A stretch of 64,000 nucleotides of DNA from Amphiscolops sp. MND2022 (lineage: Eukaryota): NCBI GenBank assembly GCA_964187785.1, contig OZ076409.1, positions 45,262,001 through 45,326,000 of the forward strand, given 5' to 3'. The number at the start of each line of letters is the position of its first letter. Positions within the stretch are counted from its first letter, which is position 1. This document shows positions 1-64,000 of this stretch, one piece after another. Below the pieces are notes generated by a model that was not told the origin of the DNA, searched no databases, and saw only the letters and a program-made list of their open reading frames with translations. Made by a program: the position numbers and the translations under genes.

Positions 1-134
1 TCAGCCAATTGAATTCAAAAATAGCAATCTTGAGCTAATTTCTAGAAATACTTTTGTCAAGTACCTTGGACTACTGACTCAAAAGGTTGAAGAGTCCAAT
101 ACAGAAGCCCCGTCGCCGCTTTTTGGCCTGATTA

Positions 135-297
135 TGATGTGTTTACTGATTAATGCCTTTAATATATATTGCTGTAATTGACACATGTTTACATATATTT
201 GAGATGACGATGTCCCTTTGATATGTGCTGTGATATTTGCCGTCTAGTGAAAACTAGCTTTTATAGAAAAGCGTTTTGATCTGCGAGAAACACGACA
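135..297 (+). repeat. 5' LTR of Gypsy element 1
   Basis: TG...CA termini; homologous to 4997-5154. Confidence 0.9.
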
Positions 298-1096
298 ATT
301 GTTGTCCAGACCAGTATACATTTCAAGGTTAGCAAGCTTAAAAATTATTGCTGCCAGTTCCTTGTTCGTTTCAATTGAAGAACTTCAAATCAGTTTGCGT
401 AAACAACTACGAGAACTCGTCCACGCCGGTCCCGGTTTCAGCCTGAATCCAGAGTCCGTGAACAAGTCAAAAGACGTTTACAACTATCAAAAGTCCGAAG
501 AACTGGAAAATACGAGAATAATCCTGTGGCACGATCTGATTAACAAGACTATCACACCCCACAAAAGAAATAACTATCAACTGCAAAGTGTATATCAACT
601 TGTGGCTTCATTGAAAAGTCTCACAAACTAATGCGGCATATTTTATTGTCAACATAGAGGGTCCCCGAAAGTCTTTGAAGACCTGAGAACATTGGACTGC
701 CAATCATCCAAGTCACGACAGATGTTTTGAGCAAGTCATAGCAGCGCAGTGAAGTACTCGTCGAGAAATACAAAGCCTTACATCAATCGAGCGATCTCCA
801 ACTCAGATCCCTAGGTGTAGTCCTAAAATATTGTCCGAACCTGAAGCAGATCTTGAAAATAAGAGGCACCAAGCGAAGAACTCACGAGCAACTAAGAGAG
901 GCTAAGAGAAAAAGAGAAGACAACTAAAGGTGAGCTTTTAGAGTCTTGTACTCAGAGCCGCTGTTGTTACATCTTTATAGCTTCTCGAATTAAAGAGGAG
1001 CTTTTAGAGTCTTGGACTCAAAGCCCCGTTAGTAATTCTTAGCCATTGAAACTCAAATTGTTCGAATCGTGTTTTTCCAGGTCATCACCAAAATCA

Positions 1097-4000
1097 ATGG
1101 GTAAACCCGAATTGAACCTGAAGGAACCCGAACAATTAGTGATGTGGCTCAGGGCGTTCAAGGCGCGAGCGCGGGTCGAAAAGAAAAGGGACGTCGACGC
1201 AATCCCTGGAACTAGTGGACCGCCAGCTGTCGCTGTCATAGCAAAAGATTATCAGGTGACTAATTTCTTCATGAGCCAATGCAGCCTCGAAGCGTTGATA
1301 AAGCTCAGTAGCCTCGTCGCGCCCAGAAACATTGAAGACATGAAATTCATAGACATTCGTAAGGATCTCATAAATTACTTGAAGCCACAAGAGAGACTGG
1401 TGGTTGCAGAACGCACTGGCGTCCTTCAGATGTCTCAAGGAGAAGAAGAAGAAGAAGAAGAAGCAGAAACCGACTACCTTGCTAAGCTCCGAGAGGCTGC
1501 GCGTTATTGTAAGTTTGTCGATCTCAAAGCTTCTCTGGATCCTGAAGCTGAAGTGATCCGATTACAATTCATCGCCGGACTATAAGACAACGAATCAAAA
1601 CTCAAGTTGCTTGAAGCACTCAGAGCAAACGACAACTTGACTGTGGAAGAACTGCTTCAGCTTATTCAATATAGAACCCAGACCAAGAGATTTGCTGAGA
1701 ACTCAGTTCATCAGTCAACTTCAAGTGTAGTTGCGTATGCAGAAAAACGTGGCCCCAATAGTAAAAAAGGTCTGAGTTGCCATCAGAAGCCCGAGCAGTG
1801 TGGACGTTGTGGACGAAAGCTATTCCACCTACTCTATTAGTGCCCTGCTAAGGATGAAAAGTGCCACAATTGTTCGAAGCAAGGACACTAATCTAGAATG
1901 TGCAAAGCTAAAAGATAAGAAACCTCGCGAGCTGAAGCGAAAACGTATCGAAAATCAAATGCATCAGTGCACCATACATGTGATGAACCAAAACTTGAAG
2001 ATCCCGCCTCATCTGAGGAAACTATATTTTATGTAGAACAAATTGCAACTGTAGAAGAAGTCCATCACATTGGAAGCAAAGCTGGACTTCATGACCTCAA
2101 GATAAATGGTCATGACGTTCAAATGCAGAACGACACTGGTTCTTCAGTGACCAGTATCTCAACAAAAGTTTGACGGGAAATTAGCTCTCCAATCTTGAGC
2201 ACTAGCCAACGATGGGTTGAAGCATATGATGGACACAGAAGGCTTTATCTTGGTCATCTAAAGTGTGAGATCCAAAGGGAAAAGAAAATTCATAGCGTTG
2301 ATGTTGCAGTTATCGAGTCCGAGAAAGAATTCGGATTGATCGGCAGAGACGTGACCCGAGTTGATCTTATTCACAACTCGTCTGTGTCTGATGTAAAAGT
2401 CGTGCCTGCAATTAAAGGAGTTAAAGCCACTATCAAACTGAAGCCTGACGCAAAACTTGTTTTCTGTCGCGCCCGGAAAGTTCCACTTGCCATGGAAGAC
2501 CAGGTGAAGATTGAACAGGCGAAACTTCACGCACAAGGAATCATCGCCCCAGTCGATCCAGGAGGTGTCATGAATGCTTCGCCAGTCGTGTGGCAAAGGA
2601 AGAAAGACGGATCGTTTCGGCTCTGTGCAAACTTCAAAGTTCATGTAAACGATAAGATCATGACTGAAGACTATCCTCTTCCAGACAGACACGGAAACAT
2701 TATTTCACGAGCTGGAAGGATCAAAGTTTTACATCAAGATTGACTTATCATCTGCTTAAAACCAAATAATGCTGGATGATGCAGCGCCGGAAAATTGTAT
2801 CATCAACACAACGCTGGGTCTCTTCAAGTTACTAAGACTACCTCAAGGAAAAAAAGGCATCCGGAATGATCCAGCGAACAATCGAGAATACTCTCAAAGG
2901 ATTGGCTGGAACTATCTGTTTCGAGGACGACGTACTGGTACACGGAAGAACAAAAAGTCAATGTGAGAAGCGTTGGAGGGCAGTTCAGGGTCGCCCGAAA
3001 GACAAGGGGTTCACCATAAACGAAATCCTGTCTGGAAATGTCATGAAGAAAATCACTCTTCTCGGTTTCAAAATTTCAGGAAGCGGGATTGAGCCCGATG
3101 ATCGCCTTGTCAATAAAGTCAGGAAAATTCATTCTCCTCAAAGTGTTAAGGAAGTCGAACAATTTTGTGGATTGGTCAACTTCTACGGCCGGTTCATCTC
3201 AAACGTCACGTCGAAATGTTCCAGTGGACCGACAAATGTCAACGTGCGTTCGAAAGGCTGAAGTCTGAGCTAGCATCGAAACCTGATGTTCAGCCCTATT
3301 CTCTGAAAAAGGAAGTAACGATCACAACTGATGCGTCCGAGAAAGCTATTGGCGGAGTCTTATCTCAAGAGGGGCACCCTGTAATTCATGTATCGAAGAC
3401 ATTGTCTCAAGCTGAGAAAAGATTCTCTAACATTGACTGTTAAGCCCTAGCGATTGTTTTTGTGGTAAAACGGTTGAACCCGTTTTACTTGGCCGGAAAT
3501 TCAACCTCGAAATTGATCATCGTCCCCTGGAATTCATATTTGCTCCAAACAAGGAACTCCCAAAAACCGTATCAGCAAGAATCACAAGATGGGCAATTTC
3601 GCTTATGGCTTTTGATTATGAGATTAAATACAAAGAATGTTCCTCAATTCCCCATGCTGACGCCATGAGTAGACTGAAATTCGATAAGGATGACGACGAG
3701 TGCAATCTAGTCGACTACTTAAGTTCCATCCTTGATGAATTCTGTGATCATTTCGCCGAGCATAAACTCATTCCATTCGAAGAGTTGAGCAGTGAATGTG
3801 AACGCGATGAATTGGTGATTGGAAAGCATGTACTCAAGTAGAGAGTATTTTCAAGAAAATATCTGGTTTCCTCGCTGTCAAGAACGGGCTGCTATACAAC
3901 GGAACTAGACCGTACATTCCACCAAGAATGCGGAACATCGTAATTGAACGACCCCATGACACGCATCCTGGTGTCCAGGCGACTATGAACATGGTGAACC

Positions 4001-4611
4001 TAACGTCTCAGTGGCCAGGGGTCGGAAAAGATGTTGAAAAATTCGTAAATGCCTGCTCTGAATTTGCAAAAATTCGACCACGAACTGAGAAGTCGATCGA
4101 TACTTGGCCAGATGCACAACCATCGGAGAGACTACACATGGATTGGGCTTCTATCCAAGAAGTAGGCAACATCCTTATTTTTGTCGACGCTGGTTCTGGT
4201 TGGATAGAAGCGTTTATATGCAGCGATTGGCCCACGGAAAAAGTCATACATTGTCTGTCCGCCATTTTTGGGAGATTTGGGGTCCCGCACCCTTCAGTTT
4301 CCGACAATGCAAAGGAATTTATCAACGACAAAGTTATCACGTGGTTAGAGGCGCAAGGCTGCACCAAACTAGAGAGTCCAATCTACAATCCAAGGGGTAA
4401 TGGACTTGCCGAACGGGCTGTGCACATTGTAAAGAAAGCAATGAGGGCATGGAACTCGTCTCTTCGTGTCAGTTTCCATGCATTTCTGCAGCGAGTCCTG
4501 TTCACACACCGTAACACTTCTTCCGTGAGAGGGAAGACTCCCTCAGAAGTTCGGCTTGGAAGGAAAATGCGACTCCCTGCTGTCATCAATTATCCATCGG
4601 AGAGCGTGTAG
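1097..4611 (+). pseudogene. Fragmented Gypsy gag-pol (gag with CCHC knuckle remnant, aspartic protease, RT, RNase H, integrase)
   Basis: ORF pieces show CGRCG (zinc knuckle), MQNDTGSS (protease), ASPVVWQRKKDGSFRLC and CFEDDVLV (RT), TTDASEKAIGGVL (RNase H), HDTHPG, LHMDW, VSDNAKEF and NGLAERAV (integrase). Many stops and frameshifts. Confidence 0.93.
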
Positions 4612-4996
4612 TTTTTCGTGCTAGACCTCACGCTGCGTCTTTTCCTGCAAGGTATGTTGTTCGGAAGGGCAATATCACAGCATGGCTCACTAAGCAAGAT
4701 TCAGACGGGTTCGAGAGAACAACTCTAGCGAGTACTAGCCAAATTGCTCCCTTTGCCTGTCCAACTACCGTTGCCCCTGATCTAGTGACGGCTAGATCAG
4801 CTACAAATGGTACTACGACCACGGGAGTGGCGGAACAAACTTCGACATGCGTTGCTAGTAAAGAGACTCGTCTTTGATTTTAAAGTCCTCTACTGCTCCC
4901 GAGGTCCCGATTAGGAGGTCTGCACGAGTCAGGAAACTGAACACAAGATTAAACGACTTCATCTGCAAGTAGCCATGAGAACTCCTTGAAGGGAGA

Positions 4997-5154
4997 TGAT
5001 GTGTATACTGATTTATGCCTTTATTGTATATTGCTGTAATTGACATATGTTTCATTTTAGCTGTCGATGTCCCTTTGATATTTGCTTTGATATTTCCCGT
5101 TCTGTGAATACTAGCTCGAATGGAAAAGCGTTTTGATCTGCGAGAAACACGACA
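4997..5154 (+). repeat. 3' LTR of Gypsy element 1
   Basis: Follows the PPT; homologous to 135-297; followed by TSD GATTA. Confidence 0.9.
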
Positions 5155-5626
5155 GATTATGGATAGCTAGTTTGTTGATATCCGTTTTTCGCTGAGAACA
5201 AAAATAAAAATGATAATTTATTTTTAAGCAACAATAATATTCAAATAAAATATTGAACAACCCTGGTCACAGCCAGTTCATGAGCACGAACTGTTTCCGT
5301 TAGTGTTTGAAAACTTATATGGAATGAAAAGAGCTGGTGATCCAGACTTTTCCTAGCACATTTCAGCATGCTGTCTCAAAATTCTCACTAATCTGGGAGA
5401 AAAACTGGATCACAGGTCAGTTTTGAAAAAATACTTAGTCACTAGTAGAAATGCAGAAGAAAAAACAATGCTTTACTGAAATGGTGACCGATAGCTGACG
5501 TGCTTGGTCGCTTAAGTAACAGAAAAAAGAAAATTCAATGTGGATTCGGATGAGAAAGGATTCAATTTTGCTTCAATGTTCTCAGGAAACTGCTGGCAAT
5601 CGCACGTTCATAGATTCCCTTTTACT

Positions 5627-6019
5627 TGGAGATGGCAAGGTACCGGTACGGGCCAAAGTCGGCATTGCTACGTACCAGTACTGTACCGGTACTTATGTTT
5701 AGATTGCACAAAAGTCATTGTTTCACAAGAATTATTATTGTATTATTCAAGGTAAGAATCAGAAACGACTCAGGTAATCATTATCGTCTTTTGGATCAAG
5801 CATTGCGTAGTTGGTATAAATAGATACAAGCTTTCGAACTCTTCCATTCAGAAGTCTCTATGAAGTATTACTAGGCCTATGTCCAGTTGAGACGTCAGTC
5901 AACGTATAAATTGATGTTTACATAAATGACGACGCAATTAATACATGTGGTAACTACACTGGTACAGGTACATTTTTCGGTACCAGTACTGTACCGGTAC
6001 TGGAGCCTTGCCAACCCTA
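5627..6019. mobile_element. Old hAT-type MITE
   Basis: Imperfect TIR: TGGAGATGGCAAGG vs reverse complement TAGGGTTGGCAAGG (11/14). Degenerate 8-bp flanks CTTTTACT/CTTCAACT. Subterminal GTACCGGTAC repeats at both ends. Confidence 0.55.
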
Positions 6020-6289
6020 CTTCAACTAGACTAACTGATAGACAATAAAGCAGTGGTTCAATTATTGATGAAGGAAAATGGAACACTGATGATGTTGTAG
6101 TCTCACTTGTCAAATCAGAAAATTTGCTCCGATGAGCAACATAGCACTCTCGAATATTGTTCCATTTGCCATTAATGGAGTCCATTCACATGCCAAAACT
6201 CTTCTTTTATCCGAATGATTGTTAGAAATGTCTACAAATGTACACATTTTTCCACTAGATATCATGGATCGTCGTCGTCACTCAATTGC

Positions 6290-7735
6290 AAGGTATATCC
6301 ACTGAATTGCTGACCTCCATTTTGTCATTAGGCCTGTGACGCTCTACCCAATGTCTCCGAAATCTTTGAAAAGCTCATAGCGACAACTTTGACGAAACAA
6401 GTAGCAAAGGTTATTAGTAGAGACCTATACAATTTTCTACCTAGAAGATCTGTTGTGATCCAACTATTGCTCAGTCTGACGAAAACATACCAAAATATTA
6501 TGCAGTTGACGTAACAAACAGACTGGTTCTCTTTGACTTTTCGAACGCTTTCGATTCTGTTGGAAAAGCTGCTGAGAATAAGCCCTAATAAAAGATCGTA
6601 CTACCTCATTGAAGGCTATCTCAGTGAGAGAACACAAAGTGTGAGGGTGAAGGGCGTTGTTTCGGAAAAGCTCAAAATTTCATCCGGTGTCCCTCAGGGA
6701 GCGGTTGTAGGACCCATTCTGTTTCTATTGTATATCAACAACTTTACGCTTGTAGTATTCTCATCAATGACACTACTATTCGCTGATGATCTGAAATTGA
6801 TCAGTAAAACTGCAACGAATGATCTGACTTGCTTACAGAAGGATATGAGCAATCTTCATTCCTGGAATATGTAAAATTGCCTCTTGTCCAACTACAAGAA
6901 TTGTTCCGTAATTGCATTCTCTTTGGGAAGAAATCATGAACAGCAGGAGTTGATGTAAGGACACAATGGAATTAAACATCGGAGTATAGCAAGAGACCTT
7001 GCACTTGAAGTTGAGGAACATCTCAGGTGATGGACTGAACATGTCAAAACGCGAATCGAAAAGCAATGCGGTTGGTATCTGATTAAATAGAACACTAGTC
7101 CGATAATTACTTCACATGCCAAAATCCACTTTTACCGCGCTATAGTTTGCGCAATTTTTATGGTTGCATCAGAATGCTGGGACCTGAAGTGGAGTGATTA
7201 TCAGATCATTGAATCTTTCAACAAAAGGAATCTTCACTGAATTACCGGCATGCATGATTACAGAGAGGCTTTGATAGCTTCAAACTTGTTACTTCCCCAA
7301 ACTTGTTACAAACTTGAAAATAATAAAGGACCTACTGTTATTCTCGAAGATCGTGTCTAAGAATTATGATGTTGATTTCTCGATGTTTAATGAAGTGAAC
7401 TGGGGTGTCTAAAGAATAAGAGTCAAGCTACCCGAAATTCGCTACGAAGCTGAAGGATACAACTTTCGATACAGAACAGGATTCAGAGTGAATATCTTGC
7501 TACAAAGAAACCTTCCTTTTTGTCAAAAATACTGAACTCAAGTCGAACTCAGTAACTCTCATGTTGGACTTTTTTTCGAAAATTTTGGAACTCAAGTCAT
7601 CCGTTTAGTTTGATCTATTTATGTTTATGTTCAAGTTGTCGTGCCAATCCAATGTGATAACGTAGGAAGTAACTCTCCCAGTCGTACATATATCACGAAA
7701 TCCTAATAAAATCAATAATAATAATAATAATATTA
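6290..7735 (+). mobile_element. 5'-truncated decayed CR1/L2-type LINE (RT fragment)
   Basis: SGVPQGAVVGPILFLLYINN and LFADDLKL motifs in ORF 6533-6874; (AAT)n tail near 7715-7735. Boundaries approximate. Confidence 0.85.
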
Positions 7736-10700
7736 AGTAATCGCAATGCCAAACTACACTCAATTTTACACTGCGCAGGACAAATAACACCACTGAGTAA
7801 ATAGCATTGCCAAGTTACATCTTTTGTATTGAGATATTAAGGGGGTTGTTTGGTATGTGTATATTGCTTACAATGGGGCTAATCGTCCTTAAGAATAACC
7901 CGTAAAACAGTTTTCCGCAAGCCACCTGAACCCTTGCGAAGCGAAAAGTTTCTACTAGTGCTAATGAAAGTGATATGATGCCATACAACTGCAGTTTATC
8001 ACCCGATAACTAATCTATATACAGGCACTGACTTTTCAGTACTAGCACTGTTCTAATCATCACATAGATTTGTTAAATTTTAAACGAAGTAACAAAGTTG
8101 TTTACCCTAATTTTGAATTTCACCTGTAGTTCCGAGGAAGTGAGTAAGTCTATTCTTCGTGTTTGGTGATATAACTGATTCAAATATAAAACTACAAAGT
8201 CGAGCCTTGAAGGAAGTATGGAGCGAAACAGCTTTTGAAAAATGTTGAAAGCTTCATGGACCTGGTAATAAACGGAAGATTACCTTGTTTTCTGAAGTTC
8301 TTTTTTTGTCGAGACAAGATATATGTGACAGTTCTTATTTCGAAATACCCAATCAATTTCATGTTTTTAAACTGTAACTAAATCATTTGATTGACCTTGG
8401 GGTAAAAACGTGGCGCTTACTGTGGGAGGGGGGGTCGTAATTTTAAATAGAAGAGCTAAAAATGAGTTGGTTTTGTTGGTTCAGACGAAGAAAACATTAA
8501 GATTTCAATTTGAATTCTCACAGTTAAGACGGTAATGTAACTCCCCTTTGTAATTTCCCATGTCGCAATTAAATTTTAAAAGAAGAAAACATTTTTCTGA
8601 CCGTTCTTTCTAGCACCATTGAAGTGACCAAAGTCGCATTAAATGTGCCAATCAAATTCGAGATCAATTGTGGCTCTGAAAGGATTAGCAGCGCTTGCAC
8701 CGTTGCAGCATCGTTTGCACTTTATTGACAACATGTCAACCGCTTGCTAATTTTTGGAGGCGAAGTCGATTACAGTAACGTGAGTGGCATCGCATTAGGT
8801 GCCATTTTGAATTTATAGGCAGATTTATGTATATATTTGCTTCTGAAGACTGACTTGGCATTGCTCATTAGACGCAATAACTTTGGAGGTTAGTACACTT
8901 CCATCAAAAATTGTCTCGACTGAACCATATTCCCATGAATTTTTAAAACTCTCGAACAATTTTTATTGAGAGTTGTCATATATGTATAAAAAATTCTGTT
9001 ATAGTTGTGATTGAATGGGAAAATTTCTGTCCCTCTTTACAATAAAAATGAACGTGTTTTCGTCAGAGTTTTTCGGAGCACAAATAAAAATTGGAAGTTA
9101 TAATGATCAAGATAACTCTGAAAAAAATGTGTTTTGAAGCAATTGAGTAAGCATTGTTTCCAACATATCCCGTCAGTTGTTTTGTGTCGTTTCTGGTATT
9201 CCCCACGAAATTTCTTTCCAAGTGAAACGAAAAACTTTTCTTGGTATTGCAACAATCAAAATTTAGCTAAATTGAGGGAGGGATGTGGAAATAAAAAATT
9301 TCACTCGACGGCTTAACTGGGAGTGGAGTTAAATCGTTGGGGGAAATCAACAGATCCGTAATTTACTTTGATTCACTTTAACCCTTTTTGAAAAAACCAA
9401 GTTGCACTAAAAACAAACTAGAGCAAAATGCAGTCTCATCATCATTGGCGAATGAGACAGCCAATCAAGTTTGAGCAAACTTTGACACAATAGTACCCAC
9501 CGAATTGTAACAAATTCCCCCTCCCCTTTTCCCTTCCCCTTCAACTGACACCCCAACCCCCGACCCCCCCCCCAACACTGATGATAGTTTTATTTCGATT
9601 GACAATATACAATTCCTCTACATATAAGGGAAACTTTTTGATATTGTTGCGTTCCCCTTCTAGTAAACGAATGGTTGAGTAGAAGCTGGTATTTAGGAAT
9701 TCATGTATTTTTGACGTTTGTCACGCGTAATTAGGAATTGATATAATTTTGAAATTTCATATTAAAACTTAATCTTATTAAATCTTAAATCGTAATCTTA
9801 TTAAATTAATGTTATTCGTATTACCAAACCTACACATTAATCAAATCAAAATGTCTGTTTCTGCTTTCGCGTGACTAACGTCAAAAAGTCTTTCTGGATT
9901 CAGCAGCATTGTCACAGTTTTCTGGAGCATAATTTTGAAGCATCATTATTTCTTAAGATTTGTCTTGTGTTTTTAACGAAGATGGGTTACTGTAGATGTA
10001 GATTCGAAGAAGTGAATTTGAAGATTAAAATAGTGTGTTTCAGTCAAAACCAAAATCATCTATTTTTACACTCGAATGGAACTTACTTCAGGAAATTGAG
10101 TTCAAAATGTGCTTTCGTGTTGGGGGTTAAAGGTGTAAAATCATTGGCAAATGCGGCAGCCAATCAAGATTGACCATCTCATTTTTATTACGTACCAGCA
10201 ATTTTTGAACGTTTTAAATAACAGAACATGTACTGCAATCAATGGCAACTCAAATGGTGCCTACTTCTATATGTATCCATCGATCGGTACCCCCAAAATC
10301 GAACTTTATTGAAAATTGACCGTAATACAGTATTTAAAACTTTTAATAAACTAGTCTTAAGATTAATTAGAAGTAATCAAGGATTATGGATTTATCAAAA
10401 TAAACAAATAGATTTAAATACTTCGTTAGATGGATTCATCTGCTGTTATTGCAGACAGTTTTATTAAATTGAGGAAACATCTTTGAATTTTACTAGATTT
10501 TAATTCTAAGTATCTTGGATAAAAATTCAAAATAACATATCATTCTGATTTTTTTTTGGGGGGGTTGTTAATTCGTATTTCCCCCACGTGTTATAACCTG
10601 TTACGAACATCCCCCTCCAGACACGGAAAAACATTTTATTCTTGAAAAGTATTCCACTCAAATGAACATCAATGTAATTGTGCTTTTTTTACTCTAATTC

Positions 10701-12299
10701 TCCCTAATTTTATAAACCAATTTGAAAAGCTTTGATCTGAAATGATGTGAAAGTATCAGTAGTTAAATACAAAATTAATGTCCTGATACGGAGGTTTTCT
10801 AGTCGAAATTACAAGGATTTTTTGAAAATCGGTTCTTTTTCTTTATTTCTTTTATTTTCTTTTACCACCCCTAGTTAACTTGATGAGTCGTTTATTCCCA
10901 CACACCAATTTATATCACCCACGATTTTAATCCCCCCCAGTTGGGCGGTCGCATCAAATTCGGTATTTTGTAAGTCTAGCTGCAACTGATATACTGAATT
11001 AGATGCTATTTAATTTAAACTATCACGCTTACTGTGGGGGATTAACAGAAAAGATCCAATTTGAGTAAAACTCAAGGAGTAGTTTTTTGAAATTCAAAGT
11101 TTTCATGCGTTCAGTTTTTCATGGTTTACCTAGTGGCAAACGACCATTAGCATGATGATAATCTGAAATGTTTCATGTTCCAATTTTATGTTTACAAAAG
11201 TAGCATTAAAAGTCGTATCAAAACAAGACTTTCTCTCAACAATGAAAGAAATATTTTTTATGGGGTCCAATTTTTAGATTTTATTCAATAAACACCCTCG
11301 ATATAAAATACAAGAGAACATAACATTCTGATCTGGGGGTGGTAATTTTCATTTCCCCCATGAGTTACATCTTGTTACTAATCATCCGACCTCAAACACA
11401 GAAGAACAAATAGAAGTTTTTATTGATCGGATTGCATACCTGATCAGTAAGTGCCTAAATCTATACACTTGGGTTCAAAGTGAAAACTCACATATCATTT
11501 TGCATACACCAATGACTGCAATGGTATACGTGCAAGAAGGAGTAATTTGTCATCTACTTTGTCGTAGGCAGAAAACATCAAGCTGTTCAAATACTGTAGT
11601 TTTTTTTTCAGATACCAATAGTGTGTGCGGTAGTTGGTTTGACTGGCTTAATTAACGACGACGCGCCATATTACTGCAATAATATTCAAGGTGTAGTTTG
11701 TCCTTAAGATTATCTGAAAGGGGGTTATTGGTATTGGAGACTCTGCACTTTGCAGCGAATGACAACCGCTTTAACTTTTTCCCACTCGCCCTGCTTCAAA
11801 CAATGTCCTCTTTTCATTTTTGTCCCAACATTATAAATGGGTTTCAGTACGCACGGTTTCTTTTTCAAAGTCCATTCAAACTCAAGCAAGGCCAAAAACA
11901 ACTTTTTCCAGACCAAAACGGCTTTGAATTTCTAACGAAATTTTCGAGAAACGAAAAATCCTACGAAATGAATAGCACATTTGTGGCGTGGCTCGGTCGC
12001 TTCGCTCCCTTAGACAAATAGCAACATCGGGGCAAAGCCAAATGGCACGTCGCTTCGTTTCGCTCCTGCAATTAGGGCACAATGAGTATGTGAACGTTGC
12101 TGACTACGTAATAACAATAAATTCGATGAAAATTGATACGCGTTCCTAGCTATAGGCCAAACTTAGGGCCAAATGATTTTGAGCCAAGTGACCATTACCA
12201 GACACAGTTTCCTTTCAAAATTAAGCCAAGTTCTCAAATCTATTAGGTCAAATGTCAAATGTCTTAAAGCCTTGAGACCAATTACCGACACGAATGAGC

Positions 12300-13748
12300 T
12301 TAATTCTGAAAAACCTAAAGGGAGTCTCTAATAGAGTCTCTCTATGCAATATGCGAGCGGTTATCATTGAGTCACTCTCCAGTGGAGTTCTTCCGAAAAG
12401 TATGAAAGCTGCCAAGTTGTTTCAATCTATATGTTCTTGACTATGTCTCCTCGACTAGGTCGATCGTCTCCACTATGTAATTAGCTTCTCGACTATATCG
12501 ATATCCTGTATAAAGACAAAGATAACAGAAACTTTTCCTATTCTTTTAGTTTGACATACGGGAAACTTTCCATAGTGTTCCACATGATACATCAATGTCC
12601 AAGCTTCAAACTGTCTACGATCTTGACAATTGCTTCCTACAACTTTTCGATTCTCATTTGACTACCAGAACTGAATGAGTTTGAATACAATTTTCTATCC
12701 AAACCTCTTGCTGTCACCGATGGAGTATCGCCGTGAAGTGTACGTGGTCCACACTTTTTGGTATTGTATGTAAATGATGTTGGGGAAATCGCAATTGTTG
12801 CCATTCTTATTTTTACGCTGATGATCATACATTAGTTTCTAATGCTGCAATGGACAATATCTAACAAAGTTTTGATAAACTTAAGGATTGGTCTAGTTTA
12901 AATGGTCTTGAATTCCATCCAAGCAAATCAAAAGTGTTTTCTTCCAACCGATCTTTTGATTACACTTTACTTCTCCGCGATGCAATTCTTGAAGATGCCA
13001 ATAACATCAGTGATCTCAAGGTCATCTTGACTATAACATTGACTTGGGAATCTATGTCAATAGACAAATTGCTAAATGTCTCAAGCTTTTTCATTTGATG
13101 AAATGTAATATCACTTTCACTAATCCTAGCTCAACCTAATTGTTTCTTCACAAGTCTCTAAAACATGGAATTAATTCATACGGCACCCAAGTCATCCCTT
13201 CCATTGTTTTTTTTTGTAGTTCCATAGAACAATTACAGCGCAAATGTGTCATTTGGACCTACAATGCAACTGAAACTGAACACACGAAAATCACATCTCT
13301 TTGGGATTAATACTAATATCCCACATATTTACATACTTTGACCAAGTTCCACTGTGGAAGTTTGTGAACCACAAAATTGAATGTTTTAAGGCGTACTTCA
13401 ACTCTACCCCTTACAATAGACGCTCTTGGTGTGTCTCTCTTTTCATTATTGAAGAACCCAACAATTCGTAGTCACGTGAAATCCTCATCTAAAGAGTTCC
13501 TAGAATTGCCAATAAGTTACTCTGCAACTTGACGCTGTAGACTTCACGTGGAATTTGGAGAAACTCGAGAGGAGTTTTCGGACATTCTCACTAGTCAGAG
13601 CCACTTCCCTCAACATCACTAACACTTGCAGCTACTCTTTCAAGTGTTTCTGCAATTCAAACCGAGATCTTTCAAAATATTTCTGATGCCATACTAATGC
13701 CCCTTAGAATGGAATTGATAACTTTTACTGCTATTACTACTACTACTA
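12300..13748 (+). mobile_element. Heavily decayed CR1/L2-type LINE fragment
   Basis: Degenerate GVPQGS(V)xGP...YVND and FYADD motifs at ~12720-12830; (TAC)n tail at ~13725-13748. Boundaries approximate. Confidence 0.7.
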
Positions 13749-13749
13749 G

Positions 13750-16700
13750 TGTGCCCAGCACACAGCAGCGACTGCACAGACTGCTGAAAAGAACGCGAAC
13801 TCAGTTTTTACGATATATGAATCAGCTACCAATTGTTGGTTTCAATAGTGGATTTTAGGATTTCAATTTGATAACGTCATAACTTTTAATGTCTCTGCAA
13901 CGATTCGTTAGCTTGTCATCCATCAAGTGTATTAAACGAAATACTCGCTTCTTACTTCTTTCGGAACCAAACCTGCGCTTCAGGGACTGTAGTCTTTTTG
14001 TGGCAGCTGAAACATCTTTGGACAAGTTTTAGAAAACTTACACTAGCAAAGTCGGCAATTTTTCTTTGCTTACGAACAACTCATCAGTTTTGAAATTTTA
14101 CAAAAATCTTTGTTTGGAACGGAGGCAGCCTCAACGATCCAACCAGACCAAAGTTAGGGTTGGAAGTATATGAGGACTTAAAACAAACATGGAAGCAGAA
14201 GGGTTTTCAAACAATGATGGATTGTTTACAATATTGCAATAAAATTGATGTCTATCCCCATGTGGAATGCCAAGGTCAAACTGTCACATTTCAAGACCTG
14301 AAATACTTTTCGCAATCATTTGGATGATTTTGTTACCATACCATTCGATTGATAGTTTACACAAAAAATCAATTGAAAGAGATACATATCTCCAACGTTG
14401 ATTTTAACCAGCAATCTACAGATCTTACCATGGCGCAGTAAGCAAGCTTTTTTTCTAATCCGTTTTTACACTGTGAAACCCTTTAATATAAATACTCCAT
14501 CAACATAACATGGCAGTGGCAACAAAGATTCAACGACCACATCTGGAAGATACCGGACTAGAAGGGAAGAAACACACACCCAAAGAACGGACCGAACAAT
14601 TTCGGCATTTCAGAAAAAGAATCTATAACATCGACATCAAACAAATATTAACGGATAAAACTGTACCCACCGGCAAAAACTGGGACACAAAAGTACCAGA
14701 AATCAGAAAAGACTTCAAATGGGGCGCCGGACCATCAGCAGTCGAAATTATCAAAAAAAGAGAGTCCAACACGGATCCCGATACAATCAAAAAGGTCAAT
14801 TAATACAACTATTCGGGGAAAACTGAATGCGAAAAAGAAACTCCTACCACAGCCCTGGATAATTCGTCTGGACAAAACAAGGAGACAACACGACATTCGA
14901 AGAAAACTGGAAAAAGCAAATAACCCTAGAAAAGTACTGCCACTACAAAGACATAAAACAGGAAAACCTCCTTATATAAAGGTTCATCGCAAGCCTAACC
15001 GACAAAAAATTTCGGGAAAAATTCATCCGTGAAAAAACCTCAAACTTCGAAACAACCGTGGAACTTGTCACTCAAAACAGTTACGACCGCCGACACAAAC
15101 TATCTACCACTCCACCTGCCTTTGCAAAACGTAAAAAATAAAACAAGAACCTTTCGAAAAACTTCAAGCAAAACAATATCGAGAACAACGAAACCAACGA
15201 AAATTAACTGCGGATTCTGCTACTGACAGAACTGGACCCCCTTATAACTGCCCGGCAAAAACTGTAAAATGCAACAACTGCCAGAAAATAGGTCATTTTT
15301 AACGGGTATGCAGCGGAAAATCAAACAACATTACAAGAAAAACCAACTACCTAGGGGACATAACAGCAGACGACAACGAAAAACATGAATCCGAAAAAAA
15401 CGCCAAATCAAACCAATCAACCAAAAATACAGGACAACAACGACCACTACGGCGTCGAAATAAAATAAAACGGAGAAAAACAGAAATTTATCATCGACAT
15501 TCTGCGGCTCTCCGGTCACCATCATGCCTAACAATAGGACCCTATACAAAACAGAAGACATCCGACCATTGAAAGAAAGACACCAAGATGTGAACAATTT
15601 TGAAACGAAGTTCGTGGAGAAAGTAAAAATCAATAATGAATAAAACAACACACGAATCAAATTACCGCCCCTGATTAAAAAAAGAACCGATATAACACCC
15701 CTATTAGGAGTGAAATGGTTAAAGCAACTACCAATCACCATCAATAGAATCTTATTGGACAAAGAAACCAACCAACCACAGACGGCGATACACACAATTT
15801 TCAAGAAACTTTTTAAAACAAATCAGACAATCAAAAATACCTAAGTGAAGTTACAGATCGAACCAGGATAATACCCAATCCCACAAAAAGCACGACCAAT
15901 ACCGCATCACCTACAAGATGATGTAGAAAATGAATCAGACCGAATAATAAACTCCGAACACTGGGAAATACTAGAAACAATTGAAGAAGATTGTTTCGTA
16001 TCACCTATAGTAATTACGGTAAAAAAAACAGTCGGAACCGCGCTCGATTTCCGCAAATTAAGTGACAATTGCATGAAAAAGGGACCACACATGCCAAATA
16101 TGGACGAACCAATTGCCTTCGCTAGCCGATACCTTAACCACGCAGATAAAACAGATAAAAATTATTTCTGCGGCGAATTGCAATTACTAGCTCTAGTTTG
16201 AGGCCTCGAACGATTTAGATTTCAACTCTACGGAAAACAACTCGAATTATTCTCATACCACCAAGCTTTGGAACCTTTACTGAAGAAAACCAAAGCGAAC
16301 AAACAATACAGCGTTCAACTTACACGGTGGTTAGACAGATTAAACCATTTTGACATAACACACAAATACACTGCCGGTAAAGAAATTAAGTTCACTAATT
16401 TCGTCAGCCGAAATCCAACAGAAAACGTTGAGCCAGAAAAAAAAATACAAAGAAGAATTTGTCATCAACGCCATCGCGCATTTTGCAACGGTAAATGGTC
16501 GCATTGAACAGATTTTTAACCAATCAGGAAACAGAAACACGGACAAGACGGCAAGCATGCCTGAAGCGCGCGCGCAGACTGGTACGCGCCGCTGCAAAAC
16601 ACACAATCGCCATTCCAATTTGATACTGACCGCTAATCAGATTGACACCGGAAACAGTGAGTATATTACTCATCTACAGCAAAGACATATGAACGACAAC

Positions 16701-19700
16701 ATCAATAACCGACAAAATACGAACAAATTTACACACGACGGCAAATTAAAATACCACTGGTGAGGCAATTCCCCAGAACCCAGAGAGCTTGTCGAAAGAA
16801 GAATGGAACTGACAAGACCAGGCCACATGCGCTACGAGAATATCGCGACGGGTCTATCGACGTCCATTCTGTGCGGATTAACTAACCGAGTTATCGAGAA
16901 AAAAGCAACCAGAAACCGTCAACAAGACGAGAACATCCGGTCAGGCCACTTGGATTTTATGCTCGACCTGGAAAACCTCAATAAAGAAACAGCAGCAGTC
17001 CCTGACCTGATAGAAGTGCAATGCTGTCTAGAAGACAACTACACGCTGGCAATTCCCAAAGACTACAAACACGTGGCAAAAACTAACCCAACGCTCTGGA
17101 AGAACAAAAACGACAACCGCATCATCGTCCCCAAAAGTCTACGTTATGCCGCACTAAAGGTAATACACTTCTGCCACACAGGAATCAACAAAACGTGCAG
17201 CGACCCAACAAACGTCTGGTGGCCAAACCTCGAGCTGACATTGAGAAGAAAACCAGGACTTGTTCCGCTTGCCTAAATGCCGGTAAGAACTTAAAAACCC
17301 AACTACCCAATACCGAAAATTCGAAACTCGAACCGACAAAATCCCAGGAGAGGAAATACATATTGACTTTAAGGGGAAGCTAAAAAGCAAACATATAAAA
17401 TCCTCCCTATTTATATTAGTTGGAGTGGACAAAATTACCTGTTGGCTGATAGCTTAAATGTGTAAAAATACCAACCGTGATACGGTTATAACATTCTTAC
17501 GGGAATACATAAACGTATACGGAGTACCACAGAAATTATATCAGATAAAAACAGTGCCTTTATCTCAAAAGAGTATAAAAGTTTTTGCAGTTAATACAGT
17601 GTAAGATGTGAATACGGTACTCCAAATCTACAGTCCGGTAATGGATTGGTCGAGAGTCGAGAGAATCATCCAATCATTGAAGAATTTGATAAAAGCAAGT
17701 TTAGAAGAGATACAGAACTTACGCGAAAACCTAATTAAAGCACTGTATGTCCTCCACTTTACCACACACACAGAAATGAAGAAAACTCCATTCGAAGTAC
17801 ACTTCGGGCAAAAACCCGGAACTAAACTATCTAACCTGAAAAATGCTATTTCAGTTGACTCCAAAGTCTTGTCAGTCTACATTTCCTGCAAATCCTCCGG
17901 AGACATCACGGACTACTTGGTGATATCCAGAAAGAGAAGCAATGACTCGAAGTAACGGAGAGGGATGACCTTCACCCAAAACAAAAAACCGTCAATTACG
18001 GTAAGTAGCAACAAAAACTCCATTTACCCGTTTACTTTCGTTGAGAAAGTCCATACAAAGAGCTCATTCGGTAGTAAGTTTGATGGCAAACTGCAGATTG
18101 CAGTCTGAGGTACCAAACACACCATCATCACCGACAAAAACAAAATTATACTCGGAAAACTAATCTCTAACCCAATATCTTTTCAGAACATAGACATATC
18201 AACGAAGAGAATCAATACAAGACTCTCGACTACAGCTGACCAGCTGTCCTGCTCCAAGACGAACGAGACCGGCACAACAAATTGCGGTTACAGCAGAAAA
18301 GAACCGCCGCGAGCAGAAAACACCGAGAACAGCGCTGATTGGCTAAACAAAAGAGCAACCGAGGAACGAGAGGGGACAATTTACGAGACCTGACAAATTA
18401 GCCAGCAAACCCGTGGCACTCGATCTGAGTACGGTGTCAGACGACGATTTCCAATATTATAATACTAGTGAAGGAAAGCCAGTGCACACCAACTTAAACG
18501 ACGAACTGCAATTCTTGCCAAAAGAAACGAACCTAACTCAAGAAACTGGTATGAAAACAAGAGAACGAAATGACAAATCCCACCTAACGGTGAGAAAATC
18601 AAAAAGAATATCCCATGCCAAATAATCCGACAAACTAGGCAGTATCCCATACTATACTTATACCAAGAAAACAATAACAAGTAACATTTGTATTTTATAG
18701 GTAAACAGATCAACTAGCCGGACCAACTGCAGAGAAACAGTAATGAGGAACCGGACAACCGAAATATACGGTTAATTACAAAGAGCCACCAAACTAACTG
18801 TGTGATACGGACATACAAACCCAAACAACCAAACGTAGCCAACTTCACCTGGAGGGGTGAAGGTGGAATGCCAAGGTCAAACTACCACATTTCATGACCT
18901 GAAATACTTTAGACAGAGAAGTGTTTAAATACTATTTATAAACAAACTCTAATTGATTTCTGTCGCAATTCTGTTGATGATTCTGTTACCATACCATTCG
19001 ATTGATAGTTTACATTAAAGATCAGTTGAAAGAGATGCATATTCCCAGCGTTGTTTTTAGGCGGCAATCTATAGATCTTAACACCCCTCCACAAGGCTCT
19101 GATCAAAATGGCCAGTTTTATGACTTGCTATGACTTTAGAACATTCAACTGACTTGCTGAAGGAAACTCTAACACTCAGTGGTGCCGCCAACAACTCTCA
19201 CATCGATCAAACAAGGGCGAGGGAGTTTTTTTGTTCATGTATAAAAACAAGGATTTGTATCAAAGTGTTCGAAACAACATTATTGAGCGCCCAAGTGTAG
19301 TTTTTAGTCGTTACTGTAATCAATGATGAAAAATCAAGTCAAAAGCTGGTTATGATGCCAACGCTTTATATTTATTTGCTATTGGTGGAAACATGCCAAC
19401 TGGACCTTTGACAGTTTTGTGTGTAACAGCGACAACACTCTGTTTCCGGAAAATGTAAATGTTTACAGGCTGAACGACTGTAGGTTGCTTTCATTTCCAA
19501 ACAACTTCATGATCAAAATCCAAATTGTTCAGTAACCACTCGTTTCAACAATATACGCCACCGAATTAGAACACTCGTTCCCGATGCTATCTGTGTGTCC
19601 TGTAAAACAGTTTGGGAATTTTTGGGGTGTTATCATCACTCCCAAGACTGTATGAGTTTGGTTAGTTGACAAATTTGAATTTAAATAAAATCATGCTCTT

Positions 19701-21146
19701 TCTCATGGGGTGCTTCATACTGCTAAATGTTTCAGCCGCTTCGGATTCATAGAAAAACACCGGCAAAAATACCTGAAAATTACAACGAGCGTGAAGAAGT
19801 TATTTTAAAAGCTGGATTCCGTGTAATTGTGCAATGGGATTGTCAATGGAATCAGCCTAGAGAAACCGACCTCGAAAAAAAATCTCTATGAGAAACATTG
19901 AGTGTCTAATACAAAAGTTTTCAACGTTGGAGACATTTCTCAATGCCGTTCTGGAAGAAAAAGTCTATGGAATAGCTGAAATTGACATCAACGTTCCAGA
20001 TCACATAAAGGATTTCTTTACATAACTTCCACCCATCTTCAAAAATACAACTGACGAGCGACAAGATCTTTCTGCTGAAATTCAAGATTTTGCAGAAGAG
20101 TTTGGCTTGATGAACAACGGTTGAAAATGTCTTGTTGCCAGCTACTTCGGGGAAAAGATGATGTTATCTAACGACTATATTAAGTGGTGTTTGGAACATG
20201 GTTTGGTTGTTAGAAAATGCTACCAAATACTTTGTTATGAAGAAGCACAAGCCTCCAAAGACTTTTCTGATTTTGTAACGGAAAACAGTCTAGATGTAGA
20301 CAAGTCGCTCAGCGTGATTGCACAAATATCCAAACTTATTGGTAACAGCGCAATTGGCATCCAACTCATGAACTAATCAAAATTTCAAACCACGGTTTTT
20401 GTTGTTTTTGTTGATAAAGTAACGTTGATCAAAAAATCAATTCACCAAAATTCCGGACTTATGACATTGTGGATGAGAAGATTTACGGAAATAACATGGC
20501 CAAAAGAAAAATTGTGCACGATGAACCCATTCTCGTTGGTTTTACAGAACTAAACAATGGAATACAAAGAATGTTAGAACTTCGCTATGACTTTCTCGGC
20601 AGGATTATAAGACCAAGGCCTTTTCGTGCTACAGAGATGGAAACAGACTCGTTCTACGTGGCTTTGACAGAAAACGACTGTTACGATGGTTTCACTGAGG
20701 TTGCGAAAACACAAATGCAAGAAAATGCAAAGTATTATCAGAACAAAAAGTTTGCTATCTACCAAATGCTCAACTGAATTTTCTAACACCAAGCTGTTGT
20801 AAAGAATACGGTGCAATGGATAAAAGAACACCAGCACTTTTCAAAAATGAATCGAAAGGAACGGCAATGACTTGTCTCAACAGCAAAACCTACTGCGCAT
20901 TTAACGATAGGAACAAAAAGATGAAAATGGCTCTCAAAGATAGCAACAAAAATCTAGAGTCGCCATTGGAATGATTCAAATCAGTTTTTTTCCAACAAAG
21001 AACCCTACGAAGGATCCAACAAAGGATTTCGCTACTACTGAGGAAAAATGTTGACATCTAAACAAAGGAACATGTCTATTACATACTTTCCATACAACCA
21101 ACTTGTACATGCTGATGGTGTTACAAGTTCCTCAATAAATGCATAG
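13750..21146 (+). pseudogene. Fossil protein-primed family-B DNA polymerase (pPolB) of a Maverick/Polinton-like element, interrupted by Gypsy element 2 (pieces 13750-14260 and 19084-21146)
   Basis: Translated motifs in order: LPIVGFNSGF*DFNLI (Exo II-like, ~13826-13875), TSLDKF*KTY, MMDCLQYCNKIDVYP|LHKALIKMASF (continuous across the Gypsy insertion), GYDANALYLFAIGGNMPTGP (motif A, ~19347-19406), LPPIFKN, SKLIGNSAIG (motif B, ~20328-20357), EMETDSFYVAL (motif C, ~20635-20665), CLNSKTYC, ending ADGVTSSSINA*. Confidence 0.85.
14261..19083 (+). mobile_element. Decayed Ty3/Gypsy LTR retrotransposon 2 with RT core deleted
   Basis: LTRs at 14261-14430 and 18862-19083 (5' copy has an ~50-bp internal deletion). 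PBS-like TGGCGCAG at 14431. PPT GGAGGGGTGAA. Flanks CCCCA/CCCCT (imperfect TSD). Remnants of gag zinc knuckles, protease (FIID..GSPVT), RNase H (PIAFASRYL) and integrase. Confidence 0.9.
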
Positions 21147-22089
21147 GGTGACTCTGATTTTTTTCTCTATAACACTGGTTTGAGTATATTGGTTTTTCCA
21201 ATTTCACAGAATTCCATCAACTTTCAGAAACGGCTATAACAATGAAAGGACACCACTGGGTCGAAATTTTTCCTGATCTAGTTGACTTGTGGGTAGAGCC
21301 CTTGCTAACAATGGAAGACTTGGGGACTGCAAAATTACTGGATCAACAGTTTTAATTAACGTTTGAGAGAAGAAAAAATCCGTCAGACTCATGAAAAGGG
21401 TAAAAGAGTTATCAAAGTTGAGTTTTCATGTGGTTCAGCAGGAATTCATGAAAATATTTTACTTTATAGATTTTTTGACATCATCGGCGTCACCATGCAT
21501 ACTACTCATCATCAGTCATCCAGTCTTGCAAAATGTCTTCAATTTGTTGAACTTGACCCAGCCGTGACAACGAGCGTTCAAACAGTTCTACAACATCAAT
21601 GTTGAGATGCATCACACTATCATCAGCAGCATTATCTTCGTCAAATGAAACCATTGAATCTTAACCGCTGTCTATTGCAAGACTGTCAGAATCATTGCTC
21701 TAATTTTCAATATCCATATATCTTGTGTTTCGATTTCAAACAAGTAATAATCACGTGTTGACTTTATGAAAACACAAATGCAGAGAATATACACTTTTCG
21801 CGTTGAACCATGAGTGTTTTTTATGTTTGCCTATAAGTAGTCCTTGCACAAATACTTGGAAAGATTCAGGACATGCTGAGGTTCAAACCTGGATAACAAC
21901 AGATCCCACTAGAAGGAAGAAGGCAAGATAATTAGGAATTTTGCAAAGTACTACTTTGTCACCAATAAAACTATCTTCGTTTAGATCAGTTTTTGCTTGG
22001 CTCAATGGAAAAACCATTCCACTTTTGTTAGTCGTTTTTTCGTCAACCAATGAAATCAAATGATAGGTGACGTTATTTAAGTGTTTTTG

Positions 22090-22208
22090 CATTCGGTTAC
22101 GTCATTGTGTCGCACTCATGACGTCATTTTGGAGTTCGGGTTAAGACCATATTTGGTTACTCACTCAACCCAACCCCCGCTCCCGCCTATAATGCCACTT
22201 CTACTACT
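22090..22208. repeat. Candidate Maverick/Polinton right terminus
   Basis: Ends in CTACTACT (Polinton termini are typically AGTAGT...ACTACT) about 1 kb after the pPolB stop. TGACGTCA and CCATATTTGG motifs lie just inside. No matching left end found. Confidence 0.4.
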
Positions 22209-22915
22209 GACATCTATCGAAAATTCGACAAAAGTTGCAATAAAACGTGAAAAACTGCAAATATTTGCAGTTTTTACTATTCTTGGGGTCATTTTTGGGT
22301 CTTTCTGGTGTTCTTGGGGTCAACTACAAAAAGTCTGGAAATCTCCGCAAATACAAATCGCACGAAGCAAAAGTGAGTCGAATTCTATGGGTAACACTCT
22401 TAAACTTAAATATAAATTTGATGCTTGGCAAATTTCGTAAAAAACCGTTTGATTCAAATATTTTCCTTTCCCATATGGAATATGAGCGGAAAATAAAAAT
22501 ATCGTTGTAATTATGATCAAAATTCTCGGAAGTTTCATCGAAAAGGTCCCGTTTAGGAAACTTTTCTTCCTGGAACTTTTTGTCAGATGTACGTCCTGAG
22601 GAAAAACTGCTTCCAAAGTTTTCGCCTGTGATATTGGCTGTCAGTATTTTTGATTTTTTGGTACCATAGTGTGTCTCTTAAAAATGTTACTTAGCAGTTT
22701 AAAATTCATCATTCTCGGATGTTTCATCGAAGAAGTCCCGTTTTTCGTTATCTCCTTGTGGTGCTTGACATCCACAGCCAATAATTTCAGCAGCGTCTCT
22801 CGTACAATGTAAAAGGGCGCATTCTCTCTGCCTCGCATACATGTGTCATCTCTCGTCTGAAGTCAGATATATGTTTTAGTCTAGTTTTGCCCTGGAGGGA
22901 GCTCGGTCCCCACTG

Positions 22916-23438
22916 CAGTGAATTTACTCGTGTACTGAAAACCGTGTATCGTGTTTTTGGTATACTTTTCCATAAAGCATCGGTATCGTGTACGAAAAAG
23001 CATCGTGTACGGTACCGTGTATCGACTGTAAGAAATCGAGTTTATGAAAATTCATTTAGAAAACGCATTTTAACAGTCTTTTCCAAATTCGTTGGTAAAA
23101 CTCTGTTTCGTCTGTCATCACATCTCAAATTACGGAAAGAAAACATACTTTCCACTGAGACAGAACTGACCTGAATGTCCAGAACTAGATGTTTGATCCC
23201 TTGTTCCAGTTCCTTTTTGCCAGAATGTCAGGATCATTTCATCCCTTTCCGAGTTATTTTTAGGCCAGCGAGTGAACCCCGAGTAACTTTTATACTCATT
23301 TCAGAAGCCGATGAAATTGTTTCATTTTCTCTTGTAAATCGTGTATTTTGAGTGAATCGTGTAAATCGGTAGTTCGTGTAACGGTACCAGAAAGTTCGTG
23401 TAGTCCGGTACGGTACATGTACCGACGTCAATTCACTG
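22916..23438. mobile_element. hAT-type MITE
   Basis: TIR CAGTGAATT...AATTCACTG; perfect 8-bp TSD CCCCACTG (22908-22915 and 23439-23446); subterminal (T)CGTGTA repeats. Confidence 0.85.
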
Positions 23439-25039
23439 CCCCACTGCATAACTGCATCCTCATTTCCTGACTTCAGTTCAAATATTTTGACTTCACCCCG
23501 CGAAAAATTTCGACCTTTAATTGCAAGGACATACGTGCTTTTTCCAAGAGCCTTGTTTATTCTCATTTTGAGGGAGTTTCGCTTGAAGATTTGCCTTGTG
23601 AAGCTTTTATTGTAAGCAGTAGTGCTCTAGAAGGAACAACAGCTCTAATTATTTTGGTAATTGGATACTCAAAATCACGTTGCTTTCTCTGAACACTTCT
23701 AATTAGTCCTAGGGTTTGACAACGACCAAGCAATTAGGTTCTCCAGTTTTTCGAGAGTAATTGTATTTGCAGGAAACTCTTGAATAATCCCATGGAAACT
23801 CCGGAAGACTCGACATGGAAGTCCCTAAAAGCGCCTATTGTTTTCGTTTTATTTACATGAAGCAATCCCTATGGGTCTTTTTTCACAAAGCAGCAGAGTC
23901 GAAAATGGTATTGCCGAATGGTGTATAGCTGAAAATGTAACGCGATACAATCTACTCGATATTCTTTTGTCCATTTTGACCAGGAACAGTAAACATTGAA
24001 ACATAATTACGCGGATGCACCACATAATGGCCTTTTTTCAACATTACAAAATCCTATCTCTGAAGTGTAACAAAATGGCAATTTTTGAAAAGTAACAGAA
24101 TGGCCAATTTAACATAGCGCCATTTCAGGTTGGCCTTCGTCAAAATCAGTCGCTAGTTAAATAATGGCACGTCGCTCCGCTCCTGCACGTAGGGAACTAC
24201 AGGTGTGCCTGATCAGGTCTTTGTTACGCTCCAAAAATCTGCCATTTTGTTCCGTTTTATATACGGCTGTTTTGTCGCCATGACTTTTTCAGAGGCTACT
24301 ATGACTTTTTCAGAGGCTACATACTCGCAAACGACCAACTAATCCGTAACGTATACGGCCTGGATACGTTTTAGAGGCCCGTTTTTCGCGGTAATAACTA
24401 TCTCCTAAGGACATTTCCTCGAGTTCTTCTGTTTATAATAGCATAATTGCCCAGATCGCCCCCTCGTAAGTAGTATGTCTAATTAATTTAATATTTTAAT
24501 TTGTTATATTTTATAATGTTTAACTGCTTGCTCAAATGGTACCGCGGATTTCATCCCAAAACAGTCCATCTATTCTTCCCCTGAAATAATGCACCTGCTA
24601 ACTGGAGGTTTTTAATTGTTCTCTTTTGTCAAACCGATTGGGGTATGATTAATATCGTACCCCCGCTTCTGCCCCCGATGCAAAAATCCCGCGTTAGAGT
24701 TCCTAGGAGTCTATATCTTTGCTCCCTGTGACCATTGCAGACTCCTGGGGCCAGTAAAGTCGGGCATCGGGTGTGCAGAAGTCTTAAATAAAAACTAGGT
24801 CACCAAGGGTACGAGATACGAGTTTTCGGTAAAAATTTGACTTTTTTCCACCTACTTTTCCGAATTTTCCAACATATAAGCAATGACCACCTCTACCCAC
24901 CTATTTGATGAAATCTGCTGCACTCAGCAAAACATTGAAACGTTTAAAACGGTTAAAGGATTACTGTTAACGAAGTTTTTTTTGTCTTTCAATACGATAT
25001 TTTTTTCATTGAGACTTTTTCAACGCTTTTCATAAAATT

Positions 25040-25203
25040 CAAATTGTTTTTGTTTGTGAAAATTTGAGCTTGCAAAGTGTTTAGGATAGGCTTCCTCCAA
25101 GCGGGCTTGTGCGCCCTTGGAAGTCTGTTTTGGTCATAAATTTGTTTATTTATACACTGTAATTGTAATAAGAATGGCCAAATGAATTATTATTATATAT
25201 TAT
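25040..25203 (+). mobile_element. Short 3'-end fragment of a LINE or LINE-tailed SINE
   Basis: Stem-loop GGCTTCC...GGAAGTC shared with the LINE 3' ends at ~43733 and ~59643, followed by an (ATT)n tail. Confidence 0.55.
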
Positions 25204-25978
25204 TTGTTGCTATTTCAAGATTGACCGCTTTGTTACCTTCATTAAATCGGTCCATTTGTCATGCCTAAGATTCGGTCATTTTATCGAGTCCTCAAGTACG
25301 TTATTCGGCTCCATTTGATAAGTTGAAAAATGTTGGCCCATAGCGGGATTTGAATCCATCCATCGATTTATACCTGTCCTAAAAAAGTGACTAACAGCCG
25401 GGCGCCTTCAGTTTAACAAGAAACGCCGAGATGAATATCGAGGTGTTTGAGTTAACTTGTCTTTCAGACAGTAGGTCTCAGTCTGCTTATGACAATGTTT
25501 GTGATGTTTACTTTGAGGGTTGTCATATTTGGAAATCAAATTGAGACAATGTAAACTAAGGATGCATTTTTTCCGGAAACTTGTCCCAAATTGTAGAAAA
25601 TCTGTTCAAACATGAAAAAGACAAATTTCGCAAAAAGACAACGTTCAGTCAATTCACTCGGATAGATGATTTCAAAGAAGCAAGCCATTAGATTTCAGAT
25701 ACCTTAGCTGGAACTGATAAACGTTGTTTGAAAGTAGACTATTTCAACAAGGCTAGTTTAGAATCTATACACAAAATAGAATCACAGTCTGTGGTGATAA
25801 TTTTGACATAAGTATTGCTGAAAATTTTATATTAATCTAGTCAAACCGATTTTTAAAACGCCTGGATTCACTAAGCTTTCACATGGAAATCATGTGGTGG
25901 AAAAAATCGAAAAAATTTCCAGCATTTATACATTTTTATATTTACAAATTTTACAAAAACATGTACATAATAGAACAA

Positions 25979-28900
25979 CTAATTGACGAATTTGATACAA
26001 TCATGTAATATTTTGAGTCCATCTAACTTTCGAAGCTGAGCCAGCTGCTCTTCATCGTGGGTTACAAGTTTACTCAGCGCGATCGCAACATTTCCTCGGA
26101 CCGATTCATTGGCATTATTACTCGCAATTGACAGCAACTCTTTGCATAAGTCAGGGTAGTTCTTCACAAGAGTACGTCTGCAAGCTCTTGAGTCAAGCAA
26201 AAAACTCAACACAAGTGCAGCATTTGCGCACCCGTGGAAGTCTGTTGATTTGGAGGAGATGCGAATGAAAGCCATCAACTCTGCTCCTTTATTGTCGAAT
26301 TCATCCATATATTCCATTCTTAATGACTGATCCACATTTTTGAACAACACAGCCAAGAAATGCGTGGCATGTCGACATAAAATTTGGAGGTCTTCTAATA
26401 ACCCGGAACACTGGTTGTATTGCTGCAGAAACTGGACTACGTTTTCCAAGATTTTCGGACTCCATATCTTCTCACACATTTCTTTGGAATGACTAATTTG
26501 GCGTAAAACGCGCAAGTTCCTTTCATGGATTGATCTTTTGGACAGGCAGATTGATTCATTTAGTTTGGAAGCTGAGTCTAAAATTTGCGAACTATATTTT
26601 GTTACGAAATCACCGTTCGTGTGCAAACTGTTGAAGACGATTCCAAGTCCACAAATAATAACTTCATCACACCACTCGTCACTGCACAATTTGAGCACAT
26701 TTTCAAAAAATGTTGCGTTTTGCGACAACGTCTGTCTCAAACGTTGCCTTTGGTAGAAATGCTCCAATATTTGTAAAACCGTGGAAACAGTATCAGCGTC
26801 ATCATTTGGCAAAACTTGAACAATTTCATCAGCTAATGTATTATTGGATAGGAAAACATCTACAAATTCTTTTTGCTCAGCCAGAATAAGTATTATTCTC
26901 AGTTTGAGATCCAATATTTTCCGGTCGCAATGAAGCAAGTTGAAACAAAGACTATGGACAATTTTTTGCCAGCCAAACATTTTAGTAAACTCTCTTTGAA
27001 GTATTTTCTCAGCTTTGGAAAACTGCAATATAAACTGTAGTGCAGACAGTTGAATGGCATCTGCAGATGAGGTAAAAGCTTTCTGCAGAAATCCAAACGC
27101 CTCTGGAAACTTCTGAGACAAGTCTTGAAGATTCGGCAGACACTTTGCTGATAGAATGGAAAGAAGCTCAATCAAGGCACACGCGAGGCTAACTTGCAAC
27201 TCGTCTTTGGGTTGCAGTTTATCTAACTTTGCGACCGATGAAAGGCGTTTTGAATGGAATTCTCGCAGAACTGAAAAGCCATCTTCACTCCTAAAAACGG
27301 TAAGATCTATCTCCGTGCGAAGCATCGCTGCCATGCAATTCAGGCAACCGATATAAAAGAAGGGCGCTTCGTTCTCTCGTCTCAAAGCGTGTAAGACTCC
27401 TTCAATTGTCTTGAAATCTTCTGAATTTTCTTCTTTAGCCTGAAATCGATACAAAAACAATTGAAAATACCGAAGATTCTAAAAGCAAGAATTTTCAAAA
27501 TTTATTTATGATAAAATTAGGTCATTTTTTCATTGGTTAGCTGCTAATTTGATTCCTTATTTTCTGCCTGAGAAAATAGAGGAAACATGATGGAATAGTC
27601 AGTGTCTGAAACTTAGGCTATTCGAAACTCACTTCATGAACTTTCTGTTTCAACTGATGACTTTTATCCAATTCGTCGACCAACTGCATGTACTCAGCGA
27701 TGATTTTCTTGCTCTGAGGATTCAGATCTAAAGCCTCGTCCAGAATGCTTCGCGCCTCTTCGAATTTATTCAGCATCGCAATTGCTTTTGACTTGTGCAC
27801 GAACGCTTTCAAACATTTATCGTCAATTCGGAAAGCAAAATCGCAATCCTCGATGGCCGCTTCGAATTTTCCGATTTTAATCAATACCTGGAAAAGAAAA
27901 AAATTTGGTCCAAAAAGACTGAATTTATCAAATGCTAGCAAATAGTAGCTTTCAGTACCTAAAAATTGTATTTTGCTTCGAATTTTATAATTTTATATCC
28001 TTCCGTGACTTTTTTTCAGGATTCTAAAATTAAAACAAGCAACATATAGAGCCCGATACCGAGTGACACTTTTTTTGAAGATCATTCGTCAACTCTTCAA
28101 GAAACAACTTGAAAAATTTGGTACCCTGATTCGTTTCAAAAACAAAAATGATACAAATATCAAGTCTCGATATTGTCAGAATGCTTCACCCAAATGGTTG
28201 CAAATATACAGAAAGTCTTTGGGATAAAGAATTATAATTCATCAATACAGGTCAACTTAATCAGCCATGTGAACCTAATCATAATATTGACATTGAACCT
28301 GGGCGCGATTGGTCCACAAAGGCAGGTTGTCTTTCATGATATCGATAGCTTGAGAGTACAAGTCATAAGCTCCCTGGTAATCACCAGCAGCGAACTTCTC
28401 GTTGCCACGTGTCTTCAAGACGTCGCTTTCTTCTTTCCTTTTCCTGCGAGCATCAGCTCTTTTGGCTGCGTCATTTGCTATCTCTTCCATCCATGATTCT
28501 TTCGACTGTTCGTGCCGAGCTTAAAAAGAAAAACATTTCCAGAAATGAAGGGAAAGTTTTAGAGTTCTCGATTTTCAGGAAAGTCATCCAGGAAGTCTGT
28601 TCAGTACTATCTCGGTTTGAAGCAATTTTAAAATTGATCACAGTTTGGAATGATGAAGATTTGATGTAATAACTGACTAAGATTCATTATCGAATTCATG
28701 AGAAAATCTGGAAATTCACGAGACACGCGTGAACAGAAGTAAATTATCAATTTATGTTAATTTCAGCCGGATCCATATGAAATATAGACCGACGAATACA
28801 AAGACTTTTCATCGGTTTTTCCATTGAGTTTTTTTCCAATCCGCTCGGAGTGCCCCTTTTGGATATTTTTAAGCACTGCGAATTTACGAAATTTTCTTGT

Positions 28901-31900
28901 AACTGCACATGAGTAGTAATTAACGCTTCTCTTTAACTGAAACCATCAAATAGCTTGCTTGGTTTTGTCTAGCTTTGCAAACAGCGTAGAAGCATATGCA
29001 GTAGTGTTCCAAAATATCGCAACTCCATTAATCAAAATGACTATATTCAATATTTGACATCATTTGGTCAGATAAATCTTAATGGTACAAACTAAACACA
29101 ATTAAAACAAAATTGTATTTATTCATTTGTGGACACATATCTGACCGGGACGCAGAAAGCTTTACAGCTCTAGGGTATACACTCCTAAAACTAAATAAAA
29201 ACGGGGAAAAAAGAAGATAGTCAGGTACAATGGAGAGAGTCACTAGAAAATATGCAACTCTAACCAAAAATGAGGTGGAAAGTTTTTTCACTGTCAAGGA
29301 TGTACAGTTCTTTGAAATTCAATATGATTTATAAAATAATATTTTGTCCACATTTACTTTAAAATTTAGGTAAAAGATCGTCTTTTACTTTAAAAAAAAT
29401 TGCAACACTTTGTAACTTTCCCGGCTAATGAGTTCTTGGCTGTAACATTTCGCGAAAAAGGGGTTGAATTAGTCCAGCATTTTGAGATCGAGTCGTCAGT
29501 TGGAAAGCTCAATTTTGATTGTCAAAAAACCATTCTAATTGTCGAAAAACCATAAATTTGAAATAGTTTCTTTGGAAATTTCACAAACTTTTCATTTTAG
29601 GCTTCATAGACAAGCCGGAAACGGTCGCTACATTTTTCAAAAAAATCGTTCGTATAATTCGTTTTTGCATTAAGAGAATCTCATTCAGCACTGAATGTCT
29701 TGCACCTCCATATATGAGCAGCCCCTAGAGCATAATTGGTATTGAAAACGCTGGATAAAACATTAAGAGTTTTCAGGGAAAAACGATATCGTGCCTTGTG
29801 AACCAAACAAATTGAATTTAGCTAATCTTTTCTGGATACTCACAATATGGCTAACAAAACTCAATCTTTTGTCTATACTAACACCTAGGTACTTGAAGTC
29901 ATCTACAAAATCTATTTCGCCGGCTAAACTTTCAAGTTCGTAAATTTCTGTTGGTTCTAGTTTTTCCAAAGGGTAAAATTGTACACCTAGATACGTTGAG
30001 TCATTTTCTTGACAGAAAACCAAGCATTCATGCTTTCTAAGCCGAACTCTATGTCTTTTGTTACAATTTTACAGCTTTTAGAAGATTTAGCATTGCCGTA
30101 TCATTAGAAAAAACCCATTTGATATTTTACACGTTTCAGGCAAATTACTCATCTATATAAAAAAAGTGGGCTCAAGATTGAACCTTGTAGAACTTCATAT
30201 TCGATGCTCTGCGATGATGATTTTCCATTACCCGAAAAAACGAATTGTTCTCTATCAGATAGGTAGTCTCTGAGCAAACTTCCAATATTGAGAACGTAAT
30301 CCAAAGCTGTTTAGTTTTTTATTAGGATCATGACCTACCAAAGTATCAAATGATATTTTTCGAATGATAGCTGCCAAGCCATTGTGTTTTTTGTCAACTG
30401 TTTTTCGCATAAATTCGGTGAATACAGCAACTGCATGTGCACAAGAACGATTTTCTCTGGAACCGAATTGTTCAGTAGTTGGTAGTTTATGCTTCGTCAA
30501 AAATTTTGCTGAGCGAAGTCAAACGACTGATGGCCGATAATTGTCCGGTAAGGAAGAATCACCTTTTCTTTGAAGCCGAAGAACTTTCGCTATTTTAATA
30601 GACTTAGGAAACTGAAATTTGTGAACACTCTTTGAAAACATCGCCTAAAATTGACTTAAACTGGATGCCACCATGACCAGAAGAACTTCTGTTCTTTAAG
30701 TGTCAGATTATACTATAAACTTAGCTGCATTAGTATCGAAAAGAGCAAAGGTTTGAACACGTCCGTCTGCAACAAAATCAATATTAGTTAATGATTTACT
30801 ACACTTAATTGACAGTTTTTTCCCCTATACTTACGTTGAATTTCTCAACTTTTACCTCTTTTTTTTCTGTTTCTTTCCCCACATAAATGGTTAAAACAGT
30901 TTATTATTTCTCCAGAATTGGTCAAGTTTTTGATTTTCTTGTCATATCAGGATCCTTTTGCTTTCCGAACTTCACTGGTGACCGAGATTTCCCATAAACT
31001 GTCGTTCTTTTTGCTAGCACCTCTGATGTAAGAGGCGTGTACTTTATGACGGATTTTGTTTAATGATTTGATATGCTTTGTTACCACATTTGATCGTTTT
31101 TTCGAAGCATCAAAAGTTTTGTAAGGAGCATACTTCTCGGAAGCTGAATTGAGGACATCGGTGAGGTACTCTTACTTGCTTTCTATAATGTCACACTGAA
31201 AATTACGGATTGCTTGGTCACTGTAGAACAAAACAAAAAATTCAAATGATCCTCTTTAGAAAAGCCGGAAAAGCTGCGAAACTGATTGACAATATCATCG
31301 TGGCAACGCTTTTTAATGGGAAATTTCGAAGCGTAGTGGTCACTGATTTCGCATTTGAGACTTTCAACTTTTATTTCTCCAAATGCCATTCAGAGAACAA
31401 GGCCTTTCGAAGCCGACGGTCTCTTGAGTTGGCTCTTTAATCTGCCTAGATAGTCCAGAAGATTTCAAACATTTCCAGTCATTTGATTTTACAATCTAAA
31501 TTTTCAAGCACATCAATATTGAAACTTACGAGAATGGATTCTGCTCTCATTTCAAAGAAATCAGTTAGAAGACAATCCTACTTCATCAGTGACAGTAGTA
31601 GCATCTGGTGGTCTATAATTCAGGCAGAGATTCAGCAGACCTAAAGCGTCCCGTTGGATAATACCAATTATGTGTTCATATTAGATTTGAATTTGGTTGC
31701 AGTGTAATTCACATTTTCCCGCAGAAAAACTAAACCGCCACCAAGTTTGTGCAGTCTATTTGATTTTTCAATTTCAAAGTAATCGCCGAGCCATTAAAAG
31801 ATCAGTAGGGTCATTATCTGTCAACCAAGTCTCACAAAGGCAAATCAACAAGGCTTTACTTCAAACTCATCGAAAGTAAAAATTATTTGGTCATGATGGC

Positions 31901-34531
31901 ACCTAAGGGAACGTATCTTCGTGTAAAAAATGGCTGATGTTTCAGAAGGTTTCAAAGTTCCTATCTTCATTGCAAGCTGAAAAAACTTGAAATACGCAAA
32001 GTTCAGAGATTTGAAGAAGTAATTGCAGTCAAATTGTTGGAAGGATAAGCTTCAAGTGTGGGGAGGTTTGAGTTTCAAACTATATTTCCATTATTATGGA
32101 AAATTGACTGCAAGGACATCAATTTACAGTACCTCGTCCATTGATGCCATTTTCGCGACAGTTTTTCAATGATTGCAGGCCCTCCTCATCTGGTGACGAC
32201 CGTTTTCGTTTCAAGGAAGATTTCGTTTGATTTTCCACAAACTTAGATGGTTCAGGCGCCATTACAATTTTTCTTGCTGCACTTGAGATGGCATTTTTCA
32301 ACAGCAATGTCTTTGACATCCGGTGAGTCATGTACCGCTTTCACATAATTCAACTTGAAACTTTTGTATCCTCAATCGAAACTTTTGGTGGAAGCTGTAA
32401 CGACAAATGCATGTAGTTAATAACCCTTCTTCTTCAGCTTCGTTTCTGATTTCGCGCTGTTTCGGTGGAGAAAATAGGCTGACCATTAAGAGGGTTAGAT
32501 GACCTCGATAGCCACGATTTTCGGCCATAAATCCACCAAAACACACAAACTTGACAATAATTGCTGGCGCATATTTTTAATTCTTCCAGGGCCCAAGCGG
32601 ATCACAAGCTTCAAAACGACCACGATGGGTCTCATTTGATATAGGATTTCAAAAAGTCCCATACCTGATGACTGAGAAGGGGTACATTACCATTGTCGCA
32701 GTTTTCATTAGAAAATTCTCCATTATTATGCAGTCTATTGATGAATAGACATTAAAGTGCATAGGCAAGCTTTTTCTGAGCGTTTTGCGGAAATCAGGAC
32801 ACGAAATCTCAGAAACCGAGACGCGTGCACTGAATTCATTCCCCTTTGATGTCGACTGCCTCAGCTTCATTTGTAGTTACAATCTTACTTTCCGCAATTT
32901 TGTGCCTTGGCAGGTTAATGGGGCCAATTCATTGCCACTTACGCCAGGCCTTAATAGGGCCAATTATATTGAGAGCAAATAGTGCAATGTGGCTCAGATT
33001 CCAGAACTTTATTCATTAGAATAATTCGTACACCTACATTCCGCAACATTTATAATACGTTTCCGCATTTTATCTCTTGAAATCAGATGAAAATTGCTAG
33101 AAAAGATAATGTTCGGAAACAAGCTTCTGTTAAATGAAGTTTCACGATTTGACCCACGAATGGAACCAAAATATCTCCAATTCCACTCTAACTATTCCAA
33201 TAAAATCTTCATTTTTTTCAGATTTGATGGTCATATTTGTTACATTTTAGGTATGAATTTGCCTCAATTCGGCGTTCTCGAGTGCTTCTGTAGCACCTTT
33301 GATTTCGAAAGTGGCCATGCTTCGAGAATAAGTTCAACTCTTGTTGCGTAATAATTTGAAACAACGCTCACTGCACAAACGTCCGTTCTCTAGCTTTGCA
33401 TTCGTTTTCATGGCGAAATTCAAAACCAAATAACTCGCAAACTGTTACCAATACAAAAAATCGTCAATTAGGAAAGTTTCTTCGAATTTTATCTACTTTA
33501 CAAAAATGTTTGTTTGAAATTTCTAACACCCATATTGAGAAACTTAGAAATTGCAAATTGTTGGGAATCTAATTGAAATTTGAGTTTTTTTCGAATTGGG
33601 TACCTTAAAATCAACATTTTTGGAAATTGTTTCTATTCGGAGACACTTTATAATCTGAAGCTATTGAATTGTCCTGATCGAGAATTGGTTTGAAATCAAG
33701 AAAATTGTACTCTATTTTGTGTTTGGGAACATTGCAACACATGTAAGGGATCTTTTAAAACCGCTGATAGCATCAGTTTATGCAAGAACTCAACTCTCAA
33801 AATAGGCTACAAGGATTGTATTTATAAAATTGATGATTCTCATTTGAAATCGAAAAAGTTTTTCAATCAAATTACACCAGCATCCTCGGGAGATTTGGGG
33901 GCAAAGGGCTGGCCGAAAGAGTTTCAAAAATATTTTTTCAACATGTGAAAATCGAGAAAAGTGCTAATTTGATTTTAAAAAATTGTCGAAAATTGCCATT
34001 ACTAACTATATAATTTTTATCGCAGAAATTTCAAAGAAGCATTTTTTGTAAACTAGATAAAATTCTAAGAAACTTTTCTAGCTGAGCAATTTTCGTATTC
34101 CTGGCAGCTTCAAGATATTTGAATGGATTCGAAATTAACAACTTTAAGCAATGGAGTTTTTTAAAGCAATATTTTAAAACGCTACTGTAATTTGCCCTAT
34201 GATAGCGCCTTACATTTAGTCGTAAATTTAACAAAAGAACGAAGAAATGTATGTAATCCGTCAGTTCGTCTTTTTAAAAAGTTACGACAGACTGTTGATT
34301 CCTGAAAAAGCGCAGACTAAAAACCATAAAGATCTCACCCGGTGGGTCGTCTGTGACTTTATTGATTCTAGAGCTGTTGAAACCCAAGTTCTCGTCTCGT
34401 TTATTCCTCTTCTTGAGCAATTTGTCAGCTTTTTCATTGGCTTCGTCATTTCCAGCAACTAAACCCTGGATTACTCCACTCACTTCGTCTACTTCGGACA
34501 AAAACTTTTCCAGGTTTGGATCACCGGACAT
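25979..34531 (-). CDS. TTC12: Tetratricopeptide repeat protein 12 (TPR plus ARM-like repeats), ~709 aa
   Basis: Phase-consistent GT-AG exons 34339-34531, 28299-28519, 27633-27887, 25979-27439. N-terminus LEKFLSEVDEVS, TPR segment LKTRGNEKFAAGDY...LWTNRAQ...DCDFAFRIDDKCLKAF and C-terminus GNVAIALSKLVTHDEEQLAQLRKLDGLKILH all resemble TTC12 as recalled. Confidence 0.92.
29300..32900 (-). mobile_element. Near full-length decayed CR1-type LINE in TTC12 intron 1
   Basis: Minus-strand APE motifs (LICLCETWLTD, GGG, YRPPD at ~31600-31920) and RT motifs (NYRP, QFGSR, VLQGSILSPLFF, FKYLGVSID at ~29860-30545). Weak PHD-like remnant near 32550-32620. Boundaries approximate. Confidence 0.8.
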
Positions 34532-35040
34532 ATTCTAACTGAAACACTGTCAACATAACCAATGATTCCAACATGGAGTTACTATAGCGAAAATTGATAT
34601 AGCGATCAATACTGTTGTTCAGAAAATGGTCGCTTACCGGAAAAGAACCCTCGCAGAAAAACGTCTTCCTTTACAAGATCTCTGCGTACACATCACTTCT
34701 TAAAAATGTCATAAAACAATCTCGCAACAAATTAATTTTGTTCTAACATCTAGTGAGGAAAACGTAAAACGATTTTTTAAGGATTGCATCAGAAGCCAAA
34801 GTCTTACAAGATCTGAAAAGTATCCAAATTTTTCTCCAACGAAAGCGATTCTGATTAGTTTGTATTGCATAGGGCAGAGCCGTGACTGTGATAGCGAGAC
34901 CAAAGGTCTATATTTCGTTGAAGGGCGATTTTGCATCTAATAGCGACACAATAGCAAACTAGTGAATGCCTGTACAGCATTGTAGATTTGTCAAGACTGA
35001 AATTTGAACGACACCTGTGAAAATTTGTAAACAAATTTCA

Positions 35041-35329
35041 ACACAGAGGCGAAGCGGTGCTTCGCAACACATGACGAAGACATCGATTATTTTAATATGC
35101 GTATATATTATTTTAATCGCATGCGTATATATTCAACAGTTCAACTTTGTTCAATAACGTCCCTATGGCACAGTGGTCAACACTTATGCCGTGCAATCGG
35201 GAGGCTGCAGGTTCGAATCTCTCTGGGGTTTTGGCTTTCATCTAAAAGGCGCTCATTATGAAGTTGACTATAGTGGAAAAAAAACTTACTTAGCTGGGGA
35301 CTGCAATGCACATTGACTTCGTCATGTGC
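35041..35329 (-). mobile_element. Non-autonomous Helentron/Helitron2-type element (HINE-like), short copy, carrying a tRNA-like module
   Basis: Asymmetric subterminal inverted repeat CACATGACGAAG/CTTCGTCATGTG; terminal hairpin GCGAAGC-GGT-GCTTCGC; A/T-run flanks; second, longer copy at 60454-60897. Confidence 0.7.
35159..35230 (+). pseudogene. tRNA-like (pseudo-tRNA or SINE head) sequence inside the HINE-like element
   Basis: A box TGGCACAGTGG and B box GGTTCGAATC with tRNA spacing; acceptor and T stems are degenerate. Confidence 0.6.
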
Positions 35330-36012
35330 AAAAAGTTCATCCATGCTTTCCACATAAGTTTTTGGGATGAAACCATTGACAAAAATTTCCGGAAATAATC
35401 CAGTTTCAAACAGATTCCTAAAAAATCACTTTTTGAATTTGAAGAAAGTGCAAACTCAGTAACTTTGACAGCATCCAAATCGTGGACTATAAGTTTTGTA
35501 GAAAGTGGAAGAGACCATTTGTATTCGTGAAAATACTAACTAGCACACCAACTATACAGTAATTGCAGTGGCTGGACTTATATGAATCTGTTTCGAAATG
35601 GCCCAACTGTTTTTGAAGTATTCAGTTTAGAATTTTAACGCACAGCTAGTGCAACTGGGTAACGTCCACATTTCACACTGACCTTTCAAACGGGACCTTA
35701 TCATAACTTGAATTATCTAAACAAAAATTTGTTGAAATTAGCTGAACTAAACTCTCGCTCTAGATTGAAAACAAAACTGATGGAAATATTTCTGTTTCAG
35801 CCAAAAAGGCTTTCATTAATAGTTGCAGAACGTATCAACCGAATGCTAGAAAATATCGATACTTACAGCACGTTAAAAATGACTGGGATAGAAATTGGAA
35901 AAGAAATTCAAACTTAGTTGGTTACATTTGGATTTTGCGAGTGAAGGTGACGGTAGAAAACACAATTCTATTGTTTAATCTACAAAAAAGTACGAAGGCC
36001 AAAAGATAAAAT

Positions 36013-37902
36013 TCAAGAAACTTTCGTTTCAGGTGTCTGTAGGTTGGGGCTTTTGGATGTGCCGAAATTGTTGGAATCAAATTCCAGGGTTCTTTTTCTG
36101 GCCACGCTGTGCCGACCAGGAGACGAAGGCAAAGGAGTGAAGGCTGATCGGGCACCGCTGGTGACAGAGCTCTCCAGCTTGTAGCTACTCAAACCACTAG
36201 AAGCAGCACCTCCATTGTGAGATCCAACTGCACTGGTGTGAAAACTGTTGGCCGTAGTAGGTGAACTTGCACCGGCACCTGAAGAATTGCTCATATGTTG
36301 TGGGGCACCATTCGCTGCGCTCTCAGCACCACCTGATGCCACATGGCCGTATTGGGCAGAAGTTGTGAAGCCGATGAGCAGCTGAGAGCCAATTTTGATG
36401 GGCTGACAAGGTAATCCATATAACTGCGTGGTAATTTGTGGGGATGCGCTCACCCATCCGTCATCTTTGCTAATGAAAGGTTGCTCTATGCTGGCCGTAG
36501 TCGTCAAAGAAGAAGAATTTGATATCAATGTAATTTCGATAGAGGGTTTCTGTGTGACGCCTACACCATTAGACATCTGTATCTTATCAACCTTAGCAAA
36601 CTTTAAACAATTGCTCCCACTAAATTGCATGAGATCATCGGCTGTTATCTCTTCGATTCTTTTAAGCGTCTTGTTGCCAAGCTCGATCACACTGCCTTTC
36701 ATGTAGTGAGGAGCATTGTGGCTGTCAGAACTACCTGGTTCACTTTCATCTGCCATTGTGCTCTCTTCAGTGCTTTGAGAGAACGGAAATGATTCCAATC
36801 TGGATCGAGGTTGTGTGTCTTGTTGTTCTGAAGAGGCCGGTTCATCGGTTTCGATATCTTCCACCGTCTCCATTGTCGGGGTGACCGAGTCACATGACCT
36901 GATAGCAGGAATAACCGCGCTAGAGGACTGCATTGCTTGGTCAATCTCTTCGTTGATATCATACAAACAGTTTCCATTATCTGCAACACAATTCAGTCCA
37001 GAATTACCAATACAGTCAAACTCGGATAAAAGAAAGTCAGATGGCGGTAAGGAAAGAGTTTCTTTTATCCATAGTTTCTTTTATCAGTTGTCCTTTATCA
37101 TTATAATGTCTAGTATAAAAGCGGAGGAGTGAAAACGCTTCTTATATCCAAATGTTTCTTTTATTCGTCTTTCTCTTCTCCGAGTTCGACTGTACTAGCA
37201 AAATACAAGCGATAAATAAAATTCTCTTGACTTTAATATTCAAAATTCATTGCATGTGCTCATACATTTGAATTACATCAGAAACTGTAGCGACATAAAA
37301 CGTGAAAAAAATCAGAGTTCAATAAGTAATATACTCTATATATTGAAAGAAAAAAGCTTTTGCTACTCACTGCTTGAATTAGCCGACGGACTAAGTAGAG
37401 GGCTGTGCTGCTCGGACGTGACAGGACTGGAAACTGAAGAAGTGGAGGGACTGTTGTTGGTTGTTGGACATCCACTACTGAGATTGGTGGGACTTGATCT
37501 GTTTTGCAGTTTGTAGTGGATTTTGGCGGGATACCGTGTTGACAAGGGCGACGTTGAAGATGTGGTTGCTGTGCCCAGAAGAGAGGAAGAAACAGAAGAG
37601 GATGTTTGTGTCGATGTTGCACTGGAGGTACCACCCAAAGCAGAAGTGGAAGGCATTCTAGACATAGTTGCAGTAGAAGGGACAGTTAATGAAGACGTCT
37701 GTTGCTGAAACTGGGGCGCTGAAGCTTCTCTACCACTCACACACAATTCACTAGAGTGATCTTCACTGCTCCTGGTTGATGCTGCTGAGGAGAATGCTGT
37801 CGTGACGTCACAAGAGGCAGAGTTGCCATTCGATTCTTGACTGCTGGTACTGCCACTGTTGTTATGGTTCATCTTCCCCAACGGAGGCTCCAATCTTTCC
37901 AT
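36013..37902 (-). CDS. ATXN1: Ataxin-1 family AXH-domain protein, ~499 aa
   Basis: Exons 37371-37902 and 36013-36980 (phase-1 GT-AG intron). AXH domain HYMKGSVIELGNKTLKRIEEITADD...IEQPFISKDDGWVSASPQITTQLYGLPCQPIKIG. Ser/Thr-rich flanks. ATXN1 vs ATXN1L cannot be distinguished. Confidence 0.85.
37013..37192. mobile_element. Tc1/mariner (pogo/Tigger-like) MITE in the ataxin-1 intron
   Basis: 24-bp TIR CAGTCAAACTCGGATAAAAGAAAG vs CAGTCGAACTCGGAGAAGAGAAAG (21/24); TA flanks on both sides. Confidence 0.85.
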
Positions 37903-38419
37903 TCATGTAACATTGATTATACAAAAAATCTGAAAATTAAATAAAAACTGGCTACCTTCAGTCTGGCATAAAGAAAATGATAGTACCACCCACAATTGTC
38001 AATACAGAAAACACTCTCACATCTTCTACTTGGAAAAGGACAATGCTAGAAATTTACTAAAAATGATTATTGATTTCACCAAATCTTAAGTTGCTAGATA
38101 TCAGCGTATCAACGAACAAGCACTTCTCAATTCTAATTAAAATGCGACTAAAAGAAACAATGACCGATTCAGCGGGAAGAAAAACAGGATTTGAAGAATT
38201 GAAATTTTACCAATTTATACATTTATCACAACAAAATTCAACATTCAGATTATATTGCAAATTATGCTTTTCTATTTACTAATTTTGGTCGAATATTTTC
38301 AATACCAATAGACAATCTGTATAAACTACAAATAATAGTTTATGACTTCCAGTCTGTGTCTTCTTTCAATTGCTGAAACAAAGTAAATATTGTTGAAGTA
38401 GACAAAGCCTCGATTTATG

Positions 38420-38870
38420 TATAACAAACAGGCCAAAAATACCCGAAGGGATACCCATGAGACTCAAAAACAGCTTTTTCGCTAACTGGAAACAAAGAAC
38501 CAAATTTTTGAAAACCATTTTTTTCTCGGAAAACAATCTCATAGTACCAGAAAACTCGACAAGAGACCCTTTAAGCTAGCTTTTTCCAAGCCGACAACAT
38601 TTTAAAAGGTGATGGGGGTACCCTTCAACCAACAGATTTTTTTAAACAAGTCGCAGTGCCAAAAAAATCGAAGAAGCCGTTTGGTCTCCCCTCTAGTTTT
38701 GCAAGCATAAAAAACTTCTGGTCCAGCGCAGGATTCGAACCCACGTACATCTGATTCCCAGCCGCGCACTCGTCTACGCAGAGTCGCACTTATCCTCGAG
38801 GTCAATGTCTATGAAATGGATCTTATGTTTATAAAAATGGGTCAGTTCACTTGTCTTCAAAAAAGCCACA
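38420..38870. repeat. Interspersed repeat with minus-strand tRNA B-box, related to repeats at 59789-61330
   Basis: GGATTCGAACCCACGT at ~38731 resembles GGACTCGAACCCACGT at ~61040. GTCGCAGTGCCAAAAAA and TTGGTCTCCCCTCTA segments are shared with the 59950-60450 region. Confidence 0.55.
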
Positions 38871-39085
38871 AGCAATTTCACATTTAGTTCCATCTTCAAT
38901 CAATTCCAATTAACTTGGAAAATCAATTCCAATCAGTTGCCAGGAAGAATATTATAGTTAAATACAATTAACACAGTATTAAAAGGATGCCGGGCTTTTT
39001 TAAAAGATCAAGGAACTTGCAATGTCTTCATATTTACCAAAAACTTAATTATCAGAAGAAATATCAAGTTGTCAAAACGCATAGT

Positions 39086-42000
39086 TCATCCATTGGGCAT
39101 TACAAACCTGCCTGTAGTTCCTGGTGTCCACTTCTTGCGCAAATTGGTGGCCAGATTTGTGACAATGGATGGCGAAGGTGAGAGCGAGGATCCACCACTA
39201 CTTGTGCCGCTCATAGGTGGAGGAGGTGAGGAAGAATCAAGGTTGGGAGAAGGATTGCCTCTCTGGGAAGAGGAGACGGCATCTTTACTTTTAGCCCTTG
39301 ACGGAATACGCTCCACTGCATTGCGCTTAAACCTGTTGGACAAGCTAGGAGATGGGCTCGGCAGTGATGGCATACCCATGGCTGCTCCGCATCTGCCGAA
39401 GATACCACTGACGGGCACAGAGGGCTTAACAAGATACTGCTGTGTGGCACCATCGCTTTCACTTCGGTTCAACTAAAATAGCGTTAAAGCTTTCAAATTA
39501 ACGAGCAAGATGGGAACACCTCAAGTGGACGCCCCGATTATTACTCAAACAGGGCGATTCAACTCCAGTTATCTTCGCAATGCTTTGAAACAGTCAACAA
39601 AAGTAAAACAACTTCTGAATCACTTTGCCAGTAGCCCATATTCTTCAGCAGTTTGAATTTCACATTTTGTGGGTAATTTGTTTGGTTCGAACGGTACAAG
39701 GGTTTTTAAAATAGGATTTTTCACAAGTGTTGTTGTTGATTAGATTCTTCAAAACTCCTTTTTTGGCAAAAGCAAGTTTTCTCAGAACCCCTTGACGTAT
39801 TCAAAACCGCAACTTCATACACAAAAAGGCCTTGTACAGCAAAACTACATAATATGATGTTCTCATAAACCTCATTGCAAAAAAGGGAATCTGACAAACT
39901 TCACTTTTCGTTTAATATCTTTTTACGTAGACGTCGCGTGGAAATTGTTCCAAATGAAGATTTGTGTCTAACGAGCACGAGCTTCTTGCCTAACTTCCGT
40001 CAAAAATTTTAATTTAATTTCACACCTAATGCAACATGCAAGACAAGAGACACACTTCATTTTCTTTACTGCAACGTGACTACAGAAAGCTCCTTTGACG
40101 TGAAATATCTGGTATGCCTCCCACAACATTGTAACGGAATTAGAGTATTTGGCAACAACGAGTAACCCTGAAAAAAAAGAAGGAAATGGCTGTCCTCTCA
40201 AAATTTCAGGAGATGAGCGGTGAAGATTCCAACTAGCCTTGAGAAATCAAACTTTTTCAACAAATAATTTGGCTGAAATTTTCTCTCGGAGAACGGACAT
40301 TCTCGTCCAGGGATCGGCAGTTCACATGAACCTTGTTGCAGCAGCAATAAAGAGGAAACTACCCAGAATTGTCCCCGAAATGACCCAAGTTCACCATGAA
40401 AAACGTAGAGACTTTGGTGCTACCTGATAGAATTACCACTTCCAGGACGTGTTCTTGTCGGGCACATGTCTTTTTCAGTTGCATCGGAATACACTTCATG
40501 TTTGGTGCAAAAGTTCCCGAAAACGACCTTACAAAATCGCACCGAAGTTCTGCCCGAAAGTGACGGTTGGGAGTGCCTAATCCTTCAAACGTTTTTACCT
40601 CAAAATTATAGCAGAGGGGACTATAATTAGCCGGAAAGATTGCCAAATTATAATGCACTTTATCCCCCAACGTCAACTGGAGCAACCCCCATACCTCAAA
40701 AGAAACCAAGGCTTTTTTGGCCGAAATTCAGGTGCAGTGGCCTTCCAACTCCCCAGGCAGTAATCATGTGGAACGAAAACGTGTGGACGGTCCTTAAAAA
40801 CTACGTGGAAAAGAAAAATCCCCGAACAAACGCCGCACTGATTGAAACTATTCACGAATCACAGCACGAAATTACATTGATCAGACGAAATTTGACGAAT
40901 GCAACCCCCAAACGTTTACAGGTGTATCTCGGTCGCAATGGCGAATTTGTCCACATTTAAACTCAAGCTCTATGGGGTGTTCAATTATATACTGATATTC
41001 GAAATATTCTGTCTCCATGTATGCTCAAGAAAAAGTAAAACATTTTTATCATTCCCAATTATTGTAAGGAGGTATTCAAGTCCCCGGAGCGTAAAGTACA
41101 GGAAAGAGACTCGGTACAGGAAAGAGACGGTAAAATTGTGAAGAATGGAGCGCGCGGCGACAGGGACTCACCGAACCAAAATGAAAGGACAATATACCTT
41201 TCGAACGCTATAGTTATTTTCTCCGATATGTGTAGTTTTTAAGATGTCCAGGTTCATAGGGGTTAAACATACCGAATCTTATCTGTTTCAACTTTTTTCC
41301 ACTTAATGGTGCTTTTTATATATAAAGTTCCTACAACTTTTGCAATTTGTATATTTTAAGATTCTGATGATGGTCTACAAGACCGAAAACGTTTAAGTCA
41401 ACTTTTCGATATCAATTTTTTCCTAAACATACCGAGACTGCTTTTACAAAAATTCTGGAGTGACAGTCAATGCCAAAAAATTCCAACTGCCGACCACTGT
41501 AAAAAGTGGACCTTTCAGATACATTTTCCAATGAAGCGAAAAAATTACCTGTAATAATCCGGCACCATTTATTGTGGCACCGCCGACTAAAAATTCGACC
41601 AGTAAATGAGCGATAAAATAATGAAATGCTTCACAATAAGCAATCAGTTGTTAGCGCATACTTTCGATAATTTAATTCAAAGCATTGCAAGAGTTTTCAC
41701 AATTTCAGCGAACAATGAATAACAAGCAATATCGCATAGCAAATAGAAACCTTAGTTGAGGCATACGAAGACTTTTTGTACACATAATGATTGAATGAGG
41801 AGTAGGGGCGCATCTGTCCGACAGTGTGTGATCGTTTGAGACCAACTTCTGTTGTATTCTGATATTCAGAAGACGAGTCTGTTAGTCCTTCACAATCAAC
41901 TGCTCTTTCGTCATAACCTTCGTCTGAGTTCACCAGTTGCTGTTCTTGGCAACCTTCCACTCCCATCCGTTTGAGTTCTGATGGGTTCAAATAAGTAGCC

Positions 42001-45000
42001 CTGACAAAATTCAATTTAAATCAGTTTCAGTGGATGCAGTGATGTCCCTTTTAAATTTTTTAAAAGAATTTTTATATTAAAGGATCGGCCTTAAAATTTA
42101 AAGGATCCTTTAAAGGATTAGAAAAAACATATTTCAACAAATATTTTAAGGGGAACGTCATACAGACAATGTAATACACATCTAATTTTCAAACAGCAGA
42201 ATACTTGTTGTAATCTGACTGGCTGAATTTTGGAATCGCCTTGAATTCACTATGCTGAAAACGCGTGTCAGATTTTGTCGGGACTATTAGGAGTCGGAAA
42301 AAAGTTTCGACTACTTATGCAATAGTGTTGTTTTTTCCCGACCTTTCAATGAAAATTCAAATTTCTCAAGAACTCTTCATACAATTTTCTATAATATTTA
42401 GCACAGTCATCTAAGACCGGTGAATCCGTTGGACGTTGAAAGAACTATTTGTAATCTACCCAACAAGACATCAACTGGATCAGATGGGATGTCCAACAAA
42501 ATTTTAAAGCTCGCATCACCGACAGTTGTTCCGTGTCTAACACAACTAATTAACCGATGCCTTAAAGGGAAGTATTTTCCACCCGTCCTCAAAGTCGCCA
42601 AAGTGATACCTATCTATAAAGGAGCCAGTAATGAATTTGAAAACTATCGACCAATTTCTCTACTGCCACCAATTGCTGAAGTCTTTGAACGCCTTTTGTA
42701 TGAAAGGATGATGGATTACATACGGAAATACAAATTGATAAATGTCAAACAATTTGGATTTCGTCAGAAACACAAGACAGTTGATGCGATTGCTTCGGTT
42801 ATCGAAGAAATAACATCCTGTCTAGTTGGAAAAACACCTTCGTGTTGTGTATTCTTTGATCTCAAGAAAGCATTTGATACAAAAAATCATTCAATATTAC
42901 TTGAGAAATTGGATAATTATGTCTTCAGAGGAGCTATTAAGAATTTACTCAAGTCATATCTGCAGTAGAACTCAATATGTACAACTCGGCGCACAAAAAT
43001 CATCTACACTTGACACTGAGTGTGGTGTTCCACAAGGGTCTGTTCTAGGGCCATTGTTCTTTATTATATACGTAAACGATTTACCTTTGTGTTACTGCTA
43101 CCTCCAATTTAGTGATGTTGGTTTTGGATTTGATCAGTCACTAGGAGGGAAGTATTTGTTCCCTTCGGAAAAACAAAAAAACTCAATCATTCATTATGCA
43201 ACCGTGTACCTGAACTTCACAACAAGCTGGTAAAAGTTTCCATGTTACCTGACTGTACCTTGATAAGATTTATGAGTGATGAAGTGGTAAAACATTTCCG
43301 TCATTACTTTCTTAGAAACTTTATCCTTGGTAAAAGGGATCTTGCTGATTTTGTGTTCGGTAAAAAATTGACTTGAATGAATCAATTCAAAGCTATACTC
43401 GAAAGTAGTCATTGCATTGGGTAAGACGGGACTAACCCAGCCTGCACTTTGCGGTGTCTGCTGGGTTCTCCCTTATGAACCATACGCGAAGCAGGTACTG
43501 TGTGCACTCTTCACGCTTAGGTTGCATGGTTTTCTGGGGGAGTTCCCAGTAGACACCAGGTTCACCGCACAAGGCATCTGTATCCCCTTTGTTAAAAAAT
43601 ACATCTGAATACAAAGTATCAAACGGTTCCTTACCTACTTTAAATATTTCTAAAATTTTTTTTAATCAAAAGATTTTAAAAAAATTGACATTCCTCATAT
43701 TTCTGTTTTGATGTTATGAATTACTTGTTATCGGGCTTCCGTTAAGCTGGCATACGCCTTTGGAAGTTTGTTCTGTTATCTGATGACTATATGATTTGTA
43801 TTAGCTTTGTGCTTCTCGTCATTTAATAGCACATGAATTCAAAATTCAAATTCAATTCATCCTACTTCCAAAGGTGCTCCTGCGTGTGCAAAGGCATCAA
43901 AATCGTATGATTGGGATGTGAGAAGCATAGCCAAAATTAGCCCAAAAATAGCCATTTTTCGACTTTTTCTATTTTTTCAAACTCTCCATAGGATTCAAAC
44001 GAAATTTTCTACAGTCATTCTACACCATATTAGATATCTTGCTTGGATTAAAACGTGTCGCACCAAAAAACATCAGCAAAAAACCAAATTGATTGGTTCG
44101 ACCCATTATGGTAAGCAGCTGCACCGAAAAATCCAGAATAGATTCATATAATAATTTTCTCACCGTGCTATTCGTATTTATAATTGCTGTCAAATTTCCT
44201 TTTTATTTCGTTTAAAGGAAAATAGGCCCCTCCGGGGCTCAGTACTATTTCTGCTTTAATCTTTATTTTTTTAAAACAAAAAATCATCAATAAAAGAATC
44301 ATATCTGGAATACCAATACACTCCTGTTTAATCATTACTTAGAGCACAATTAATCACTGTACAAGTTTACACCGCCTTTAATTCTTCTCGGACTAAAGAA
44401 AATATAACTAAGCGTAGACGAAGTTTCGCATTCGCATTTGAATGCAGGCGAAGCTCTCAACGAACGAATAATTAACACTCATTCGCTTCATCTCAATGAC
44501 GTCAGCATACGAATGGATAATTACCACTCGCTCGTTCTATCGCACTAGAATTGAATTGTTGTCGGCAGCTTTCCCACGCTTACACTCACTGCCGAACAAA
44601 ATATCTGAATTATTCAGTAGGACGAAATTTGACGACTGAAAAAAAAAAGGACCAACTTTGAGGTTACAATAACATTCCTGCTAAAGCAGAAATATTAAAA
44701 AGGAATCCTTTAAAGGAAAATCCTTTTAAAGGATCGGTGTTTAAAGCAAGAATTTTTAAAAGGATCTTTCAGAGGAAAATAAAAAGGGACATCACTGAGT
44801 GGATGCTATTGAACACGTCAATAACCAATGGCTAACATTTCAGAAAATTTCAATGAAGAGTATGACAAAAAGCATCGTGCTATTTCCTAAATTAACTTGA
44901 GATTCTCCGGGAATCTAAAGTTTTCATTCTCAGCACTAGTCACGAATCTTAGTGTACTTTTGACCGATTCTAACGCTCGATCGGAATCAATGACAACTAA

Positions 45001-48000
45001 CTCGTTCAGCACTTGAAGTCTGGCAATAGCTGCACTTTTGACAGTATACATTGCCTGTGAAGAAGTGACATGCGCCATGCAATTCTTGTAGGTGTCTGGA
45101 GTGGAAACATTGTCATAAAAAGGTGGCTGGAGAACATCTCTATTGCACTTGAAAGAAAAGTTCTTTGCAGGGATGGCGGTGGCTTTGGGTGACACCATTT
45201 GATTACAGTTTTGGTATACGTCACCATCTAGTGGAGAGTGATAGGTTGGGTCGTTAGGTTGGCTCCTCCTTAGATCGTACTCCACAGTGTCAACGGCAGT
45301 GAAATGATACCAGAAACTGGTGGAGGCTGCCTCTCTCATTTGATTTGTATACACTTGAAAGAGATTCAAATGCCGCTCCACCTGTAAAAAAAAATTGTAA
45401 ATTGAAATAAAATTAGTACATTCATTTTCTAGAGGTGACATTTTGATGAAGAATATCATCTCAAGATGGCTTAACATAGATACAAATAAATTGTAAATTT
45501 TGCAATGTTTCATTGAAGAGAATGAACAGACTACAGGAAAAATTGACAAACATCTGGCTAAATTGCATTAAACGTAAAATTGTTAAATAGCCGAATGGAT
45601 TACTGATTTACTGCTACATGGCCGGTTTGGCTATTAACAGATAATGGGATTCACACATGGATTTGTAAAAAGGGCTGCAGAATTTTCCGTCCTGATATAT
45701 TTCAGCAATATGCACACAAAATTCGTTGAAAATTGCATGAAAATTTTCAAAGATGGTAATTAAAAAAAAACAACCGGAAAACTTGTTCAAAAGCTGAACT
45801 TTTCATATTTTGGCAATTTTTCTCCATAAATATGCTAAGAACCTAATTTTTGGTCGTTGAACCTTTTCCTCCTCAAATAAATTTAAAAACTAACCAAGAA
45901 ATTTTCAAAAGAAGATGACGCCGAGGTAGATCCACAGAAAATGATGATCCTCAAAATTTTGAACGTCAATTCTTTTCTCGGCAAGTCAAACACCATGAAC
46001 TCATTTACGATGAGGTTGCCGCCTATGTCCAATTCTTTAGCAGAGAACTGTCGAGAACAATGGCAAGATGCACCTGTTAAAGGATGAGGATAATTCATGG
46101 ATAAAATTTCCACGGAAAACTGAATGTTTTCTAGACAAGAGGGCATTTCTACTTCTTTCATCTCTTCCAAACGCACGTGCAATTGATTGCTGACTGTAAA
46201 CTTGATGTCAATCAGGACTTGACAAGCAAACAGCGTTTCGCTATGTTCGTCTACAACGTGTGAAGCAGCTGCTGACCTACCACTATTTTTCCCAGCTCCT
46301 GAAATGTTTTCATAAAAAGCTATTCCGCTGTCTTCAGAGCGATGATAAGACGACGTTACTTCCGGAATTCGCTTCCATTCAGGGTTGGAATGGTAGTAGG
46401 CTTCATTATTGGATTCTAGAGTCATGGTCATTCTATCATGTTCTTCGTTCGAATGTCTTTTAGGAACCCTGGGTGCAACTATTATGTTTTCATAAATGCC
46501 ACCACTTTCACCTTCTGCTTCAGCGTCGCTAGCGTGGCATTCCGATGACTTGGGACTGCGTGGTTCTTTTGCATAAGATGGCAACTGCGAAATGTTACTT
46601 AGATAGACATAGGTTTCGAGTCTTTCTCTTAAAGCTGAATTATGATTTGTTTCATTCGAGGCACTTTGATTTTCGTTCTGATATGACGACATTAGAAAGC
46701 CCATTGACTTGGAATTTTTCATTACATCTGCACCCATTGGCTTGCACCTCTCCTCTAAAGGACTGACATCTGATAAAAATCGGTAGTCATTGTCACATGA
46801 GCGTTGAGAAGTAGGACCAATCGGGAGTTGAGTGTTATTCGCGTTCTTGCGGATAGATTGAACAGGGTAAGTGGATGCTCTGAGCTCCTTCGGGTCTTTG
46901 AAGTTACCTGCCTGGCGTCGGTGCTCGGGATCGAATCGATTGAACTCGACCCCAGATTCCTGTAGTTTAACCAGAAGATCTCTGTATTGAGTTTCCAGTT
47001 TTGTCTGCCGCTCAAGCAGTGACAGTCTGAAACATTCAGTTTTAAAATAAGTCGAATGTTGCCACAAAATACTCCAATTGAAAGCAAATGTTTCAGATAT
47101 CTTTTTGAAATGGCCATGAGTTAATGAAATAAAACACTACTAGTTTTGATGAACAGACAGACCTGCGATTGCTGACAAAGTTGCATCTCTGTTTGTTGAT
47201 GGTAATCTCTTCTCTTAGTCTATAAATACGATCTTCCACTTCGTCCAATGATGCCTTCTCCGTTTTTGATTTCTCGTAAATCAAGTCGCGATGCCAGTTA
47301 AGAAGTTCCTGCATCAACGATTCCTTCTCTTGAATGATAGTTAAGCGTCCGTGATCGAACTCCGGTTGCAGAGGTGCCAGCTGGATGCGCACATTTTCCA
47401 TTGCTCCAATTACTTCCTTGAGCCTAGTAGAAAAACAAAGAAGATATTGAAAGTAGATCCAAACAAACTCTTCCAAAAACAGATCAAATCTCAGCTCGTT
47501 TCTAAGCAACTGGGCAAGAGCAATATCACATTCCCACAATGGCTGTAGTACTTCACATCTAATTTTCATATAAAAAATGAAATTTAGCAACAACCGACCA
47601 GAAACCAATTTTTGAGCTACCATGTATACTCCAACAAAACGAATCTGGCAGATGCTAAATACATTATATTCTAATTTGCGATTTTCTTTCTGTCCATGGT
47701 TTCAATTTTCGTTTAATTTTTGAATCTTTTGTCATTGCGAATTTTCACTACCTGCATAAGAGCCTAAAACAAAAAGGCATACGCTTGTTGGTTACGCGTA
47801 GTTGTTGTTGGCGTACGCTTATTGGTTACGATCGAGCCTTCTCAAAATATATCGTTGCTAAAGTAATTCAGGGTGGAGAATATCTCGGTGCTCAGTGGGC
47901 GCTTTATTCGAGTAATTTTCAGAGCACGGGAATAGTTTCCGTCCTGACCTATTGTAACGAAGACATATTAAGGCCAGGGGGCAGCCAAGTACGAAACGTG

Positions 48001-51000
48001 CAAAAAATGAAAATTCTGCAATTTCCATTGAAATTAATCCTTTTAAAAATTTACTTCTCTATCCAAGAGCATATTAAGTAACTCGTTTTGTTGTTGAACT
48101 CTGTGTATACTCACACCTACGGAAACATACAGAAATCGTACAAAAAAGGAATGAAACGGTCGGAAAATATTTTTTGCTCTAGTCGTTTCGGGGTCGCTCT
48201 TCAAAAGACAGATATTGTCAATTAGAAAATTGAAATTAAAAAAGTAATTTTTTCTTTGAACTCAGTGGTTTTTCATACCGGTTCAAACACTCAAAATTTG
48301 CTAAGAGCGGTAGAAATTTGAAGGTTTGAAAACCTTCAAAACAGTACAAAAATGCATGAAATGGTCATAAATTGGAGGTTCTGGCATTTCTGGTTATTTT
48401 GGGGTCATCTTGTGTGTTGGCGCCAGTCATCAGAAGGCAGAGAAACTCGATTCAGAACATGTTGGTTGAGATACGAGAACTTAAACTCCTAAAAACTTAG
48501 ATGAAAATTTGAAGAAAAGTCAATCGTCATAAAATCGAAAACCCCCCCCCAGTCAGGGTTTTCTCTGCAACTAATAACCGTAGAGACTTGAAACTTGGCA
48601 CACATACGCAGATACCTAACACGAACACACCGGCTAAGTTTCAAGATCATTCCCCCATTATAACCCCTTTACCCCTCACATGTGTAGTATTCAAGGTCAT
48701 TGAACCAAAAATGTAAACTTTGTTATTTACCTATATGACCACATTAGAATGTAACTCTGTTGAATTGATAATGTTTACATAGTGTAAACATACTTTCTAA
48801 CCCACCTAACCAACATGCCAAAACCACCACATTCTTTGTTTACATAGCCAATAACTTTAATAATTCACTTAAATGTCATTTATTTATACAACATATTTCA
48901 ACTGATATTTGCTTATATTTACTGTAGAATTGTAAACGATATGTATACTATTATTAGATAGAGATTTTCTCCACTGTATAGCTATAGTCAAGTTGGGTCT
49001 TAGGACCAAGAGACTAATTAATCAACTTCTCAATCTTCACAACTTTTCGCTAGAGTTAGAGCGACTAAGTAGCTACTCTCATAGTTGGAGAGCCGGAGCG
49101 CGTGAAGATACTGTGAGGGAAGTGTGTGCAGGATCACATCGGATCCAATTCAGTGCAAAGAGGAATCGCAGGAGATTCCACGGGTCACATCGGACCCACC
49201 AGTCAAAAGATACAGTCCTTTAAACAAGAAAACCAGGAATTGTTTAGTGACGGTCCACAGCACTAAGCAACGGATCAGGGCGGCGTAAAGCTTGTCAAGC
49301 CTCAGCGCAGGATAAGGGCAAGCAGCCGTTACATTTGGTCCGCCGACCCGGACAACTCGTTGGTGGACGACCCGGACTAGAAGAAGACGACTCGTTGGTG
49401 GACAACTGAGAAGATTGCCCAAGAAGAACAAGTGTCTGATTCTTGGAGTCTCTGACTTTGTGTCTCTGGGAGATTGGGCTACTGTGTCTCTGGGAGATTG
49501 GGCTACTGTGTCTCTGGGAGATTGGGTTACTGTGACTCTGGGAGATTGGGCTACTGTGTCTCTGGGAGATTGGGCTACTGTGTCTCTGGGAGATTGGACT
49601 ATTGTGTACTCTGGGAGTTGGGCTTTAGCGGCACTCTGGAGGTATTTGTGCATCATTTCTAGTTTGAGACGAATTGTATTCTTTGGGAACGTATTCCTGA
49701 TTGAAGCAAAGATCTGGTCTAAGACGTCATTGCAAGTAAATCCACCAAGTAAAGCCAAGGGATCAAGTCAGAGAGACAAGATCCACCGAAACAATCAAGT
49801 TCGTCAAAGAAGGCAAGTATAATCGACAGTATTGGGTTGATTCTTCAAGAATTGGCGATTGATTACCGGATTGAGCAGTTGACACTTTGTATCTGAGAAA
49901 TTGCAGAGTTGGGAAAAGTGACAAAGCCTACAAGAAACAATTGTGAAGTTCGAAAGCCCTCAGTGAAACAAAAGAGTCATATGAACAAATGAAAGCCAAA
50001 AAGAAAGAAAAGCAACTGATGCAGCACCCTCGAATGGCAATTGTGTTTGAAGGAAGAAACACAAAGCAGAGCCAACAACTGATGGAGCTCAGACCGAAAG
50101 ATTTGGAAAATGCGTCAGATTGGTACGCGTGGTGCCTCTATTGGGATATTGTACCCCTACATGTGAAAAAGCTCCACACATTGGTAAAAGACTTGGATGA
50201 CAAGCTCGATGAGGAAGGAGCTGTTGTATCCAAAAGCAAATTGATTGATCGGGTAATTGAATACCGCGAGAGAAGACAGGCATTGCTGTTCTGTGTAGAC
50301 TTTATGTTGAGTCTTACAAATGAAGAAACGCAAAGACAGCTCAGTCGAAGTGTGACTGAATGGGACGAATGCTTTGCGAAACTGGAATCGAGTTGGGGAT
50401 ATTGGTTCCCCGATGTGCAGCAAATGTTGAAGTGTCCAATTGATGGGACAAAAGAGTTGAAACTGAGTCAGATGACAAATGGAACATCTGCAGACGCAGC
50501 TATGAGATGCCCTCGCAAAAGAAAGTTGAGGCAAAGACGTGTCCATCAGGCAAAACCTAATTGTGTAAAAGAAACAGCTAGTGAAAAGGGATCACCGACA
50601 CGGTCAAGAAAGACCAAGGACCAAGAAAGCTGCTGTGGTATGAGAGACAGCATATCTGAAGTGGAAAACTCAATCAACGATGTGACATCACTACTCGAAG
50701 AAAACAGCAAGGTATCTGACGTAACAATCCTGATGGACAACAGACCAACAGTTAGCACGAAGTGGTCTAATGGAGATCGACTGTTTCCTCTAGCATTAGA
50801 GAAAGCGGAAGATCAGAAATCGGATGAAGTCCAAGGCCAAAGAAGCGAGACTGGACAATTGGAAATAGAGGAACTGGGCAAACATCCAAAACTGGTTGAA
50901 ACCAGAAGCAACAGAAGCTCAGTGATTTCGAAAAGTTCAATTGCTAGACGAGTTCTTTCTTTGAAAGTAAAAGCTCAAAAAGAGCAAGAAGAACTGCAAA

Positions 51001-54000
51001 CCCGACTCGAGAAACTAAAGCGTGAAGCAATACAAATGGAAATAGCTGACTTGCATGAACAGCTTGCCCGCAGAACTAGAATAGCTGAAAAGGAAAGAGA
51101 AATAGCGGAAGTGTCGAGCAGTCAGGGGACTAGCTTCCCAAGTGTCTCATCAGTCGACAGTTTCACGGAAGACTCAAGATGCATGGCTGAGACAGAAACA
51201 GTCGAAGACGGGGCTAAGTCCAATATTGCACTATCAGTTCATTTGAAATCAGAGAATGCAGTGAAATTAGTTCACAAAGGAAAGTTCTCCGTGCTTAGGA
51301 GAGACTCAAAACCTCCAACAGAAGCCGATGAGCAGGCTGATAACGAAACTTGCAGAAAAGAAGCAACATCACAACCAGATGTGACAGTTGCGAACAAAGG
51401 AACCTCGAAGTTCCTCACAGCGGAATGCATACAGAACTGGTCAGAAACATTCATTGTAGACAACGGTCGGCAAGACGTCCGTTCAGAAACCCTCCTCGTG
51501 GATACCAAACGGGTTTTGGAAGAAGAGATTCACTTAGGCATGAGTGAGCATTCGATAGTGCAAACAGAAGAGATATTGAATCACACAATGACGGAAACAA
51601 GGAAGGAGCATAGATTCTTATCATTCGCATCTAGCAAGCAAACTTTGGGAGAATCGAGTGTCCAACGTGAACTGCTGCAAGAGAGTGCAGAAGTTTTCAC
51701 CGTTCAACAGGATGTACAGCAAGGGAAAATGTTGGAAGTGACGATGCTTCATGACAGCACTCTACTTCTTGAAGAGGGAAACAAATGTTTTGAATTCGAC
51801 AAAAGTTATGGATTTGTGAATGAGCAGCAATTTGCACTGCAAAAAAGTTTGAATGAAGAAGTCATGTGTCAACAGCTATGCCACGTTGCAATGAAACATG
51901 ACAAACCCGTGAAAGGCAATGAAGGTGAAACACAAGCCATGAATACATCGTTTGGAAAGAAATTTCATTTTGACTTCAAAGTAAGCTTTGTTGAAGATAC
52001 TATCCCGAGTAAGAATAATGTTTGGAACCTTTGGATTGGAAATGGGAACTCTGGGATGGATGCGGTGGCACAGGCTAACGGGATTGTTGAAACTCAATTG
52101 AGCAAAGGTCACCGCAAGCGACCGAAGAAAAGAGCTTGGAAAATTGAACCCCTCTCAAACCTGATTCATGGAATGACGGAAGGAACTCAGTTGAACGAGA
52201 ATGGAATACAAAAGGACACAGTTTGGTTTGATCTGATAGACAAATCATCAGTGACAAGAACGCAAATGTGTTCATTGGAAGTACCAACAACAGAAAGTTG
52301 GAGCGGTGGGTCTTGCAAAGGGCCGGCTGCACCATTCAAGACAATGTGGACTCAGAATGGGACTTTTGGAAAATTGGAAGTTTCCTATGATCTAGTGGAG
52401 CCTCGTAGAAACCCAGACGCTAAGAAGTTGGAGTTTTGTGGTGAGAGAAGCTGGGTGGCGTTCTACAAACACAAGCGAAAGCGAAACTCCAAAGCATTGC
52501 AGTTATTGGAAGAAAACATGGATGTAGACACGGAATACGACGAGTCAGAAGGGAAGAAGCAAAATGAAGCGCAGCAACTGAGTTCCGAACGCAAATTTTT
52601 CTTTAGATGCACAAAGAACACCGAAAACAAACGGGAGAACTTCAACTGTCGTAATGTTGGAAATTCTCTTTATCTACTGATTATGATAATTGTTGATTCA
52701 AGTACATTTCAAGAACTGCAGATCCAGATCAAGATTATGGAAATATTAGAGAATGAAATCAGTTTGACATATCTCCCCCGCGGTCAGTCAATTTTGATGA
52801 TGAATTGCGAAGCAAAGCAGATATTGGGAAACTGGCTGGAGATGTTCTCGACTTATTCTGGGAACATATTCTTTGGATGTCGATGGGAGCTAAGTCAAAT
52901 GAAATGAAGCATGGTTGTATCATACCTTTTAAAGGTTCTAAAAGAAAGCAATTGATTGAACACGAAGAATGTCAGACGTTGACGATGAAGTTTGTAATAA
53001 TTGGGAAGACCACGACTTCAAATGAGCAAAACTGTTTTTGGAAATATTTGGATGTGTTATGTGAACCTGCCGAAAACTACCTTATGGTCAGCGAACAGGA
53101 ATATGGTTTGGGATTTTGTTGCAGCAGAGAAAGAACAGGGCAATTAACCGTCAAACATGACAATGAACCTGGAGATCTCAAAACGACAACGACAATCGAT
53201 GACAAACTCAAAAGACCAGTAGTGAAACTGGCACCCATGTTCTACGAAAGTGTTTTTCGGGAGAAAAACAGGGCCGGCAATGTTGGCGCCAGTCATCAGA
53301 AGGCAGAGAAACTCGATTCAGAACATGTTGGTTGAGATACGAGAACTTAAACTCCTAAAAACTTAGATGAAAATTTGAAGAAAAGTCAATCGTCAAAAAA
53401 TCGAAAACCCCCCCCCAGTCAGGGTTTTCTCTGCAACTAATAACCGTAGAGACTTGAAACTTGGCACACATACGCAGATACCTAACACGAACACACCGGC
53501 TAAGTTTCAAGTTCATTCCCCCATTATAACCCCTTTACCCCTCACATGTGTAGTATTCAAGGTCATTGAACCAAAAATGTAAACTTTGTTATTTACCTAT
53601 ATGACCACATTAGAATGTAACTCTGTTGAATTGATAATGTTTACATAGTGTAAACATACTTTCTAACCCACCTAACCAACATGCCAAAACCACCACATTC
53701 TTTGTTTACATAGCCAATAACTTTAATAATTCACTTAAATGTCATTTATTTATACAACATATTTCAACTGATATTTGCTTATATTTACTGTAGAATTGTA
53801 AACGATATGTATACTATTATTAGATAGAGATTTTCTCCACTGTATAGCTATAGTCAAGTTGGGTCTTAGGACCAAGAGACTAATTAATCAACTTCTCAAT
53901 CTTCACAACTTTTCGCTAGAGTTAGAGCGACTAAGTAGCTACTCTCATAGTTGGAGAGCCGGAGCGCGTGAAGATACTGTGAGGGAAGTGTGTGCAGGAT

Positions 54001-55704
54001 CACATCGGATCCAATTCAGTGCAAAGAGGAATCGCAGGAGATTCCACGGGTCACATCGGACCCACCAGTCAAAAGATACAGTCCTTTAAACAAGAAAACC
54101 AGGAATTGTTTAGTGACGGTCCACAGCACTAAGCAACGGATCAGGGCGGCGTAAAGCTTGTCAAGCCTCAGCGCAGGATAAGGGCAAGCAGCCGTTACAT
54201 TGTGAATTTTGGCACTTTTTATTTTGGCACAAATGTAAAAGTTGCGGATCAAATTTTATGGTAGAATTCTGTGGAAAAACTATCATTCGTGTACAAAAAC
54301 GTAACATAATCAAAGTCGAGCAAAACAAAATGTGGTAACTTTTTATTCCCACATTTATGAAACATGGGGACGGAAAATAAAAGCCAGAGCCGCATGTGCG
54401 GTATAGGAGTCGGCTTAGGTCTTTTTTCTTCTGACTTGCTCGAATCCCAGTCATACGAATTTGATGAAATTGCATATACTAAGCCCTTATAATGGTGTAG
54501 AGAAAGAGACTTCATAAAAGTTCTTTCAAACAGTAGAGTATTTGAGAAAATCGAAGTCCAAAATTGGCCGTTGTTTGGTTAATTTTTGGCCATTGTACAC
54601 ATAGGACCATAATATGGTGTAGAAAGACAGTAGAAAATTTCGTTCGAATTGATGCCATTGCGCAAGCAGGAGCACCTTTGGGAGTATAATGACTGTGTGA
54701 AATTTTATGGAAATCGCATGGACAGTTTTTGAGAAATTTGAAACTTTCATTGAAAGTTCGAGAGAAAAAACCACACGATTGCATAAATAGTCGAAATTTT
54801 TTTCCGACTCCTAATTAGATTTAACATACTGCTTGCGGATTGATGATGGTGTATCGTCTTGCCCCTTTTCTGACTGCAAATTGACTTCAGGCGACGTCAA
54901 TGAATCTGTCGGTGTCTCTTCCAGAAGATGCCTAAGTAAATATTATAATATATTTTTAACCAGGCCACGTGAGCTACAAATTAATCAGAAAACTCCATCA
55001 ACCTACCATATAGAATTGTCAAATTTGTTCGTCGACGAGAAGTTGTAAGAAAAGCCGCGAGCGGAAAGGTCTTTTCTCAGCTGCTGTACTCGTTTTTGAG
55101 ATTCGAGGTACTGTTTAGTTAGAGCCGAGATGTCATAATTTTTGTTTCTGCATTGCAATGAATTGCTGCTAGCCACACCACTTGCACTTTTCATGACTTG
55201 CTTCAAAGACTCCGATTGCACGTTCGCCAAATCCAATCTGCTTTTCAATGTTTCTGTGATCTCACTTTTTGACTTGAAATCACTCTGCACTGCAAGCAGA
55301 TACTTCCATATCATTCTCGCCTGGCTCAGTCGTAGCTTCTCCATCTCGTAAGAATCGGTTGCCTGGTCTTCGAGACTAGAGTTATACCGATGATGACTAC
55401 TAGAAGCACTGGGTTCGGTGCTCATAGTTCTACCAGGACAGTCAAGTTTGAACTTGCTGTTGTTCGATTGGATGCTATAGTCTTCAGTGGCAGCCAACTG
55501 AGGAGTTAGTGGTTCCGGTGAATTATCAGGAGGCTCCCATTGGGTTGTTTTGGTGTTATGGTCTATGTAAAAAACATTGCCATCTTCATCGCAGCTCACT
55601 TCCCATCCGGATGGTAAGGTCATTCCAGATGGTGGGAAGTCTCCCACAGTATTTGCATTCATTTGAGCACGAATGCCTCGCGATTGAGTGGAAGGCCAAT
55701 TCAT
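39086..55704 (-). CDS. WWC1: KIBRA/WWC-family Hippo-pathway scaffold (WW, coiled coil, C2-like, aPKC-binding region), ~1104 aa
   Basis: Seven phase-consistent GT-AG exons: 55007-55704, 54830-54931, 47163-47423, 45895-47026, 44897-45381, 41751-42000, 39086-39472 (3315 nt). [32 protein letters not shown]; coiled coil [13 protein letters not shown]...[18 protein letters not shown]2-like [27 protein letters not shown]...FKRNAVER resembling KIBRA LNRSDSD...FVRNSLER. Confidence 0.85.
40150..40995 (+). mobile_element. Tc1-family transposase remnant
   Basis: Translates to [11 protein letters not shown]...[13 protein letters not shown](N)VWTVLK at ~40690-40800, resembling the Tc1 WPxxSPDLNPIENVW motif. 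Frameshifted; boundaries approximate. Confidence 0.75.
41276..41423 (+). mobile_element. 148-bp retro-insertion (probably Penelope-like pLTR fragment) with a 12-bp target duplication
   Basis: Direct repeat TAAACATACCGA at 41264-41275 and 41424-41435; contains a hammerhead motif. Confidence 0.7.
41360..41399 (+). ncRNA. Minimal type I hammerhead ribozyme (Penelope-like)
   Basis: Stem I GATT/AGTC; core CTGATGA plus one extra T; stem II GGTC-TACAA-GACC; GAAA; palindromic stem III AAACGTTT; NUH site TTA. Confidence 0.75.
42037..44797. mobile_element. Non-autonomous hAT element (in WWC intron) carrying nested insertions
   Basis: Perfect 16-bp TIR CAGTGATGTCCCTTTT/AAAAGGGACATCACTG; perfect 8-bp TSD AGTGGATG (42029-42036 and 44798-44805); subterminal TAAAGGA repeats at both ends. 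Confidence 0.92.
42400..43858 (+). mobile_element. CR1/L2-type LINE fragment nested in the hAT element, with internal deletion
   Basis: RT motifs [24 protein letters not shown] and [20 protein letters not shown], then a jump at ~43090 to a 3' region highly similar to 59013-59730; (AATTC)n tail. Confidence 0.88.
48415..49333 (+). repeat. 5' LTR of BEL/Pao-derived element
   Basis: Near-identical to 53281-54199. Confidence 0.95.
49459..49624 (+). repeat. 24-bp tandem repeat (six full units plus one degenerate) in the retroelement leader
   Basis: Unit TGTGTCTCTGGGAGATTGGGCTAC starting at 49459, 49483, 49507, 49531, 49555, 49579 and 49603. Confidence 0.95.
49989..52907 (+). CDS. 972-aa ORF of the BEL/Pao-derived element (gag-like coiled coil plus unrecognisable remainder; no PR/RT/RH/IN catalytic motifs seen)
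   Basis: Uninterrupted ATG-initiated ORF between the LTRs; Ser-rich and coiled-coil segment [12 protein letters not shown]...[13 protein letters not shown] like BEL gag N-termini. Confidence 0.65.
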   Translation: MKAKKKEKQLMQHPRMAIVFEGRNTKQSQQLMELRPKDLENASDWYAWCLYWDIVPLHVKKLHTLVKDLDDKLDEEGAVVSKSKLIDRVIEYRERRQALLFCVDFMLSLTNEETQRQLSRSVTEWDECFAKLESSWGYWFPDVQQMLKCPIDGTKELKLSQMTNGTSADAAMRCPRKRKLRQRRVHQAKPNCVKETASEKGSPTRSRKTKDQESCCGMRDSISEVENSINDVTSLLEENSKVSDVTILMDNRPTVSTKWSNGDRLFPLALEKAEDQKSDEVQGQRSETGQLEIEELGKHPKLVETRSNRSSVISKSSIARRVLSLKVKAQKEQEELQTRLEKLKREAIQMEIADLHEQLARRTRIAEKEREIAEVSSSQGTSFPSVSSVDSFTEDSRCMAETETVEDGAKSNIALSVHLKSENAVKLVHKGKFSVLRRDSKPPTEADEQADNETCRKEATSQPDVTVANKGTSKFLTAECIQNWSETFIVDNGRQDVRSETLLVDTKRVLEEEIHLGMSEHSIVQTEEILNHTMTETRKEHRFLSFASSKQTLGESSVQRELLQESAEVFTVQQDVQQGKMLEVTMLHDSTLLLEEGNKCFEFDKSYGFVNEQQFALQKSLNEEVMCQQLCHVAMKHDKPVKGNEGETQAMNTSFGKKFHFDFKVSFVEDTIPSKNNVWNLWIGNGNSGMDAVAQANGIVETQLSKGHRKRPKKRAWKIEPLSNLIHGMTEGTQLNENGIQKDTVWFDLIDKSSVTRTQMCSLEVPTTESWSGGSCKGPAAPFKTMWTQNGTFGKLEVSYDLVEPRRNPDAKKLEFCGERSWVAFYKHKRKRNSKALQLLEENMDVDTEYDESEGKKQNEAQQLSSERKFFFRCTKNTENKRENFNCRNVGNSLYLLIMIIVDSSTFQELQIQIKIMEILENEISLTYLPRGQSILMMNCEAKQILGNWLEMFSTYSGNIFFGCRWELSQMK
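52904..53335 (+). CDS. Short ORF ending in BEL integrase C-terminal remnant, running into the 3' LTR
   Basis: ATG at 52904 overlaps the TGA of the long ORF (ATGA); contains EPGDL...[15 protein letters not shown]. Confidence 0.45.
   Translation: MKHGCIIPFKGSKRKQLIEHEECQTLTMKFVIIGKTTTSNEQNCFWKYLDVLCEPAENYLMVSEQEYGLGFCCSRERTGQLTVKHDNEPGDLKTTTTIDDKLKRPVVKLAPMFYESVFREKNRAGNVGASHQKAEKLDSEHVG
53281..54199 (+). repeat. 3' LTR of BEL/Pao-derived element
   Basis: Near-identical to 48415-49333; followed by TSD TTGTG. Confidence 0.95.
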
Positions 55705-55988
55705 CGATGCAGGGGATAGAAAACGTATCCAAGAGTATAGAAAAATAAACTACGTGAATTAACCTCCATATCTAACCTGAAAAAATTGATAGTTACACTA
55801 TGCAGAGCGAAAATGATTACAACTTAATGAAAAGTTATGAAGCATTGTTTTCAAATCATCTGAACTGATTTACTGGCTCAAGAAAGGAAGATGGTCTGCA
55901 AAATCATATAACCCAGGAACACATGTGTCAAGTAAACTTGGGCTTCCATAATCTCTACAATTGTACATTTATCACCAATAACACATAC

Positions 55989-56014
55989 CGTATATTAAGA
56001 AGCTCGCTCACACA
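55989..56014 (-). other. Predicted 26-nt non-coding first exon of the WWC gene
   Basis: Preceded by a T-rich tract, TACTGAC branch-like motif and TTGCAG acceptor; followed by a GTATGT donor that can pair with the TTTCAG acceptor at 55777. Confidence 0.5.
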
Positions 56015-56245
56015 CTGCAAGCGTCAGTAAAAATGAACATGAAAAAATCACAAATCGAAAAAAAATGCAATTAAAAACAAGAAAATCTATAATGGCTATA
56101 GATATTCAGGTAATCGTGTGATATCCAGAAGCATCAAAATGAAGCACAATAAAATTAGGATAGTGTAAAACAATGGAATCAGTCATAGTTCGAAACAAAA
56201 TCATTCTACAATAAGTACAGACGTTCACAGAATTGCAAGCACATG

Positions 56246-57969
<1,724 letters not shown>

Positions 57970-58093
57970 TTAAAACAACAAAATCTGAAACAGAGGATAG
58001 ATTAGCATTTATAATGGGTAATTAAGAAATGCAACTCTAACATTTAGCTCTGTAGAGCCACAGAAACAACCCAATCCCAGTTTCTAAACATAC

Positions 58094-58136
58094 CAATGTT
58101 TGGGTGAAATGTTGCAACGACGGGAAATCGGAAATT
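58094..58136 (-). other. Predicted 43-nt non-coding first exon of TYMS
   Basis: ATTCAG acceptor upstream (58137-58138); GTATGT donor downstream that can pair with the TTTCAG acceptor at 57985. Confidence 0.45.
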
Positions 58137-58270
58137 CTGAATAATTATTTAAAAAAATTGAAGATCGTCGTTTCATTTTCGATGATGCTTCACAGTCGAA
58201 GTTCATGTCGATGGAGAAAACTGAATTAGAGCAATATTACAGCAATTATGTGTTCACAGTAAAAATTCAT

Positions 58271-61200
58271 TCATTCAGATAAACATGCAAGATACCCATT
58301 CAACGTCTTTATCAAGTCACCTCGAGCCACTTTTTCCTAAAACAAAAAGACGACGAATAGAATGTGAATAAAGTTGTGTCTAAACCAAAAGTTTGCTCAT
58401 GATACTAACTTCAACTCTAGTAACTACATTTCTTAATGTGACGCGATCTTCAGCTATTTCACTTTCCCCGATGATCACCGCCCATGGAATTCTGTTGTCT
58501 TCAGCATACTGTAGCTGGTCAAGCATCTTTGGATTTAGCTTGTAAGAAAATTCGGTCTGAAACAAAATTCAAATAATTCAGTGACAGTTCTATGTGATTG
58601 TTTCATTCGGAGAAGTTGGTATGTTGGAAACAGATTATTACTAAGTTGATCTTGAAAAACCAAACTTTGACTGTATCGAGTTTAAAAAAAATGTCGTTTT
58701 GCAATTACACTGTTCTGAGAGCGAGAAATTTCTTTAAAAGATCTCAATTGTTATACTATTATAAAACGCACGTGAATCCAATTGTACAATACGGCGTCCT
58801 AATATATGGATGTACGTCATATTCGAATCTTGATCCCAATCTGAAGATCCAAAAACAAATAGTCAGATCGATATGTTGTTTTCCAAAATATGCCAGTGTC
58901 CATCAATTCAAGGTTGAGAATGAATTACCAACTGTTTACGAATTGCATGTATGTGAGCTGCTAAAAACTATTATAGGATGCGAGAGATCTGAACATGTCC
59001 ATGATAAAAAAAGACTGCTACCTTCAATTTAGTGATGTTGGTTTTGGACTTAGATCAGTCACTAAGAGGGAAGTATTTGTTCCCTTCAGAAAAACAAAAA
59101 AACTCAATCATTCATTATGCAAACGTGTACCTGAACTTTACAACAAGCTGGTAAAAGTTTCCATGTTACCTGACTGTACCTTGATAAGATTTATCAGTGA
59201 TGAAGTGGTAAAACATTTCCGTCATTACTTTCTTAGAAACTTTATCTTTGGTAAAAGGGATCTTGCTGATTTTGTGTTCGGTAAAAAAATTGACTTGAAA
59301 CGAATCAAATCAAAGCTATACCCGAAAGTAGTCATTGCATTGGGTAAGACGGGCCTAACCCAGCCTGCACTATGCGGTGTCTGCTGGGGTTTCCTATGTT
59401 AGGAACGATGCTCGAAGTAGGTACTGTGTGCACTCTTCATGCTTGGGTTGCATGGTTTCTTGTAGGAGTTCCCAGTACACACAAGGTTCACCCTACAAGG
59501 CATGTGCGTCCCCTATTTCGGAAATACATCCAAGTGCACAGTATCAAACGGTTCCTTACATACTTTACTTAATTCAAAAAAAATAGTTTAAAAAAAATTG
59601 ACATTCCTCATATCTGTTTTGATGTTATGATTTGCTTGTTATCAGGCTTCCGTCAGGCGGGCATATGCCTTTGGAAGTCTGTTCTGTTGTTTGATGATTG
59701 TAAATGATTTGTATTTGCTGCGTTTCTGTTCATTGAATAACAGATATTATTATCGATCACTAGAACTAGCGATCAATCAGTATAGCAAAACAAGCCGGGA
59801 ACGGCCCAAGTCGGGGCCCATACCAAAGGCTCAACAAATTATGGAAAAAAGTGGGAAAAATCGATAATGTTATACAAGAAACGAAAACGTTACATCCGAA
59901 CTTTGAAAACGTTATATCCCAACTTTGAAAACGTTATTTTAGGGAAAAAAAACTTGCATCGTGCCAAAAAAACAAAGGGGGACCGTTGGGTCTCCCCTCT
60001 ACTTTTGGAAGCATAAACCAGAAACGTTTATCCGGAATTCGTTATATCCGTTTTGCGTTAAATTGGGTTTGCGCCAAAAAATCCAAAGGGACCCTTTTGT
60101 AACATTGGAAAATTCTCCAAAAAACGTTATATCCGGTATACGTTATATCCGGTTTGCGCTAGTCCGATATGGGTTGTGTTATTATCGAAGGGGACTCCTT
60201 AGCACTTTTTACATCATTGAAAATTCTCCAAGGAACGTTATATCCGGGATACATCACAGCTTATAAAATCTGTCATTTCATTGGTACTTAAAACAAGCCG
60301 GGAACGGCCCAAGTCGGTGCCATATCTAAGGCTCAAAAAAAGCAAAAGGACTTCAAAGTGTCATGTATTCTCTTCTAGAGTACCCGCATGAAAAAATTTT
60401 AAAAAAATCGAATTTTTGTGGTCTCCGGTAAGTCGCATAGTGCCGAAAAATGTAACACAGAGGCGAAGCGGTGCTTCGCAACACATGACGAAGACAACGA
60501 TTATTTTAATATGCGTATATATTTTATTTTAATCGCATGCGTATATATTCAACAGTTCAACTTTATTCAATAACGTCCTTATGGCACAGTGGTTAACACT
60601 TATGCCGCGCAATCGGGAGGCTGCAGGTTCGAATCTCTCTGGGGTTTTGGCTTTTCTCTAAAAGGCGCTTATAATAAAAATACATAAGGACCGCGCGTAC
60701 TGAAACCGGAGTTTGGTGTTGTAAGAGAAAATACTTTTTTGCCCTTATTACATGGCGGGCGTGTCAGTGAAAAGAGTTTGGGTGTCAGTACGCTGCAAGC
60801 TGCAGAGCCTCCTTAAAGGCGCTTATTATGAAGTTGGCTACTGTGGAAAAAAAACTTTCTTAGCTGGACTGCAATGCACATTGACTTCGTCATGTGCAAA
60901 AAGGGGGCCTTTTGGAAGTTTTTGAACATCCATTCTTTTGCATAAAAGAAAAAATTGAAGGGGGACCGTTTGGAGACATTAAAGAAATTTGCCAAAAGTC
61001 TCAGAGCCGAAATAACCTGCACAAAATTGGTCAAGGGCGGGACTCGAACCCACGTCCTTCTGCTTGGCAGACCTCAAAAAAGCCTAATTAACCTCTATGC
61101 CAAGTGCCAGTAGAAGTCGTGTGGCACAGTTTAGTGTTAGTGCAAGTCAGCTTATAAAATCTGTCAGTTCGTTGGTCTTAAAAAAAAGAAAAGTCACTGC

Positions 61201-62597
61201 AATTGTCTCCGCTTTCTACGAAAAGCGCCGACTAAAAAAAAAGAAAAGTCCTTACTATAGTCTGCGTTTTTCTACAAAAACGCCGACTAGAAAGCCAGTG
61301 CTATAGTTTTGCGTTTTCTACGAAAAGCGCCGATTAAAAATAAAGAAGATTCTCAAACTAAAGTAAACCAGGAACGGAATTTGACTTAGTTTAGTCTAAG
61401 TATATTTTCGTATATTGAGCAAAATTCACTTATTGGCAATTACAATACCGCAATTCCATATCAAAAAAGTGGATCGAGAAAAATCTACATGAAAAGACTC
61501 CTTTCTCAGTTCATCAAAATACACTCATTATAGAGCCAAGCAATATACTAGTTTCAATTTTTAGGGGAAAACACTGATATAATCGTAGTGATTTCATGAA
61601 GAGCTAACTGAAAAACCACCCAGGAGCATGTTTTCAGTCGGCGCTTTCGTAGAAAGAGCAGACTGTAGAAGTACAAAGAGCAGATTATAGTAGTGGCTTT
61701 CAAAACCAACGAAGTGACATTTTATAAGCTTTATAAGCTGTTGGCAATGTATCTTTTGATAATCTGCATACTATATTTGAGCTGTAAAAGGTGCCAAGAA
61801 GCCCCCTTCGACAATAACACAACCCATGCCGGATTTAACGCAAACCGGATATAACGGATACCGGATATAACGTTTCTTGGAGAAATTTTCAAAGCTGTAA
61901 AAAGTGCCAAGGAGTCCCCTTCGCCAATTACACAACTGGATTTCACGCAAATCGGATATAACGTATACCGGATATAACGTTTCTTGGAGAATTTTTCAAT
62001 GTTACAAAAGGGTACCCCTCCGATTTTTAGGATGTTTAGAGTTGATACAAAATCATTCGAAGCCAAGCATTCGTCTTATGCGTATCTCTTGGAATATTTT
62101 TGGCACTAAAAAGTTCTTTTTGCATATTTGAAATACTTAACTTTTCTGAACCTTGAGCGGGGCGTCGACTTGGGCCGTTCCCGGCTTGTTAAAAATGAGT
62201 CCTCAGAAGTTTCAGCATTTGCAAAAGTTCCAGTGTAAATATGTCTGTCATTCTTTAGTATCAAAGACGATTTTGGAGTATGGTATGAAAACCCAGATAA
62301 ATTTTAAACTATGAATGTTTTCCAGAAAAAAAATCTCGGACGTATTTACTCCCAGTATTGAAACGAGTGACAACAGATCACAAACAACAATAGTCTTACT
62401 TTAATTCCAGCTGCCCACAATTCGGTACACAACTTGAGGCGATGCATGTGAAACTTCTTTTGAGCACTGGCCACTATGACCTGAGTTTCAGTTGTACGCA
62501 TACTCTGGAAGCCCTGGCTCTTGGCTGCCGCTAACTCTTTCCTCTCGATGATGGACAGCAGGCGTTCAATGCCGATACTGACACCCACACAAGGTAC
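58271..62597 (-). CDS. HARS1: Histidyl-tRNA synthetase, last three coding exons (5' part presumably beyond the window)
   Basis: Exons 62400-62597 ([16 protein letters not shown]...[14 protein letters not shown]...LWAAGIK), 58410-58556 ([33 protein letters not shown]) and 58271-58336 ([12 protein letters not shown]...SE*). Class II motif 3 and anticodon-binding domain. Confidence 0.95.
58590..59752 (+). mobile_element. 5'-truncated CR1/L2-type LINE 3' end in a HARS intron
   Basis: ORF2 C-terminal motif [19 protein letters not shown]; 3' region shared with 43093-43800; stem-loop at ~59643-59680; (TAT)n tail. Confidence 0.85.
59789..62190. repeat. Cluster of one interspersed repeat family beginning AACAAGCCGGGAACGGCCCAAGTCG (copies at ~59789+, ~60291+, and inverted ending ~62190)
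   Basis: Shared terminal sequence, internal CGTTATATCCG tandem arrays, AAAAGCGCCGACT repeats and a minus-strand tRNA B-box at ~61040. Confidence 0.75.
60454..60897 (-). mobile_element. HINE-like element, long copy, with tRNA-like module at 60575-60646, nested in another repeat
   Basis: Same termini, subTIRs and hairpin as 35041-35329; carries about 155 bp extra between AAAGGCGCTTAT direct repeats. Confidence 0.7.
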
Positions 62598-64000
62598 CTG
62601 GCATTAAAGCATTAAGTAATTCAAACGAGCAAATTGTGGCAGTAAATGGGCAGAAACAGTCCATCGGATGGTATGAAAGAACAATTCGTGACTTGAAATC
62701 ATTGGTCATATGAAAGTTTCAAGAAATGTTACAGTAATTTGTAAATCCAGTCCTCCATAATTTTGGAGAGTACTGAAAGTTTTTGCGTTCTGGATAGAAC
62801 AAAAGATGACGAGCAGCTGATGTCACAAAAGAAGAGTCTACTGAAAAATTTATGGTCTCCAGTAACAAGAGCAATTAACGTCGGCATGCCACCACTGCTG
62901 CTGTAGAATTAGAGCACAACAGAACAACAATCTGGGCACTTGAAAGTCGGCACATCCATTAACAGGACCAACAATTAGAATCCCATTAAAGCAAGCAACT
63001 TTGGCTTTTCAACAAAAGCTATTTGTTGCAGCACAGCTTGATTAAAGACAGGAGAAATGCTTCGCATTAATACGACATTCCAATTGCTCATGAACAGAAT
63101 TTTTGGACGCTGCTAAGATTCTTATGAGCCAGAGGGTATAAGAGCTCTATAGAATTTACATTCTCGACACCCCTTATAAACTTGTGAATGACACTGAGCT
63201 GAACTGGGTAACTAAGTTGCTAGTACAACAACAGTAAACAGCATTCCACCGACCGCAAAGTAAAGTGGAACAAATTTCTGAGTAAAAGTGAAATTGACTC
63301 ACTAAAACCATTTTAAATGTCAAATTGTTGTTGTCTTGCTTTCATTCTACAACACAAAATTTCAACTTGGGTCACTAACACAGCAGACGGATATTTAGTT
63401 TGAACAATGAAACACAAGAGTGGCTTTTGGCTGCTATTCGGACTTGGCTATACATTAGATCAGAATGAAACAAAAAGATAATAAAAATCAATATGAAAGT
63501 CCTGACACTGACAAAATTCAAACAATTTAGTCGTTGCTCGCCGAATGACAAACGGAAAGAATTCATGACAAAAGCTGCATTAAAAGGAGTATCGGAAACT
63601 AACTATTCACATGGTTAAAAATTCATCGACAGGACCACTTTGCAAATTCACAAAAAAACAGTGTACCCAAAGAAGGTGCAAGTGATTAATCTAAAAAAGA
63701 ATAACATTCCCAGCACTTTAACTTGCTTAGCTGTAATTTCTCCTAGGATCAACAGTTGATACGGCTGAGATCCTCGACGTCTGCAGCGTTTAGTTGAATT
63801 GAATAAGATCGGATTTTTCGAAACTAATGGCTCCTCAAAGTTTGTATTTCCAATCGAGTACGACCTTTATCGATTCATATCAAAGAAACGACTCAGCAAT
63901 TAACCATTCAATGTCCAATAAAAAAAGCTGACGCGTGTTATCCATACTTGTTTGGTGGAAAACTGAAATACATAATTTCGACCTCTTACACTCATTTATA

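What the first reader, a model, noticed from the sequence alone, without database searches (positions are those of the whole stretch)
55700..58340. Candidate trans-spliced eukaryotic operon: HARS-TYMS-KIBRA (possibly extending to ataxin-1 and TTC12)
Seen: five functionally unrelated genes lie head-to-tail on the minus strand. The HARS stop (58271) is only ~133 nt from an AG acceptor (58137) that opens a predicted 43-nt non-coding TYMS exon. The TYMS stop (56246) is ~230 nt from a T-rich tract, TACTGAC and TTGCAG acceptor (56015) that opens a predicted 26-nt non-coding WWC exon. I saw no strong upstream donor for these acceptors and no AATAAA in either spacer. Each downstream gene also has a TTTCAG shortly before its ATG (57985, 55777, 37930, 34539). 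Established: this layout resembles operons resolved by spliced-leader trans-splicing in nematodes, tunicates and flatworms. Inference: a polycistronic unit, which would be notable if the host lineage has no described operons.
Basis: partly seen in the sequence, partly recalled or inferred. Interest (0 to 1): 0.75.

Follow-up and report, generated by a model that had tools for sequence, protein, structure and literature searches.

The report
Likely acoel-worm operon: HARS-TYMS-KIBRA
Three unrelated genes sit head to tail a few hundred bases apart in an acoel worm that adds a spliced leader to its mRNAs, so they are likely made as one transcript and cut apart, which would extend animal operons to a new phylum, though no RNA data were available to show it.

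Summary
The layout is real and all quoted coordinates check out. The host is a convolutid acoel. Its genome holds 1,678 exact copies of the published acoel spliced leader (SL), SL RNA genes in arrays with 5S rRNA, and SL-headed retrocopies of seven host genes, so SL trans-splicing is shown for this genome. Six of those seven true SL acceptors end in TTTCAG (5 of 21 cis acceptors do). HARS and TYMS appear adjacent in Convolutriloba macropyga too. Elsewhere in the genome, named neighbouring housekeeping genes are co-oriented in 23 of 25 pairs, several with 194-432 nt spacers. Against: no RNA run was listed, none of 12 SL-supported genes lies under 1 kb behind a same-strand gene, the spacers hold splice donors, and AATAAA is rare in this host anyway. 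Verdict: probable SL-resolved operon for HARS-TYMS(-WWC), about 0.6; extension to ataxin-1/TTC12 about 0.3. My literature searches found no described acoel operon. This scan noted a candidate in another acoel genome (e1-9819784, unreviewed).

The parts
58271..62597 (-). HARS (histidyl-tRNA synthetase), last three exons: 62597-62400, 58556-58410, 58336-58271. The gene starts beyond the window (ATG at G000:C1:45335765); first gene of the cluster
   Evidence: tblastn with C. macropyga and S. roscoffensis HARS; Pfam anticodon domain. Repeats begin about 860 nt upstream of its first acceptor and no Pfam gene was found there
57985..58270 (-). HARS-TYMS spacer, 286 nt from stop to ATG-proximal acceptor; must also hold the HARS 3' UTR; no repeat, no AATAAA
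58094..58136 (-). Predicted 43-nt non-coding TYMS exon between ATTCAG (58137) and a GTATGT donor (58093)
   Evidence: sequence; acceptor scores 6.4 on the cis matrix, 2.8 on the SL matrix; use not shown
57985..57990 (-). TTTCAG acceptor 24 nt before the TYMS ATG; most likely SL addition site
   Evidence: SL-matrix score 13.0; inferred
56246..57960 (-). TYMS coding exons 57960-57489, 57157-56963, 56523-56246 (314 aa)
55777..56245 (-). TYMS-WWC spacer, 469 nt, 43% T, no repeat, no AATAAA
55989..56014 (-). Predicted 26-nt non-coding WWC exon between TTGCAG (56015) and a GTATGT donor (55988)
   Evidence: sequence; scores 4.1 (cis) and 1.2 (SL); use not shown
55777..55782 (-). TTTCAG acceptor 72 nt before the WWC ATG (55704); most likely SL addition site
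   Evidence: SL-matrix score 11.0; start codon supported by a 76%-identical relative that begins with the same residues (P0281)
39086..55704 (-). WWC/KIBRA-like gene
   Evidence: WW and WWC1 Pfam matches; last exon assigned by a KIBRA-like C-terminal motif that I recall from memory
36013..37930 (-). Ataxin-1-like (AXH) gene with TTTCAG acceptor at 37930; 1,156 nt behind the WWC stop; uncertain member
25979..34539 (-).

Best explanation
HARS, TYMS and WWC lie head to tail with 286- and 469-nt spacers in an acoel genome that uses spliced-leader trans-splicing, and they likely form an operon: polymerase would start at the HARS promoter and read on, each upstream mRNA would be cleaved and polyadenylated in the spacer, and the 31-nt leader would cap the downstream mRNA, most likely at the TTTCAG just before its start codon (57985, 55777). 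Shown: layout, SL RNA genes, SL use on other host genes, the TTTCAG signature, co-orientation of sampled neighbours. Inferred: read-through, absence of internal promoters, SL on these genes, the exact site. The upstream AGs (58137, 56015) with their short exons may be alternative entry points.
For: (1) The published acoel SL occurs exactly 1,678 times in G000, control 0; array units carry SL, a GTAAGT donor, an Sm-like AATTTTTGA site and 5S rRNA every 904 bp (fold z -3.35). (2) Seven host genes have intron-less SL-headed retrocopies whose parent junction is a splice acceptor. (3) TTTCAG in 6 of 7 of these against 5 of 21 cis acceptors (Fisher p 0.007); all four downstream genes of the cluster have it. 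Four of five host orthologues of a relative's SL mRNAs also have it, and for HSP60 the relative's leader junction maps onto that acceptor. (4) C. macropyga TYMS and HARS have consecutive RefSeq numbers (XP_075252914; 915 and 916) on the same 68.6-Mb sequence. (5) Around sampled proteasome, LSM, DnaJ, UBC and CCT genes and SL parents, 23 of 25 named adjacent pairs are co-oriented (18 of 20 loci; p 1e-5 and 2e-4 against 50%). Stop-to-TTTCAG spacers of 194, 274, 298, 367 and 432 nt occur among them, and one further 250-nt pair repeats the TYMS anatomy (AG, 20-nt exon, GTAAGT, TTTCAG, ATG). (6) AATAAA within 190 nt of the stop in 0 of 22 genes with a tandem follower against 7 of 29 others (p 0.015).
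Against: None of the 12 SL-supported genes has a same-strand gene ending under 1 kb upstream (the nearest is about 1.2 kb), so no short-spacer gene is directly shown to carry SL. Promoters here can be small: the XRN2 acceptor lies about 290 nt from the start of a divergent GST gene. Both spacers hold a consensus donor upstream of the TTTCAG, as a normal first exon would; such donors occur in spacers and in upstream regions of stand-alone genes alike, and in flatworms operon-internal acceptors show the least cis-splicing (PMC12582326, section 11). Spacer lengths among the 23 pairs are spread from 194 nt to several kb, with no sharp peak. With unnamed ORFs counted by eye the orientation bias falls to about 35 of 49 (p 0.002). 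Base composition did not separate spacers from promoter regions (p 0.06-0.19). The ATG-proximal acceptors used for the SL matrix were picked by eye and lean to TTTCAG.
Confidence: 0.6

Rival explanations
1. Each gene has its own compact promoter in the spacer. The 43- and 26-nt stretches are the ends of ordinary first exons, the AGs at 58137 and 56015 are incidental, and the TTTCAG is used in cis or receives SL from a short outron. The genes are merely packed tightly in a gene island (a hybrid of read-through and internal starts is possible).
For: 0 of 12 SL-supported genes sits under 1 kb behind a tandem gene; a bidirectional region of about 290 nt serves XRN2 and GST; consensus donors lie 130-235 nt upstream of several proven SL acceptors; 58137 and 56015 score weakly.
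Against: It does not explain the co-orientation of unrelated neighbours (23 of 25) or the lack of AATAAA before tandem followers (0 of 22). The 286-nt spacer must hold a 3' UTR (median at least 108 nt in 49 mRNAs of a relative), a termination zone, a promoter and a 109-nt intron.
Confidence: 0.3
2. It is an operon, but resolved: SL is added at 58137 and 56015 onto the short non-coding exons, which are then cis-spliced to the TTTCAG acceptors. This is a variant of the best explanation and its probability is included there.
For: Precedent in this genome: a TRPM-like gene takes SL at a TTTAAG acceptor onto a 70-nt non-coding exon. An upstream donor is reported to convert a trans-spliced acceptor to cis use (Conrad 1993 as cited in PMC8629364; passage only). 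The same AG-short exon-donor anatomy recurs before a UBC gene.
Against: 6 of 7 proven SL acceptors end in TTTCAG and these two do not; eIF2A and WDR36 take SL at TTTCAG although a GTAAGT lies 233 and 179 nt upstream.
Confidence: 0.2
3. The closeness is an accident of gene-dense islands or of assembly and has no transcriptional meaning.
For: Housekeeping genes cluster in this repeat-rich genome, and spacer lengths vary widely.
Against: The 1-kb junction is single-copy in G000, all reading frames are intact, HARS-TYMS adjacency appears conserved, and orientation is not random.
Confidence: 0.1

Closest known systems
Operons of the flatworms Macrostomum lignano and parasitic Neodermata (PMC8629364, PMC12582326; passages and one section read)
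   Same: One main SL serves stand-alone and operon genes; repeat-rich genome; mostly conserved housekeeping genes; repeats inflate spacers. All but the last spacer here pass the M. lignano distance rule (1,000 bp or less after removing repeats).
   Different: There SL reads and poly(A) ends are mapped; here none are. Different phylum and unrelated SL sequence.
Chaetognath operons (PMC12460157; passages read)
   Same: No operon-specific leader; ribosomal-protein and proteasome genes among members.
   Different: Defined by gaps under 250 bp between gene models with SL reads; several leaders.
Caenorhabditis elegans SL2 operons (PMC7986045 passages; TTTCAG consensus recalled)
   Same: TTTCAG acceptor consensus; after subtracting a 3' UTR the HARS-TYMS gap would be roughly 100-200 nt.
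   Different: No second, operon-specific leader was looked for or seen; spacers here are more variable and hold donors.
Ciona and Oikopleura operons (PMC7986045 passages)
   Same: A single SL for all targets.
   Different: Their intercistronic gaps have medians of about 1 and 30 bp; these spacers are far longer.
SL trans-splicing in Symsagittifera roscoffensis (PMC9911081; passages and supplement text read)
   Same: Identical leader sequence; 30.2% of genes trans-spliced there.
   Different: The word 'operon' does not occur in its main text. The host here is another species (HARS exon 67% identical to S. roscoffensis, 73% to C. macropyga).

Membership tests
SL-resolved eukaryotic operon | Two or more unrelated genes, same strand, closely spaced | tested here: met
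   286 and 469 nt from stop to ATG-proximal acceptor; outer spacers 812 and 1,166 nt net of repeats
SL-resolved eukaryotic operon | Host encodes an SL RNA (leader, donor, Sm site, hairpins) | tested here: met
   Rfam matched only the neighbouring 5S rRNA
SL-resolved eukaryotic operon | Host mRNAs receive the leader at splice acceptors | tested here: met
   seven retrocopy-parent pairs
SL-resolved eukaryotic operon | Downstream genes have an acceptor of the host's SL type | tested here: met
   TTTCAG at 57985, 55777, 37930, 34539; scores 10-13, inside the training range 8-17
SL-resolved eukaryotic operon | The acceptor has no cis donor upstream | tested here: inconclusive
   the TTTCAG sites have GTATGT upstream; the unpaired AGs score weakly
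SL-resolved eukaryotic operon | Leader is joined to TYMS and WWC mRNAs | not testable with these tools
   no RNA holder listed; no match among 110 SL-bearing metagenome contigs
SL-resolved eukaryotic operon | One promoter and a polycistronic precursor | not testable with these tools
   needs cap mapping, chromatin or nascent RNA
Nematode SL2-type operon | A separate leader dedicated to downstream genes | not tested
   only the one published leader was searched for
Ciona-type spacer-less operon | Poly(A) site abuts the acceptor | tested here: inconclusive
   poly(A) sites are unmapped; 134 nt separate the HARS stop from 58137, which a 3' UTR could fill, but 286 and 469 nt separate the stops from the TTTCAG sites

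The most novel reading that the evidence does not exclude
Convolutid acoels organise a sizeable share of their housekeeping genes in SL-resolved operons, even in a 1-Gb repeat-rich genome. HARS-TYMS is a conserved example, and runs such as SEC23-RPL18A-SmD2-MOB and RPSA-RPL35-SmD3-NUP98 are others. These would be the first operons described in Xenacoelomorpha.
Probability: 0.55. Interest if true: 0.62.

Novelty: new member of a known kind. Interest (0 to 1): 0.5.

Why it matters
Operons are patchy among animals (nematodes, tunicates, flatworms, chaetognaths), and whether they arose once or many times is debated. Acoels belong to Xenacoelomorpha, placed near the base of Bilateria, and a 2008 survey table leaves their operon status as '?' (PMC2481426, Table 4). 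Confirmed acoel operons would add a phylum to that map, give named loci for a quick test with existing RNA-seq, and matter for acoel gene annotation and promoter design. The mechanism itself would be the known one.

Tried and rejected
RNA runs: no RNA holder was listed for window 54900-58600, so no reads could be laid; this is no evidence either way. Retrocopies of the cluster's genes: the 1-kb HARS-TYMS junction has one match in G000. Of the SL-headed copies listed (100 of 141, 73 of 73, 53 of 53, overlapping), none began like these genes by eye; copies where TT, CT or GT follows the leader were not enumerated. 110 SL-bearing metagenome contigs gave no tblastx match to the window and no tblastn match to TYMS, HARS or WWC; they come from a relative (78% DNA identity for one gene). 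A named acoel WWC orthologue was not found, so conservation of the TYMS-WWC link is untested; S. roscoffensis TYMS was not among the 120 hits shown, so adjacency there is untested. One of three further orthologue searches (MEMO1-like) found nothing. A HARS-TYMS fusion through the 43-nt exon was rejected by hand translation (out of frame). A gene ending just upstream of HARS was considered; no Pfam match, and the region turns repetitive. k-mer contrasts between 11 spacers and 12 upstream regions gave only post hoc, uncorrected differences. The sigma-70 scan does not apply to an animal. One zinc-knuckle ORF opposite a DnaJ gene (L292) was left out of the orientation count as a probable retroelement; with it the count is 23 of 26.

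Full report
Observation. Pfam supports TYMS, a WW/WWC1 gene, an AXH gene and a TPR/ARM gene and the HARS anticodon exon. The TYMS exons give 314 aa, 77.5% identical to Convolutriloba macropyga TYMS. HARS begins about 9.8 kb beyond the window; repeats start about 860 nt upstream of it and no Pfam gene was found there, so it is probably the first gene. From stop codon to the acceptor nearest the next ATG, the spacers are 286, 469, 1,156 and 1,474 nt; the last two hold 344 and 308 nt of repeats.

Host. The closest named full-length TYMS is from C. macropyga, a convolutid acoel. A HARS exon is 73% identical to C. macropyga and 67% to Symsagittifera roscoffensis, so the host is a third convolutid or near relative. 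SL trans-splicing is published for S. roscoffensis (30.2% of genes; PMC9911081, passages and supplement text; preprint passages); 'operon' and 'polycistron' do not occur in either main text. A 2008 table lists acoel operons as '?' (PMC2481426, passages). Searches for acoel, Xenacoelomorpha, Symsagittifera, Convolutriloba or Hofstenia with operon, polycistronic or trans-splicing terms (listings only, except the papers named here) showed no description of acoel operons. The library lacks most subscription papers.

SL machinery in this genome. The published leader matches G000 exactly 1,678 times, control 0. In a tandem array each 904-bp unit holds the leader, a GTAAGT donor, an Sm-like site and a 5S rRNA gene; the RNA folds better than 199 of 200 shuffles. 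Of the first 12 copies opened, one was an SL RNA gene and most others headed LINE-like elements. Among further copies, seven host genes appeared as intron-less SL-headed retrocopies in one carrier element. I call them XRN2, eIF2A, WDR36, CSE1L, SLC28, ACSL and TRPM-like; WDR36 and CSE1L are Pfam-supported and the other names are my recognition. Their parents were all found, and each junction is an AG acceptor. This shows SL trans-splicing of host mRNAs without RNA data.

Acceptor signature. TTTCAG ends 6 of 7 proven SL acceptors and 5 of 21 cis acceptors read from gene models (p 0.007). A matrix built from the seven sites plus 12 ATG-proximal sites picked by eye, cluster genes excluded, scores 57985, 55777, 37930 and 34539 at 13.0, 11.0, 10.0 and 11.0 (training range 8-17), but 58137 and 56015 at 2.8 and 1.2. 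The eye-picked sites bias the matrix towards TTTCAG; the 6-of-7 count does not depend on them. So the leader most likely joins near the ATG.

Relatives. A metagenome scan found 110 contigs with the same leader, most of them leader-headed mRNAs of related acoels. Among 49 held whole, the median 5' UTR is 15 nt, the median 3' UTR at least 108 nt, and 5 contain AATAAA. None matched the cluster's genes. Five have mapped host orthologues (U1-70K, HSP60, CCT1, UROD, THOC6): four have TTTCAG and one TTGCAG. C. macropyga TYMS and HARS carry consecutive RefSeq numbers on one 68.6-Mb sequence; that consecutive numbers mean neighbours is my knowledge of RefSeq practice, not a result.

Genome-wide context. 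I fetched the surroundings of 13 proteasome and 16 LSM genes (10 kb each), of 17 of the 30 DnaJ loci returned (the rest looked element-borne), of 22 of 30 UBC loci and of the CCT genes, and of five SL-supported genes. Candidate exons came from a coding model and were scanned with Pfam (247 ORFs sent, after dropping antisense shadows and many focal exons). Among adjacent pairs where both genes could be named, 23 of 25 are co-oriented (18 of 20 loci); XRN2 in one of the two opposite pairs is named by eye. With unnamed ORFs added by eye the count is about 35 of 49. Measured spacers run 194, 274, 298, 367, 432, 543, 609, 702, 847, 887, 989, 1,057 nt and longer. Two loci hold four co-oriented genes each. 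A 250-nt spacer before a UBC gene repeats the TYMS anatomy. AATAAA is absent within 190 nt of the stop in 22 of 22 genes with a tandem follower and present in 7 of 29 others (one of 52 rows dropped for a wrong stop coordinate; p 0.015). I had no non-operon animal genome as a control; the 50% expectation is the random one.

Against. None of the 12 SL-supported genes lies under 1 kb behind a same-strand gene; if 15% of SL genes did, this would happen about one time in seven (hand calculation). The XRN2 acceptor is about 290 nt from a divergent gene, so promoters can be small. Consensus donors occur upstream of the acceptor in spacers and in stand-alone genes alike, which fits ordinary first exons; in parasitic flatworms operon-internal acceptors are the least cis-spliced (PMC12582326, section 11). 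Spacer lengths show no sharp peak, and composition did not separate spacers from promoter regions.

Comparison. It works like the single-leader operons of M. lignano and parasitic flatworms (PMC8629364 passages; PMC12582326 passages) and of chaetognaths (PMC12460157 passages); gaps are longer than in tunicates (PMC7986045 passages). By the M. lignano distance rule the first three spacers qualify, provided the downstream genes carry SL. The two defining tests, SL on these mRNAs and a polycistronic precursor, could not be run, so membership is probable, not shown.

Verdict. Probable SL-resolved operon for HARS-TYMS(-WWC), 0.6; independent compact promoters 0.3; no meaning 0.1. Extension to ataxin-1 and TTC12 about 0.3. 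A known mechanism in a phylum where I found it undescribed. An earlier, unreviewed note of this scan reached a similar reading in another acoel genome (e1-9819784); I did not check it and do not count it as evidence.

Noticed in passing
L022, L032/L176, L054, L177, L178, L180, L181, L192 (e.g. G000:C7:10866000-10870900): One mobile carrier element holds SL-headed, intron-less host mRNA fragments, always joined at the same base of the carrier. About 540 nt upstream and up to 1.9 kb downstream are 98-99% identical between copies. Some inserts are chimeric (XRN2 then a PNPase-like piece; eIF2A then an EF-2-like piece; names by eye), which suggests template switching at the leader.
   Followed up: partly
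G000 dispersed SL copies; L016:8251 and L017:254, just beyond the window: Many LINE-like families begin with the leader. Some copies carry a stretch complementary to the leader just inside their 5' end, and sister copies are joined further in at TTTCAG or at a non-canonical TTTCAT. Relatives' DNA contigs show the same.
   Followed up: partly
G000:C1:16.23-16.42 Mb (L013, L014): SL RNA genes alternate with 5S rRNA genes in a 904-bp tandem array.
   Followed up: yes
L267 (C5:60332801-60342800) and L266 (C13:14926501-14936500): Two runs of four co-oriented housekeeping genes: SEC23-RPL18A-SmD2-MOB and RPSA-RPL35-SmD3-NUP98. Other short-spacer pairs: THOC7-DnaJ (L285, 194 nt), methyltransferase-DnaJ (L287, 274 nt), RRM-CCT7 (L353, 298 nt). 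Good test loci for operons.
   Followed up: partly
window 55769-55701 (-): An out-of-frame upstream ATG 7 nt after the WWC TTTCAG opens a 22-codon frame whose TGA overlaps the main ATG.
   Followed up: no
window 48415 to about 54200: An LTR-type element inside a WWC intron: direct repeats 4,866 nt apart and 99% identical over the 300 nt reported, one 986-aa plus-strand ORF without a Pfam match, and a 24-nt tandem repeat at 49435-49650.
   Followed up: no
window 58258-58253 and 56229-56224; L246, L353: TGTGAA lies within 100 nt after the stop in 4 of the 11 shortest spacers. Post hoc; may be chance.
   Followed up: no
G000: At least 150 DnaJ-domain matches, many in near-identical repeated copies, suggesting a transposon family that carries a J domain.
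   Followed up: no
G000:C1:33715344 (-) and C3:83590414 (+): Two CCT5-like copies with the same ends; the C1 copy is a single open frame, possibly a retrogene.
   Followed up: no
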